Below are positions 1 to 54,954 of a stretch of DNA of 54,954 bases, piece by piece (positions within the stretch are counted from its first letter, which is position 1; each line of letters begins with the position of its first letter). Source of the stretch: an uncultured Candidatus Saccharibacteria bacterium. Lineage in GTDB: Bacteria > Patescibacteriota > Minisyncoccia > Phycocordibacterales > Zambryskibacteraceae. Location of the stretch: contig CAYVDB010000002.1 of assembly GCA_964450705.1 (NCBI GenBank), forward strand, positions 1 to 54,954, in the 5' to 3' direction. The notes under the pieces are model-generated. The model worked only from the letters and a program-made list of their open reading frames with translations, was not told the origin of the DNA and did not search any database. The position numbers were made by a program, and so were the translations under genes.

Positions 1-338
1 ATGCCTCTGAACAAAATCCCATTTTGTAGAAAATACCTTACTCTCTCCTTTAAAGAATCGTTATCGACATTACTAAAGAAAGTCAAAGTTGATGTGCCTG
101 CTTCAGCAATAGGATACGCCCCAAGGCTTGAAGGAGAGGCACCCCGCAATTCAGAAACAATTGTTTTTAAAACTCGGCGAGCATCAATCTGAACAGTAAG
201 ACTACTCTGTAAGCTATTGTTAAGAAAGAATATGTCGCCACCAAAACTTGCTAGCGCAAGAGCGATAAAAACAAAAATACCAATAGACACCACAATCTCT
301 GCCAGAGTAAACCCTCTTTTTTTTATAGGACTAATCAT
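1..338 (-). CDS. type IV pilin-like (pseudopilin) protein, C-terminus outside window
   Basis: Not in the ORF track because it runs off the window edge. Hand translation from ATG 336-338 gives MISPIKKRGFTLAEIVVSIGIFVFIALALASF..., a prepilin cleavage/methylation motif (G|FTLAE plus a hydrophobic helix). No stop down to position 1. The ATG overlaps the TGA of the upstream gene (ATGA). Confidence 0.7.
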   Translation of the reverse strand, partial: MISPIKKRGFTLAEIVVSIGIFVFIALALASFGGDIFFLNNSLQSSLTVQIDARRVLKTIVSELRGASPSSLGAYPIAEAGTSTLTFFSNVDNDSLKERVRYFLQNGILFRG

Positions 339-2152
339 TCTGGTATTAGAATAATATCCTGTCTTTGCCAAGAATTTGAAGATACTGGGACTTGAACCTG
401 CTGAGTTGCATAACCAGTAAGCTCTACAGACAAAGTGTAAGTACTTGACCCTAAGCTCGAGAACAAAACCTGTCCCGGAGGGACACATGCTGTAGTAAAA
501 GTTAATGCTACATTTGCAATAGTTGGAGTATATGTAGTACTTGCCGTTCCCAAATACATCTTATATCTAAAATAGCGATCGCCATCATGAGAATCGTGAA
601 TATTGGTATTTGATAAATCATAAAAAGTACCCCCTGTTCCGTCAGGGCCACGATATGCCCAAGTAGTAGTCGAAGTGTTATCAAGCGATGTTGCGACCTG
701 GAAACGCACATTTGGGACACCCGTCTCTGGAGGCTGCGCTGTAGGGGTCCATGATATCTGATGGAAATTTGTAGTAGTTCCAGTATCAAATATAGAAGAG
801 ACTAACTCGCCGGAAGAAGCAAAATTACCAAATGCAGAAGAAAGTTTTACAATACCAGGAGTTTGAGTTGTCTCTACGTTGCCGTCTGATGAAAAATACT
901 GCGTGCTGTTGCTAAAGTTAACTTGACCCGAACCTCCTGACCAATCTGTCTGTTCCATAAATCCTCTTCCCGTATAGAGAATCTCAGAAAATGCTCCATC
1001 ACTTAAGGTCACTTTGGCTCCTGAAAGTGGAAGCTGTGTGGTATTGTCACGAACTGAAACTAGTACATGAGACGGACTATCTGCTGAAAGAATGAATTGT
1101 ATGTTATAAAAAGCATCAGGCAAGATTGCGATTGGAAGAAGTGGGTTCACCCCAGCAAGGACATGCGACACACTCCCAAGAGTTATCCCGTACGTGTCCC
1201 ACTCAAGATCTGTGATCGTATTTATCCCCGAAGAATCGGTAGATAAATTACTATTAACCTTAAACACATCTGGACTTGTACCTAAAAGCTTTGAGCCTTT
1301 AATAGTAAACGGAACAGAGGGAACACTTGCGCAACTTGGAGTCAAAGTCTCAACTCGAGCTGTACTTACTTTATCAATTACAAAAGAAATCTGAGTCACT
1401 TGCTGAACAGCCACAGTTGCGTGTGGCTTCACAGGTGTTGCCCCTATCGTCGAACTTGCATATGTTCTTTCAGTGGTATAACCAGACTTTGTGACTACAA
1501 TCTCGTATGCATTACCTCCCGGTGGTGCGTCTACAATCTGAAGCATGCCTTGCGCATCAGTAACATCATCAATTACAATTGCCGGGCTCAAGGTATTATT
1601 TTCAACATGAACTTGGGCTCCTTGTATTTCTACTCCATTTGCATCAAAAACTCTTATAAAAAGGGCTCCGTTCTGAGAAGCTGTTTCAAGATTCTTTGGG
1701 GCAACCCTACCTGATAACGACAGAGGCGAGAACGCCTGACAGGTATCGCAGGATACAACAACTTCAACAAGCTTAGAATCAGCCGGTGATAAATCGTTTG
1801 GGCTTCCACCAATGGTTCCGTCAAACGGATCATCTATGTTACGAATCGTTCGAGTGACAACAAAAGTATGCGCGCCTCGTATAAAAGTTTGCGTTGGGGA
1901 AAGAACTCCTGATGGGATACCTCCAGAAAGACCGACTTCTCCATAAGGAAGATTGCGAACTAATTCAAATTGTTCATTTAAAAGATCTGTGGCAAGTATC
2001 TTTACGCGAGAAGCAGATACAAGTGTTGTTAAACTTGCGTAACCTTGGTACACCGATATAGCAATAAGCGCAAAAACTGCCGAACCAACAAGAAGTTCAA
2101 CAAGAGAAAAACCCTTTGAAGGAAAAGATCGAGAAGAGGAATACTTCCTCAT
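335..2152 (-). CDS. large (605 aa) protein with prepilin-type N-terminal cleavage/methylation motif
   Basis: ORF 335..2311 trimmed to the ATG at 2150-2152, 7 nt after the pilC stop. Starts MRKYSSSRSFPSKGFSLVELLVGSAVFALIAISVY (G|FSLVE motif). The remaining ~570 aa are beta-rich and Thr/Ser/Gly-rich. Confidence 0.7.
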   Translation of the reverse strand: MRKYSSSRSFPSKGFSLVELLVGSAVFALIAISVYQGYASLTTLVSASRVKILATDLLNEQFELVRNLPYGEVGLSGGIPSGVLSPTQTFIRGAHTFVVTRTIRNIDDPFDGTIGGSPNDLSPADSKLVEVVVSCDTCQAFSPLSLSGRVAPKNLETASQNGALFIRVFDANGVEIQGAQVHVENNTLSPAIVIDDVTDAQGMLQIVDAPPGGNAYEIVVTKSGYTTERTYASSTIGATPVKPHATVAVQQVTQISFVIDKVSTARVETLTPSCASVPSVPFTIKGSKLLGTSPDVFKVNSNLSTDSSGINTITDLEWDTYGITLGSVSHVLAGVNPLLPIAILPDAFYNIQFILSADSPSHVLVSVRDNTTQLPLSGAKVTLSDGAFSEILYTGRGFMEQTDWSGGSGQVNFSNSTQYFSSDGNVETTQTPGIVKLSSAFGNFASSGELVSSIFDTGTTTNFHQISWTPTAQPPETGVPNVRFQVATSLDNTSTTTWAYRGPDGTGGTFYDLSNTNIHDSHDGDRYFRYKMYLGTASTTYTPTIANVALTFTTACVPPGQVLFSSLGSSTYTLSVELTGYATQQVQVPVSSNSWQRQDIILIPE

Positions 2153-2159
2153 TAAAATA

Positions 2160-3377
2160 TTATATCGCATCGACCAAAGAATATGTTGGCGCAAGCATTG
2201 AGATCGCAAAAAAACCGACCGCAATACCCATAAATACCATGAGGAAAGGTTCAATGAGAGAAGACATGTCTTTTGTTTTCTGATCAACCTCGTCTTCATA
2301 AAACGTAGCAACTCCTAAAAGCATATCTGCCATCTTTCCAGTTTCTTCCCCTACACTGATCATCTCTCCGACAAAAACTGGGTAAAGTTTTTGATTCTTA
2401 ACAAAAACCGCAGAAATGGGTTCTCCTTTCTCAATTGCCTTCTGTGCTTCTCGTAAGATGTCCTTATAAAAACTATTTTGAATAACTTCCTCGGTAACGC
2501 CAATCGCAAGCACAATATCTACTCCAGAAGAAAGAAGAGATGACAGTGTACGAGCGGTTCGAGCGGCGTTTATTTCCTTTACAATATTTCCAATAATCGG
2601 TATTCGAACAAAAAAACCATCAAAGAAGCGCTTGCCTATCTTTGATCGAGAAAAAGTGAGTGCGCCTCCAATAAAAAGTATTACGGCACTTATCGCAATA
2701 AGGTACTGATTTCTTAAGAAATCAGAAAGAGCAATAACAAGCTGAGTACTTTTAGGTAATTCAATATTTAAACCTTCAAATGTGGCCGTGAGAGTTGGCA
2801 CCATATAAATAAGCATCAAGACCCCAATGATAATCATGATACAGATGATGACCGCCGGATACATGAGGGCCCCTCTCACCTTTTTTAAGAGGAGATAAGA
2901 CTTTTCCATTTGTAAACCAACAATTTTTAAAGCCCCCGCAAGATTACCGCTCTCTTCCCCGGCTTTCACCATAGAAACAAAAAGTGTAGAGAAAACATCT
3001 TTTTTATCCCGCATTGACTCTGAAAGACTGCGTCCTCTGCTGATGTCTTCATTGAGTTCCTGAAGAACTAGTTTTAGTTTCTTATTTTTGGTCTGTTTCT
3101 CCATAACTGCAAGCGCTCTAGTAACTGAAAGTCCAGCTTCAATCATAGCCGCAAGGTTCCTAGCAAAAATTATCTTTTCATGAGTTTTTACTTTTGAAAA
3201 AAAAGTATTGAACTTACTCAAAGCAACTGAGAGTTTGGAGCGAAGCTCTGTGACTGAAATGATCGTGTCGCCATTATCCTTCACCCTGCGGTACACAACA
3301 AACCGATCGGCCGCCTCAATGGTGGCTTCATATGTTGCCCCTTCCCTATTTAACGCTTTGTATTTAAAAAAAGGCAT
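2160..3377 (-). CDS. pilC: type IV pilus assembly platform protein PilC (GspF family)
   Basis: 405 aa with the duplicated GspF-type architecture and 3 TM segments. Starts 1 nt after the pilB stop. Confidence 0.9.
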   Translation of the reverse strand: MPFFKYKALNREGATYEATIEAADRFVVYRRVKDNGDTIISVTELRSKLSVALSKFNTFFSKVKTHEKIIFARNLAAMIEAGLSVTRALAVMEKQTKNKKLKLVLQELNEDISRGRSLSESMRDKKDVFSTLFVSMVKAGEESGNLAGALKIVGLQMEKSYLLLKKVRGALMYPAVIICIMIIIGVLMLIYMVPTLTATFEGLNIELPKSTQLVIALSDFLRNQYLIAISAVILFIGGALTFSRSKIGKRFFDGFFVRIPIIGNIVKEINAARTARTLSSLLSSGVDIVLAIGVTEEVIQNSFYKDILREAQKAIEKGEPISAVFVKNQKLYPVFVGEMISVGEETGKMADMLLGVATFYEDEVDQKTKDMSSLIEPFLMVFMGIAVGFFAISMLAPTYSLVDAI

Positions 3378-3378
3378 A

Positions 3379-5136
3379 TTATTCTTCAGCAGAAACTACA
3401 CGAAGAACTTCTTCAACAGTTGTAATACCTTGTACTGCTTTAAAAACGCCATCTTCAAGCATAGTAAGCATTCCATCTTTTTTAGCTTGATCTTCAATAT
3501 CTTTCGTCGTTGCTCCTTTCATAATGAGATCCTTGATCGGATTAGTTACCCGCAATACTTCATGGATTCCTATTCGGCTCTTATAGCCATCTTCGCTTTC
3601 TCCGCTTGGTTTTGGTCGAAACATTGGCATTTTTTCCCATGTCGCACTTTTATCAACAATCTTTTCTTCTTTAAGAGCGCGTAAAACTCGATCAAGGTCA
3701 ACGATTTTCTCTAACTGGCTGATTTCTTCTTTGGTAAGAGTGTACTTTTCCTTTGTTTCAGCAAGACGACGGATAAGACGTTGAGCAATAATGACAGAGA
3801 GTGTTGAAGTAAGTAGAAACGGCTCGATCTTCATATCAATTAGACGGGCAACTGTTCCAGCGGCAGAATTAGTGTGAATAGTTGAAAGTACCAAGTGACC
3901 AGTTAAAGCCGCATTGATAGCAAGAGAGGCTGTTTCCGTATCTCGAATCTCCCCCACCATAATGATATCTGGGTCTTGTCGAACAAGGGTCCGTAGGCCA
4001 TTTGCAAAAGTAAATCCGATTTCTGGTTTTACTTGGGTTTGGTTAACCCTCTTCATCTGATACTCAATCGGATCTTCAATAGTTGAAATATTTACGTCTG
4101 GAGTATTTAAAATATCAAGCATTGTATATAGAGTAGTAGTTTTTCCAGAACCAGTTGGACCTGTAGTAAGGATCATTCCGGTAGACAATTTTGTCGCCCG
4201 ATGAAGAGCTTCTAGCCCCTCACCGTGGAACCCAAGACCTTCAAGAGAAAACCCTGCGGCATTTTCTCGAAGAAGTCGCATTACCGTCTTTTCTCCATAG
4301 TAAATCGGCAGTGTTGAAACACGAAACGAGACTTTTTCACTGTTCATATCAATCTTAAACCTTCCATCTTGTGGCATACGCTTTTCATCAAGCTTCAAAT
4401 TAGAAAGTACTTTGATTCGAGCCGTGATCCCCCCCGCAACGTTTTTTGGTAAAACCATTGCGTCATGCAATAATCCATCAATTCGATACCGGACAAGCAC
4501 TTGTGTTTCCATCGGCTCAATATGAATATCGGAAGCATCCTGAATAATTGCGTGTTTAAGAAGCGTATCCACAATACGGACCACCGGAATATCTTCTGCT
4601 AATCTTTTAAGATCATCTTCAGAAACTTCTTCATCTCCCTTTTCTGAAACAGCCTTAAGAGTATTTGCCTCTTTTTGAATAATGTCACCAAATTCAGCTT
4701 TAAGACTTTTTTGATAAGAAAGTAGTGCGCTTTTTATAGATTCCGTATCTGTTAACCTAGGTAAGATTTTGAGCCCAGTTTTTTTACGTATAAAATCAAT
4801 CGCTGCAAGATCTTCCGTATCAAGCATTGCTACTTCAAGAGCATCACTGCTTTTTCGGAATGGAACTATATTGTGATTCCGTGCGATAGGTTCTGGAATA
4901 AGAGAAAGAATACTTGGATCAATATGCTGACCTTTAAGATCAACAAAAGGAATGCCGAGAATATATGCCTGCATGCGACGCAGATCATCTTCGGTAATAC
5001 TTCCCTTATCGACAAGAATTTTTCCGATTGAGGCCCCTGTTTCAACAGACTCTTTTTCTGCTTTTGTAAAATCAGAACGAGTTACAAGACCAGAATCAAT
5101 AATGAATTCTTTTAACTGAGATTCTTCAATGTGCAT
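3379..5136 (-). CDS. pilB: type IV pilus assembly ATPase PilB (GspE family)
   Basis: Walker A TGPTGSGKTTT and GspE-type Asp/His boxes (MVGEIRD, TGHLVLSTIHTN), plus an N-terminal T2SSE_N-like domain. Start set to ATG 5134-5136 (MHIEESQL); the ORF-track start at 5163 is a GTG inside the putative promoter. Confidence 0.9.
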   Translation of the reverse strand: MHIEESQLKEFIIDSGLVTRSDFTKAEKESVETGASIGKILVDKGSITEDDLRRMQAYILGIPFVDLKGQHIDPSILSLIPEPIARNHNIVPFRKSSDALEVAMLDTEDLAAIDFIRKKTGLKILPRLTDTESIKSALLSYQKSLKAEFGDIIQKEANTLKAVSEKGDEEVSEDDLKRLAEDIPVVRIVDTLLKHAIIQDASDIHIEPMETQVLVRYRIDGLLHDAMVLPKNVAGGITARIKVLSNLKLDEKRMPQDGRFKIDMNSEKVSFRVSTLPIYYGEKTVMRLLRENAAGFSLEGLGFHGEGLEALHRATKLSTGMILTTGPTGSGKTTTLYTMLDILNTPDVNISTIEDPIEYQMKRVNQTQVKPEIGFTFANGLRTLVRQDPDIIMVGEIRDTETASLAINAALTGHLVLSTIHTNSAAGTVARLIDMKIEPFLLTSTLSVIIAQRLIRRLAETKEKYTLTKEEISQLEKIVDLDRVLRALKEEKIVDKSATWEKMPMFRPKPSGESEDGYKSRIGIHEVLRVTNPIKDLIMKGATTKDIEDQAKKDGMLTMLEDGVFKAVQGITTVEEVLRVVSAEE

Positions 5137-5153
5137 AACAAAATAATACTTCC

Positions 5154-5162
5154 ATATTAACA
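5154..5162 (-). promoter_or_regulatory. possible extended -10 promoter for pilB operon
   Basis: Minus strand reads TGT TAATAT just downstream of the terminator at 5171-5210 and 17 nt before the pilB ATG. Confidence 0.3.
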
Positions 5163-5170
5163 CACATACA

Positions 5171-5210
5171 AAAACCCCGTCCTGAGCTTCTCGAAGGACG
5201 GGGTTTTTGT
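5171..5210 (-). terminator. intrinsic terminator after the 1230-aa surface protein gene
   Basis: Stem CCCCGTCC (5175-5182) / GGACGGGG (5196-5203) with a 13-nt loop. T-runs follow on both strands. Confidence 0.7.
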
Positions 5211-5219
5211 ATTTTTACA

Positions 5220-8200
5220 TTAGAACTCTTGAAGAATTGGTTTTACATTCACCTGAACGTTTTGTGATGCGCAATTAGCAGTGGCACTTGTTGCAGTATC
5301 GGTCGCTGTAACTGATCCAGTTTTTAAACCGGTTGTTAAATAAGTAATAACATAGGGATTAGCGGTCGGAGCGGGAGTTGGTGGAACGTCAGTTCCTGAC
5401 CAGGAGTATGTGTAAGGTCCAGTACCTCCAGCTGGGGTTGCTGTCCATGTAACTGGCTGACCAACCTGAGCAACTGTTGGAGAAGCCGAGCAAACAACAG
5501 AGAATCCTGCTGGTGGGTTAACTACTAAGTTAAATGGAACCGCGTTTCTTGTAACACTTCCACCTGTTCCTGAAACGTTAATTGGATACGTACCCGGGGT
5601 TGTTGCTATTGGAACATTGAACGTAAGTGTCCCAGAACAAGTTGGCGAACACCCTTGATTTGCATAACTTACCGTAACCCCTCCAGGTTGACCTGTCGCA
5701 GTAAGAGTCACCGCCTGAGTTGTGCCAGATACAAGATTTACGTTTATTATATTCTGAACCGAACCTCCTGCAGTCACTGACACTGAACTATTTACTGGCG
5801 TAAGAGAGAAATCAAATGGAGCTGAAACCGGAGAGTAAGTAACTGTAAAGCTTGCGCTATTTCCACCAAACAAGGTCATTGAAGACCCCCCTCCCTGAGA
5901 GTTTGTTACAGCTACATTGTAATTTGTAATTGATCCTGGAACGATAATATAAGAAGTTCCTCCTGAAGCAGGGGTAACTGCATACGGATAGTTTCCGTTT
6001 CCACCAGAACCATTAATAGAGGCGGCCGGTATTGACCATGTTGTTGACGAAGGAGCACCAACAATATTAACCGTCAAATTGGTATTAGGGGTATATGTAA
6101 CAATGAATCTTTCAGAAGAACCAGGGAAAAGTTGGGCCCAGTTTCTACTAGCGCCCGAAGCAAGGCTTACGCTATATGTATAACCTGAAATATTCGTTGG
6201 GGTTATTGTATATATCGTTCCTCCCGCTGCAGGTGTTACTGTATAAGAATAACTTCCATTACCACCAGAACCACTAATAGAGCCAGGAGTAATTGACCAC
6301 GAAGTACTACCTGGAGCACCAACAATATCTACGCCAAGACTCGCAGTTGATGTTGCTGTGTAGACAATATTAAAGGACTCCGTTGTATTTGGAGTAACAC
6401 TCATTGCAGTTGTCCCACCTTTAGAATTAGTTACTTGGACAGTATGCCCAGAGATTGATGCTGGATTCAAAGTGTAAGTTGTACCAGAGGGAACGGGGTA
6501 TACGGTAAAAGAATTCCCTGTACCACTTCCAAATAATGGCCACGCACCTCCAGTTAACATCCAATTGCTCGACATGTTTGAAGTAACGTTGACAGTAGCA
6601 GTTCCAGCAGAAACCTGGACAACATCACTTGCGTCTGTCGTGTTAAAAGCATTCATACAACGAAGGATAAAAGTGTTAGTTCCTGCTGTATTGAGTGGTC
6701 CAACCGATTGCGAACCATTAAGAGATTTTGTTGATCCGGCAGCCCAGTTTGCTGCTGTAGCCGGAGCGCTCGGTGGCACAAAACATGAAGTTGCGTTAGT
6801 AGAAGTCCAAGTAAGGGTAGTGTTTCCGCCAACATTTACCGTATTAGGAGAAGCTACCAGAGAAACAGAAACAACTCCTCCGGAGCAAGCGTTTGGTGCT
6901 GTCCCATTAACACTTGCGGATGTATTACTGCCTGTTGGAAACGATGCGGTAACAGCATATAAATATGTCTGATTAGCTGTTCTCCCACTATCGGAAAAAG
7001 AAGTGCCTGAACCGTTATAGATGGTGACACCATCTCTGGTAACGACATAATTAGACGCTCCAACAGCTGACCAAGTTAGATTAACAGTTCCTGTTCCGCA
7101 GCTATCAGGCGTAGCGGTAATAGTTGGAGTTGGATTTGAAACGCAAGCATTTGGCCCAACAGCACTCGCCTGAGATGAATTAGCAGATGCGCCGTTTGCA
7201 TTTACCGCCTGCACCACATAGTAGTAAGTAACCCCTGCTGTGCGACCAGAATCAACATACGAAGTTCCGGTAACTCCTGGAGCAATTGTGGAGTACGGCC
7301 CCCCACTCGTAGTTGATCGCAACACATTGTAACTCGTTGCACCACTTGAAGCGTTCCAACTCAAAGTAATAGTTCCGCTTCCACAAGAACCCGGGTTAGC
7401 GGTAAGGCCAGTCGGGGGCGCTGGGGGAAGGCCGGTTACAGTCACGGGAGCTGAACATTGGAAATTTCCTCCTGTGCCAGAAACATCTAAATAGAAGGTT
7501 GTGCTTTGAGTTAGGTTAGTAATCGTCTGATTTCCACTTGCAACTGGACTCTTTGATCCAGACCACTGGGCATTTGCAGGATTTGCAGAAGCAGAAGCAG
7601 AACTAGCGTTAGTAGAAGACCAATTAAGCGTTACAGATTGTCCGCTAGAAATTGAACTAGAACTTGGGGAAAGGCTGCAAGAAGGAGGTTGGACTGAACA
7701 ACTATAAGCCACAGTAAACGTTCGGTTAGCTCCAGGAGTCATAGTCATAGAAGACCCGCCTCCAAGGCTATTAGTAACAGAAAATGTACACCCCGAAAAA
7801 GATTGAGGAGTGATTGTGTAAATATTTCCTCCTGTTGTGGGTCTTACTGTTACAGCTCCATTGCCTGCGCCTGTCTTATTTTCAGGCTGAATCGTCCATG
7901 TAACAGGGGACGTTGTCCCGGTAATGTTCACATTTATTGTTGCATCACATGTTGGCACTGGAGCGCCGAATGGAAATGCATCATAAATAATATTTGTTGC
8001 ATCCGTAATCTCTAGCTGATAGCTCGGGGCAACCCCATAAACAAGAGGGTATGATCCAGATGTTGTGTGGACATAGCTTGTTGCCCCTCCACTACTCAAC
8101 AGATTCCGTGTCGGGGTTGTTCGAAACAGGTCATATCTATTTGGTGGATTTGGGGTTGATGGATAAGGAGTCCAAGAGATATTCATCTCTGGATCTGCTG

Positions 8201-8912
8201 GAGGAGAACCCACACAAGAAACACTTGCGGATGCTGTACCGAGCGGAGGATCGGAGGTTACCGTTACTGAATCAGTTGCGTTTCCACCAGAAGTGCCACT
8301 ACAAGTTATCGTATAAGTATAAGTACCCATCGATGAGAGTACCCCCATATTTTGAGAACCATTTGTAGACTTTGATCCAGACCACGCTCCAGATGCAGAA
8401 CAAGAACTTGTATTTGTAGATGTCCACGACAGATTCACTGCATCAATATTGGTTGCAACAGTAATGGGACCGTTCGAATTGTTTGCTTTTATATCAACAG
8501 TTGGAGAGGCACCTGTCGCTGTAACACTAGCGCTTCCTCCATAAATGGTTCCTCCGGTTCCAGAATCATATCCGTATACATCAAAAGTATACGTACCCGC
8601 GCTTGGAAGTGGGTTCGTTGTGTAACTGGTTGTAAACCCAGTACTATTTACATAAATAGAAGATGAACCACCTATCACATTTGTACCTTGCACTTGAACG
8701 ATCTCATATGTATCGCATATGTCGCTACCAGTAATCTGAAGTGTTATAGATTGGCCCACAGAAGGGTTAGCAGGAGAAGGGCTTACTGATATAGAAAAAC
8801 TTGGGCTACATACCGCCTGAGCCTCATGAGCAAAGCCTATAAAAGAAGCAAGAAATAAAAAGAACCCTACGAGATAAACTCCCTTTCGAGTTAGATAATT
8901 TTTTTTGTTCAT
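5220..8912 (-). CDS. 1230-aa secreted mosaic surface protein (Ig-like / FN3-like / PKD-like repeats)
   Basis: Signal peptide MNKKNYLTRKGVYLVGFFLFLASFIGFAHEAQA. Contains four ~85-aa repeats (e.g. LTVNIVGAPSSTTWSI...FTVTYSP), three modules with LxWxSTNAxSC, two FN3-like modules (SYNVLRSTTSGGPY...YYYVVQAVN) and a C-terminal PYTYSWSGTD PKD-like module. Confidence 0.8.
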   Translation of the reverse strand: MNKKNYLTRKGVYLVGFFLFLASFIGFAHEAQAVCSPSFSISVSPSPANPSVGQSITLQITGSDICDTYEIVQVQGTNVIGGSSSIYVNSTGFTTSYTTNPLPSAGTYTFDVYGYDSGTGGTIYGGSASVTATGASPTVDIKANNSNGPITVATNIDAVNLSWTSTNTSSCSASGAWSGSKSTNGSQNMGVLSSMGTYTYTITCSGTSGGNATDSVTVTSDPPLGTASASVSCVGSPPADPEMNISWTPYPSTPNPPNRYDLFRTTPTRNLLSSGGATSYVHTTSGSYPLVYGVAPSYQLEITDATNIIYDAFPFGAPVPTCDATINVNITGTTSPVTWTIQPENKTGAGNGAVTVRPTTGGNIYTITPQSFSGCTFSVTNSLGGGSSMTMTPGANRTFTVAYSCSVQPPSCSLSPSSSSISSGQSVTLNWSSTNASSASASANPANAQWSGSKSPVASGNQTITNLTQSTTFYLDVSGTGGNFQCSAPVTVTGLPPAPPTGLTANPGSCGSGTITLSWNASSGATSYNVLRSTTSGGPYSTIAPGVTGTSYVDSGRTAGVTYYYVVQAVNANGASANSSQASAVGPNACVSNPTPTITATPDSCGTGTVNLTWSAVGASNYVVTRDGVTIYNGSGTSFSDSGRTANQTYLYAVTASFPTGSNTSASVNGTAPNACSGGVVSVSLVASPNTVNVGGNTTLTWTSTNATSCFVPPSAPATAANWAAGSTKSLNGSQSVGPLNTAGTNTFILRCMNAFNTTDASDVVQVSAGTATVNVTSNMSSNWMLTGGAWPLFGSGTGNSFTVYPVPSGTTYTLNPASISGHTVQVTNSKGGTTAMSVTPNTTESFNIVYTATSTASLGVDIVGAPGSTSWSITPGSISGSGGNGSYSYTVTPAAGGTIYTITPTNISGYTYSVSLASGASRNWAQLFPGSSERFIVTYTPNTNLTVNIVGAPSSTTWSIPAASINGSGGNGNYPYAVTPASGGTSYIIVPGSITNYNVAVTNSQGGGSSMTLFGGNSASFTVTYSPVSAPFDFSLTPVNSSVSVTAGGSVQNIINVNLVSGTTQAVTLTATGQPGGVTVSYANQGCSPTCSGTLTFNVPIATTPGTYPINVSGTGGSVTRNAVPFNLVVNPPAGFSVVCSASPTVAQVGQPVTWTATPAGGTGPYTYSWSGTDVPPTPAPTANPYVITYLTTGLKTGSVTATDTATSATANCASQNVQVNVKPILQEF

Positions 8913-8923
8913 TGGATTTAATT

Positions 8924-9457
8924 CTATTTCCTATCTAGAAAAGAAATCTGAACTGAGGTTTTACTTCCTGATTTTGATATCACAATAGTGAGATCGTCAT
9001 TATCTTTTGTTCCATAAAGAAAACCTTGCGATTCATTCTTTCCATCTTTACCAAAGACGAAGCCATTTTTTGTCATTACATCAAGATATTCTCTGTATTT
9101 TAGAGAAGGAGAAGTGGCTGTAAGGTAACTTACCGAGTATTGCGTAAGATTCCTATCTTCATAATTCATAACATAACTTTCATAGGTATCTTTAGTCTCA
9201 ACTGGGATATATTGAGGCAATCCTTGAGGAATCTTTTGAGACTCATCTGTAACAGTCTTCAAATCAGTCTTTACCACGGTCACTTTTTCTTGACTCTCAC
9301 CGCTCACCTGTTCTGTGGTTGGCTTTGGGTCTTTTTTGCTAACAAGAGCACTGCCAAGAATAATAAGGAGGAGTACGACAAACATCCCAACAAGAAGCGG
9401 GATAGTCTTTTTTGAAGGATTACTTGGTATACCTATATTTTTTTGTTCTGGGGGCAT
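8924..9457 (-). CDS. membrane-anchored hypothetical protein
   Basis: 177 aa with a single N-terminal TM (IPLLVGMFVVLLLIILGSALV). Lies 11 nt upstream of the 1230-aa gene on the same strand. Confidence 0.55.
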   Translation of the reverse strand: MPPEQKNIGIPSNPSKKTIPLLVGMFVVLLLIILGSALVSKKDPKPTTEQVSGESQEKVTVVKTDLKTVTDESQKIPQGLPQYIPVETKDTYESYVMNYEDRNLTQYSVSYLTATSPSLKYREYLDVMTKNGFVFGKDGKNESQGFLYGTKDNDDLTIVISKSGSKTSVQISFLDRK

Positions 9458-9572
9458 AAGTTTCTATATTAAAGATCTATTGATATCAAAGTATTATCAA
9501 AATATTGTAACATATTCTAAATTACTCATGTAATTAGGTTAATAACCTGTTGAAAACAACCTATTTTTCTAC

Positions 9573-9602
9573 TTGACATAAAAATAGAGTGCCAAATAAT
9601 GT
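9573..9602 (+). promoter_or_regulatory. sigma70-like promoter of the metzincin gene
   Basis: TTGACA at 9573-9578 and a TAATGT/AATAAT -10 around 9595-9602. A strong SD (GGAGGA, 9661-9666) sits 4 nt before the ATG at 9671. Confidence 0.4.
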
Positions 9603-9670
9603 AACTAGACCTTGTGTCAAGAGGAATATCTCCTCTGGCTCTTTAACAACTACACCATTAGGAGGATGCC

Positions 9671-10966
9671 ATGAACCGCATTTTGGCTGTGATCTACATG
9701 GCCGTCTATGCGGCCATGGTAGCCTGCGGAGGCGGAGAAGGTGGGCAAAACCCCACCGAACCGCCGACGAAAACCCCGACCATCAATATCACGCTCACGC
9801 TTGATACGAGCGTGACCAACTTCCCCGGCGCAATGCTTCGCGCGAAGGGAGATGTCCGGGATGAGACAGGAACTCCAGTCTCAACAGGGATGACGTGGGA
9901 ATTGAACGGAGTAGCAATTGGAGAGGTGGGAGAGGTCGAAAAGACCCTCACCCCCGGTAGCTACAGCCTCTGCCTTTCCTTTAGAGGGAAGAAGGAGTGC
10001 AAGGATGTCTCAGTAGCAAGTCCCCAGCCTGTGAGAGGAAGGGTTTTTGAAGTCTCCTCAAGAGGCGTCGGAATCCCTTCGGGACTCAAAGTCTGCGCAA
10101 ATTGGGGAGGTTCTCCTGAGTGCACAGACGTTTCACCGGCAGGTGAATACTCTCTCGTAACGCGCTTCACTCGAAGCGACTCGATTGAGTTCTCTGTCCG
10201 TTGTAGTGGCGCCTGCCCTAACCTTGTTGTGCCAACCGATACCGTCTCTCGAGACGAATTCGGCTCAGTCAAGAACTTCTCTGTGCTCAACAAGAGGTGG
10301 GAGGTGCTCCAAGGGTCTTGGAAGGGTTCTGTCGTGAGTATTAGCCCTCAAAAGGCTTATGCACGCGCCCTTGACGGCCTCTCATTCTGGAATGAGGACC
10401 GTCGGTACTTCTGGCGTCAACAGGATTTCCCCATCAAGGTTTTCTTTGACCGGGAAACCTATGGGGTGCCTATCACCGCCGAAGATTCCATCACGTTTTG
10501 GAGCTACTTGAACGAGATTGAAGCTGAGGCTGGTAAGGATCTTTTCACTCCTGGGAACGCCGAAGGCATGACCGTGACAAGGAATCCTCCAGGATTGCCC
10601 GCCTATCAAGGCGGTATCGGGATTACGGTACGTCCTGATAGCTTTATTGCACGAGGAAGTGCCTTGCCGTCTGGCAAAGAGACTCTTGGAGGAGGAGGAG
10701 CCTACTTCAGCCTTCACCCTCTTTCAAGCATCCGAGTCAGGTTCGTAGTAAAGCACGAACTCATGCATGCCCTGGGATTTGGGCATACTCCCCATCAGTC
10801 GTGGTACCCGGGAGTTATGACCAACTTCCAGAAAAACTGGGAACCCACGCACGGCTACCTTGCTCTTGAAGAGGTAGCCTACATGGAAGCCTGGTATGTG
10901 TTCATGGAGCTCGCATGGCGGGAGAAATCCTCAACCATGCTCGACCTCCTTGGGAGTGGTGGATAG
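9671..10966 (+). CDS. metzincin-type zinc metalloprotease lipoprotein (GC-rich, likely horizontally acquired)
   Basis: Has the HELMHALGFGH motif (HExxHxxGxxH). Lipoprotein-like signal MNRILAVIYMAVYAAMVAC|GGG. G/C-ending codons dominate, unlike the neighbouring genes. Confidence 0.8.
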   Translation: MNRILAVIYMAVYAAMVACGGGEGGQNPTEPPTKTPTINITLTLDTSVTNFPGAMLRAKGDVRDETGTPVSTGMTWELNGVAIGEVGEVEKTLTPGSYSLCLSFRGKKECKDVSVASPQPVRGRVFEVSSRGVGIPSGLKVCANWGGSPECTDVSPAGEYSLVTRFTRSDSIEFSVRCSGACPNLVVPTDTVSRDEFGSVKNFSVLNKRWEVLQGSWKGSVVSISPQKAYARALDGLSFWNEDRRYFWRQQDFPIKVFFDRETYGVPITAEDSITFWSYLNEIEAEAGKDLFTPGNAEGMTVTRNPPGLPAYQGGIGITVRPDSFIARGSALPSGKETLGGGGAYFSLHPLSSIRVRFVVKHELMHALGFGHTPHQSWYPGVMTNFQKNWEPTHGYLALEEVAYMEAWYVFMELAWREKSSTMLDLLGSGG

Positions 10967-10977
10967 TTGTAAAGAAA

Positions 10978-11010
10978 GACCTAATCTGTCGCTAGATTAG
11001 GTCTTTTCTT
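10978..11010 (+). terminator. intrinsic terminator
   Basis: GACCTAATCT (10978-10987) / AGATTAGGTC (10994-11003), followed by TTTTCTTT. Confidence 0.7.
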
Positions 11011-11028
11011 TATCTTTAATGTCTTTTA

Positions 11029-11056
11029 TTGACAAAAAGAATTTTGAGAGTATAAT
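11029..11056 (+). promoter_or_regulatory. near-consensus sigma70 promoter upstream of nusA leader
   Basis: TTGACA (11029-11034), 16-nt spacer, TATAAT (11051-11056). Confidence 0.5.
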
Positions 11057-11078
11057 AGGGTTTAAGAAGATGCAGTTC

Positions 11079-11102
11079 GCCCGAAAGGCGGGCCATTTTT
11101 TT
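11079..11102 (+). terminator. short intrinsic terminator / attenuator in nusA leader
   Basis: GCCCG (11079-11083), loop AAAGG, CGGGC (11089-11093), then CATTTTTTT. Lies ~20 nt downstream of the predicted TSS and 105 nt before the nusA ATG. Confidence 0.4.
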
Positions 11103-11206
11103 AAGAAAAATTAGAATAAGTATAATACTTCTTTATCCTCGCTTGGCTCCGCCACGCTCGGGATGATGATTTTTATAATCATTCGCATTCATTAAAAATC
11201 AACCAT

Positions 11207-12364
11207 ATGTTTGATCTAAAAGTAATAAACTCCGTATTAGAACAGCTCGAAGAAGAGCGTGGTATACCAAAAGAAAAAATAATTGAAGCTATTGAGATGG
11301 CTCTTGCTACTGCGTATAACAAGGAGTACGGAAAACGCGGCAGAATCGTACGGGCAAAGTTTGACTTAAATTCCGGGAAAACCGACTTCTTCCAAGTGAA
11401 AATAGTTGTTGATGATTCATTGGTTATAAAAGTATCTCCTGACGAAGAAGAATACTTTGAGCGCGAAGAAGGAGACGAGCGTCCATTTTATAACGAAGAA
11501 AAACACATCTGGATTGATGACGCTCGAAAAATAAAGAAAGACGCACAACTCGATGAAGAAATTATCTTTCCTCTTGAAAATAAGACTGATTTCGGAAGAA
11601 TCGCATCTCAAACTGCAAAGCAAGTTGTCATGCAGAAAATTAGAGAAGCAGAAAAGGTTTCTGTCCTTGGTGAATACGGAGAACGAGAAGGAGAAATCGT
11701 AACCGGCATGGTTCAGCGCATAGAGCGTGGAACTATATTTGTTGATATGGGGCGTGCTACAGGAATCCTCCCTTATGAAGAGCAAATCCCTGGAGAAAGA
11801 TACTCTCAGGGAGAGCGTGTTCGAGCATACCTTTACCGAGTAGAAGAAAGCCCACGAGGAGTATTTTTGAGACTCTCTCGTTCCCATCCAAAATTCTTAG
11901 AAGAACTCTTCCGACAAGAAACACCTGAAATTGCAAATGGCGTTGTAGAGATAAAAGCAATTGCCAGAGAAGCAGGATACCGTTCTAAAATAGCAGCATA
12001 TTCCAAGGATGATCATGTTGACCCTGTAGGAAGCATGGTTGGCCAGCGCGGGGTCAGAGTCTCAACCGTCATGAGCGAACTTGGTGGAGAAAAGATTGAT
12101 ATTATTGAATGGTCTCCTGATCCAAAGAAATTTATTGAGGATGCGCTTTCGCCAGCAAAAATACTTGGGGTTACTACAGACGAAGAGCAGAAAGAAGCAA
12201 AAGTAACAGTCTCGGAAGACCAGCAATCTCTTGCAATCGGGCGAGGCGGTCAAAATGTTAGACTCGCCGCGAAGCTAACAGGTTGGAAAATTGATATTCA
12301 ATCCGTAAAAGGAGAAGATCTAGGCGCTGGGGCACCAGAATCCTCTACTCAAGAAGTAAATTAA
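11207..12364 (+). CDS. nusA: transcription termination/antitermination factor NusA
   Basis: N-terminal NusA domain (LEEERGIPKEKIIEAIEMALATAY), S1 domain (EIVTGMVQRIERGTIFVDMG) and two KH domains (GQRGVRV, IGRGGQNVRLAAKLTGWKIDI). Confidence 0.9.
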   Translation: MFDLKVINSVLEQLEEERGIPKEKIIEAIEMALATAYNKEYGKRGRIVRAKFDLNSGKTDFFQVKIVVDDSLVIKVSPDEEEYFEREEGDERPFYNEEKHIWIDDARKIKKDAQLDEEIIFPLENKTDFGRIASQTAKQVVMQKIREAEKVSVLGEYGEREGEIVTGMVQRIERGTIFVDMGRATGILPYEEQIPGERYSQGERVRAYLYRVEESPRGVFLRLSRSHPKFLEELFRQETPEIANGVVEIKAIAREAGYRSKIAAYSKDDHVDPVGSMVGQRGVRVSTVMSELGGEKIDIIEWSPDPKKFIEDALSPAKILGVTTDEEQKEAKVTVSEDQQSLAIGRGGQNVRLAAKLTGWKIDIQSVKGEDLGAGAPESSTQEVN

Positions 12365-12404
12365 TCATTACATTAGACAGGAAATAACTTAACTCTAAAT
12401 CATT

Positions 12405-12929
12405 ATGAATCTTTGGCATGATATAGAACCAGGAACTCCAACTGAAGTAAACGTTATTGTTGAGATAGGGAAAGGATCGAAAAATAAATACGAAATCGAC
12501 AAAAAGACAGGGCTCATTGCGCTCGATAGAGCAATGCATACCTCTCAGGACTACCCCTTTGATTATGGTTTTGTTCCTCAAAGTCTTTGGCATGACGGAG
12601 ATCCGCTTGATGTGGTAATACTTTCCACATACCCACTCATGCCTGGAGTTCTTGTACGAGTACGCCCTGTGGCTATTATGAACCTCATTGACGACGGAGA
12701 AGGTGACGACAAAATTATTGCAGTACCTCACGATGACCCACGTTGGGACAATATCAAAGATCTAGAAGATATTAATAAGCACACTTTAAAAGAAATAGAG
12801 CACTTTTTCACTACATACAAAAAGCTTCAACATAAAGAAGTGTCTGTTACGGGTCTCAATAATAAGCAATCTGCAGAGGAAGCTTTTTCTGAGGGTCTCT
12901 CTCTATATAAAGCAAAATTTTCAAAATAG
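12405..12929 (+). CDS. ppa: inorganic pyrophosphatase (family I)
   Basis: Matches EIGKGSKNKYEIDKKTG, DYPFDYGFVPQS and DGDPLDVVIL. Confidence 0.9.
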   Translation: MNLWHDIEPGTPTEVNVIVEIGKGSKNKYEIDKKTGLIALDRAMHTSQDYPFDYGFVPQSLWHDGDPLDVVILSTYPLMPGVLVRVRPVAIMNLIDDGEGDDKIIAVPHDDPRWDNIKDLEDINKHTLKEIEHFFTTYKKLQHKEVSVTGLNNKQSAEEAFSEGLSLYKAKFSK

Positions 12930-13037
12930 GCACTTTCCACAGTCCTCACTTCAGCTGTTCTGGTTTATACTTAGAGAAGTAAGAATTGAAGATAAAATAC
13001 GTCTTCTTAACTTATATAAGTAAAATAAAGTACATTT

Positions 13038-13685
13038 ATGAAATATATCTTGCCCATCGCCACCCTGTGCTTAGCCTTTCTTTTATCAGGATCTACTCTC
13101 TTGGCTCAAGAAAATACTTCTACAGGAGACCAAAGACCTGCTGAACGCGTAGAAGCAATGCAGAAGAAAAAGGAAGAGCAGAAAGCGAACCTCGAAACAA
13201 GAATCGACTCACGGCAAGAAAAACTTGAGAGCCGAAAAAGTGAAATGAGAGAAAAGGCAGAGGAGCGAATAAAGAAAAATGTTGTGTGGATGAAAAAAAG
13301 ACTATCTCTAACAGTTGAACGCCTCGAAACTCTTACTTCAAGGATAGAATCAAGAATTGCAAAACTAAAAGCAAATAAAGAGGATACAAGTGCCGCAGAA
13401 GCTTTGGTAGCCAGTGCAAAAACTAAATTAGCGAGAGCAAAAGCTAATATTATGAAAATTGACGAAAGCGCAACAAGCGCTCTCGGGCAGGAAGAATTAC
13501 GAGGGTCATTTAGCGCCCTACGCACGCTCATGGAGTCGATAAAGACCGATCTTAAAGGAGCTCACGCTGATCTAGTGCAGGCAATTACTAAGATTAAAGG
13601 TCTTCGGATAGGAAACGAGAATCGACCCACGACAACTCCGACCACAACTCCAACAACCACTCCGACCACTACAAGTAGCCAATAA
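13038..13685 (+). CDS. secreted coiled-coil protein with C-terminal PTTT repeats
   Basis: Signal peptide MKYILPIATLCLAFLLSGSTLLAQ, a K/E/R-rich helical body, and the ending PTTTPTTTPTTTPTTTSSQ. Confidence 0.6.
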   Translation: MKYILPIATLCLAFLLSGSTLLAQENTSTGDQRPAERVEAMQKKKEEQKANLETRIDSRQEKLESRKSEMREKAEERIKKNVVWMKKRLSLTVERLETLTSRIESRIAKLKANKEDTSAAEALVASAKTKLARAKANIMKIDESATSALGQEELRGSFSALRTLMESIKTDLKGAHADLVQAITKIKGLRIGNENRPTTTPTTTPTTTPTTTSSQ

Positions 13686-13708
13686 ATTAAAATAAATAAA
13701 AAACTAAA

Positions 13709-14077
13709 ATGGATCCACAAGCACAATACCAAGCTCCTATAATGAATCCAGGAGAACCTCCAAAAACAGAGAGGGCGATTGGTCCGGCAATCGGGATAAT
13801 CATCATAATAATAGTTATTGTTTTGGGCGGACTATACTTTTGGGGACAGCGCCTTCAAATGATGACTCCTCCTGTGCCAACACAAGAAGGCGGAACCGGG
13901 GACACTTCAAATGAGACGAGCGCTGATTTGCAAAGCCAAACACAAATTAACACCATACAAAATCAAGGAACTGACGATTCAGCGCAGTCAATCGAAGCTG
14001 ATCTACAAGCAACAGATGTAAACTCTCTTGGTAGCGAAATGAATAGCATTGAGGCAGACGCCCAGGCATCGCAATAA
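13709..14077 (+). CDS. small single-TM hypothetical protein
   Basis: 122 aa with TM GPAIGIIIIIIVIVLGGLYFW. Starts 23 nt after the previous gene. Confidence 0.5.
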   Translation: MDPQAQYQAPIMNPGEPPKTERAIGPAIGIIIIIIVIVLGGLYFWGQRLQMMTPPVPTQEGGTGDTSNETSADLQSQTQINTIQNQGTDDSAQSIEADLQATDVNSLGSEMNSIEADAQASQ

Positions 14078-14107
14078 GTTATTTCTAACCCCTCACTGCT
14101 CCAAACC

Positions 14108-14132
14108 CCCTCATACGATTATCGTGTGAGGG
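14108..14132 (+). terminator. terminator-like hairpin
   Basis: CCCTCA...TGAGGG with an inner ACGAT/ATCGT pairing. The downstream T-run is weak (AGTTTGCTTT). Confidence 0.3.
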
Positions 14133-14173
14133 AGTTTGCTTTACAAAGACCTTTTGCGTAGACTCTAAAAACT

Positions 14174-15271
14174 ATGGAAAAAACATACAAACAAATAGAC
14201 TTTAAAAGACTCCCCCAATCAGAAATTGAGGTAAAAATTTCTGTTCAAAAAGAAACACTTGAAAAACACTTCAAAAAAGCTCTTGAAAAGTATGGGAAAG
14301 AAGTAGAAATACCTGGGTTTCGAAAAGGCAAAGTCCCCGTGGAAACACTTCGAGGAAAATTTGGAGATATGTATTTCCTTAACCACGCCGCTGAAGATGC
14401 AATCGAAGAAATCTATGAGCAAATTTTGAAAGAGGAAAAAATATCCCCTGTTGGTAGCCCGAAAATCACCATTACAAAACTTGCGCTTGATAATCCTCTT
14501 GAATTCACAATGGTAATCGCCGTTATTCCTAATATAGATTTGCCAGATTATAAGAAGATTGCCAAGGAAGTTTTAACAGAAAAATCTGATGATTCAACTG
14601 TAACTGAAAAAGAAATTGATGAAGTGGTTCTCGAAATACGAAAAAACCACTACCACCAGAAAATGCACGAGAGTGGTGCATGGACAGACCATAATCACGG
14701 CGAGATAGAAGAAAAAGACATTCCTCCTTTGACAGATGAGCTTTCAAAAGGATTTGGAAAATTTGAAAATGTTAAAGATATGCGAAAGAAAATTAAAGAG
14801 CATCTTTATCAGGAAAAAACCAGAAAATTAAAAGAAAAAAAACGAGTAGATATTATCGAGAAAATAATCGAGAGATCAGACATAGATACTCCTCGTGTAT
14901 TAATTGAAAATGAGCTCGATATGATGCTTGCGCAATTTGAAGGAGATCTTGCTCGTGCCGGAGGAACCCTAGACGCGTATTTAGAAACAATTAAAAAAAG
15001 TACGGAAGATCTCAGAGACGAGTGGAGAGACATTGCGTTAAAAAAAGCAAAATCGCAATTAATAATTTCTAAGATTGCTTCTCAAGAAAAAATATTTGCG
15101 GACAGTGAAACAATAAGAAAAGAGGCTGAAAAAATTCTAATACTATACCCTGATGCAGATCCGATAAAAGCTCGAAGCTATGTTGCTTTAATGCTTACAA
15201 ATGAAAAAGTATTCGAACTTCTGGAATCTCTAGGAGAAAAATCTACTGCAATAAAAGCAGAGAAGAAATAG
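14174..15271 (+). CDS. tig: trigger factor lacking the PPIase domain
   Basis: N-terminal ribosome-binding signature GFRKGKVP. The C-domain is present, but only ~25 aa lie where the ~95-aa FKBP domain normally sits. Confidence 0.8.
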   Translation: MEKTYKQIDFKRLPQSEIEVKISVQKETLEKHFKKALEKYGKEVEIPGFRKGKVPVETLRGKFGDMYFLNHAAEDAIEEIYEQILKEEKISPVGSPKITITKLALDNPLEFTMVIAVIPNIDLPDYKKIAKEVLTEKSDDSTVTEKEIDEVVLEIRKNHYHQKMHESGAWTDHNHGEIEEKDIPPLTDELSKGFGKFENVKDMRKKIKEHLYQEKTRKLKEKKRVDIIEKIIERSDIDTPRVLIENELDMMLAQFEGDLARAGGTLDAYLETIKKSTEDLRDEWRDIALKKAKSQLIISKIASQEKIFADSETIRKEAEKILILYPDADPIKARSYVALMLTNEKVFELLESLGEKSTAIKAEKK

Positions 15272-15935
15272 CGATCGCTGCAGTTTCGGCGCGGAGCACT
15301 TGTGGCCCAAGAGAGTATACGCGAATTTCATTTCGTTTAAAAAACATTATCTCTTGGTTGCTCCATCCTCCTTCAGGGCCAACAAAGATACCAAGTGGTG
15401 AATATTTCTGTGCATGTTCGATCGTAAAAATATCTCCTCCTGGATCAAATGCAAAACATGGAAAATTAACATTGAGAGCCTCTTCGAAAGACTTCGTGTC
15501 GAGAATATCTGGCAAAATAGATCTTCCTGATTGCTCACTCGCTTCTTTTATGATTTTGCGTGCACGTTCTAGGTTTATATTCTTCTTTTCGCTTCGTGAC
15601 GAAATTATCGGCACAAACTTAGTAACGCCAAGTTCAGTCCCCTTTTGAAGTATCCATTCGAAATTATCTTTCTTTAAAAGAGAAATGAAGAGATGCACTT
15701 CTCGCACAGCAACCGCCCCTTCTCTCTTGGAAATTATGGAAAACGTGACACTTTTCTTACCAAACTCTTGTATTAAAGCTTTATACTCCATACCAGAGTT
15801 ATCAAAGAGAATGACTTGCCCCCCAACTGTGAAACGGAAAACTTTGCGTAGTTGATGAAGTAACTCAAAATCTTCCACTTCTATTGTTTCACTTTCTAAA
15901 ATAGGATTTGAAACAAAAAAACGATGTAGTCTCAT
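15243..15935 (-). CDS. rsmE: 16S rRNA (uracil1498-N3)-methyltransferase RsmE
   Basis: MRLHRFFV start and the GPEGGW motif (FVGPEGGWSNQEI). 230 aa. Confidence 0.85.
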   Translation of the reverse strand: MRLHRFFVSNPILESETIEVEDFELLHQLRKVFRFTVGGQVILFDNSGMEYKALIQEFGKKSVTFSIISKREGAVAVREVHLFISLLKKDNFEWILQKGTELGVTKFVPIISSRSEKKNINLERARKIIKEASEQSGRSILPDILDTKSFEEALNVNFPCFAFDPGGDIFTIEHAQKYSPLGIFVGPEGGWSNQEIMFFKRNEIRVYSLGPQVLRAETAAIAISSLLLLQ

Positions 15936-15941
15936 ACAAGT

Positions 15942-15969
15942 ACTATAGCCATCTCCTTCTAATTTGCAA
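15942..15969 (-). promoter_or_regulatory. promoter giving leaderless rsmE mRNA
   Basis: Minus strand: TTGCAA (15964-15969), 16-nt spacer, TATAGT (15942-15947), then 6 nt to the ATG (15933-15935). Confidence 0.5.
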
Positions 15970-16013
15970 AAGGGTGTCTTTCGGGTAGTATAGCGACAAT
16001 AACAAAAAAAATT

Positions 16014-16589
16014 ATGCTTATACCAACAGTAATAGAAAAAAGTCAGTTTGGTGAAAGGGCTTATGATATATATTCTCGTCTTTTGAGAGAAAGAATTATT
16101 TTCTTAGGAGGACCGATCGATGAAGACGTTGCAAACATTGTAATTGCTCAGCTTCTTTTTCTGGAATCAGAAGATCCGAAAAAAGACATAAGTCTTTATA
16201 TTAATTCACCTGGCGGAATGATTACTGCAGGTCTTGCGATTCTTGACACAATGAATCACGTGAAACCTGACGTCTCAACAGTGTGCGTAGGTATGGCGGC
16301 TTCAATGGGAGCGGTTATTCTCTCAGCCGGGAAAAAAGGAAAACGTTTTGCTCTACCCAACGCAGAGATAATGATCCATCAGCCACACGGCGGGATTGAA
16401 GGTCAAGCAACAGATATTGAGATAGCGGCAAAAAGAATTCTAAAAAACAGAGAAACTACAAATAAGATACTTTCAAAAAATTCTGGTCAACCACTTTCAA
16501 AAATAGAAAAAGATGTCGATCGAGATTTCTTCATGAGCGCAGAAGAAGCTTTGAAGTACGGAATTATCGACAAAGTGTACAAAAACTAA
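16014..16589 (+). CDS. clpP: ATP-dependent Clp protease proteolytic subunit
   Basis: [22 protein letters not shown], catalytic-Ser context GMAASMGA, and IMIHQPHGG. Confidence 0.95.
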
Positions 16590-16624
16590 GCAACTCTTTA
16601 AAACAAAAAATAAAGCCATAAAAA

Positions 16625-16658
16625 CCCCGCCCTTGATCAAAATCACGGCGGGGTTTTT
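16625..16658 (+). terminator. intrinsic terminator after clpP
   Basis: CCCCGCC (16625-16631) / GGCGGGG (16647-16653), then TTTTT. Confidence 0.75.
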
Positions 16659-16860
16659 AGAAAAACTCTTCTCCTAAAATAGTTTTTAACTAAACTTTAC
16701 AAGTCTCATAAAATCTTATATTGTACGGTTGTTCATCTTTATTGAATTTAATTTGAAACGTTTGCTTGGGGTCTTCCTGATTTTCTACCGTACCCTATCC
16801 CCCTTTCTGCTCAAGAGTTACTTTTGAAAAACGAGATTTTCGGGCGACGTTTGCACATAC

Positions 16861-18390
16861 ATGTCATTAAAAATCATTCTGCTTCTACTTTCTCTTGCTG
16901 CTTCGGCTGGAATTGCTTTTGGATATTTCCTTCGTTGGATTATATCTCTGGGCAAAAAAGGATCTGTAGAACTTGATATAAAAAAAATGCTCCTCGAAGC
17001 AAAAGAGGAGTCAACAAGAATAATCACTGAAGCTGAAGAAAAAGCGGAAGAAACAATTAGAGAATCTCGCGCAGAGATAAAAGAGCGTGAAGAAAAAATA
17101 GAAAAAACAGAAGAGCGTCTCATAAAAAAGGAAGACCTCCTCGACACTCGACAAATAGAAATCGACAAAGAGGTGGAACTTTTAAAAAGTCGCATACAGG
17201 AAGTAAAAAATCTAAAAGAAAAGGCTGACAGCCTTCTCGAAGAAAGAGAAGCCTCACTTGCCAGAATTGCAGGTCTTTCAAAAGATGAGGCAAAAAACGA
17301 ACTCCTGCTACAGATCGAAAAAGAATCTGAACAGGATGCTTTACTTCGTATTCAAAAATTCGAGAGATTTGCAGAAGATCAGATTGAAACTAAAGCTCGA
17401 GATATTCTTGCAACAACAATTCAACGCCTTGCCGCTTCGGTGCCTACAGAAATTATGACCACGACCGTTACTATTCCCTCTGATGAGGTAAAAGGTAAGA
17501 TCATTGGAAAAGAAGGGCGAAACATAAAAGCATTTGAGCGTGCAACTGGAGTTGAGGTGATTGTGGACGATACTCCAGGCGCTATTACCCTTTCTTCATT
17601 TGATCCGGTTAGACGGCAAGTTGCAAGAGTTGCTCTTGAAAGCCTGATCGCAGACGGCAGAATTCAACCAGCAAAAATAGAAGAGGCTGTAGAAAAAGCA
17701 AAACAAGAAATAAATAAAATAATAAAAGAAAAAGGTGAAGCAGCGGTATATGAATGTGGAATATATAATCTCGACCCAAGAATTATATCCATACTAGGAA
17801 GACTCCATTTCAGAACAAGTTATGGCCAAAATGTACTTGAACACTCAATTGAAATGGCTCATATTGCACGAATGCTTGCAGAAGAACTCGGTGCAAATGT
17901 TGTAATTGCAAAAACAGGAGCGCTTCTTCACGACATCGGTAAGGCAGTTGACCATGAAGTTCAGGGTACTCATGTAGAAATCGGCCGTAGAATACTTCAA
18001 AAATTTGGCGTGCATGAAGACGTGGTCAAAGCAATGCAAGCTCATCACGGTGAATACCCTTACGAAACAATAGAATCAATAATTGTTCAAACTGCAGACG
18101 CCATATCGGGAGGTCGTCCTGGCGCACGACGAGATACTGTCGAAAACTATCTAAAAAGACTGAAGGAGCTCGAAGCAATTGCAGGGAGCTTCAAGGGCGT
18201 TGAGAAATCATTCGCAATTCAAGCAGGAAGAGAAATACGAATATTCGTAAATCCAGATGACATAAATGACCTTGAATCAAAAAAGCTTGCTCGAGATATA
18301 GCAAATAGAATAGAACAGGAACTGAAATATCCTGGTGAAATAAAAGTTTCTGTAATAAGAGAGTCTAGGGTCATAGAATTTGCCCGCTAG
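16861..18390 (+). CDS. rny: ribonuclease Y
   Basis: N-terminal TM, coiled coil, KH domain (GKIIGKEGRNIKAFE) and HD domain (LLHDIGKAVDHE). Confidence 0.9.
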   Translation: MSLKIILLLLSLAASAGIAFGYFLRWIISLGKKGSVELDIKKMLLEAKEESTRIITEAEEKAEETIRESRAEIKEREEKIEKTEERLIKKEDLLDTRQIEIDKEVELLKSRIQEVKNLKEKADSLLEEREASLARIAGLSKDEAKNELLLQIEKESEQDALLRIQKFERFAEDQIETKARDILATTIQRLAASVPTEIMTTTVTIPSDEVKGKIIGKEGRNIKAFERATGVEVIVDDTPGAITLSSFDPVRRQVARVALESLIADGRIQPAKIEEAVEKAKQEINKIIKEKGEAAVYECGIYNLDPRIISILGRLHFRTSYGQNVLEHSIEMAHIARMLAEELGANVVIAKTGALLHDIGKAVDHEVQGTHVEIGRRILQKFGVHEDVVKAMQAHHGEYPYETIESIIVQTADAISGGRPGARRDTVENYLKRLKELEAIAGSFKGVEKSFAIQAGREIRIFVNPDDINDLESKKLARDIANRIEQELKYPGEIKVSVIRESRVIEFAR

Positions 18391-18429
18391 CAAGTTTTAT
18401 GTGCTGATTTTTATCAAAATATGGCTCTG

Positions 18430-18457
18430 TTGCACAAAAAAGACCTTCTTATATAAT
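18430..18457 (+). promoter_or_regulatory. sigma70-like promoter upstream of hup
   Basis: TTGCAC (18430-18435), 16-nt spacer, TATAAT (18452-18457). Confidence 0.45.
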
Positions 18458-18562
18458 GTCTGCATACCTTTTTGTAGCCAAAAAATGAGCAGAGACCCTC
18501 AAAATATGGCTCGATAGGAAGAACCATGTGCCCCCTATCAGTAGTGTTAATTGGACCACCTT

Positions 18563-18835
18563 ATGAATAAAGCAAGTATTGTGGAAGCTGTTCACGAGAA
18601 AATAGGCGGAACAAAAGTTCAAGCTGAACAAGCAGTAGAAGTTATGATTGAAACGATCGTAACCACTCTCAAAAAAGGAGGTGAAGTATCTATCGCCGGA
18701 CTTGGAATTTTCTCAACAAAAACTCGCGCAGCTCGCCAGGCTCGTAATCCGAGAACTGGAGAAACCATCCAGGTAAGTGCAATGCGAGTGCCGAAGTTTA
18801 GAGCGGCAAAAGCATTAAAGGACGCCGTAAAATAA
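18563..18835 (+). CDS. hup: DNA-binding protein HU
   Basis: MNKASIVEAV...GLGIFSTKTRAARQARNPRTGETIQV. The ORF-track start at 18551 is a TTG; the ATG at 18563 is preferred. Confidence 0.9.
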   Translation: MNKASIVEAVHEKIGGTKVQAEQAVEVMIETIVTTLKKGGEVSIAGLGIFSTKTRAARQARNPRTGETIQVSAMRVPKFRAAKALKDAVK

Positions 18836-18850
18836 AGCTCCTTAACAAAA

Positions 18851-18880
18851 ATCCCCTCTATAAACTAAGGGGATTTTTGT
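18851..18880. terminator. bidirectional intrinsic terminator
   Basis: ATCCCCT (18851-18857) / AGGGGAT (18868-18874), flanked by an A-run and a T-run. Sits between the convergent hup gene and the 18885-19355 gene. Confidence 0.7.
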
Positions 18881-18884
18881 TAAC

Positions 18885-19355
18885 CTATCCTTCTCTTTGA
18901 GATTCTTCAGCTTCTGCTATTTCTTTTTTCTTTTGCCTAACAAATTCGTCCAAATCTTTATTTGGTAAAGACCAATTAATCTTTAAAAAATCAAGCACGT
19001 ATGGCAAAACTCTGTTTCCTTGGAGAAATTCTCCTGTAGTTTCTGTTACAACCTTTTTAATACGATCCCCAATATTTTGGAGGGTAAATTCCTCTATATC
19101 GCCAAACTGTCTCTGCCCACGCATAGCTGTTTCAATTGCAGTCTGAGACATTATTTGCAACTCCTTGATTTCATCTTTGGTTAAATCCCTTCGATCTTTC
19201 CCAATTTTTATTTCCATTTCAAGAACAGCCCCAGAGAGAGCTTCTATAACTGAGTCCACCTGCCCTAGAGATTCAGCAAAACTGGAGCTCACTTCTATCT
19301 CACCACTATCAGCCCTTACCCCTGCCCTCTCATATTTATCCTCGTATGATTCCAT
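18885..19355 (-). CDS. hypothetical protein (156 aa)
   Basis: ORF 18885..19397 trimmed to ATG 19353-19355 (MESYEDKYERAG...). The longer ORF starts at a TTG inside the tRNA-3'-end repeat. No recognisable family. Confidence 0.5.
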   Translation of the reverse strand: MESYEDKYERAGVRADSGEIEVSSSFAESLGQVDSVIEALSGAVLEMEIKIGKDRRDLTKDEIKELQIMSQTAIETAMRGQRQFGDIEEFTLQNIGDRIKKVVTETTGEFLQGNRVLPYVLDFLKINWSLPNKDLDEFVRQKKKEIAEAEESQREG

Positions 19356-19363
19356 GCTTTTTA

Positions 19364-19385
19364 ATTGTGCGGCTAGGGAGAATCG
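19364..19385 (-). repeat. 22-bp direct repeat of the tRNA-Gly(GCC) 3' end (T-loop to discriminator plus 4 nt)
   Basis: attgtgcggctagggagaatcg at 19364-19385 is identical to 19488-19509, which lies inside and just after the intact tRNA. Confidence 0.9.
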
Positions 19386-19470
19386 GTCACAACTCAAGCA
19401 GAGCTTGGTCGCGACCCCGCCTCATATCGCTCTACGAGCAATATATTCCGGCCTTCGATTCTCTCCAGCT
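19372..19470 (-). ncRNA. conserved ~100-nt element downstream of tRNA-Gly, copy 1 (candidate structured RNA or integration-site remnant)
   Basis: Plus-strand blocks agcttggtcgc/cccgcctcata (19402-19426) and tattccggccttcgattctctcc are shared with 21290-21351. A 13-bp closing helix is possible between 19458-19470 and 19372-19384, plus a 10-bp hairpin at 19427-19449. Confidence 0.3.
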
Positions 19471-19491
19471 CACAATAACACACTGTTATTG

Positions 19492-19562
19492 TGCGGCTAG
19501 GGAGAATCGAACTCCCGTCTCGTCCTTGGCAAGGACGCATTCTACCACTAAACCATAGCCGC
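19492..19562 (-). tRNA. tRNA-Gly(GCC)
   Basis: Hand-folded cloverleaf: GCGGCTA/TAGCCGC acceptor, anticodon arm CGTCC-TTGCCAA-GGACG, T arm GGGAG-TTCGATT-CTCCC. 71 nt, CCA not encoded. Confidence 0.9.
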
Positions 19563-19592
19563 AATACTCGCTATCCTAACAAAAGCACACCC

Positions 19593-19910
19593 CTATCGCA
19601 ATAAATCTTCCTTTCTCTTCGCGGCTTCGCGGAGAGTTTTTCCAAAAGCCTCGATATTATCTTCCATAAGAAAAGGGCTAGGCCTAGTAAAACCACACAC
19701 CACGCAACGATGGACAATACGAAAACCACCACTTTTTGACTCAATATCCCAAGGTTCCATCATCCCCTTACACGCCTCTTCCCTATCCCCAGGATCCTTG
19801 TCAACATGTTTACTCCAAAGACAGCGGGTACAGTGGTTTGTATACCCATCTCCAGTAACGTTTTGCCCACAATGCTCACAAGTGAAATTCTCTGTGGTTC
19901 TTTTAAACAT
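19593..19910 (-). CDS. RNHCP-domain-like zinc-ribbon protein
   Basis: FTCEHCGQNV...GYTNHCTRCLWSKHVDKDPGDR...CKGMMEP...HRCVVCG matches the remembered RNHCP domain pattern (CxxC...NHC.xCL.S.HvD..pGDR). Confidence 0.7.
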   Translation of the reverse strand: MFKRTTENFTCEHCGQNVTGDGYTNHCTRCLWSKHVDKDPGDREEACKGMMEPWDIESKSGGFRIVHRCVVCGFTRPSPFLMEDNIEAFGKTLREAAKRKEDLLR

Positions 19911-19984
19911 TAAAGCAATTCTACCTTACCTATATACCAATTAATAAACCCTTCCTTTATTTTTTAGTTAAATAATTAAAGTTG

Positions 19985-20055
19985 TCGGGCTGCCGGAAAT
20001 CGAATCCGGGCCTTACCCACCCCATGGGTAAATACTGCCACTATACTACAGCCCG
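19985..20055 (-). tRNA. tRNA-Pro(GGG)
   Basis: C1-G72 acceptor CGGGCTG/CAGCCCG (typical of bacterial tRNA-Pro), anticodon arm TACCC-ATGGGGT-GGGTA, T arm CCGGA-TTCGATT-TCCGG. No CCA. Confidence 0.85.
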
Positions 20056-20062
20056 TTTTTGT

Positions 20063-20473
20063 TTATTTTAAATCAAAATTCTTAGTTTTCTCTATCAAAT
20101 CTTCAACCGTACTCCAAGTAAACATTTTCGTAGCCATACCAGGTAAATAGGTATTTTTTACTTCATCTTGAACAGCCACTACAACCGAAATACCTTTTGC
20201 AATTGCATAACCAACTTCAAGTATCATGCCCTCACTTTTTTCAGAGGATTTCAATACCACAAAAACTACATCAGCATTAGAGAGAGTTTTAAATGCATCA
20301 AAAACATAATCCTGAGGCTTAAAATCCTTGGAACGATTTGGTAAGTCCGCATCAAACATATTACAGTAAGCCTCAAACCCTCTTTTCTGAAAGACATCCA
20401 TAAGCGGACCTAGGAAAGCAAGCAGGTTATCTTTGGTTTCTCCAGTAAACCTATAGGAAATAAAGATTTTCAT
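20063..20473 (-). CDS. nucleoside 2-deoxyribosyltransferase-like / TIR-like Rossmannoid protein (136 aa)
   Basis: ORF trimmed to ATG 20471-20473 because the longer ORF runs into the tRNA. MKIFISYRF start and SEGMILEVGYAIAKG, similar to the NDT-family GxxxExGyA motif. Confidence 0.55.
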   Translation of the reverse strand: MKIFISYRFTGETKDNLLAFLGPLMDVFQKRGFEAYCNMFDADLPNRSKDFKPQDYVFDAFKTLSNADVVFVVLKSSEKSEGMILEVGYAIAKGISVVVAVQDEVKNTYLPGMATKMFTWSTVEDLIEKTKNFDLK

Positions 20474-20477
20474 TCGA

Positions 20478-20550
20478 TCGGGGCGCCGGGATTCGAACCC
20501 GGAGTCACCTGTTCCCAAAACAGGCATGTTAGCCGTTACACCACGCCCCG
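20478..20550 (-). tRNA. tRNA-Pro(TGG)
   Basis: CGGGGCG/CGCCCCG acceptor, anticodon arm CCTGT-TTTGGGA-ACAGG, T arm CCGGG-TTCGAAT-CCCGG. 73 nt, no CCA. Confidence 0.9.
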
Positions 20551-20606
20551 TTCTCTCTAAAACGCGCTTTATACTATCACAGGAACGTTCGATAGACTAC
20601 ACATAT

Positions 20607-20987
20607 TTAAAGGACAATATTTTCTAAAAAACCAACCTTGATTCTTTTATGGGCCGAATCGAGACAAATAGTTATAAGATCGCACTGCCATTCCTTGTAT
20701 GCTTTTTGTTCAGAAAGATACCCCATAATTGTACTACCGAGACTTTTTCTTTTTTTCTCATGCATATTATCTTCCGGACGATAATGGTTTGTTTCATGAA
20801 TAACATCTACGACCTGAATAGTCTTAACTTCAATAAAATGAAGAATGTTCCCTTTTTGAGCAATAATATCAATTTCTCCCCAAGGTTTTTGGTAGTTTCT
20901 TTCAATGATAGTAAATCCTCTCTTTTCAATAAATTTGGCGGCAATATTCTCGCCCAAATCGCCAATTTTTCTTTTTTTTGTTTTCAC
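20607..20987 (-). CDS. yraN: YraN-family (UPF0102) predicted endonuclease
   Basis: GDLGENIAAKFIEKRGFTIIERNYQKPWGEIDIIAQKGNILHFIEVKT. GTG start. Confidence 0.8.
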   Translation of the reverse strand: MKTKKRKIGDLGENIAAKFIEKRGFTIIERNYQKPWGEIDIIAQKGNILHFIEVKTIQVVDVIHETNHYRPEDNMHEKKRKSLGSTIMGYLSEQKAYKEWQCDLITICLDSAHKRIKVGFLENIVL

Positions 20988-21022
20988 TAGCTTTATTCTA
21001 GAGCATGTTTCATAAATAACAT

Positions 21023-21038
21023 TGTTTCACGTGAAACA
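21023..21038. promoter_or_regulatory. 16-bp perfect palindrome TGTTTCACGTGAAACA (candidate operator)
   Basis: Read directly from the sequence. A third TGTTTCA half-site lies at 21006-21012. Positioned 36-51 nt upstream of the yraN start. Confidence 0.4.
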
Positions 21039-21076
21039 TATAGGATTATTCTTTAGCTTTTAAGCCATTTTTTGCC

Positions 21077-21105
21077 AAAAAATACATAAAAGACTGTCTT
21101 TTATG
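21077..21105 (-). terminator. intrinsic terminator
   Basis: CATAAAAGAC (21085-21094) / GTCTTTTATG (21096-21105). On the minus strand it is followed by TATTTTTT. Confidence 0.6.
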
Positions 21106-21245
21106 CACATTTTCCCCAAAGTTATCCCCAATTCCTTAACTTTTATAGTTTTTGTGGTGAAATTATAGCTAAAAACAAGGGTTTATTAATTAGGGCAATG
21201 TATAGGACTTAATAAAGTTAAGGACACTCAATTTACTCAGAGAAA

Positions 21246-21352
21246 CGGAGCTTTATGCAATCAAAAAGAACCAGCCCCAACCCGAACAAAGCTTGGTCGC
21301 AATCCCGCCTCATACCTATAGAGAGTGATGTATTCTGGCTTTCGCTTCTCCG
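21246..21352 (-). ncRNA. conserved ~100-nt element downstream of tRNA-Gly, copy 2
   Basis: Shares the core blocks with 19372-19470 at the same ~24-nt distance from the tRNA 3' end. A CGGAG/CTCCG closing pair is possible (21246-21250 with 21348-21352). Confidence 0.3.
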
Positions 21353-21374
21353 CAAAAAATAAGCAGTTATTTTG

Positions 21375-21445
21375 TGCGGGTAGGGAGAATCGAACTCCCG
21401 TCTACTGCTTGGAAGGCAGTCATTCTACCACTAAACCATACCCGC
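21375..21445 (-). tRNA. tRNA-Gly(TCC)
   Basis: GCGGGTA/TACCCGC acceptor, anticodon arm ACTGC-CTTCCAA-GCAGT. D and T arms are identical to those of tRNA-Gly(GCC). No CCA. Confidence 0.9.
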
Positions 21446-21487
21446 AATAATCGACATTATACAAGACAACCACGCGAACGCTACCTG

Positions 21488-21559
21488 TGCACCCGGCAGG
21501 ATTCGAACCCACAACGACTGTTCCGAAGACAGTAATGATATCCATTTCACCACGGGTGC
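21488..21559 (-). tRNA. tRNA-Arg(TCG)
   Basis: GCACCCG/CGGGTGC acceptor, anticodon arm ACTGT-CTTCGGA-ACAGT, T loop TTCGAAT. 72 nt, no CCA. Confidence 0.85.
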
Positions 21560-21569
21560 GGTGCACCCC

Positions 21570-21597
21570 ATAATACCGTTTCTCAGGATTTATTCAA
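21570..21597 (-). promoter_or_regulatory. promoter of the tRNA array
   Basis: Minus strand: TTGAAT (21592-21597), 16-nt spacer, TATTAT (21570-21575). The tRNA-Arg 5' end lies 11 nt downstream. Confidence 0.5.
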
Positions 21598-21635
21598 ATA
21601 ATTAGCCTTATTTACTGTAAAATCAATCTATTCGA

Positions 21636-21644
21636 TGCTAATAT
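21636..21644 (+). promoter_or_regulatory. extended -10 promoter, leaderless cca
   Basis: TGC TAATAT, then 7 nt to the ATG at 21652. Confidence 0.45.
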
Positions 21645-21651
21645 AGTCAAA

Positions 21652-23124
21652 ATGTCTGAAACTTTTCTTATTCCCGAAGAGGTTTCACGAATAACAAAAA
21701 GACTCAAAGAGTCTTCTTTCGAAGCATATTTAGTCGGTGGATGTGTCCGAGACCTTTTTCTAGGGAGAGAGCCGAAGGATTGGGATGTGACCACGAATGC
21801 AAAACCAGAAGATATTGTAAGAATCTTTGAGAAAACTTTCTATGAAAACGAATACGGGACTGTCGGCGTGGTTGATGAGACCGTCTCTGATAAGACTTTA
21901 CAGATTATCGAGGTAACGCCTTACAGAAAAGAGGGGCAGTATACAGACAAAAGAAGGCCTGACTTTGTTTCATTTGAAGCAACTCTCGAGGATGACCTGG
22001 CTCGTAGAGATTTTACGATAAATGCTGTGGCCTTAGATTGTGAAAAAAACGTTGTCGTTGACCCATTTTCTGGCCGTACAGACATGCAAAAAGGCATAAT
22101 ACGTACAGTAGGGGAAGCCGAGGATCGTTTTGAGGAAGACGGGCTTAGAATCATGAGAGCGGTAAGAATATATTCAGAGCTTGGTTTTAAGATAGACCCT
22201 CAGACAAAAGAGGCCCTCATAAAAAAAGCCCCCTTACTTGAGCACATAGCCAAAGAACGTATTCGGGATGAGTTCTCTAGAATAATCATGTCCCAAGACC
22301 CACTAAAAGGACTCGAGATGTGCAGAGAATTAGGAATTTTGTCCTTTATAGCGCCAGAACTTACTTCTACTATTGGAGTCGAGCAGAATCAAGCCCATGC
22401 TTTTGACGTATGGACACACCTACTTAAGTCATTACAGCATGCGGCGTCTAAAAATATGCCTTTACATATAAGATTAACCGCTCTATTTCACGACATATCA
22501 AAGCCCCAAACTAGACGGTGGTCAAAAGAAAAGAAAGAGTGGACTTTTTTTGGACATGAAGTAGTAGGGGAAAAAGTTGTCAAAAAAATCCTTAAAGATC
22601 TACGCTATCCGAGGGAAACAATCGACATAGTCGGGAAACTAGTAAGATGGCACATGTTTTTCTCGGATACAGAGCAAATTACGCACTCTGCAGTACGAAG
22701 ACTTATTTCAAACGTTGGTAAAGAGCTCGTTTGGGACTTAATGGACGTAAGAGTCTGCGACCGTATTGGAACTGGCCGACCAAAGGAAAATCCTTACCGA
22801 CTTAGAAAGTATAAAGCTATGGTCGAAGAGGTCCTTGAAGACCCAGTATCAGTGGGAATGCTCAAGATAAACGGAACTGAGGTAGGGGCTATACTCGAAA
22901 TAAATCCAGGGCCGAAAGTTGGGCATATTCTGCACATTCTTCTTGAGGATGTCTTGGAAAACCCGGAACATAACTCAAAAGAGTATTTAGAAGAAAGGAC
23001 ACGAGCACTAGGGAAGCTCCCCGAAGATGAACTCCAAACATTGGGTCAAAAAAGCAAGAAAATAAAAGATGAGGAAGGGGAGCGGAGGGTTAGAAAAATT
23101 CGAAAAAAATATTGGGTTGAATAG
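21652..23124 (+). CDS. cca: CCA-adding tRNA nucleotidyltransferase with HD domain
   Basis: YLVGGCVRDLFLGREPKDWDVTT head domain, RDFTINA, and an HD region (LTALFHDISKP). Confidence 0.85.
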   Translation: MSETFLIPEEVSRITKRLKESSFEAYLVGGCVRDLFLGREPKDWDVTTNAKPEDIVRIFEKTFYENEYGTVGVVDETVSDKTLQIIEVTPYRKEGQYTDKRRPDFVSFEATLEDDLARRDFTINAVALDCEKNVVVDPFSGRTDMQKGIIRTVGEAEDRFEEDGLRIMRAVRIYSELGFKIDPQTKEALIKKAPLLEHIAKERIRDEFSRIIMSQDPLKGLEMCRELGILSFIAPELTSTIGVEQNQAHAFDVWTHLLKSLQHAASKNMPLHIRLTALFHDISKPQTRRWSKEKKEWTFFGHEVVGEKVVKKILKDLRYPRETIDIVGKLVRWHMFFSDTEQITHSAVRRLISNVGKELVWDLMDVRVCDRIGTGRPKENPYRLRKYKAMVEEVLEDPVSVGMLKINGTEVGAILEINPGPKVGHILHILLEDVLENPEHNSKEYLEERTRALGKLPEDELQTLGQKSKKIKDEEGERRVRKIRKKYWVE

Positions 23125-23125
23125 A

Positions 23126-23339
23126 AAAACCGCCACAGCGGTTGCGGCGCGGGCGGTTTGAGGAAAAGAAAGAGTTGCCCAGTAGGTAGCGCGGAAGGAG
23201 TTATATCTAATGCATAAAGGGTGGAGATATCCATAGCCCTTGGTCGCGCGTGTCTACCAGAGAACCTTTCGAGAAAGCTTTCTCCCGAAAGAACTATTGT
23301 TTCGAGCTTTTGTCCTTGAGACTTCCGCTGAAACGATCT
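23126..23339 (-). ncRNA. candidate ~210-nt structured ncRNA of unknown family
   Basis: Minus-strand extended -10 TGATATACT (23346-23354). GC-enriched interior with nested helices (GGTAG/CTACC, GCGC/GCGC, AAGG/CCTT, ATATCT/AGATAT between 23186 and 23259). Terminator CCGCC...GGCGG plus TTTTT at 23125-23159. No credible ORF. Confidence 0.3.
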
Positions 23340-23401
23340 GGAGAAAGTATATCACCAACATAAAAGACATTAATAATAATTCTGTGGATAACTAATGTCT
23401 T

Positions 23402-24163
23402 TTATAAAATATTTAATCCTATTGGACAGTGATCGGAGCCTTGCATTTCATTATAAATACAAGACCCTTCAACTTTATCGACAATGGTCTTATCAACAAA
23501 AAAATAATCTATACGCCACCCAACATTTCTTGTGCGAGCAAATGTCTTCATGTCCCAATAGGTATAAGCCTCTTTTACGTGGGGGTTCAAATATCTAAAA
23601 ATATCAACGTACCCCTTACTGATAACGCGGTCAATCCAAGCTCGTTCTTTAGGCAAAAAACCAGTATTTTTCTCATTTTCCTTAGGACGCGCAAGGTCTA
23701 TCTCTGTATGGGCAGTATTTATATCACCACAAAAAATAACTGGTTTTTTACTTCGTAAGCTTTCAATAAAATCTAGAAAATGATTGTAAAAAGTTAGTTT
23801 ATAAGCAAGTCTTTCAGGGCCTCCACCACCATTAGGGAAATATACATTCAATAGGAAGAAGTCTTTGTATTCTAGACCTACAATACGGCCTTCTGGATCG
23901 TCATTTTTATCAATTCCATAGAAAACATCCAGAGGTTTTTCTTTTGAATAAATGGCCGTCCCACTATATCCCTTACGAATTTTTGACGAGTTAAAAAAAG
24001 AATGGAAACCAATGAGAGACCGAAGCTCTTGAGGTAGTTGCTCTGGAGAAGACTTTGTTTCTTGAAGACAGATAATATCTGGCTCTAAATCCAAAATAGA
24101 GCCAAAAAGACCCTTCCTATGAAGAGCTCGGAGGCCATTTACATTCCAAGAAATAATATTCAT
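23402..24163 (-). CDS. xth: exodeoxyribonuclease III
   Basis: ORF trimmed to MNIISWNVNGLRA (ATG 24161-24163). Ends ...GSDHCPIGLNIL. Confidence 0.85.
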   Translation of the reverse strand: MNIISWNVNGLRALHRKGLFGSILDLEPDIICLQETKSSPEQLPQELRSLIGFHSFFNSSKIRKGYSGTAIYSKEKPLDVFYGIDKNDDPEGRIVGLEYKDFFLLNVYFPNGGGGPERLAYKLTFYNHFLDFIESLRSKKPVIFCGDINTAHTEIDLARPKENEKNTGFLPKERAWIDRVISKGYVDIFRYLNPHVKEAYTYWDMKTFARTRNVGWRIDYFFVDKTIVDKVEGSCIYNEMQGSDHCPIGLNIL

Positions 24164-24206
24164 AAGAGAAACAAAATCACATTTACGAGGATACCACACT
24201 CTTCTC

Positions 24207-25121
24207 CTAAGAGTCGTGGAACTTCTTATGGACGTCTCGCAAATGCTTATCAGTAATGTGGGTATAAATCTGAGTAGTCCCAATATTCGCATGCCCCAAA
24301 AGCATCTGTACAGAGCGTATATCTGCACCGTTCTGGAGTAAATCAGTCGCAAAGCTATGTCGAATGACGTGAGGAGTAACCTTTTTTGATATACCAGCTT
24401 CTATAGCATAACGCTTTACAATACGTTCTACTGAGCGAGAAGTTAATCGTTTCTCCTCAAGGGCATTTTTGTTTTTGCCAATATTTATAAAAAGAGCCTC
24501 TTCAAGATCCTTTCTCTCCTTTAAATAAACTTTGAGAGCGTCTTTTGCTTTACCGGAAAGGAACACTACTCGAACTTTTTCTCCTTTACCCCTTACAGAA
24601 AACTCGTCCCTTGATAAATCGAGATCTCGAGGAAGGGAACATAGCTCAGAAACACGCAAACCTGTAGAAAATAACAACTCTAGAATCGCTTTATCCCGGA
24701 GAGATTTTAAATCATTCCCCTTAGGGGCTTTTAGTATTCTACCGAGTTCATCTTTAGTAATAAGGTCAAGGGACCGTTCTGGAATTTTAGCCAACTCAAT
24801 TCGCTCAGGTTGCAAAGATGAAATTCCTCTCTTCATGAGGTATTTAAGAAAGGCTCTGAGTGCAATTAGATAGTAATTCTGAGTTTTTTTCTTAAGCGTA
24901 TCTTTAGACCCTAGCTTACCCTGAGAAAGAACCGGCTTTCGATTAAGCCATAATCTATACTCCCTCAGAAGTGAGTCTGTTATGTCTTTTGGAGACTTTA
25001 CTTTTGAATAAGAGGCGAAGGTATCGAGGTAATGGCTATAGTTTTCTATAGTCTTTTGGCTACGACCCCGCTCAATCTCCAAATGTTCAAGAAAATCTCG
25101 AATTAGTGCCTCAAGCGTCAT
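24207..25121 (-). CDS. tyrosine site-specific recombinase, XerC/XerD type
   Basis: N-terminal SAM-like domain and C-terminal HVIRHSFATDLLQNGADIRSVQMLLGHANIGTTQIYTH. Confidence 0.85.
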   Translation of the reverse strand: MTLEALIRDFLEHLEIERGRSQKTIENYSHYLDTFASYSKVKSPKDITDSLLREYRLWLNRKPVLSQGKLGSKDTLKKKTQNYYLIALRAFLKYLMKRGISSLQPERIELAKIPERSLDLITKDELGRILKAPKGNDLKSLRDKAILELLFSTGLRVSELCSLPRDLDLSRDEFSVRGKGEKVRVVFLSGKAKDALKVYLKERKDLEEALFINIGKNKNALEEKRLTSRSVERIVKRYAIEAGISKKVTPHVIRHSFATDLLQNGADIRSVQMLLGHANIGTTQIYTHITDKHLRDVHKKFHDS

Positions 25122-25215
25122 AGAGTGTCGGAAAATATTATAGCAAATAGAAGGTTAGGCCTCAGACTCCAAACCTCTTGCAAACACATACGTTTTGTGT
25201 TAGTCTTTTAATCTC

Positions 25216-25491
25216 ATGATTTCAAAAACAAAGAAGCAGAAAATCATCGGCGAAGTCGGAATCCACGCACAAGATACCGGCTCTCCGGAGGTGCAAATCT
25301 CTATTCTCACAAAAAGAATAGAAGAACTTGCAAAACATTTAAAGAAAAACTTAAAAGACAACCACTCCCGACGTGGGCTTTTGAGTATGGTGTCGCAAAG
25401 ACAATCACACATGAACTATCTTCAAAAAAAGAGCCCAAAACGATACAGCTCTCTAATGAAGAAGCTCAATTTAAAAAAGAAAAGTCAATAA
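25216..25491 (+). CDS. rpsO: 30S ribosomal protein S15
   Basis: GDTGSPEVQISILTKRIEELAKHLKKNLKDNHSRRGLLSMVSQR. Confidence 0.95.
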   Translation: MISKTKKQKIIGEVGIHAQDTGSPEVQISILTKRIEELAKHLKKNLKDNHSRRGLLSMVSQRQSHMNYLQKKSPKRYSSLMKKLNLKKKSQ

Positions 25492-25495
25492 AATG

Positions 25496-25525
25496 AACCC
25501 TCTAGTAGGGTTTGTTTTATTTTTT
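25496..25525 (+). terminator. intrinsic terminator after rpsO
   Basis: AACCCT (25496-25501) / AGGGTT (25507-25512), then TGTTTTATTTTTT. Confidence 0.65.
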
Positions 25526-25536
25526 ACATAAAAAAT

Positions 25537-26100
25537 ATGGCTGTTATAAAACAAAAGGATCAACGTGTTGGAATTTTTATTGATACACAAAACCTCTACC
25601 ATAGCGCGAAAAATCTACACCACGGGAAGGTAAACTTCTCTCAGGTAGTAAAAGACGCTCTTGCGGGACGGGTACTAATTAGAGCAATAGCATACGTAAT
25701 TACTACAGAATCAGGTGAGGAACGAGGGTTTTTTGAGGCACTCGAAAAGGCTGGTATTGAAACAAAAACAAAGAACCTTCAAATATTTTATGGTGGAGCA
25801 AAAAAAGCCGACTGGGACGTGGGCCTTGCAATGGATGTTGTAAAAATGGCTCACAAACTCGATACTGTCATACTAGTATCAGGAGACGGAGACTTCATAC
25901 CGCTTATTGAATACCTTAAAAATACTCACGGATGCCAAGTAGAGGTGGCTTCATTTGGCAAATCATCGTCTGGAAAACTTATAGAAGCAAGTGATGACTT
26001 TTTAGATCTAGATCAAAACCCAAAAAAATACATAATGAGAAACTATATACGGCCAAAGAAAACAAAAAACATTATTTCTTCAGAAGAAGCTTCCGAATAA
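25537..26100 (+). CDS. NYN-domain (LabA-like) protein
   Basis: VGIFIDTQNLYHSAKNL and ILVSGDGDFIPLIEYLK. Confidence 0.75.
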   Translation: MAVIKQKDQRVGIFIDTQNLYHSAKNLHHGKVNFSQVVKDALAGRVLIRAIAYVITTESGEERGFFEALEKAGIETKTKNLQIFYGGAKKADWDVGLAMDVVKMAHKLDTVILVSGDGDFIPLIEYLKNTHGCQVEVASFGKSSSGKLIEASDDFLDLDQNPKKYIMRNYIRPKKTKNIISSEEASE

Positions 26101-26165
26101 AAAGCAAACTAAGAGTTGCGCTTCGGGTCGAACATAAACCCGTGATAGAATGAGACGACAGTCTC

Positions 26166-27353
26166 ATGGCAGGAGAACAAAACAATCCTCTAGATTTTGC
26201 TGACGATAAAATTAGCGAAATCGAACAGAAAATCCTTAAAAAGGATTCTTCTAACCAACAAAAACAGCAAGAAATATTTGCACGTATTAACGGCATGCAA
26301 AAAGAGTCTGAAGAAAATACAAACCCGATCGCTCAAAACTCTCTTTCAAAAAACGATTTCCCTATAAAAAGTCTCCGAACTTTTCAGGGAGATGTCGCTC
26401 AAGCAATAAAAGAACAGAATGCTTCTTACGTTACAATAGCCCTTGCAGAAAAAAGAAAACAAGAAACGGAAACCCGTCAGCAAAAAGGGCCTGCGCAGTT
26501 CATAGAAGAAAGGCCGAAGCCTATTTATGAAAAACCGGTTACACCAATCATTACCGAGAAAGTTAGCCCTGTAGTTACTCCTAAAAACCCTGAACTCAAA
26601 AAAAACATCTTATTATCTATAGGAAGTGCTCTATTTATACTGATCGGAATCGGCTCAGTGACTTTTTTCTACTTACTTCAAAAAGAAGCTGATAAAGCGA
26701 TTATCGAAACACCAACAGGAACTTCAGTGGTGGGCTGGACAGAGAAAGAAACTTTCTCTATTACCGGAAAAGACAAGGAAGACTTCACTGATTATGTATA
26801 TAAAACTAGGGGAGAGAAAACTTTAGGCGAAGGGGAAATATTTTATGTAGAGATCACAGACTCTCTTGGTAACGAAAGCACACCTCAAGATTTCTTCACC
26901 ACTTTAAAAATTGGCGCCCCAGCAAATCTCGTTCGAGCATTCAATAAAAAAATGATGTTTGGCTTCTTTCGTCTTAAAGACACAAACATACCATTTCTTT
27001 TGTTAAGCCTTGAATCTTTTGATAGAAGTTTTGACGGCATGCTCTCGTGGGAAAAAACGATGTTTAATGATATTGGAGAGTTTTTTAATCAAAATATTCT
27101 ACCTATATACGAAACGCCAAGTACAGCAACTTCTTCAGAAGTGAAGAATATAATAACTCTCAACGAAGCACTTCAAAAAGAGTTCACAGATGAAACTCTG
27201 TTCAATAAAGACACTCGTATTTTAGAAAATACAAAAGGAGAAACAATCCTCCTTTATTCTTTCCTAGATAAAGAAACCTTACTTATTACTTCAAACGAAG
27301 AGCTGGTACGAGAACTAATAAATAAGCTTGTCTCTCAGAAGCTCATCCGATAA
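26166..27353 (+). CDS. single-TM hypothetical protein (395 aa)
   Basis: Charged N-terminal region, TM ILLSIGSALFILIGIGSVTFFYLL, and a ~210-aa external domain. No family recognised. Confidence 0.5.
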   Translation: MAGEQNNPLDFADDKISEIEQKILKKDSSNQQKQQEIFARINGMQKESEENTNPIAQNSLSKNDFPIKSLRTFQGDVAQAIKEQNASYVTIALAEKRKQETETRQQKGPAQFIEERPKPIYEKPVTPIITEKVSPVVTPKNPELKKNILLSIGSALFILIGIGSVTFFYLLQKEADKAIIETPTGTSVVGWTEKETFSITGKDKEDFTDYVYKTRGEKTLGEGEIFYVEITDSLGNESTPQDFFTTLKIGAPANLVRAFNKKMMFGFFRLKDTNIPFLLLSLESFDRSFDGMLSWEKTMFNDIGEFFNQNILPIYETPSTATSSEVKNIITLNEALQKEFTDETLFNKDTRILENTKGETILLYSFLDKETLLITSNEELVRELINKLVSQKLIR

Positions 27354-27389
27354 AAGCCCCCCTTAGGCCTTCCTAAAGAAAGAGGCTCC

Positions 27390-27398
27390 TGCTATGAT
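27390..27398 (+). promoter_or_regulatory. extended -10 promoter, leaderless
   Basis: TGC TATGAT, then 6 nt to the ATG at 27405. Confidence 0.45.
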
Positions 27399-27404
27399 AA
27401 CCCC

Positions 27405-27761
27405 ATGAAAGAACACACCCAGAAATTTAAAGAGAAACTCGAAAGCGAAAAAAACCTTCTTGAAAAAGAGCTTTCTTCTGTTGGTCGAGTTAATCCAGAA
27501 AACCCCCTCGATTGGGAAGCAAAAGCAAGTGACCTTGACACCCTTTCTGCAGATGAAAATGAAGTAGCGGACACTATAGAAGAATATGAAGAAAATACAG
27601 CGGTTTTAAAACAACTTGAAACAAGATACAACGAAGTTAAAAATGCACTTCAAAATATAGAGAGTGGCACATACGGCTTGTGTACTATTTGCGGAAAAGA
27701 AATAGAAGAAGCTCGCCTTGAAGCAAATCCTGCGGCAACAACCTGCCAAGAACACATGTAA
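27405..27761 (+). CDS. DksA/TraR-family C4-type zinc-finger protein
   Basis: Coiled-coil N-terminus and CTICGKEIEEARLEANPAATTCQEH. Confidence 0.75.
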   Translation: MKEHTQKFKEKLESEKNLLEKELSSVGRVNPENPLDWEAKASDLDTLSADENEVADTIEEYEENTAVLKQLETRYNEVKNALQNIESGTYGLCTICGKEIEEARLEANPAATTCQEHM

Positions 27762-27767
27762 CACGTT

Positions 27768-29294
27768 ATGAGCTTTGCGAAGGTACACAGCGCTCAGACA
27801 TTTCTCCTCTCTCCCCATATCGTAGATATAGAAGTGGATACCTCAAAAGGTCTCCACTCTTTTTCTATAGTGGGGCTTCCAGATAAGGCGGTGGAAGAAT
27901 CTCGAGATCGGATTAGCGCAGCAATCAAAAACTCTGGTTTTAAATCTCCTAAAAGCAAAAATGAAAAAGTTGTAATTTCCCTAGCTCCTGCGGACCTAAA
28001 AAAAGAAGGCCCTGTGTACGATCTTGGTATTGCGGTAGCGTATCTTAAAGCAGTAGGGGACATTACATTTGATAGCACTTCGAGCATATTTCTTGGAGAA
28101 CTTGCCCTCGATGGAAAGGTTCGTAAAATATCGGGGGTTCTTCCGTTAGTACAAAAGGCAAAGGAAAAGGGTTTTCAAAACATATTTGTGCCTAAAGAAA
28201 ACGCAGAGGAAGCTGCATTAATTGAGGGAATTAATATATTTGGAGTAGAATCTCTCGATTCTCTTATACTTCACTTTAAGAAAGAAAACCCTAATGTATT
28301 ACCACAACAACCAAAGACTTATCTAGAGCAAGAAAAAATTGTGCTCGAAATTCAATTCGAAGATATCCGCGGACAAGAAACTGCAAAAAGAGGCCTCGAA
28401 ATTGCAGCTGCTGGCGGGCATAACATTGCGCTTTACGGGCCACCAGGGACAGGAAAAACAATGCTTGCAAAAGCGTTTGCTTCTATATTGCCGCCGCTTT
28501 CTCTTGAAGAAGCACTCGAAGTAACAAGTATTCACTCTGTAGCGGGAATATTACAAAAACCCATAGTAATCCCCCCCTTCCGCTCTCCACATCACACCTC
28601 ATCTTACGTTGCGCTTGTCGGAGGAGGTGCAACGCCTCGACCAGGAGAGATTACTTTGGCTCACAAGGGTGTACTTTTTTTAGATGAATTCCCTGAGTTT
28701 GAACGGAGGGTTCTCGAAGCACTACGTCAACCCCTTGAAGAGCGCGTAGTCTCAATATCGCGCGCAAAAGGAAGCGCACAATTTCCTGCCCACTTTATAC
28801 TTATTGCCGCCATGAATCCGTGCCCCTGTGGAAACTTTGGCTTTAGGGGTAAAGAATGTACTTGCGCGCCTATACACCTTCTCAAGTATCAAAGGAAGCT
28901 TTCTGGGCCTCTCATGGAAAGAATTGATCTCTGGCTTGAAGTTCCCCGAATTGAACACGAAAAATTAGGAAATGAAACCTTAGGCGGAGAATCTTCTGAG
29001 ATAATTAGGCAAAGAGTTATGGACGCTAGAAAAGTACAAAAAGACCGCCTAGGAAGATTCTCAAAAACAACAAATGGAGAAATGTCAGTGAAAGATCTGG
29101 TCCGTTTAGTTGAGCTTAATACTGAAGCAAAAAGTATCCTAAACGTATCTGCTGAGAAAATCGGCTTTTCTCCTCGTGTTTACCACAAAGTTATAAAGGT
29201 CGCCCGTACTATTGCCGACCTAGACCGAAGCGAGAGCGTGCTTCCAGAACATGTTCTCGAAGCAATTCAATACAGACCAAAAGAACGTTCTTGA
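27768..29294 (+). CDS. YifB/ComM-family Mg-chelatase-like AAA+ ATPase
   Basis: N-terminal Lon-like ChlI domain, Walker A GPPGTGKTM, GVLFLDEFPEF, and the CPCG zinc motif. Confidence 0.85.
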   Translation: MSFAKVHSAQTFLLSPHIVDIEVDTSKGLHSFSIVGLPDKAVEESRDRISAAIKNSGFKSPKSKNEKVVISLAPADLKKEGPVYDLGIAVAYLKAVGDITFDSTSSIFLGELALDGKVRKISGVLPLVQKAKEKGFQNIFVPKENAEEAALIEGINIFGVESLDSLILHFKKENPNVLPQQPKTYLEQEKIVLEIQFEDIRGQETAKRGLEIAAAGGHNIALYGPPGTGKTMLAKAFASILPPLSLEEALEVTSIHSVAGILQKPIVIPPFRSPHHTSSYVALVGGGATPRPGEITLAHKGVLFLDEFPEFERRVLEALRQPLEERVVSISRAKGSAQFPAHFILIAAMNPCPCGNFGFRGKECTCAPIHLLKYQRKLSGPLMERIDLWLEVPRIEHEKLGNETLGGESSEIIRQRVMDARKVQKDRLGRFSKTTNGEMSVKDLVRLVELNTEAKSILNVSAEKIGFSPRVYHKVIKVARTIADLDRSESVLPEHVLEAIQYRPKERS

Positions 29295-29296
29295 GA

Positions 29297-30214
29297 CTAA
29301 AAAGGATTCTTTGCTCCTCGCACCTCAAAATGCAAATGTGCCCCTGTTGCTTTCCCAGTTTGCCCAACATAACCAATTACCTGCCCTTGTTCGACTGTTT
29401 CGCCTTGCTTAACAGTATTCTCTTGATTATGAGAGTACAGAGTCTGAGTGCCGTTATCGTGCTGAATAACAATATAGGTACCGTACCCTCCATTCCAACC
29501 ACCGTTTCGACTTACAATCACAAGACCTTTTGCAGAAGCGAGAATTGGAGTGCCTGCCTTTGCCGCAATATCTACTGCGTTATAACCGTGAATTCCTTGC
29601 GTTCTCTTTCCTGAAACTGGGCGGAGATAATACCCAGCGTACTCTTTAACGCTCTGAATAATTTTTGTGCGGATAACACCAGAAGAAGAACTTTGAGACA
29701 GAATTTCTCCGTCAGGAACAATAATAATATCCCCAACTGCAAGAGTGGTCTTTTCTGTAACGTTGTTATAAGTCTTAACCTCTTCTAAATCGCCTTTATA
29801 TGTCTTAGTTATAGACGCGAGCGTATCACCCTTTTTTACAACGTGGCGAACTCCAGAAACAGGGAGTATCACCAAAGTTTGGCCTGGAGAAATAGTCGAG
29901 CCTTGAATGTCATTTGACCATCGAATGGTATTTATTGAAACACCAAACATTTTAGCAATCGTTCCGAGAGTATCCCCCTTCCGCACAACATATATACTAA
30001 TCTTATCTGATATAGGATGATCCTTTTTATTTTCAACCAACCCTCCCGAAGGGCCGTCCTCCGCAATAAGAGCTGTATCATCAATAATAAAATTACTATC
30101 TGAAGAAAAACCCAAGTTTGGATCCGGGTTAAGTGTCGCTTGTAAAAGGGGCATTGTTTGAGAGTTTTCGAGAGATACTTCTTCTGCCTCCGCAGAAGAA
30201 AAGAGATTTGCCAT
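29297..30214 (-). CDS. LysM-domain M23 peptidoglycan endopeptidase (true start probably upstream, non-canonical)
   Basis: Two LysM repeats (YVVRKGDTLGTIAKMF; HVVKKGDTLASITKTY). M23 motifs HGYNAVDI and GATGAHLHFEV. The reading frame stays open upstream to 30451 and encodes a TM segment without any ATG, GTG or TTG. Confidence 0.8.
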   Translation of the reverse strand: MANLFSSAEAEEVSLENSQTMPLLQATLNPDPNLGFSSDSNFIIDDTALIAEDGPSGGLVENKKDHPISDKISIYVVRKGDTLGTIAKMFGVSINTIRWSNDIQGSTISPGQTLVILPVSGVRHVVKKGDTLASITKTYKGDLEEVKTYNNVTEKTTLAVGDIIIVPDGEILSQSSSSGVIRTKIIQSVKEYAGYYLRPVSGKRTQGIHGYNAVDIAAKAGTPILASAKGLVIVSRNGGWNGGYGTYIVIQHDNGTQTLYSHNQENTVKQGETVEQGQVIGYVGQTGKATGAHLHFEVRGAKNPF

Positions 30215-30522
30215 AAAAGAAAGGAGGCCAGCAGAAACCCCAATCGGTATCCCAAAGAGAAGAATAGCTAATAAAAGATTAGCCGCAAAAGATTTCGTAT
30301 TGTTTTTTATAGTCGAGACGACCGAGAAACCAGAAGGACGTCCCCAAAAGCCATTCTTAAAGACTAAAATAAGCCTAAAAATAATGATAATTCTGTCTTC
30401 CCGAGAAAAATATGGCTCTACTGAGCCATATAAGCATTTCTTTCTGTATTCCTAGACCAAATCATTATACCTGAAGGAATGACGAGGTCAATTGCAATAA
30501 ATCAGTAGATATGCGGATGAAA

Positions 30523-30531
30523 TGATATAGT
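30523..30531 (+). promoter_or_regulatory. extended -10 promoter, leaderless helicase gene
   Basis: TGA TATAGT, then 6 nt to the ATG at 30538. Confidence 0.45.
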
Positions 30532-30537
30532 GTGTCG

Positions 30538-32457
30538 ATGACTTTGAATATCTCTCAACAAAAAGCTGTTGATGCTCAAGAAGGCCCGGTACTTATCCTT
30601 GCTGGAGCGGGAGCAGGAAAGACAAAAACTATTGTGGAAAGAATTGCCCATCTTGTGGCCCAAGGGGTACCTGGAGAATCCATCCTCGCAATAACATTTA
30701 CAAACAAAGCGGCCGAAGAAATGCGAGAAAGAGTTCTAAAAACACTTGAATCACGATCCCTTACTAGCAGAAACACCCTTCCTTTTGTGAGCACCTTCCA
30801 TGCTCTTGGTGTTTTTATCATACGAGAAAACGCAGAAAGAATAGGCTTACGAAAACATTTTAAAATCCTCGACCGAAGTGACTCTAAACAAGCAATAAAA
30901 GAATCCTTGATTGAAAACGGGTTTGATCCAAAACAGTTCGACCCTGGGAAAATTCTTGGAATAATTTCTCGAGAAAAAGGAAATGCGGTGACTTGTGAGG
31001 AATACGAGCTAAACACAATGGGCGATTTTATACAGAATGTAGTTACTCGAACATGGAAGGCTTACCAAAACAAATTAAAAAAAGAACACGCCCTTGATTT
31101 CGACGACTTACTTCTCACGACGTTAAAATTGCTAGAGAACAAAGAAATCGCTCAAAAATACCAGAAAGAATGGCGGTATCTCCACATTGACGAATATCAA
31201 GACACTAATGTAGTACAGTACAAGATTGCAAAAATACTCGCCCTCGAACACAAAAATATCTGCGTTGTAGGGGACATAGATCAAAATATTTACAGTTGGC
31301 GTGGGGCTCGGCTAAAAAACATACTCAACTTTGAACACGACTACCCTGGGGCACAAGTTATTCTTCTTGAAGAAAATTACCGCTCAACCCAAACAATTCT
31401 TGATATTGCCAATAATATAATCTCAAAAAATGAGTTCAGAAAAGAAAAAAATCTATTTACAAAAAATGGTAAAGGTGAGCTTGTAAGTCTTTACGAGGCA
31501 TACGACGAAATAAGCGAGGCTGAATTTGTTGCGACTCGCGTGAAAGGTCTCATTGAAAATGGAATCTCTCCAGAAGAAATTGCCGTGCTCTATCGAGCAA
31601 ATTTTCAATCTCGCGCTCTTGAAGAAGCATGCCTTTCATATGGAGTGAACTACCAATTACTCGGCACTCGCTTCTTCGAGCGGAAAGAGGTGAAAGACGT
31701 TATTTCATACATAAGACTCTCGTTAAATAACGACAGTTTGTCAGATCTTAAGAGAATAATAAACATCCCAGCACGAGGAATTGGGAAAGTCTCCCTTCTC
31801 AAAATTATAGAAGGCAAAAAAGACTCTCTCCCAAAAAGCTCTCGTACTGCTTATGAAAGTTTTCTCGAGAAACTAACAGCTATCAGAAAAAAAATAGAAG
31901 AAAGCACTCCAGGAGAATCCCTGCGATTCATTTTGGAGACAACAGGAATCGAGAAAGAATTCTCGACCGGCAAAGGAGAGGATGAAGAGCGGTTAGAAAA
32001 CGTTCGCGAACTTGTTTCAATCGCCTCTAGATACGATACAAAAGATGGACTTACCGGCATGGAAGAATTCTTAACTCACGCAAGTCTCCAGAGCGATCAG
32101 GATGAACTTTCAGGAGATAAGAAAGGGGTTCGTCTTATGACAGTACATGCCTCAAAAGGACTTGAATTCGAGTATGTATTTATTACCGGCCTTGAAGAAG
32201 GACTTTTCCCACACGAAACAGTAAACCATGGGCCAAAAAACGAAGACGACGAGGAAGAACGACGCCTTTTTTACGTTGCTCTCACAAGAGCAAAAAAGAA
32301 ATTATTCCTTTCCTACGCACAGACTCGAACTTTGTTTGGAAAAAGACAGATAAACATACCTTCAGAGTTTCTTTATGACATTCCTGAAGAGCATATCATT
32401 AGAGAAGAGGGGACATTCGGACTCCTAAGAAAACCGCTTATAAATATCGATTTCTAG
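30538..32457 (+). CDS. UvrD/PcrA-family ATP-dependent DNA helicase
   Basis: LILAGAGAGKTKT (Walker A), HIDEYQDTN, YRSTQ and VHASKGLEF. ATG 30538 is preferred over the ORF-track GTG at 30532, which abuts the -10 box. Confidence 0.9.
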   Translation: MTLNISQQKAVDAQEGPVLILAGAGAGKTKTIVERIAHLVAQGVPGESILAITFTNKAAEEMRERVLKTLESRSLTSRNTLPFVSTFHALGVFIIRENAERIGLRKHFKILDRSDSKQAIKESLIENGFDPKQFDPGKILGIISREKGNAVTCEEYELNTMGDFIQNVVTRTWKAYQNKLKKEHALDFDDLLLTTLKLLENKEIAQKYQKEWRYLHIDEYQDTNVVQYKIAKILALEHKNICVVGDIDQNIYSWRGARLKNILNFEHDYPGAQVILLEENYRSTQTILDIANNIISKNEFRKEKNLFTKNGKGELVSLYEAYDEISEAEFVATRVKGLIENGISPEEIAVLYRANFQSRALEEACLSYGVNYQLLGTRFFERKEVKDVISYIRLSLNNDSLSDLKRIINIPARGIGKVSLLKIIEGKKDSLPKSSRTAYESFLEKLTAIRKKIEESTPGESLRFILETTGIEKEFSTGKGEDEERLENVRELVSIASRYDTKDGLTGMEEFLTHASLQSDQDELSGDKKGVRLMTVHASKGLEFEYVFITGLEEGLFPHETVNHGPKNEDDEEERRLFYVALTRAKKKLFLSYAQTRTLFGKRQINIPSEFLYDIPEEHIIREEGTFGLLRKPLINIDF

Positions 32458-32458
32458 T

Positions 32459-33259
32459 ATGAAAGCAAAAAAAAGTCTCGGACAAAACTTTCTGAAATCA
32501 AAGAGAATCATTGAGCACATTCTTGACGAGAGTAACTTAGATAAGGAAACTGCGGTCCTTGAGATAGGTCCTGGGAAAGGAATCCTGACTGAATCCCTAC
32601 TAAAACGAGTAAAAAAAGTTATTGCTATAGAAAAAGACTCCCGCTTAATACCTATACTTCAAGAAAAGTTTAGTGAGGATATTAAAAAAGATCATCTCCA
32701 TATAATTTCAGGCGATATCCTTGAAATTTCCAGTGAAACACTCGACGGTTTTCTAGAAAAAAAATATTCAATTGTTGCTAATATTCCGTACTACATAACC
32801 GGAGCACTTCTAAAAAAATTCTTAACAACAAAATCTCAGCCAGAAAAAATTATTTTTTTGGTTCAAAAAGAGGTTGCCGAAAGAATTCTTGCAAGAGACA
32901 AAAAAGAAAGCATTCTTTCTCTTTCCATAAAAGCATACGGGGACCCACGCTCTCCCTTTAAAGTAAAGAAAGAGAATTTTTATCCAAAACCAAAGGTTGA
33001 CTCAGCCGTACTCTGCATAGAAAACATCTCAAAAAACTTCTTCGAGGATATCTCTGAAGAAAACTTTTTTCATATTTTGCACACGGGCTTCAAAAGCAAA
33101 CGAAAAATGCTAAAAAACAATCTACAGCAAATATTTGGGAAAAATACAGAAGAGACCCTTGTTAGACTTGGTATAAAAAGCACTGAGCGTCCAGAAAATA
33201 TTGATCTAAAAACCTGGAAAACTTTAACTCGTGCCTACGAGAAACATATGTCCGTTTGA
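32459..33259 (+). CDS. rsmA: 16S rRNA (adenine1518/1519-N6)-dimethyltransferase
   Basis: KKSLGQNFL, EIGPGKGILT and ANIPYYIT. Confidence 0.9.
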   Translation: MKAKKSLGQNFLKSKRIIEHILDESNLDKETAVLEIGPGKGILTESLLKRVKKVIAIEKDSRLIPILQEKFSEDIKKDHLHIISGDILEISSETLDGFLEKKYSIVANIPYYITGALLKKFLTTKSQPEKIIFLVQKEVAERILARDKKESILSLSIKAYGDPRSPFKVKKENFYPKPKVDSAVLCIENISKNFFEDISEENFFHILHTGFKSKRKMLKNNLQQIFGKNTEETLVRLGIKSTERPENIDLKTWKTLTRAYEKHMSV

Positions 33260-33586
33260 AGGAAGAATGACGCAGGCAGGAGGAGCGCCAATGTAACACA
33301 ACTGAAGCCCTGGAGTAAATTGCCCTAACTCCCAAGTCAAAGGAACGCCTATGCGAAACCAAGGCTTCAAGATAGTTGTTCCTGGCATATATGTAAGAGC
33401 CCCAAAAGGAGGAAGGAGTGGCTGAGGATATAGAGGAGCAAAAGGAATCCATAGCATACCACTACAAGTACAAGGTACTGGAAGAGAAGGAACAAAACCA
33501 CCAAATCCTTGCAAACCAAGGGCATCTACAGAAAAAGGAGTGGAAAAACAAAAAAACAAAGCTATAAGAAAAATAGTCTTTTTCAT
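33224..33586 (-). CDS. small secreted Pro/Cys-containing protein (120 aa)
   Basis: Signal peptide MKKTIFLIALFFCFSTPFSVDA. Its ATG overlaps the TGA of the upstream gene (ATGA at 33583-33586). No family recognised. Confidence 0.5.
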   Translation of the reverse strand: MKKTIFLIALFFCFSTPFSVDALGLQGFGGFVPSLPVPCTCSGMLWIPFAPLYPQPLLPPFGALTYMPGTTILKPWFRIGVPLTWELGQFTPGLQLCYIGAPPACVILPSNGHMFLVGTS

Positions 33587-34620
33587 TGTATAAATTGTAC
33601 CAATACAGTAGCTGGATCAGAAAATCCCGCACCGTTACGGATATATATGTAAATCGGCAAAAACCTATTTCTAGAAAAGTCTGATGAAAAAGACAGGTTC
33701 TTCCATTGAGAAGCTTCGCTTAATGAGAAAGTTAGCTTATTATTTTCATCAACAAACCCTTTAATATCTCCGATACTTGTAGTGACGTTGATATCCCCCG
33801 AAGAAACGCCCTCGACTCCCAAAGTGATACTCTCACTTGATGCTCCATGGCGTACTGATAGCGGAATATCTGGAGTGATAATACGAGGACGTTCTATTGG
33901 ATTATTTGAAACAGAAAAGAATGCGCCAAAAGAAATATTGAAGGTTGTTCCTTTCTGATTAGAAACCCATACATTATAAGATCCTTCCGGGAGATTATTA
34001 GGAACTTTAACTTTTAGAGAAAACGTATCGTCACTTGAAACCCCCTCCACTTTAAATGAATCTCCGAAGTGAACAGTATTATTGGACTCCATAAATCCCT
34101 GCCCTTGGATGGCGACTTCTCCCCCCGGCCTTGCGCTCAGTGGGGTTACTGCAAACAAGCGTATTGGTAATCGAAGAAAAGAATCGAGAAGATCTTTTAC
34201 CGTTCCTGAATTATTTATTGCAGGTACTGAAATAATGTTTGGAATGTTTCCTGATGAAATCTCCGTTGATGTATTTTTAAAGGGATCTATTAGATTTAGC
34301 AATTTTTCTTGAGTTCTAGCGCCCACAATACCGGTCGGGGTAGATATGCCTAAAGGAATAAGGATTTCGTATTTATATAGTTCTTGAAAGCGCATGACTG
34401 CATCCCGTGTCTTTTGTCCAAAAAATAAAGACTCTTGCCCCGGAGATCCAGGCCCAGTTGCAACAACTTGTGTGCGAGAATCTTTATTGAGAAGAGATTG
34501 TAAGTATCGGACATCTTCGCCTGTCATTCCAAAAGAAAGCGTTCGATAGAACGTTGAAGCAAAAAGTGATGCGGGTAAAACAAGTACCAATCCAAAAAGA
34601 AAATAAACAAACAATCTCAT
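33583..34620 (-). CDS. secreted peptidoglycan-binding (PG_binding_1-like) plus IPT/TIG-like protein
   Basis: Signal peptide, then GMTGEDVRYLQSLLN...GQKTRDAVMRFQ, then SARPGGEVAIQGQGF...GSYNVWVSNQKG. Confidence 0.6.
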   Translation of the reverse strand: MRLFVYFLFGLVLVLPASLFASTFYRTLSFGMTGEDVRYLQSLLNKDSRTQVVATGPGSPGQESLFFGQKTRDAVMRFQELYKYEILIPLGISTPTGIVGARTQEKLLNLIDPFKNTSTEISSGNIPNIISVPAINNSGTVKDLLDSFLRLPIRLFAVTPLSARPGGEVAIQGQGFMESNNTVHFGDSFKVEGVSSDDTFSLKVKVPNNLPEGSYNVWVSNQKGTTFNISFGAFFSVSNNPIERPRIITPDIPLSVRHGASSESITLGVEGVSSGDINVTTSIGDIKGFVDENNKLTFSLSEASQWKNLSFSSDFSRNRFLPIYIYIRNGAGFSDPATVLVQFIQ

Positions 34621-34640
34621 ATGATTATTATACTCTAGCC

Positions 34641-34649
34641 TGTTATACT
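34641..34649 (+). promoter_or_regulatory. extended -10 promoter, leaderless first gene of T4SS-like cluster
   Basis: TGT TATACT, then 7 nt to the ATG at 34657. The 15-nt block TATACTATAAAGAAT recurs at 43454-43468. Confidence 0.45.
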
Positions 34650-34656
34650 ATAAAGA

Positions 34657-35505
34657 ATGATTGATTTCCCAACTAAAAAAATCTTCTACTTCTTTATACC
34701 AATAATTCTCGGGATGAGCATATTTGCTGTGCTCCACAAGAACTTAGATATAGAACCTTCTGGTCTTAATATTGTCTCTTCAGGAAACTCTCAAAGAGAA
34801 AAGCTCCCTGAAACAGATCTCAATAATAATAATATTCCAGACTGGCAAGAAACTTTAGAAAAAAAAGAAATACCCCTACAAAACGAAGCCACTTCATCTC
34901 CAACAAGCCTAACGGAAAAGGCTTCCGTTGAACTCTTCGCGGACTACTTAAGCATTAAGGGATCTGGAACGCTTGACACAAATTCAGTAGAAACTCTTGC
35001 GGCAAACTTTCAAAACAAAAATGCTCCAATACAGTACGAAGTGTACTCAGTAAATGACGTCAAGGTTAGCCTTCTTGAGGATCCTTCTTCTTTGCGTGAA
35101 TACGGAAACGCTATTGCAAAAATTAGAGACTTTTATGCATTACAATTCTCTCTATATAATCCTTCTGTAAAAACTCAAGCTGATCCTAATTCTTTTTGGG
35201 CAACAGCAAAAGAAGCTTCTAGGCTTTATACCGAAATGCGTGACGAGCTCGTAGCTATAAGCGTGCCGAAAAGATTTGCAGGCGCCCACGCAGAACTTCT
35301 CAACATATATACTCAAACAATAAATTCACTCCAGGACATGTCTTTGAGTGAGTCTGACCCTTTACGAGGTCTCCAAGGTTTAAATCTATATCTATCTCTT
35401 CAAGAACAAGAAGGAGAAATCCTCATATTTATAGCGCAACAGCTTGAAGAGAGTGGTATACTATTTGGAGTAGGTGAACCTGGATACTTTTTCCATTCAC
35501 TTTAG
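34657..35505 (+). CDS. membrane-anchored hypothetical protein (282 aa)
   Basis: N-terminal TM FYFFIPIILGMSIFAVL. No family recognised. Confidence 0.5.
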   Translation: MIDFPTKKIFYFFIPIILGMSIFAVLHKNLDIEPSGLNIVSSGNSQREKLPETDLNNNNIPDWQETLEKKEIPLQNEATSSPTSLTEKASVELFADYLSIKGSGTLDTNSVETLAANFQNKNAPIQYEVYSVNDVKVSLLEDPSSLREYGNAIAKIRDFYALQFSLYNPSVKTQADPNSFWATAKEASRLYTEMRDELVAISVPKRFAGAHAELLNIYTQTINSLQDMSLSESDPLRGLQGLNLYLSLQEQEGEILIFIAQQLEESGILFGVGEPGYFFHSL

Positions 35506-35512
35506 GATTATC

Positions 35513-37174
35513 GTGAAAAAAATATTTTTGCGCTTCATTACAATATTTCTCTCGCTTTCACTTCTTCTTTCTCCATTTGCGGTACACGCAAATCCTTTCA
35601 GCTCGATACTAAATAAGGTATTAAAACCAGACCCTCCAACAGGGGCTGTTCCTACTGCAGAAAATGCATTACGAACTAAAGAGATAGAGTTTAAAATTTT
35701 TGGGTTTGGAACGGGGATGTCTCTTGACGCCCTTATGTGGCAAATTGGAAGAATTCTTATTGACAAAATGAGCGACGCTGTCGTTGATTGGGTAAATAAG
35801 GGGTATAAGGGTGGCCCTTCATTTGTAACCGACCCTCGACAATTCTTCGGGGAAATAACGGACTCTGTTGGAGGAGTCATAATTCAAGATATTGGAGCAG
35901 GAGCCTTATGTAGTCCTCTTCGACTTCAGGTTCAAGCATCTTTACGCAATCGAATACAAGGACTCCAAACAAGACCAGGAGACCAGCTACAGAATAGGTG
36001 TACCTTTACAAGCGCAGTTGGCAATATTCAAAATTTCTTGGATGGCGACTTTAGTCAAGGAGGCTGGAATGGATGGTTCCACCTTACCCAACGTCCTCAA
36101 AATAACCCTTACGGAGCATTTATAGAGACGGATTCTGAATTAATGGTCCGTATTGGCAACTCAAAAGACCTTGCTCGTCTTGAAGTAGATTGGGCAGGAG
36201 GATTTCTGTCGCCAAGAAAATTTCCTCAGGACTGCAGAAAGGTAGACCCAGTAAACGCAGGACGCTGTCTTGAGTGGAATCCAGCAAAAACACCAGGAAA
36301 AACAATCGAAAAGTCAGTTGAAGATGCATTGGGCACAGAACTTAAACAACTCGAACTTGCAGATGAAGTTGATGAAATCATTGGCGCCGTCCTTGGTCGC
36401 CTCATTAGTGATATTGCAAGTAAGGGGCTATTTAAAAACACTCCGGGATGGACAACTGGACCAGGAAACCCTAATGCAGGAAACCCAATTGGCGGATCAT
36501 GCTACCCTAGTAACCCTAGCGCAATAGTTGGCGATACAATTACTTGGTCAGTAACATCAGCAGGATCAAACCTTTCATACGCATGGTCAGGAACGGATGG
36601 TCTCTCAGGAACAGGCCAAACGGCGTCAATTACTTACACAACCTCAGGCACAAAAGATGCAAGCGTAGTGGTAACAGACACAATCACCGACCCAAACACA
36701 GGCAACATCACAACAAAAACTGCAACCTTCTTGTGCCAGCCTCCAGTAATGGTTTCTAACTTTAAACCACTTCAGGTTCAGTGTGATACTGGGCCAATAA
36801 AAACTGCGAGACTATTAAACGGCCCAGGAAACCCTTCTGAACCAGTAACATGGTATGCGACAATTACGGGAGGATCAGGTAACTTTGTAGTGAGAACCGG
36901 GCTTAATCATATGCTTGGAGGCCGAAGTGAATTTGTCTGGAGTGGAGACGAAAATAGATCACCGCCACCACCTTTTGGGAACAATGGCCCAGCATGGGCA
37001 ATAAATACAGTAACTCGCACAGGAACTACCCCAAATCATGTAATTAAAATCTCAAATACTCGAGTATATTGGTTTCCTGGAACAAAAAGTGCCAACTTGT
37101 CTGTAATTGATGTCGACAATACAGTGGCTCCTGTAATACAGCAAACATGCAGTAATAGTATTGATATTTTCTAA
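35513..37174 (+). CDS. secreted hypothetical protein with PKD-like module
   Basis: GTG start at 35513, preceded by AGGA (35504-35507). Signal peptide KKIFLRFITIFLSLSLLLSPFAVHA. Internal module LSYAWSGTDGLSGTGQTASITYTTSGTKDASVVVTD. Confidence 0.55.
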   Translation: MKKIFLRFITIFLSLSLLLSPFAVHANPFSSILNKVLKPDPPTGAVPTAENALRTKEIEFKIFGFGTGMSLDALMWQIGRILIDKMSDAVVDWVNKGYKGGPSFVTDPRQFFGEITDSVGGVIIQDIGAGALCSPLRLQVQASLRNRIQGLQTRPGDQLQNRCTFTSAVGNIQNFLDGDFSQGGWNGWFHLTQRPQNNPYGAFIETDSELMVRIGNSKDLARLEVDWAGGFLSPRKFPQDCRKVDPVNAGRCLEWNPAKTPGKTIEKSVEDALGTELKQLELADEVDEIIGAVLGRLISDIASKGLFKNTPGWTTGPGNPNAGNPIGGSCYPSNPSAIVGDTITWSVTSAGSNLSYAWSGTDGLSGTGQTASITYTTSGTKDASVVVTDTITDPNTGNITTKTATFLCQPPVMVSNFKPLQVQCDTGPIKTARLLNGPGNPSEPVTWYATITGGSGNFVVRTGLNHMLGGRSEFVWSGDENRSPPPPFGNNGPAWAINTVTRTGTTPNHVIKISNTRVYWFPGTKSANLSVIDVDNTVAPVIQQTCSNSIDIF

Positions 37175-37175
37175 A

Positions 37176-39353
37176 ATGCACTCCTTGCTTTTAAAAAGTA
37201 AGACCTTCTTAAGAAAATGCTCCTTCTTTTTAGGAGTTCTACTTCTTACTATTTTCGTTTTTACGCCCATTCAAGCACAGGCTGAGTTCACTCTTTTTAA
37301 CATTGGCGACATAACGGGGAATGCCATAAAAGCGCTTCTTGGCGGACTAATGTCTGGCATTCTAGCTCTCGCCGCTTTCTTTACTGGCTTTTGCGGAGTA
37401 GTTCTAAACAAAACACTCGAATACACTCTCATAAACATGAGTTCGAATATTTCGAGTATTAGCGGTATTACTATCGCTTGGGGAGTCATTAGAGACCTTA
37501 TAAATATGAGCTTCATATTTATTCTTCTCTATATTGCAATTGGAACAATTCTTGGCTTAAGCGGGGTAAATTGGAAAAAAACTCTTATTCAAATAGTAGT
37601 TGCTGCTATTCTTATAAACTTTAGCCTTTTCTTCACTAAAGTAATTATTGACGCGTCAAATCTTGTTGCTCTTACATTTTATGATCAAATTATCCCTGCC
37701 GGTAGCACTACAATTCAGGGTTTTTCAGATGTATTTGCTAATTCTTTAAAAATTACTACCCTGTACAACACAAAAACCGCTGATGTTTCTTGGGAACAAA
37801 TAAGCTCTTTGGGGCTAATGGGGACACTCTTCCTACTAGTAACAGCATTTGTATTTTTGGCCGCAGCTTTATTATTTATCGCTCGTTTTATAACTCTTGT
37901 ATTTGTCTTAATCCTTTCTCCAATAGGTTTTTTCGGAAGTCTTCTGCCTGGGCTAGGAAGTTATGCCTCAAAATGGAAAGAAACCTTAATAGGCCAAGCT
38001 CTTTTCGCTCCTATTTATATGATTCTGACGTGGGTAATTGTAGTCATAATAAACGATCCAACCTTTGTCCTCGGAAGACAGGGGGATATGGCAAATACTT
38101 TATCTGGAGCAACAAACGCAACGGGCGCAACATTTGCAACAGGAGCATGGGGTATTTTTGTGAACTTTCTTATTGTCATAGGGTTCATGATTGGAACTTT
38201 GATTATTTCAAAGAGTACCGCAAGCAGAGGATCGAATCTCGGCCAAAAACTTGTCGGCAATATGCTTGGATATGGAGTAGGGGCCGCTGGATGGACTGGG
38301 AGAAAAACACTTGGCCGAGTTGGTCAATCTATTGCAGATAGTGAGAGTGTAAAAGCAAGAGCTTCTAAAGGAGGGGCGGCAGGTATGGTCGGCAGACTAC
38401 AGCTCAAGGCAGGAAGAGGTATGGCAAAGGGAAGTTACGACTTCAGGGAAAGCAACTTTGCAAATATGGGCAAGAAACTCGGCGTAGACGGACTTGAGCT
38501 TGGTCTTGGCGGTAAAGCTGGAGGAAAAGGCGGGTATGCTCAACAGATAAAAGACCGCGCAAAGAAAGAAAAAGAATATGCCGAATCTTTGAAACCATCA
38601 GATATTGCGCTTGATGAAGCAAAGCAAGCTGTAGAAAGAGCGAAAAACACAGAAGTGTCTGACGAGCGGTACAAACAAGAATTTGTAAGAAGAAAAAATA
38701 GAGAAAGAGAAGCCGAGAGAAAGGCGGGCTTGGCGCGCGCAGAATTGAGAGAATACGAGAAGCAGATTAGAACAAAATCACTTAAAGCAGACCCAGAGCT
38801 TGTGGCTCGGCGCAGAAGAAAGGTGGAAGAGGCTGATAGCGAACTTACAAATGCACGAACTGCAGCCCGTACTCCTGTATCAGAACTCAAGAAAACAATA
38901 AAAGACGCTTCAGTTAAAGAAGCTCAAAACAAACTGGATCAAATTCAAGGAGTAAACGAAGAAGAAGCAAAGAAAAGAGTTCGCATAGAGAAAGGTATAA
39001 AAAATGATGCGCAATGGAAAGAATACCTTGAATCAGAAGAAGGAAAGAAAGAAATTAAAGACCGTCAGATAAAAAGTGAAGGCGACAAACGAAAGGAGAG
39101 CTATGCAGAAACAATCACCCCAGAAGGTAATTGGGGATTGAGCACAAAACGAGTACTCTTCGTTGGAAAAGTAAAGAAAGAATACAAACAGGCTGCAGCC
39201 GACTTACGTAAAAATAAAAAATCTGTTAAGGACGAACTGGAAAAAATTCTCAAAGATCAAGGAGAAATAAGAGAAAAAGAATCAGATTCTAGTGGTGCTG
39301 GAGAACCAAAACCAGAAACGAAAAAAGAAGGCGACGGAGGACCTAAAACATAA
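37176..39353 (+). CDS. polytopic VirB6/TrbL-like membrane protein with ~300-aa K/E/R-rich C-terminal tail
   Basis: Signal peptide followed by at least 7 hydrophobic segments up to about residue 380. The rest is highly charged (EREAERKAGLARAELREYEKQIRTK...). ATG 37176 is preferred over TTG 37161. Confidence 0.5.
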   Translation: MHSLLLKSKTFLRKCSFFLGVLLLTIFVFTPIQAQAEFTLFNIGDITGNAIKALLGGLMSGILALAAFFTGFCGVVLNKTLEYTLINMSSNISSISGITIAWGVIRDLINMSFIFILLYIAIGTILGLSGVNWKKTLIQIVVAAILINFSLFFTKVIIDASNLVALTFYDQIIPAGSTTIQGFSDVFANSLKITTLYNTKTADVSWEQISSLGLMGTLFLLVTAFVFLAAALLFIARFITLVFVLILSPIGFFGSLLPGLGSYASKWKETLIGQALFAPIYMILTWVIVVIINDPTFVLGRQGDMANTLSGATNATGATFATGAWGIFVNFLIVIGFMIGTLIISKSTASRGSNLGQKLVGNMLGYGVGAAGWTGRKTLGRVGQSIADSESVKARASKGGAAGMVGRLQLKAGRGMAKGSYDFRESNFANMGKKLGVDGLELGLGGKAGGKGGYAQQIKDRAKKEKEYAESLKPSDIALDEAKQAVERAKNTEVSDERYKQEFVRRKNREREAERKAGLARAELREYEKQIRTKSLKADPELVARRRRKVEEADSELTNARTAARTPVSELKKTIKDASVKEAQNKLDQIQGVNEEEAKKRVRIEKGIKNDAQWKEYLESEEGKKEIKDRQIKSEGDKRKESYAETITPEGNWGLSTKRVLFVGKVKKEYKQAAADLRKNKKSVKDELEKILKDQGEIREKESDSSGAGEPKPETKKEGDGGPKT

Positions 39354-39355
39354 TT

Positions 39356-39940
39356 ATGGAGTACACAGATTTAATAAAAGAGAGATTAGATAATGCGCCA
39401 CAGGAGATTAAAGAGTATTTAGCGCGCTCTTCTTGGGAAGCTATAACCTTACCACTAATACAGCAAAACTCCCTTTCGGCAGAGCAAGCAACATCTATAA
39501 ATAATGAAATCATATTCGTCCTACTTGGCCTTGAGCTTAAGCAAGACTTTGAAAAGAATACAAGGGAAAATGCTAAGCTTCCTGGAATTCTAGCAACAAA
39601 CCTAAACAAAGAAGTCCAACAAAAGGTTTTTAGACCACTATCCGCTTTTCTGCCTACAGAATCCGAAGACGAAGATTTGCTAAATAACAGCAAAAACTTG
39701 CTTGAAGACGCAAAAGGTAACAGCGACAACGTACTTCCTCCACTTGTTGATCACACAAAAGAAATACCTCTTACAAACAACCCTCTAGAAAAACCTGCGC
39801 AAAGGGAAGAAGTGCCAAAGATGTCTCTCCAAGAGAAACTCATGAGTCAAATTGCGACTCCTCCTCAAGGAAATAAAGGAGCTCAAATAATAACCAAGGC
39901 ATATAAAGAGCAGGACCCTTATCGTGAGCCCCTAAACTAG
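39356..39940 (+). CDS. hypothetical protein (194 aa)
   Basis: Starts 2 nt after the previous stop. No TM segment and no family recognised. Confidence 0.45.
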   Translation: MEYTDLIKERLDNAPQEIKEYLARSSWEAITLPLIQQNSLSAEQATSINNEIIFVLLGLELKQDFEKNTRENAKLPGILATNLNKEVQQKVFRPLSAFLPTESEDEDLLNNSKNLLEDAKGNSDNVLPPLVDHTKEIPLTNNPLEKPAQREEVPKMSLQEKLMSQIATPPQGNKGAQIITKAYKEQDPYREPLN

Positions 39941-39941
39941 T

Positions 39942-40382
39942 ATGCGATTTCAAGTACCTCAATTCATAGAAGTAGAAGATAAAATTTTTGGACCTTTAAC
40001 CCTCAAACAATTCATCTATCTAGCAGGCGGAGGGGGAATAGTGGTTGTGCTTTGGAATGTTTTGCCGAAATTTATTGCAGTCATTATCGCCCTCCCTGTA
40101 ATAGGGGTTTCTGTCGCGCTGACTTTTTTTAAGATAAATAACCGCCCATTCATCATAATGCTTGAATCTTTCTTTAAATACACAGTCGGACAAAAGCTAT
40201 ACATCTGGAAAAAAGAAGAGCGGGAGGCAACCCCAGGGGAAAGAGCAAAAGCAAATCCTCATGTTGCACTTCCACATCTCTCAAATAGCAAACTGAAAGA
40301 TTTATCATGGTCTCTCGATGTAACAAAAACTTCAGGAATAGGAGAAGATAATGAAAAAATTGTTGGGGAAGATTTACGTTAG
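39942..40382 (+). CDS. PrgI-family (VirB3-like) T4SS membrane protein
   Basis: MRFQVPQFIEVEDKIFGPLTLKQFIYLAGGGGIVVVLW followed by a second TM. Matches the remembered PrgI family N-terminal pattern. Confidence 0.7.
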   Translation: MRFQVPQFIEVEDKIFGPLTLKQFIYLAGGGGIVVVLWNVLPKFIAVIIALPVIGVSVALTFFKINNRPFIIMLESFFKYTVGQKLYIWKKEEREATPGERAKANPHVALPHLSNSKLKDLSWSLDVTKTSGIGEDNEKIVGEDLR

Positions 40383-40417
40383 AATTTTTGTAAAAAATAG
40401 ATAGCTCACTCTTATCT

Positions 40418-40426
40418 TGATATAAT
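40418..40426 (+). promoter_or_regulatory. extended -10 promoter, leaderless
   Basis: TGA TATAAT, then 7 nt to the ATG at 40434. Confidence 0.45.
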
Positions 40427-40433
40427 ACTACTC

Positions 40434-41093
40434 ATGGCAAATTCATTTCGAGCAACACAATCATTTGTACCGATCGAAGATGTTCGAGATGGAGTGATTC
40501 TCATGAAAGATGGGGGAATGCGCGCCGCGCTTTTGTGCTCTTCATTAAACTTTTCCTTAAAATCAGAGGATGAAAAGATGGCGGTTCTTTCTCAATTTCA
40601 AGATTTTTTAAATTCTCTGGATTTTTCAATTCAGATATTCATACAATCAAGACGCCTTGATATCCGACCTTATCTTGCTCTTCTCGAAAATCAGAAAAAG
40701 AATCAGATGAATAGTCTGATGAAAATACAGATCCAAGAGTATGTCGAGTTCATAAAAAACTTCACTGACAATACAAACATTATGACAAAAAGCTTTTTTG
40801 TCATTGTTCCTTATACTCCTGCAATTCTCGGAGGGAAGACGCTGTCTTTAGGGGGCAAACTTATTGGGAAAAAAGAAAACAAAGAAACAATAGAAAGAAC
40901 TAAAGAAGAAGAATTTGAGGAGCACCGAACACAGCTAGAGCAGAGACTGTCAGTAGTAGAACAGGGGCTTGTACGGACCGGGATCCGCGTTGCTCATCTT
41001 GGAACCGAAGAGGTCATTGAGCTTTTTTATAAAATATTCAATCCAGGGGAGACTGATAAGCCGATCCAGCTTTCAGAAACACCAACTAATTAA
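40434..41093 (+). CDS. detached N-terminal domain of a Gram-positive-type VirB4 ATPase
   Basis: TQSFVPIEDVRDGVILMKDGGMRAALLCSSLNFSLKSEDEKMAVLSQFQDFLNSLDFSIQIFIQS resembles the N-terminus of Tn916-Orf16/PrgJ-like VirB4 proteins (from memory). Confidence 0.5.
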   Translation: MANSFRATQSFVPIEDVRDGVILMKDGGMRAALLCSSLNFSLKSEDEKMAVLSQFQDFLNSLDFSIQIFIQSRRLDIRPYLALLENQKKNQMNSLMKIQIQEYVEFIKNFTDNTNIMTKSFFVIVPYTPAILGGKTLSLGGKLIGKKENKETIERTKEEEFEEHRTQLEQRLSVVEQGLVRTGIRVAHLGTEEVIELFYKIFNPGETDKPIQLSETPTN

Positions 41094-41094
41094 C

Positions 41095-42912
41095 ATGGGA
41101 CTTTTCGACTTTTTAAAAAAGAAGACAGCCGAAACAACCCCTCAAGGAGTTTCTATTCTTCCGCATGAAATTTACGAAGCTAATACACTTGACCTCAAAG
41201 ATATTATCGCTCCATCAGCTCTCCAAGTCTCACCTAAGGAATTAAATCTTGGAGAAAAAATAGTCCGAAGCTTCTTCGTGATTTCATATCCTCGTTTCTT
41301 AGGGGAAAGTTGGTTTGCTCCAATTATAAATCTCGACCGAGTATTCGATGTATCAATCTTTGTCCATCCGATCGAGACCTCAAAAGTTTTGAAGCAATTT
41401 CAAAAGAAGGTAGCTGAAGTCCAGAGTCAAATTCACGAAAGAGAAGAAAAAGGTCTCGTTCGAGACCCAGTGCTTGATGTTGCCTATCAAGATCTAGAAA
41501 ACCTCCGCGACAACCTACAGCAGGCTCAGGAAAAACTCTTTGATGTTGGACTTTATGTTTCTATTTATGCCGACAACGACCAAGAATTAGACAGAATTGA
41601 GTCTGAAGTAAAATCTATTCTTGAATCTAAGCTTGTATATGTAAAACCGGCCCTCTTTCAGCAGGAACAAGCGTATAAAAGCATACTGCCTCTCGGAGAA
41701 GATGTTCTGCAAGTTAATTCGAAGCTCAACTCAACTCCACTTTCAAGCCTGTTTCCTTTCATATCTTTTGACCTTACATCCGATAAAGGTATCCTTTATG
41801 GAATAAACCGCCACAACTCTTCTCTTGTTCTCTTTGATAGATTTTCTTTGGAAAACTACAACTCTATTACCTTTGCAAAGTCAGGCGCCGGAAAATCTTA
41901 CGCAACCAAACTTGAAATTCTAAGAACTCTGATGTTCGATACTGAGGTCTTAGTCATTGATCCTGAGAGAGAATATGAATATATGGCCGAAGCTGTAGGT
42001 GGGCGATACTTTAAGATTTCATTGAACTCAGAACACCACATAAACCCTTTTGATCTTCCGCCACCAGGGGAAGGGGAATCGAGCGCAAGTGTTTTGCGGT
42101 CAAACATCGTTAACCTTGTAGGACTTTTCCGACTTATGATGGGAGGCCTTACCGCAGAAGAAGACGCCATCATTGATAGAGCAATTACCGAGACCTATGC
42201 TTTGAAAGACATTACGGCCGACTCTGATTTTAGAAATATCGAGCCTCCGCTTCTTTCTGATTTCGAATTAGTTCTTTCAGGGCTTGAAGGCGGAGAGTCT
42301 CTTGCTCAAAGACTTACCAAATATACAAAAGGCACTTGGGCTGGATTCATTAATCGTCCAACAAATATTGATATAAACAAAAAATTTGTAGTCTTCTCTC
42401 TACGAGACATGGAAGATGAGCTCAAACCAATTGCAATGTATATTGTTACTCACTATATCTGGAGTGCAATCAGAAAAGAGCTGAAAAAACGTCTTTTGGT
42501 AATCGATGAGGCATGGTGGATGATGCGTTCTGAAGATACCGCATCCTTCCTTCTTAACCTCGCAAAGAGAGGAAGAAAATACTACCTTGGACTCGCAACC
42601 ATTACTCAAGATGTCGACGACTTCTTAAAATCTCCTTACGGAACGCCGATTATTACCAACTCCTCAATTCAAATACTTTTGAAACAATCTCCAACGGCAA
42701 TTGATCGTCTTCAGGAAGTTTTCAATCTTACCGACGAAGAAAAATATCTTTTGCTCGAATCAGACGTGGGAGAGGGAATATTCTTTGCCGGACTCAAACA
42801 CGTAGCTATAAAAATTATAGCCTCGTACACCGAAGACCAAATTATTACTTCTGATCCTTCACAAATACTTGCAATACAAAAATCAAAACAAGCTCTTGAA
42901 CCAGTAGTATAA
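41095..42912 (+). CDS. VirB4/TrbE-family T4SS ATPase
   Basis: ORF trimmed to ATG 41095, 1 nt after the preceding TAA. Walker A FAKSGAGKSYAT and Walker B LLVIDEAWWMM. VirB4-type middle region (RSFFVISYPRFLGESWFAPII). Confidence 0.85.
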   Translation: MGLFDFLKKKTAETTPQGVSILPHEIYEANTLDLKDIIAPSALQVSPKELNLGEKIVRSFFVISYPRFLGESWFAPIINLDRVFDVSIFVHPIETSKVLKQFQKKVAEVQSQIHEREEKGLVRDPVLDVAYQDLENLRDNLQQAQEKLFDVGLYVSIYADNDQELDRIESEVKSILESKLVYVKPALFQQEQAYKSILPLGEDVLQVNSKLNSTPLSSLFPFISFDLTSDKGILYGINRHNSSLVLFDRFSLENYNSITFAKSGAGKSYATKLEILRTLMFDTEVLVIDPEREYEYMAEAVGGRYFKISLNSEHHINPFDLPPPGEGESSASVLRSNIVNLVGLFRLMMGGLTAEEDAIIDRAITETYALKDITADSDFRNIEPPLLSDFELVLSGLEGGESLAQRLTKYTKGTWAGFINRPTNIDINKKFVVFSLRDMEDELKPIAMYIVTHYIWSAIRKELKKRLLVIDEAWWMMRSEDTASFLLNLAKRGRKYYLGLATITQDVDDFLKSPYGTPIITNSSIQILLKQSPTAIDRLQEVFNLTDEEKYLLLESDVGEGIFFAGLKHVAIKIIASYTEDQIITSDPSQILAIQKSKQALEPVV

Positions 42913-42913
42913 T

Positions 42914-43426
42914 GTGCCCATGAACCCACAAAGTGAGAAATCTCGACTCCAAAGAGAAACCTACCGTAGACATAAAAATCGCGAGTTAAAAAAGGCTACA
43001 TCCTCACCTGAAGCAGAAGACGCTCCTAACGACATACAAGAGCAAAAGAGCCCTGAACCTAAGGTTGTAACTTCCGGGGCTGAAGGGGGGGATACCCCAA
43101 AACAAAAGATACCATCTTCAACGGCCATACTCATGATTGGTTTGGCGTTATTTTTTGACGGGCTACAATTCTTTCTTAATCTCATACCATTCGTCGGCAA
43201 CGCTTTAAGTAGTATATTTGTTGTCCCACTTGCTTGGCTTTCCTTCTATGTATGGTTCAAGATTAGAGGAGTCGATTTTGTGAGTCCAAAAAGATCCTTG
43301 ACCTTATTTGGCGCCGGTTTTCTTGAGCTTATACCTATACTTAACGTACTCCCAGCTTGGACTCTTGCTGTAGTTGCTCTCATTATTACAACTCGAATAA
43401 AAAAGGGCTTAAAAATTAGCCCCTAA
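42914..43426 (+). CDS. multi-TM hypothetical protein (170 aa)
   Basis: Charged N-terminal ~70 aa followed by 3-4 TM segments. GTG at 42914 or ATG at 42920. Confidence 0.5.
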   Translation: MPMNPQSEKSRLQRETYRRHKNRELKKATSSPEAEDAPNDIQEQKSPEPKVVTSGAEGGDTPKQKIPSSTAILMIGLALFFDGLQFFLNLIPFVGNALSSIFVVPLAWLSFYVWFKIRGVDFVSPKRSLTLFGAGFLELIPILNVLPAWTLAVVALIITTRIKKGLKISP

Positions 43427-43451
43427 TCCACCACGCAGTGGATTTCTTTTT
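43426..43451 (+). terminator. intrinsic terminator inside the T4SS-like cluster
   Basis: ATCCAC (43426-43431) / GTGGAT (43438-43443), then TTCTTTTT. Confidence 0.5.
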
Positions 43452-43459
43452 GCTATACT
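43451..43459 (+). promoter_or_regulatory. extended -10 promoter for the second transcription unit
   Basis: TGC TATACT. The block TATACTATAAAGAAT is identical to 34644-34658. The ATG at 43478 lies 18 nt downstream. Confidence 0.45.
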
Positions 43460-43477
43460 ATAAAGAATATTCTCTAT

Positions 43478-44488
43478 ATGAAGTACTTTCTTTTACTCCT
43501 ATTCGTACTTGGGTGTACACTTTACCCCAACGAAAACCGCCTAGAGGCTCAACTAGTTTCTGGTCGAGTGTCATCTCCGGACGAAAACCTCACCGTAACA
43601 GTGTCCCCACAATACCCAAGACCCTTTGAGACAGTTGGGGTTTCTATAGATACATATTGGTTTGACCTTAACACCGCCAAAATAACATGGCTCGTAAACG
43701 GGAAGGTTGTAGATACTGGAGTCGGCAAGAAAAGTATCTCTCTCACACTTGGAGACATAGGGCAGGGAACCTCTGTTGTCATTCAAGTAGAAAAACCTTA
43801 TGGAGCGACATTTTCTAATACAGTAAGAATATATCCAAGTTCGGTAGAACTTGTGTGGGAAGCTCAAACATACACTCCACCTTTCTATAAAGGGAAAGCG
43901 CTCCCGACCTTTGGCTCAAACATTACCGTATCTGCTTTATCTCGAATTTCAACTGGAGGCACTTTTGTTCCAAAAGAAAACCTACTCTACACATGGAAAC
44001 TTAACGGTAGCAGCGCTCCCATAGAAAGCGGACTTGGAAAATATTCAATTAGCTTCCCGGCAACAATAACTAGAAAAGAGGAGGTTGTTAGTGTTTCTGC
44101 ATCTATACCAAATACCGGGGTAGAAGCACTTGGAGAAACGACCATTAAGCTCTCCAACCCTGTTATTCGGATTTACGAGGATCATCCTCTATACGGGACA
44201 CTTTCACAAACCGCCCTTTCTCAATCCATCCGACTACTCTCCCAGGAAATATCATTCAAAGCTGTTCCTTTTTTCTTTTCTAACAAAGACCCACAATTCT
44301 CAGAGCTTGAGTTTAATTGGAACATGAATGGGAAAAATATCACAGACACAACATCTGATACAATTGTCCTCAGAAGTAGTGGGGAAGAAGCGGGTCGCTC
44401 AACTGTATCGGTTGAAATAAACAACAGTGAGAAAACATCTCAATTTGGAGAAACATCATTTACGCTCAACTTTGGCAACAATGAATAA
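43478..44488 (+). CDS. putative lipoprotein (336 aa), unknown family
   Basis: MKYFLLLLFVLGC lipobox-like signal and a beta-rich body. Confidence 0.5.
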   Translation: MKYFLLLLFVLGCTLYPNENRLEAQLVSGRVSSPDENLTVTVSPQYPRPFETVGVSIDTYWFDLNTAKITWLVNGKVVDTGVGKKSISLTLGDIGQGTSVVIQVEKPYGATFSNTVRIYPSSVELVWEAQTYTPPFYKGKALPTFGSNITVSALSRISTGGTFVPKENLLYTWKLNGSSAPIESGLGKYSISFPATITRKEEVVSVSASIPNTGVEALGETTIKLSNPVIRIYEDHPLYGTLSQTALSQSIRLLSQEISFKAVPFFFSNKDPQFSELEFNWNMNGKNITDTTSDTIVLRSSGEEAGRSTVSVEINNSEKTSQFGETSFTLNFGNNE

Positions 44489-45398
44489 AGTCATTTTTAA
44501 AAAAACAGTTTTAGGATTACTTTCTTTTGCTCTTTTAATAATTCTATTTTCTCAAACCAGCGCCTTTGCCCAAGGACGACAATATACTCCACTTGAACCC
44601 CTCCCAGGTATTGTTAACAGCTCAGGAAAAACAGATATCGCTACATATATACCCGCTGTTTTTACCCTCCTTATAGCAATAGCGGGTGGCCTTGCGGTCA
44701 TAATGATTGTCATAGGAGGCTTCCAGTATGTATCTACTGATTCCTTAACTGGCAAAAAAGAAGGAAAAGAAAGAATCACCAACGCCATAATAGGGCTTCT
44801 CCTTGCTATCGCTTCTTATATAATTTTAAACACCATAAATCCCCAAATTTTAAACTTCAACCTTAGAATTCCAGGAGCTCCACAATCTACTCCGCCAACC
44901 ACAACGCCTCCACCTCCACCACCATCTGGATCTTGTAATATAAATTCAAGCACATCATGCACTGGGTCAAGCTGTTTAAATCTATGCCCTACCGGATCAA
45001 ACTGGGTAGTTGGAAATGACCCTCAAAACAGATCGACCTTGTCTTCTGTAGGAATATCTGTGAATAATCCGAACTGTCAGAGGGTTGGCGATAGGGGTTG
45101 TACGAGCCTAGCATTTCTTTCTTCGCGAGCGATGTCTGGATTACAGTGGTTAGGTAATAATTGTTCAAACTGCAATATAGTAGTTACTGGGGGAACAGAG
45201 TTTTGGCTCCACTCGAGTCACGGTCCTGGAATGGGACGTGTAGACCTAAGACTCAATGGAACGCTAGATAATTTTATAAAAACAAGAGGAACGAGTGTTG
45301 GCGGAAGCAACATATGCTTTAATGGACAGCCCGCTTGGATTTTAAATGGGGCTATTTTTGTATTAGAAAATAATAATCATTGGCATATTTGTTTCTAG
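44481..45398 (+). CDS. VirB2/T4SS-pilin-like protein fused to a Cys-rich putative Zn-peptidase (LAS/M15-like) domain
   Basis: ORF trimmed to MNKVIFKKTVLGLLSFALLIILFSQTSAFA. Two-helix pilin-like hairpin (IPAVFTLLIAIAGGLAVIMIVIGGFQY...AIIGLLLAIASYIIL), a poly-Pro linker, then SSHGPGMGRVDL and NNHWHICF. Overlaps the previous gene by 8 nt. Confidence 0.55.
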   Translation: MNKVIFKKTVLGLLSFALLIILFSQTSAFAQGRQYTPLEPLPGIVNSSGKTDIATYIPAVFTLLIAIAGGLAVIMIVIGGFQYVSTDSLTGKKEGKERITNAIIGLLLAIASYIILNTINPQILNFNLRIPGAPQSTPPTTTPPPPPPSGSCNINSSTSCTGSSCLNLCPTGSNWVVGNDPQNRSTLSSVGISVNNPNCQRVGDRGCTSLAFLSSRAMSGLQWLGNNCSNCNIVVTGGTEFWLHSSHGPGMGRVDLRLNGTLDNFIKTRGTSVGGSNICFNGQPAWILNGAIFVLENNNHWHICF

Positions 45399-45401
45399 AA
45401 T

Positions 45402-46634
45402 ATGGAGAAATTAAACAAAAACACAATCTGGATAGTTCTCGCTATACTCATAATTGTAGTTGGATCTTTATTATGGATTTTTCTAGGAGGGGAGGACTCT
45501 TCTTCTCCTCAAAACACAAACACCGGTACCCCTTTTGGTACCCCGGGGAATGAATCTTCGAATAACTCTGGAGCTCCTTTTGGCTCGATATCGCAGGACA
45601 ACCCATTTTTACCACCAGTTCAAAATTCTTTTTCTTCTGAAAAAAAGCTAAATCGCCTAAGCGAAGCGCCTGTTTCTGGAGCAACCATTACAACTTCTGG
45701 AAGCAGTACGGTTGTACGATATATGGATAAAGCAACTGGCCATGTTTACGAAGTTACGCTACCAAATGGCGAAAGAATACGACTTTCGAATGTAACAATT
45801 CCAAAAGTTGGAAAAACTATATGGAGAGATAAAGATTTTCTTCTTGCGCAAACAGTTGAAAATGGATTTATTAAAACAATCGTGGGGACAATCGCCTCAA
45901 GCACAAGTTCATCGACCGAAGAACGACTTCTTACCAAAAACCTTGGTTTTGGAAAAGAAAACGCGCTTTTCTCTCCTTCTAAAAAAAGTGGCTTGTATAC
46001 CAGCAAAGGAACTTCCGGTATTCAACTTTTCACAACAGACAAATTACTTGAAAAGCCTGTTTTAGTGTGGAGTTTCCCAACCTCAGAATGGCTTATTGAA
46101 TGGCCAAAAGAAGACACGATAACCCTCACCACCAAACCGTCACACGGGGTACCAGGATATATGTATGCCCTAAACCCTAGCACAAAAGCAAATTCTAAAA
46201 TCCTAAACGACATACCAGGGTTAACCACACTATCAAGTCCTGATGGATTAAAAGTTCTTTACGGAGCATCCGGAGAAAATACATCTTCTTTGTTTCTTTA
46301 CGACCTAAAAAATCGCTCCTCCGTAGCTTTAGGTATAAAAACTCTTCCAGAAAAGTGTGTCTGGGGCTCAAAAAACATCTATTGCGCAGTGCCGACAAAC
46401 CTTACAAATGAAACCTTGCCTGACTTGTGGTACCAAGGGGTAATTTCTTTCAAAGATTCTCTTTGGAGCATATCTTTCGATGGAGAAGAAGGGCTCCTAG
46501 AAACTGAATCCGTAAAAATCTCAGAGATCGCGGGAGGTAACATTGATCTAATAGAGCCCACCCTTAGCGGAGACGAAAAAACTTTAATTTTTACCAACAA
46601 ACTTGATGGTATTCTCTGGGCCCTCTCTTTGTAA
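45402..46634 (+). CDS. membrane-anchored protein, possible PD40/beta-propeller repeats
   Basis: N-terminal TM IWIVLAILIIVVGSLLWIF. Repeats resemble SPDGLKVLY and LSGDEKTLIF. Confidence 0.45.
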   Translation: MEKLNKNTIWIVLAILIIVVGSLLWIFLGGEDSSSPQNTNTGTPFGTPGNESSNNSGAPFGSISQDNPFLPPVQNSFSSEKKLNRLSEAPVSGATITTSGSSTVVRYMDKATGHVYEVTLPNGERIRLSNVTIPKVGKTIWRDKDFLLAQTVENGFIKTIVGTIASSTSSSTEERLLTKNLGFGKENALFSPSKKSGLYTSKGTSGIQLFTTDKLLEKPVLVWSFPTSEWLIEWPKEDTITLTTKPSHGVPGYMYALNPSTKANSKILNDIPGLTTLSSPDGLKVLYGASGENTSSLFLYDLKNRSSVALGIKTLPEKCVWGSKNIYCAVPTNLTNETLPDLWYQGVISFKDSLWSISFDGEEGLLETESVKISEIAGGNIDLIEPTLSGDEKTLIFTNKLDGILWALSL

Positions 46635-46641
46635 TCTCAAA

Positions 46642-47364
46642 TTACTTCGTTCTTATTTTCCGCAATGAGCGCTCTTGGAGAAGAGTGAAGACGTTGCTAG
46701 TAAACCAATATAGTGCAATTACTCCTGAAATCTGATACGAAATAAAAAAAACTATAACAGGAAAAACGTACCTCATTTGAACATTCATGCTTCGAGCAAG
46801 ATCATCTTGAAAAGACCGGGGTCCGTTTGTTGTTGTTTGGGCAAGAGCTGGTACAGAGGCTCTTATTTGGAGAAAACTTGAGAAACCAGCACAGAGCGCA
46901 AGAATAAGACTTTTCCCGGTTATATTAATAATCCCCAAAAAATCCATACTTACCTTATCTGGAGGATTAACAAAAGAATATAAAAATTCTGTGTTTACTT
47001 GCGGTAATCCAGACCTTAAAAATACATAGTATAGAGCAAAAATTATCGGAAGCTGGATAAGAATAATAAAAACACTTGAAAATGGATTAATGTTTTTTTC
47101 CTTGTACAAATCCATAGTCTTACGAGCCTGCTCCTGCTTATTTTCCTTATATTTTTCACGAATAGCCTTAAGATCGGCTTCAATTGACTTCATTTGAATC
47201 TGAGCCAAAACAGCCTTCTTAGATAGGGGATAGAGAATAAACTTAACTAGGAGCGTAAAAATTACGACAATAACCCCGGCATCAAGCCAAGGAAGGGCGT
47301 CCATAAGAAATATAAAACCGTTAAAAAGCGGTTTGAAAAGGAGCGTATGAAAAAGGTTTGACAT
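46642..47364 (-). CDS. yidC: membrane protein insertase YidC (short, Oxa1-type)
   Basis: 240 aa with 5 TM segments. Conserved position after rnpA. Confidence 0.85.
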   Translation of the reverse strand: MSNLFHTLLFKPLFNGFIFLMDALPWLDAGVIVVIFTLLVKFILYPLSKKAVLAQIQMKSIEADLKAIREKYKENKQEQARKTMDLYKEKNINPFSSVFIILIQLPIIFALYYVFLRSGLPQVNTEFLYSFVNPPDKVSMDFLGIINITGKSLILALCAGFSSFLQIRASVPALAQTTTNGPRSFQDDLARSMNVQMRYVFPVIVFFISYQISGVIALYWFTSNVFTLLQERSLRKIRTK

Positions 47365-47395
47365 CGCCCTATCCTACGCGAGCAAAGTCTTTTTT

Positions 47396-47728
47396 TCAAA
47401 TAGACAAACCTTCTAAAGACTTTCTAAGCACATTTGAAGAGGCTTTAAGTGCTGGAATTCTAACGTACACAACAACAATAGCTCTCTTGGGGAACCTTTC
47501 TTTAAGACTTCTGAGAATCTCGTATATCTTTCGACGGATTTGATTTCTCTGAACAGCTGTTTTTGCAACTTTTTTTGAAACAACAACAGCGCCACGAAAT
47601 GAGGCTTGAGTAATTTCTTCCTTGTTTGGCCGTAAAATACGAACAGAAAAGAACTCGGTAGAGAAAAGACTTCCTTTGTTTTGTTTTGGAAACAGCTTTC
47701 TAGGCACTCTCTCCTTACGTGAAAGCAT
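47396..47728 (-). CDS. rnpA: ribonuclease P protein component
   Basis: VVVSKKVAKTAVQRNQIRRKIYEIL (RNR motif region). Follows rpmH. Confidence 0.85.
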   Translation of the reverse strand: MLSRKERVPRKLFPKQNKGSLFSTEFFSVRILRPNKEEITQASFRGAVVVSKKVAKTAVQRNQIRRKIYEILRSLKERFPKRAIVVVYVRIPALKASSNVLRKSLEGLSI

Positions 47729-47734
47729 TAGAGA

Positions 47735-47869
47735 TCAAACAGTAAGCTTTCGGCGACCTTTTCTTCTTCGTCTAAGAACCGTTTTTTTACCAGGGGTACT
47801 CTTTTTTCTCTTAAGAAATCCGTGGGATCGGGCTCTTTTACGCTTTTTAGGTTGGTATGTTTGAGACAT
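47735..47869 (-). CDS. rpmH: 50S ribosomal protein L34
   Basis: Absent from the ORF track because it is under 60 aa. Hand translation: MSQTYQPKKRKRARSHGFLKRKKSTPGKKTVLRRRRKGRRKLTV (44 aa). Confidence 0.9.
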   Translation of the reverse strand: MSQTYQPKKRKRARSHGFLKRKKSTPGKKTVLRRRRKGRRKLTV

Positions 47870-47937
47870 ATAGTGAGATTGTATCTTGTAGAAGATTATT
47901 ATTCAAGTCAAGAACTGTTTTCCAGTTTGTAAACAAG

Positions 47938-47946
47938 TTATACACA
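47938..47946. promoter_or_regulatory. DnaA box (1 mismatch) upstream of dnaA
   Basis: TTATACACA versus the consensus TTATCCACA. Confidence 0.45.
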
Positions 47947-48027
47947 AAGTATCAACATAATTTTTGATTTCGGACAAGTTTTTTCAAAAGGCTACTAGTA
48001 TATACTTTGTTTACCTAAGAAAAAATT

Positions 48028-49380
48028 ATGGATACTCGACAATTATGGGACGGTGTACTGGTAGAAATGGAGCTTGCAGTTTCCAAAGCAAGCTTCCAAA
48101 CATGGTTTCGGGATACCTTTATTGCTAAACACGAGGATGGAGCCATCTTTCTTTCGGTTCCTAACGCTTTCGCCAAAGAGTGGCTAATGAACAAGTACCA
48201 CAACTCTATTTTAAAGCATCTCCGCGAACTTGCTCCTGGTATTCATTCAGTTGAATACATAGTTTCAAAAGACGATGGAAGGCCTAAGGAGCCTCCGAAG
48301 GCCCAGGACGCATCTTTTGTGGTTAACAACCGAGAACTACCTCTAGAGAGCCTGTATATAAACAAAGAAGACGGCTTAAATCCTCGATACACCTTTGATT
48401 CTTTTGTTATTGGGCCCTTTAATGAGCTTGCTCATGCTGCTTCTCAGGCGATTATAAAAAGCCCAGGGATCCTTTACAACCCTCTCTTTATATACGGCAA
48501 TACTGGCCACGGGAAAACCCACCTCATACAAGCTATAGGAAACCACATCAAAACAGGCTCGAAAGAAAAAAGAGTTTTATATGTGACTTCAGAGCGTTTC
48601 GCTTCTGACATAATCGGCGCAATCCAAACAGGCAAAATAAACCAAGTTAAAGACAAGTATAGAAAATACGACGTCCTGATCATGGATGACATTCAATTTC
48701 TTTCAAGTAAAGAAAAAACCCAAGAGGAGCTTTTTCACCTATTTAACACTCTCTATGATAATAATCGCCAAATTATTTTTTCCTCTGACAAACACCCTAA
48801 TCTTATTCCTTCAATAGAGGACCGATTAAAATCTCGTTTTGGAGCAGGAATGACCGTTGATATTAGCGCTCCTGATAAAGAATCTCGGGCTATTATCCTT
48901 TCAACAAAGGCTCGTATAAATAACATAAACCTAGAAGATGAGGTTGTTGATTTTTTGGCCGATACAATCAATGGAAATATCAGGGATTTGGAAGGAGCGC
49001 TCAATATTGTTGTTTGCCAAATGCAGCTAAAAGGAAGGCCTTTGTCTTTAAATGAAGTCCGAAACTTTATAAAAACTAGCGCTCGTCCTAAAAAAACAAT
49101 ATCTATCAAGGACGTAGTGAAAACAATCGCTGATTTTTATCAAATAGAAGAAAATAATATTTACGAAAAAACTAGGCGACGAGAAATTATAAAACCTCGC
49201 CAGGTTGCTATGTATATATTAAGAGAAGATTTTAGTATTTCTTATCCTTCTATTGGCCAAAAACTCGGGGGAAGAGACCATACGACCGTAATTCATTCCT
49301 GTGAAAAGATAAAAGAGGATATAAAAAAAGATCCGGATCTTCTTCAGGAGATAAACCAATTGCGTTCAATTCTTGTGTAA
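48028..49380 (+). CDS. dnaA: chromosomal replication initiator protein DnaA
   Basis: NPLFIYGNTGHGKTHL, LIMDDIQFL, and a C-terminal DNA-binding domain (GGRDHTTVIHSCEKI). Confidence 0.95.
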   Translation: MDTRQLWDGVLVEMELAVSKASFQTWFRDTFIAKHEDGAIFLSVPNAFAKEWLMNKYHNSILKHLRELAPGIHSVEYIVSKDDGRPKEPPKAQDASFVVNNRELPLESLYINKEDGLNPRYTFDSFVIGPFNELAHAASQAIIKSPGILYNPLFIYGNTGHGKTHLIQAIGNHIKTGSKEKRVLYVTSERFASDIIGAIQTGKINQVKDKYRKYDVLIMDDIQFLSSKEKTQEELFHLFNTLYDNNRQIIFSSDKHPNLIPSIEDRLKSRFGAGMTVDISAPDKESRAIILSTKARINNINLEDEVVDFLADTINGNIRDLEGALNIVVCQMQLKGRPLSLNEVRNFIKTSARPKKTISIKDVVKTIADFYQIEENNIYEKTRRREIIKPRQVAMYILREDFSISYPSIGQKLGGRDHTTVIHSCEKIKEDIKKDPDLLQEINQLRSILV

Positions 49381-49396
49381 AGGCTGTGAAATATTC

Positions 49397-49581
49397 TGGG
49401 GATAAAAAATGATTTTGTGGATAAAATTATAAAAATCTTAAGAAATCCTACTCTTATGAAATTAACTCACTCACATTTACACAGTTCGAGAATCCAAAAG
49501 GGTTTTATAACTAGCCTTATTTTTGATTTTTCCCTTTTTCCACAACCCTAGTAGTAACTATAAGTATTTATATATAGATAT
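49397..49581. promoter_or_regulatory. oriC-like DnaA-box cluster plus AT-rich segment between dnaA and dnaN
   Basis: TGGGGATAA (49397-49405), a perfect TGTGGATAA (49416-49424), TTTTCCACA (49536-49544), and the AT-rich run taagtatttatatatagatat (49561-49581). Confidence 0.55.
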
Positions 49582-50679
49582 ATGAAAATAGAATGCATTA
49601 AGGAAAAGATTCTCTACGGAGTGGCCTCAGCTGAGAAGGTTACTGGTAAAAACTTATCTTTACCAATACTTTCATCTTTATATCTTCGAGCAGAAAAAAA
49701 TAACCTTACCGTAAAGGGAACAAATTTAGATTTAGGAATTGAAATACAAATTCCAGTAAAAGTACTTGAGGAAGGGGAGGTTGTTGTTCCTGGCTCTTTA
49801 TTAAATGGAATACTTTCTAATTTACAAGAAGAAAAGATTATTCTTGAAACAAGAGAAAGTGAGCTTTTTATTATTACCAAAAATACTAGCTCAACACTGA
49901 AAACTGTATCGGCAGAAGATTTTCCTCTAATCCCTAAAACAACCAGCTCAAAAATAATAGAGATAGATACTCAAAATTTTGTTCAAGGGTTTCAGTCTGT
50001 ATGGTATAGCGCAGCTGTTACAAGTATGAAGCCTGAGCTATCGAGTGTTTACGTTTATGCAGAAAAAGAAGAATTAGTTTTTGTTGCAACAGACTCTTTC
50101 CGACTCGCAGAAAAAAGGGTTTCTATAAAAAAAGAGATAGATATGGAAGGAATTCTTATACCTTTTAAAAATATTCCTGAGATATTGCGTTTTTTGGAGG
50201 CCGGCAAGGGAGAGGTTTCTCTTTCTCTCGATAGCGGGCAGGTATCTTTTTCTAGAGAAGGAGGGTACTTAGTTTCGCGTGTCATTGAAGGGCTTTTCCC
50301 AGATTATCGACAGATAATTCCTAAAGAAGCAAAAACTGAGGTCGTGGTTCTAAAACAAGATCTTCTTCAAGCTTTAAAACTATCTCATGTTTTCTCCGAC
50401 ACATTTAATCAGGTGATCCTCCAGGTCTTTCCAAAAGAAAAAAACTTTGAAATAACTACAAAGAATGCCAACCTTGGAGAAAACAAAACTTCAATCGAGG
50501 CTGTCGTAAAGGGGGAAGACTCTATCCTTTCTTTTAATTATAAATATATTACAGATTGCTTTTCTTCTATAAAGAATGACAGCTTAACACTTTTTTTCCA
50601 CGGAGTAGGAAAACCACTTCTTATTCGAGGACTTCATGATAAGACCTTTCTTTATGTTGTTATGCCAATGAATAAATAA
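49582..50679 (+). CDS. dnaN: DNA polymerase III beta sliding clamp
   Basis: 365 aa, three-domain clamp. Immediately follows dnaA and ends MPMNK. Confidence 0.95.
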   Translation: MKIECIKEKILYGVASAEKVTGKNLSLPILSSLYLRAEKNNLTVKGTNLDLGIEIQIPVKVLEEGEVVVPGSLLNGILSNLQEEKIILETRESELFIITKNTSSTLKTVSAEDFPLIPKTTSSKIIEIDTQNFVQGFQSVWYSAAVTSMKPELSSVYVYAEKEELVFVATDSFRLAEKRVSIKKEIDMEGILIPFKNIPEILRFLEAGKGEVSLSLDSGQVSFSREGGYLVSRVIEGLFPDYRQIIPKEAKTEVVVLKQDLLQALKLSHVFSDTFNQVILQVFPKEKNFEITTKNANLGENKTSIEAVVKGEDSILSFNYKYITDCFSSIKNDSLTLFFHGVGKPLLIRGLHDKTFLYVVMPMNK

Positions 50680-50930
50680 TGAATCCTCTATCTTCGTATC
50701 TAGAGCGCCTACGCTCCATTTTAAAAGACAAGACGTTTGAAAAGAAGCAAATACAAGAAGTTATAGAGCGTTTTTCTGGAATTGTTGTAGATATAAACAA
50801 TATATCTATTCAAAACAAAACTTTGTATATCAAAGAAAATAATTATATTAAAAATGACCTTTTTCTTAAAAAAAAGATTCTAATAGAAAACCTAAAAGAA
50901 AAAGGATTTTTTATTGAGGATCTTCGATAA
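50679..50930 (+). CDS. small DUF721/DciA-like protein
   Basis: 83 aa. Its ATG overlaps the dnaN stop (TAATG). NKTLYIKENNYIKNDLFLKKKILIENLKEKG resembles the DUF721 core pattern (from memory). Confidence 0.4.
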   Translation: MNPLSSYLERLRSILKDKTFEKKQIQEVIERFSGIVVDINNISIQNKTLYIKENNYIKNDLFLKKKILIENLKEKGFFIEDLR

Positions 50931-53430
50931 AGATTGACCCTGAAGCCTCTCCTTTGTTATAGGCGTCATCAACTACAACTACTCGGATTCTGTTTTCTCC
51001 AGATACGAAACCAACGTCTTCGGCTATGAATGTTTTTGTAAACGGAACACTTTTAACTTCTCCGAGGTACCGCTCATTAAAGAAGAATTCGGCCTTTTGT
51101 ATTGGTTTTTTTGCAACAATAAGAGGCGTTATGGAAATTGTATCGTCTGGGAAATACGAATCCTCGATTTTCGAAAGTGTCACAATGGGCTGGTTTTCTT
51201 TTGTGTGTACGTCGTCAAAGTCGCTTGGAAGGGGCGGTATGGGCTCTGGTACAAATCCAGTTGCTGATACCCACCGACTAACCCCATATTCCCAGTATTT
51301 ATATTGAGGGTCATTTTCTGGGTTTTGCGGAGCTTCTCCTCGGGGATCGTCTTTGTTAACCCAATGGAGAATGGAGTGTACTCCTCCAGAAAGATACTCT
51401 TTTGTTGTTTCTTCAGGAGTAAATTCCGTTGCTCTTTTTTTTGACACAAGATCTATTTTGTCTGATATGCCACCTTGCCACTTTCCTCTAAGTACTGGCT
51501 TTAAAGACAGAGAACTCTCAGTTAGGGGCGTAGGAAAAGATTCTCTAGGAAGTGTTTGTAAAAGTTCATCCATAAAAGCTCTCCACATGGGGGCGACAAT
51601 AAAACCCGCAACCTTTTTTTCCATAGGGGTATTGTCATTGTTTCCTGCCCACGCACCTAAGGCTATAGAAGGAGTATATCCAATGATCCAAGCGTCTTTA
51701 TAATCATTGGTGGTTCCTGTTTTTACAGCAACGTCTTTTTCTCCAAAAAACAGATAAGAAGATTGTCCAAATGCCGGAGCCCGAGCTTCATTATCTGAAA
51801 GAATATCAGATATTTTCAAGGCAACTTCACGAGGTAAAATTTCTGTCGGTTCAGGTTTTCTCTCGAAGAGTATTTTTTCAGAGCCATCTCGAACTTCTTG
51901 TATCGCAAAGGACTTATTCTTTACTCCTTCGTTTGCAAAGACGCTGTAAGCCCCAACCATTTCTAGAAGCGACACTTCGCCTCCGCCAAGTACAAGGGTA
52001 AGGCCATATTGACTTGGAGTGCCAAGGCTTTCAATTCCCATGTTTTGAGCAAGTCTAATAGAGTCTCGGATGCCAGCAAGATATAAGGTTTTTACGGAGG
52101 TTATGTTTATTGATTGAGCTAGTGAATTACGAAGCGTTATAGGCCCTCTGTAGAGGTTGTCGTAGTTCTCTGGAGAATAGCAACCGTTTTCACTCGTTGT
52201 GTTGTCAGGCGCACATCGAGTCGAGAATTGAGTTTTTACGTCAAAAAGAACAGTTTCCGGCGTAAATCCTTTTATAAAAGACTGGGCATATACAAAAGGT
52301 TTAAACGTTGAGCCCGGCTGTCGTTTTGCGGTCGCAATGTTGAAATTGCCGTCAATTTCTTCGTCAAAATAGTCGCGAGATCCAACCATTACAAGGATAC
52401 CGCCTGTTTTTGGATCAAGAGCAACAAACGCCGCGTTTTCTGCGTTAAACTTTTCTTTATTGTCTTTTGCAAAACGTTTTGCAATCTCTTCTCCTTTTAT
52501 TTGTTTTTCGTAATCAAGCGTGGTTTTTACACGGAGCCCTCCATTACGGACGGTTTCTTCCCCGTATTCTTTTTCAAGTTCTTCAATAACATAAAATACA
52601 AAATGCGGAGCTTTTATTCCGGAAGTCTCGCGTGGCTTGAATGAGACTTCTTCGACAGAAGCATCTTTAAACTCTTGTTCTGTAATAAAACCATTTCGAA
52701 GCATTTCTCGTAGTACTATATTTTTTCTTTCAACAAGACGATCAACATTTTTTCCGTAAGGTGAATAGAAGCTTGGGGCTTGTAGAAGGGCAGCCAGATA
52801 AGCTGACTGAGGAAGATTAATATCTCGGGCGCTTACTCCAAAATAGGCTTGGCTCGCTTCCTCTATACCGTAAAGAGCGCCCCCATAGGGCATTTCGTTC
52901 AAATATATAGAAAGTATCTCTTCCTTTGATATTATTTTTTCAAGTTTGAGCGCAAGCACCCACTCTTTTATTTTACGAGAGAGAAGTTTTTCTTTCGTGA
53001 GCAGAGCATTTTTTATTACCTGTTGGGTAATAGTTGAGCCTCCTTGGTTGTATTCTAAAGAGAGTATATTCGCCAAAACAGCCCTTATGATTGCTTTTGG
53101 TTTGATTCCATTGTGGCTGTAAAACTCTCTATCTTCTATTGCTATTGTTGCGTTTTTGGCGTAGCGGGAGATTTCTTCAAAAGGAATTACTGTGCGCTTT
53201 GTTTCTTGATTGACGTCGTAAAGAAGAATTTCTCCAGAAGCGTCATAAATTTTTGTTGATTCGATTACCCTGCGTTCACTAAAAGAGTCCAGGTTGGGAA
53301 GAGTGAAGGTTGATATCCAAATAAAGAATATACCAATAAAAATAAACCCCAGAATGGTAATAAGAAGCAGAATTTCTTTTTTTGAGTATTTTCTTACGCT
53401 CTTATGCACGCGTTCCAAGGCCTTTTTCAT
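50911..53430 (-). CDS. bifunctional class A penicillin-binding protein (GT51 glycosyltransferase / transpeptidase)
   Basis: EDREFYSHNGI, GGSTITQQVIKN and RKIKE (GT51). STFKPF (SxxK) and KTGTT. Confidence 0.9.
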   Translation of the reverse strand: MKKALERVHKSVRKYSKKEILLLITILGFIFIGIFFIWISTFTLPNLDSFSERRVIESTKIYDASGEILLYDVNQETKRTVIPFEEISRYAKNATIAIEDREFYSHNGIKPKAIIRAVLANILSLEYNQGGSTITQQVIKNALLTKEKLLSRKIKEWVLALKLEKIISKEEILSIYLNEMPYGGALYGIEEASQAYFGVSARDINLPQSAYLAALLQAPSFYSPYGKNVDRLVERKNIVLREMLRNGFITEQEFKDASVEEVSFKPRETSGIKAPHFVFYVIEELEKEYGEETVRNGGLRVKTTLDYEKQIKGEEIAKRFAKDNKEKFNAENAAFVALDPKTGGILVMVGSRDYFDEEIDGNFNIATAKRQPGSTFKPFVYAQSFIKGFTPETVLFDVKTQFSTRCAPDNTTSENGCYSPENYDNLYRGPITLRNSLAQSINITSVKTLYLAGIRDSIRLAQNMGIESLGTPSQYGLTLVLGGGEVSLLEMVGAYSVFANEGVKNKSFAIQEVRDGSEKILFERKPEPTEILPREVALKISDILSDNEARAPAFGQSSYLFFGEKDVAVKTGTTNDYKDAWIIGYTPSIALGAWAGNNDNTPMEKKVAGFIVAPMWRAFMDELLQTLPRESFPTPLTESSLSLKPVLRGKWQGGISDKIDLVSKKRATEFTPEETTKEYLSGGVHSILHWVNKDDPRGEAPQNPENDPQYKYWEYGVSRWVSATGFVPEPIPPLPSDFDDVHTKENQPIVTLSKIEDSYFPDDTISITPLIVAKKPIQKAEFFFNERYLGEVKSVPFTKTFIAEDVGFVSGENRIRVVVVDDAYNKGEASGSIFIEDPQ

Positions 53431-53478
53431 AGACGGTTAGTCAATCATAACATGCGTATCTTTTGCAAGGTTTAATAT

Positions 53479-53506
53479 AAAAACCCCGACGTATGCCGGG
53501 GTTTTT
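53479..53506 (-). terminator. intrinsic terminator
   Basis: CCCCG (53484-53488) / CGGGG (53497-53501), flanked by an A-run and a T-run. Follows the small acidic ORF on the minus strand. Confidence 0.6.
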
Positions 53507-53508
53507 AT

Positions 53509-53646
53509 TTACATAGTTTCTTCGTCGGCTTCGAGTTCGTCATCGTCTCCGAAATCTTCCTCATCGCCTTCTTCGAGAGCTTCCTCATCTAAGACCTCTT
53601 CTTTTTCTTCAGCACCACTTTCTTCGTCTCGCAATTCGTCGTCCAT
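53509..53646 (-). CDS. possible 45-aa highly acidic micro-protein
   Basis: Hand translation: MDDELRDEESGAEEKEEVLDEEALEEGDEEDFGDDDELEADEETM. Bracketed by a possible promoter (TTGCAA 53730-53735, TGG TACAAA) and the terminator. No SD. Confidence 0.3.
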   Translation of the reverse strand: MDDELRDEESGAEEKEEVLDEEALEEGDEEDFGDDDELEADEETM

Positions 53647-53765
53647 AATGTATGTTTTAACTTGTTAACAATACCCAAAATACATTAAGAGAATTTTGGA
53701 TTTCCTATTTGTACCAAATCGATATTTCTTTGCAAGAGGGGGTAAGGTCTTGTGTGGATAAAAGT

Positions 53766-54236
53766 CTATAGATGAACAAGTGTTGTTAGGGCTACAGCGA
53801 TGGCGTCAAATTCATCGTCACGAGCTCGCGTCTTTTTTAACCCTAAAAGCATTCGAACCATATCAATAATTTGTTTCTTATCAGCTTTTCCATAGCCAGT
53901 TACCGACATCTTTATTTCTGGAGGGCTGAATTCGTATATTGATAAACTATTTTCTGCGGCGGTAAGAAGAATTACTCCTCGCGCTTCAGATACTGGAAAT
54001 GCTGTTTTTTGATTTGCGCTAAAAAAAAGAGTTTCTATTCCAAGAACCGTAGGCTTATATGTGCTTATGATCTCTTGGCAATGCAATTTTATGGCCAGAA
54101 GTCGTTCTGGGTGTGAGAGTGAGCGCTTTGTTTCAAAACATTCTGAATAAAGTAACTTCTCTTTTGTGCGAGCATTTTTCTCAATGAGGGCAATACCTAA
54201 GCGTTCGTAACCAGGATCTATGCCAAGAACAATCAT
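53766..54236 (-). CDS. ruvC: Holliday junction resolvase RuvC
   Basis: ORF trimmed to MIVLGIDPGYERLGIALIE (ATG 54234-54236), 1 nt after the yebC-like stop. Confidence 0.85.
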   Translation of the reverse strand: MIVLGIDPGYERLGIALIEKNARTKEKLLYSECFETKRSLSHPERLLAIKLHCQEIISTYKPTVLGIETLFFSANQKTAFPVSEARGVILLTAAENSLSIYEFSPPEIKMSVTGYGKADKKQIIDMVRMLLGLKKTRARDDEFDAIAVALTTLVHL

Positions 54237-54237
54237 A

Positions 54238-54768
54238 TTATTCTGAGACGTTGGTAAACACTTCTTGAACTTCATCGTTTTCCTCAAGTTCATCAATGAT
54301 TTGTTCCAAGAGTTGGCCATCTTTTTCTTCAAGTGAAACCGTAACGTTCGGAATCCATCCTTCCGTTGTTTTTTCAAATGCCCAACTTGCACTACCGATT
54401 CCCGCGAGCGAAATATTGTGATTTGATAGTATGTGTTTAATTTCTTGAGCCGCTTTGTTTTTGTTTGACGTCAAAGCTTCAATAATAAGAGCACAGCCAC
54501 CGGGTCCGTATGCTTCATAAGTAATACTTTCAAGGTCTCCGTCCGCTTCTCCTGCTCGTTTGAGAGCGCGTAGAATATTATCATTTGGAACGTTTAGTGA
54601 ACGAGCCTTTTCAATAGCTGCCCGAAGTCCTGGGGCAGAAACGTTTCCCTGAGCCTTTTTTGCTTCAACCGAAATCATTCGCACAAGTTTGCCGTATATT
54701 TTTGATTTTTGGGCGTCAGTTTTTTCCTTCTGACGTTTTATTTTTGACCATTTATTATGTCCTGCCAT
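54238..54768 (-). CDS. YebC/PmpR-family protein, shortened (176 aa)
   Basis: MAGHNKWSKIKRQKEKTDAQKSKIYGKL and YEAYGPGGCALIIEALTSNKNK. Confidence 0.8.
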   Translation of the reverse strand: MAGHNKWSKIKRQKEKTDAQKSKIYGKLVRMISVEAKKAQGNVSAPGLRAAIEKARSLNVPNDNILRALKRAGEADGDLESITYEAYGPGGCALIIEALTSNKNKAAQEIKHILSNHNISLAGIGSASWAFEKTTEGWIPNVTVSLEEKDGQLLEQIIDELEENDEVQEVFTNVSE

Positions 54769-54770
54769 GT

Positions 54771-54954
54771 TTATAAGAGTTTTTCCTGTAAATTTGCCGG
54801 AGGCTTATAGCCCATGTGTTCGTATCCAAGAGCAGTCAGTACACGTCCACGCGGGGTTCGCTCTAAAAATCCAATCTGTAATAGATAAGGTTCGTTAAAC
54901 TCTTCGAGCGTCTCTTCTTCTTCAGATAGGGAGGCTGAAAGAGTGTTTAGCCCC
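54771..54954 (-). CDS. ruvB: Holliday junction helicase RuvB, C-terminal fragment (N-terminus outside window)
   Basis: Hand translation: ...[44 protein letters not shown]. Stop codon at 54771-54773. Confidence 0.85.

Follow-up and report, generated by a model that had tools for sequence, protein, structure and literature searches.

An origin-proximal, T4SS-derived gene cluster of very probably non-conjugative function in a Paceibacteria genome

Is a set of conjugation-type genes lying beside the replication origin in the chromosome of one of the ultra-small Patescibacteria (CPR) a mobile element, or a resident machine of the cell with another role? The question is raised by eleven co-directional ORFs called on the plus strand, between positions 34657 and 46634, of a 55-kb contig (the window, i.e., the whole stretch of DNA analysed), which belongs to a Paceibacteria (Zambryskibacteria-like) genome. 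The gaps between successive ORFs (g1-g11; Table 1) are 7, 1, 2, 1, 51, 1, 1, 51, -8 and 3 nt, in exact agreement with the packing and positions described in an earlier note on this DNA. We consider it very probable that the cluster is a core-chromosomal Patescibacteria T4SS of MPF-FATA conjugation descent, which serves host contact and macromolecule passage and is non-conjugative.

Table 1. Positions of the cluster genes, of neighbouring genes and of predicted transcription signals
Feature	Position	Strand	Description
XerC/D-like tyrosine recombinase	24207-25121		9.5 kb upstream of the cluster
PG_binding_1 gene	33583-34620	minus	divergent; between rsmA and g1
Extended -10 promoter-like box TGTTATACT	34641-34649	plus	7 nt upstream of g1 ATG; consensus-level
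g1	34657-35505	plus	282-aa membrane-anchored protein, family-less
g2	35513-37174	plus	secreted 553-aa protein, PKD C-terminus
g3	37176-39353	plus	polytopic, candidate "extended" VirB6/TrbL-like channel subunit
g4	39356-39940	plus	soluble 194-aa protein, family-less
g5	39942-40382	plus	PrgI/VirB3-like, two TM, membrane anchor for VirB4
Sigma-70-like promoter match TAGATA-17-TG-TATAAT	40398-40426	plus	first 51-nt gap; best of the region
g6	40434-41093	plus	TrsD-like, VirB4 N-terminal domain as own ORF
g7	41095-42912	plus	VirB4 ATPase, monoderm MPF-FATA/CD1110 type
g8	42914-43426	plus	170 aa, 3-4 TM, family-less
Terminator-like hairpin, then T run	43425-43444	plus	directly after g8, second 51-nt gap; consensus-level
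Extended -10 promoter-like box TGCTATACT	43451-43459	plus	18 nt upstream of g9 ATG; repeat D11
g9	43478-44488	plus	336 aa, secreted or lipoprotein-like, three beta-rich repeats
g10	44481-45398	plus	VirB2-like T4SS pilin, linker and C-terminal domain
g11	45402-46634	plus	410 aa, N-terminal TM, ectodomain; family-less

Related loci were compared in 80 species-level Paceibacteria genomes, picked as the best VirB4 matches. The g7 product contains the Walker A (AKSGAGKSY) and Walker B (LLVIDEAWWM) motifs and matches NCBIfam conju_CD1110 (377.5 bits; curated cut-off 325) and P-loop_TraG (E 8.6e-27), which confirms it as a VirB4 ATPase. The TrsD-like g6 matches VirB4_plasma (positions 103-233; E 1.3e-11), as well as CD1110 (positions 3-118) and TrsD NF041427 (E 1.2e-4). 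Since g6 covers the first ~120-230 positions of the VirB4 models and g7 covers CD1110 positions 182-733, the N-domain that the earlier note had considered detached is indeed so: VirB4 is encoded as two pieces, TrsD and the ATPase body. TrsD forms its own ORF (205-221 aa) at 77 of the 80 loci. The g7 protein shares 78-100% identity with thousands of Patescibacteria proteins, and its close relatives all come from Zambryskibacteria, Paceibacteria or Parcubacteria MAGs; the nearest ones on mobile elements are CD1110-family VirB4 proteins of monoderm plasmids (29-37% identity). The PrgI/VirB3-like call for g5 is likewise upheld by PrgI PF12666 (40.1 bits; gathering score 27), with two TM segments in a TM scan; g5 was detected at 75/80 loci (median identity 53%).

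The VirB6 call for g3 held for topology (~7 TM and a charged C-terminal tail of ~380 aa; TM scan) and position, but not for family profiles. A match to the CD3337/EF1877 mobilome membrane family is sub-threshold (E 9e-4, far under the cut-off), TrbL PF04610 matches two and TrbL_4 one of 25 orthologues (2-3/25 for the TrbL/VirB6 Pfam models), and a sequence search against the PDB gave no match. As the profile matches are weak, the assignment of g3 (detected at 61/80 loci) as VirB6/TrbL-like is based mainly on topology and position and is only weakly supported.

In the g10 product, the sole pilin in the window, a signal peptide and two TM helices (residues 1-~125) are joined by a Pro-rich linker to a C-terminal domain of 157 aa (44925-45395). 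The pilin assignment agrees with T4SS_pilin PF18895 (38.8 bits; gathering score 26.6), a model matched by 25/25 orthologues. The C-terminal domain has 810 relatives (counted as representatives of 50%-identity clusters), and an N-terminal pilin is present in 57 of the 64 sampled. It contains the invariant residues E240, H244, H247, D255, H300 and H302, its AF2 model has a pLDDT of 96.6, and weak M15_4, Hedgehog and BFVD signals were obtained; a Foldseek search against the PDB gave nothing at E<=1e-3. The invariant H/D/HxH motif, together with these weak profile and fold signals, suggests that the domain is probably a LAS-type zinc peptidase. Among ~66 related species, 16 have a peptidase-like pilin C-terminus, while in the others this position is filled by coiled-coil or different, unrelated domains.

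The six remaining, accessory proteins are lineage-specific. All were originally taken for membrane or secreted proteins, which is true of g1, g2, g9 and g11 (membrane-anchored or secreted) and of the polytopic g8, but not of g4, which is soluble and lacks a TM segment. No match to Pfam or NCBIfam families was found for g1, g4 or g8. The g1 protein has one N-terminal TM (residues 9-27) and a mostly helical ectodomain, and its orthologues (34/80 loci; 21-31% identity) are constant in position; g4 is poorly conserved (17/80 loci; 22-36% identity), and g8 (39/80 loci) has a disordered N-terminus followed by its TM segments. Of 48 pooled g1/g4/g8 orthologues, 5 contain TSP3_bac repeats. The g2 protein combines a conserved Cys/Trp-rich N-domain of ~310 aa (invariant W93, C133, C163, GGW183-185 and C241) with a variable adhesin-type C-terminus, which matches PKD_4 (E 2e-5) and is replaced in orthologues by Bact_surface_Ig-like or F5/8 type C domains; DUF4141 was matched by a single orthologue (E 1.9e-7). 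The AF2 model of the N-domain (pLDDT 64.6) is all-alpha with one hairpin, and Foldseek found no match to it in the PDB. The start codon of g2 is ambiguous (GTG 35474 or GTG 35513; the deposited call has 548 aa). The g9 repeats, ~100 aa each, share a W..NG motif, with invariant W71, W173 and W281 spaced by ~100-108 aa; the protein has a lipoprotein-like LGC, shows only weak Ig-like matches (BiPBP_C E 1e-3) and was detected at 76/80 loci. In g11 (60/80 loci) a low-complexity linker joins the TM to a ~330-aa ectodomain with an invariant Cys pair and invariant W/Y/G residues. It has no Pfam match, and a profile search against the PDB returned TolB alone (E 0.014); the ectodomain may be a beta-propeller.

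Promoter-like elements were recognized before g1 and in both 51-nt gaps. The box before g1 possibly gives the first transcription unit a leaderless start, to judge from its sequence and spacing, and a near-identical 18-nt copy of it precedes g9 (repeat D11). A TATAAT-like box lies 4-12 nt upstream of the start codon in 59% of g1 orthologues, compared with 11-20% for internal genes. The match in the first gap agrees with 10/12 consensus positions, includes the TG and has its -10 end 7 nt upstream of the trsD ATG; a -10-like box is placed likewise in 61% of 77 trsD orthologues, and one is found upstream of 55% of g9 orthologues.

The chromosomal setting proposed between rsmA and yidC-rnpA-rpmH-oriC was largely confirmed. 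The yidC, rnpA, rpmH, dnaA and dnaN genes were identified downstream, with DnaA boxes in the dnaA-dnaN spacer, and the distance from the cluster end (46634) to the dnaA start (48028) is 1393 nt, i.e., the 1.4 kb reported; the neighbours are thus correct, except that the PG_binding_1 gene separates rsmA from g1. As previously observed, no relaxase, coupling ATPase/T4CP or flanking integrase is present within the contig, whose only Walker-A proteins are PilB, ComM-like, UvrD, VirB4 and DnaA. The XerC/D-like recombinase does not flank the cluster, because it is distant and housekeeping genes intervene. No direct repeats above chance-level 16-29-mers flank the cluster, no VirB8-like or VirB1-like subunits were recognized in it, and its composition equals that of the flanks.

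In 79 of the 80 genomes the genes run colinearly as uvrD-rsmA-[cluster]-yidC-rnpA-dnaA-dnaN, and the cluster keeps its order next to oriC in relatives. Median identities are 82% for VirB4 (somewhat inflated, since the genomes were picked by VirB4 match), 63% for TrsD, 62% for DnaA, 50% for DnaN and 25-32% for the exposed proteins, a pattern consistent with a conserved motor whose surface parts face the host. This colinearity, and a VirB4 more conserved than DnaA, point to a vertically inherited core machine and not a mobile element, and together with the flank-like composition they support the domesticated, non-conjugative envelope machine proposed in the earlier note; the missing relaxase, T4CP and flanking integrase argue likewise, and the same conclusion was reached elsewhere for the Patescibacteria at large (PMC12102498; PMC10633639; PMC12857230).

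The composition of the cluster, its missing relaxase and its origin proximity are already known (Wang 2023; Quiñonero-Coronel 2025; FEMS review 2025), so the observation, although correct, had been anticipated. In the cited passages of Quiñonero-Coronel et al. 2025 (PMC12102498), the Patescibacteria repertoire comprises TrsD, PrgI, VirB6 and a VirB2-like pilin, relaxases are nearly absent and many genomes have VirD4-like genes distant from virB4. The Paceibacteria systems described there share the TrsD-VirB4 pair, the PrgI/VirB3 protein, the MPF-FATA affinity, the lack of a nearby relaxase/T4CP and the neighbours dnaA, dnaN, rnpA, ksgA/rsmA and rpmH; those passages reveal no essential difference, leave the six accessory genes unannotated and do not mention the pilin C-terminal domain. 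The cluster SEML1_0006-0019 of Southlakia epibionticum ML1 (Saccharimonadia; Wang et al., 2023, PMC10633639) is also origin-proximal, Gram-positive-conjugative-like and devoid of a recognizable relaxase or coupling protein. It differs in having an array of six divergent pilins, whereas a single pilin with an extra C-terminal domain is encoded here, and in having peptidase and lysozyme genes after virB4, in contrast to the pilin-fused peptidase-like domain found here. Tn-seq showed that cluster and its pilins to be essential for epibiotic growth, a result established for that organism alone. The monoderm MPF-FATA systems (pCF10 Prg/Pcf, pGO1 Trs and the C. difficile CTn2 CD1110 family) share a CD1110-level VirB4, PrgI and TrsD homologues and the absence of outer-membrane core proteins. 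Unlike them, the cluster is chromosome-fixed, lacks a relaxase, PcfC/VirD4 and recognizable PrgL (VirB8-like) and PrgK (VirB1-like), and has a VirB2-like pilin, absent from Gram-positive systems (PMC12857230). Bordetella Ptl, Brucella VirB and Helicobacter ComB also combine VirB4 with a VirB2 pilin and function without coupling ATPase or relaxase, but they belong to the diderm MPF-T class, possess a VirB7-10 core and show sequence affinity limited to the VirB4 P-loop.

The missing coupling protein for substrate recruitment could also be explained by a pilus-only organelle, in which a VirB2-type filament bearing C-terminal domains of enzymatic or adhesive type attaches to the host envelope and breaches it, with no substrate passing through a T4SS channel. 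The swappable pilin C-domain, the exchangeable adhesin domains of g2 and the fast evolution of exposed parts agree with such an organelle. Nevertheless, we regard it as unlikely: Ptl and Brucella VirB secrete proteins without a T4CP (cited passages of PMC12102498 and PMC12857230), the high VirB4/TrsD conservation fits channel and pilus equally, and adhesion in Saccharibacteria is already served by type IV pili.

Slightly less plausible still is a competence machine like the Helicobacter ComB T4SS or archaeal Ced, in which DNA from the environment or the host would be drawn into the cell by the pilus and VirB4, and for which neither relaxase nor coupling protein, both missing from the contig, would be necessary. 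Passages of the literature describe Patescibacteria as lacking de novo nucleotide synthesis (PMC10633639; a preprint abstract) and the ABY1 class T4SS as co-located with comF, recG and radA (PMC12102498). VirB4 also matches the DNA-import ATPase CedB weakly (E 4e-8), but the score (32 bits; cut-off 700) indicates only generic P-loop resemblance. Moreover, the T4SS of S. epibionticum is essential, whereas comEC deletion abolishes competence and not viability (PMC12857230), and competence there is ascribed to type IV pili, for which this window likewise contains genes (2160-5163).

That the cluster belongs to an integrative conjugative element or plasmid, or is left over from one, with relaxase, coupling protein and integrase beyond this contig, is largely refuted and very improbable: VirB4, TrsD and PrgI are conjugation-type proteins, the nearest non-CPR relatives lie mostly on predicted-conjugative plasmids (1860 of 2778 matching records) and the view is limited to 55 kb of the genome, but against this stand the colinear position amid housekeeping genes, the unbroken composition, the missing repeats and integrase, the conservation of VirB4, and relaxases reported, in the passages cited, from just 103 Patescibacteria genomes and near virB4 in 15 cases (PMC12102498).

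For the favoured host-contact machine, we propose that a VirB4/TrsD hexamer docks onto PrgI and the VirB6-like channel and, driven by ATP, would pull pilin from the membrane and polymerise it into a tube across the single-membrane envelope. The fast-evolving g1, g2, g9 and g11 could form its wall-spanning adhesive part, and the zinc-peptidase-like domain of the pilin might cleave peptidoglycan of the cell's own wall or of the host's. Tubular structures extending into the host, possibly T4SS pili, were described in a 2026 preprint. The pilin C-terminal domain, a candidate LAS-type zinc peptidase, is the one lead that is possibly new. The machine as a whole would provide host-cell contact and macromolecule passage (effector export and/or import of host material), which the epibiotic lifestyle requires.

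The eleven plus-strand genes reported in the earlier note (g1-g11, listed in the table) were all present as tightly packed ORFs, with the inter-gene gaps described there (7, 1, 2, 1, 51, 1, 1, 51, -8 and 3 nt). Searches with profile models upheld four of the five named T4SS parts, and left the VirB6 assignment weaker than had been claimed. The confirmed parts are: (i) the PrgI/VirB3 protein (g5), which scored 40.1 bits against its Pfam model (gathering score 27); (ii) the VirB4 ATPase (g7), in which both quoted Walker strings were found and which scored 377.5 bits against the NCBIfam model conju_CD1110 (cut-off 325) and matched P-loop_TraG (E 8.6e-27); (iii) the detached VirB4 N-domain (g6), which aligns with positions 1 to ~120-230 of VirB4 models and with the TrsD family; and (iv) the pilin (g10), whose N-terminal part matches T4SS_pilin (PF18895; 38.8 bits versus a gathering score of 26.6), a domain found in 25 of 25 pilin orthologues. 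As TrsD covers the N-terminal VirB4 positions and the ATPase ORF begins at position 182 of the CD1110 model, the two ORFs tile one VirB4. A frameshift artefact was ruled out, since TrsD is a separate ORF beside virB4 in 77 of 80 related loci. The ~7-TM topology of g3, its long charged tail and its position upstream of prgI-virB4 fit a VirB6-like protein, but the family matches are sub-threshold: the CD3337/EF1877 mobilome membrane family was matched with an E-value of 9e-4 (18 bits, cut-off 120), and TrbL/VirB6 models match 3 of 25 g3 orthologues, at scores too weak to assign a family. A VirB8-like (NTF2) or VirB1-like subunit was sought inside the cluster and none was recognised. Just upstream, the minus strand encodes a LysM/Peptidase_M23 protein and a PG_binding_1 protein (the latter detectable in 22 of the 80 syntenic loci), which are possible VirB1-type wall-remodelling partners.

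Features of the window discussed in the text, with example pilin orthologues from related loci
Feature	Position	Strand	Remarks
Type IV pilus/T2SS-like block	335-8912	-	
Prepilin-motif protein with CarboxypepD_reg domains	335-2311	-	T4P/T2SS-like block
PilC/T2SSF	2160-3377	-	T4P/T2SS-like block
PilB/T2SSE with MshEN	3379-5163	-	T4P/T2SS-like block
fn3-containing protein	5220-8912	-	1230 aa; T4P/T2SS-like block
Five clustered tRNA genes	19491-21559	-	Gly-GCC, Pro-GGG, Pro-TGG, Gly-TCC, Arg-TCG
Exo_endo_phos ORF	23402-24352		
XerC/XerD-like tyrosine recombinase	24207-25121	-	Phage_integrase and SAM_1 domains
LysM + Peptidase_M23 protein	29297-30214	-	
PG_binding_1 protein	33583-34620	-	
Extended -10 box TGnTATAnT	34641-34649	+	7 nt upstream of g1 ATG
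T4SS-like cluster	34657-46634	+	g1-g11
g1	34657-35505	+	
g2	35513-37174	+	
g3, VirB6-like candidate	37176-39353	+	
g4	39356-39940	+	
g5, PrgI/VirB3	39942-40382	+	PF12666; two TM helices
Extended -10 box TGnTATAnT	40419-40426	+	7 nt upstream of trsD ATG
g6, TrsD	40434-41093	+	
g7, VirB4	41095-42912	+	
g8	42914-43426	+	
Terminator-like hairpin	43425-43444	+	after g8
Extended -10 box TGnTATAnT	43451-43459	+	18 nt upstream of g9 ATG
g9	43478-44488	+	
g10, VirB2-like pilin	44481-45398	+	
Pilin C-terminal domain	44925-45395	+	157 aa, Cys-rich, joined via Pro-rich linker after pilin hairpin
g11	45402-46634	+	
rpmH	47735-47869		
dnaA	48028-49380		
dnaA-dnaN spacer	49381-49581		
Perfect DnaA box	49416-49424		
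Example pilin orthologues	L013:14580-15422; L046:13264-14400		for comparison with g10

The six proteins to which no family had been assigned likewise remained without one in our searches. The g1 product has one TM segment and a helical ectodomain, g4 is a small, soluble, poorly conserved protein, and g8 begins with a disordered stretch that leads into 3-4 TM segments; scanning the pooled orthologues of g1, g4 and g8 against Pfam brought up no family consistently. The g2 protein carries a signal peptide, a conserved Cys/Trp-rich N-domain and a species-specific, adhesin-type C-terminus (PKD in the window, Bact_surface_Ig-like or F5/8 type C elsewhere, as seen in A4, the alignment of g2 orthologues), and one orthologue matches DUF4141 (E 1.9e-7). 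The AF2 model of its N-domain is all-alpha and of low confidence (pLDDT 64.6, pTM 0.30), and Foldseek returned no match to it; that g2 might act as a VirB5-like tip adhesin is speculation. The g9 protein has a lipobox-like signal and three beta repeats of ~100 aa, recognisable by the invariant residues W71, W173 and W281, and g11 has one TM segment and a ~330-aa ectodomain, whose profile gave a faint TolB-propeller signal against the PDB (E 0.014), a hint only. No significant match to PDB sequences was obtained with orthologue-alignment profiles of g2, g3, g9 and g11. A joint query with the g2 N-domain and g11 retrieved 37 relatives of g2 and, for g11, only an identical sequence.

Extended -10 boxes precede g1, trsD and g9, two of the three falling inside an 18-nt repeat. 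A TATAAT-like box is located 4-12 nt before the start codon in 55-61% of the orthologues of g1, prgI, trsD and g9, compared with 11-20% for other genes. At the level of consensus matches, these signals suggest that the cluster is transcribed as three or four units, whose mRNAs would have no leader or hardly any.

The cluster is flanked on both sides by housekeeping genes, in agreement with its proposed placement in the core chromosome: uvrD, rsmA and the divergent PG_binding_1 gene upstream, and yidC, rnpA, rpmH, dnaA, dnaN and a class A PBP gene downstream. The dnaA-dnaN spacer, where the AT content of the window is highest and where one perfect DnaA box and two one-mismatch boxes are found, is the likely oriC. 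Pfam scans of 41 contig ORFs detected neither a relaxase (MOB) nor a VirD4/FtsK/TcpA-type coupling ATPase, and no genes for replication or partition either. The absence stated earlier holds within the 55-kb contig, where a Walker-A census yielded PilB, a ComM-like protein, UvrD, VirB4 and DnaA, and nothing else. The borders of the cluster have neither an integrase nor att-type direct repeats above chance. The tyrosine recombinase, the only recombinase found in the contig, lies 9.5 kb away with housekeeping genes between; its gene is overlapped by an Exo_endo_phos ORF. The cluster shows no compositional (GC) break relative to its flanks. Elsewhere in the contig, five clustered tRNA genes fall where the GC skew swings strongly negative (18-21 kb), and the minus strand carries a type IV pilus/T2SS-like block. 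The type IV pilus is, besides the T4SS, the second envelope machine for which essentiality has been reported in Saccharibacteria.

For comparison, 20 window proteins were mapped onto the best 80 of at least 590 VirB4 relatives, with one genome per species; all 80 loci (L001-L080) come from Patescibacteria MAGs. Colinearity was observed in 79 of them, and the order uvrD-rsmA-[g1...g11]-yidC-rnpA-dnaA-dnaN-PBP was seen wherever the contig extends far enough. Each of the 120 best VirB4 matches listed shares 84-100% identity with the window protein, and the named ones among them belong to Candidatus Zambryskibacteria, Paceibacteria or Parcubacteria MAGs. Across the 80 loci, the median identity to the window is 82% for VirB4 (this value, and its lead over DnaA, being somewhat inflated by the choice of loci on VirB4 similarity), 63% for TrsD, 62% for DnaA, 54% for UvrD, 53% for PrgI, 50% for DnaN and 25-32% for g1, g2, g3, g9 and g11. 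The 20-point lead of VirB4 over DnaA in the same genomes, read with that inflation in mind, points to a very strong constraint on the motor, with rapid change in the exposed parts. The closest plasmid relatives of VirB4 are CD1110-family proteins of Clostridium, Bacillales and Streptomyces, and the non-CPR relatives on plasmids belong to this monoderm family at 29-37% identity. With the best matches and all 80 loci lying in Patescibacteria, this is strongly suggestive of membership of the window VirB4 in the monophyletic Patescibacteria clade. The cluster is no ICE; it is a core machine passed on by vertical descent.

Such machines have been described. A survey of VirB4 across Patescibacteria distinguished a clade sister to MPF-FATA, with TrsD as the commonest associated component and with PrgI/VirB3, VirB6 and VirB2-like pilins also encoded near virB4; relaxases were almost absent, T4CP genes were mostly located elsewhere, and the Paceibacteria virB4 neighbourhood, with dnaA, dnaN, rnpA, ksgA and rpmH, was read as a gene-dosage effect (Quiñonero-Coronel et al., 2025; PMC12102498). 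The window shares with this clade the MPF-FATA-like VirB4, the adjoining TrsD, PrgI/VirB3, the VirB2-like pilin, the lack of a nearby relaxase or T4CP, and the same five neighbours. In Southlakia epibionticum, Tn-seq showed that the homologous origin-proximal cluster, which is devoid of a relaxase and a coupling protein, is essential for epibiotic growth, its pilins included (Wang et al., 2023; PMC10633639); this requirement was demonstrated for that species only. A 2025 FEMS review counts these systems as a new and accepted branch of the T4SS superfamily (PMC12857230), and a 2026 preprint, which deals with a cultured representative of the phylum, describes tubular structures, possibly T4SS pili, extending into the host, as well as uptake of host RNA. 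Since the make-up, the setting and the non-conjugative nature of the cluster have all been published, the finding is already known, and the earlier reading is still supported.

That reading, a domesticated, non-conjugative T4SS, is supported by the parts list, gene order, conservation and the lack of DNA-processing genes nearby. By analogy with established T4SS biology, VirB4 and its separate N-domain would dock onto PrgI/VirB3 and a VirB6-like channel, and the VirB4/TrsD motor would extract the VirB2-like pilin and drive its polymerisation across the single-membrane envelope. The secreted or membrane-anchored products of g1, g2, g9 and g11 may form an adhesive, wall-spanning part, and the purpose of the machine would be host contact and macromolecule passage rather than conjugation. 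An organelle limited to a pilus, used for adhesion or wall breaching, is an improbable alternative. We give slightly less credence to a DNA-import machine of the Ced/ComB type, which is weakened because comEC deletion in S. epibionticum removes competence and leaves viability (PMC12857230) and because the resemblance of the motor to CedB is merely generic (32 bits, cut-off 700); CedA or ComB-like partners were not recognised in profile searches of the cluster. An integrative conjugative element or conjugative plasmid was rejected on synteny, composition and the lack of mobility genes in the 55-kb contig, and an ICE remnant is very improbable.

Within this domesticated T4SS, the pilin deserves separate attention. 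The only pilin of the window is 305 aa long, versus about 100, and among its syntenic orthologues conservation extends to the N-terminal pilin part but not to the C-terminal one. With an HMM of the window-type C-domain, matches were obtained in 16 of ~66 related loci, all of them within the pilin gene; other species carry in place of this domain long coiled coils or another H/D/H-containing domain (signature E[SA][WY]PPT..H..CH..G.CVD ... GEH[YF][HS]). A word-indexed search with the C-domain alone returned no match, its own protein included, which reflects a limit of the index and not absence. An exhaustive HMMER search yielded 810 relatives, each representing a 50%-identity cluster, with 195 at E<=1e-10; among the 150 matches listed, most are C-terminal in proteins some 270-350 aa long. 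An N-terminal T4SS_pilin domain is present in 57 of 64 sampled relatives, one additionally having an SLT transglycosylase. Residues E240, H244, H247, D255, H300 and H302 are invariant across 64 C-domain sequences; in a set of 87 sequences they are again invariant, apart from the H302 equivalent, which is kept in at least 90%.

The resulting H-x7-D ... H-x-H pattern can be read as that of LAS zinc peptidases (M15/Hedgehog-N/M23-like), and the putative zinc-ligand motif, H-x(n)-D ... H-x-H, is conserved across the C-domain family. The C-domain of the window has no Pfam match; 2 of 13 relatives match Peptidase_M15_4 (E 1.6e-4) and 2 of 13 match HH_signal (Hedgehog-N; E 0.11), in both cases below the gathering score. 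Profile searches with the C-domain alignment against PDB sequences gave nothing significant, and a PHROGs scan of the family hit an unannotated family only. The AF2 model (pLDDT 96.6, pTM 0.90) has as its best BFVD match a protein Hedgehog-like by annotation (E 0.016, prob 0.97, TM 0.40), and no PDB match at E<=1e-3 (MepA, E 2.7). Motif and model signals converge, and point weakly to a LAS-type zinc peptidase. We tentatively propose, with more doubt than confidence, that the pilin carries a swappable C-terminal payload, here a previously unclassified LAS-like zinc peptidase that arms the filament. If so, the domain would be displayed along the pilus or at its tip, and the filament itself would cut the wall of the host cell or that of its own cell, as an enzymatically armed conjugative-type pilus. 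No mention of such a pilus or of a pilin-peptidase fusion was found in the literature searched. With the cluster as such already known, the single lead that merits pursuit, and one that is possibly new, is this peptidase-like domain on the pilin together with its exchange between species.

The cluster exemplifies a kind of machine that reviewers single out as the T4SS superfamily's most unusual newcomer, a system derived from conjugation and essential for the survival of an ultra-small epibiotic bacterium. It adds no new category; it is a clean example from Paceibacteria, displaying strict oriC synteny, a motor more conserved than DnaA and fast-evolving exposed parts. To our knowledge, this class has no genetic system. 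Both the putative fusion of pilin and peptidase and the exchange of domains on the pilin and g2 would provide testable handles on how the host envelope is breached.
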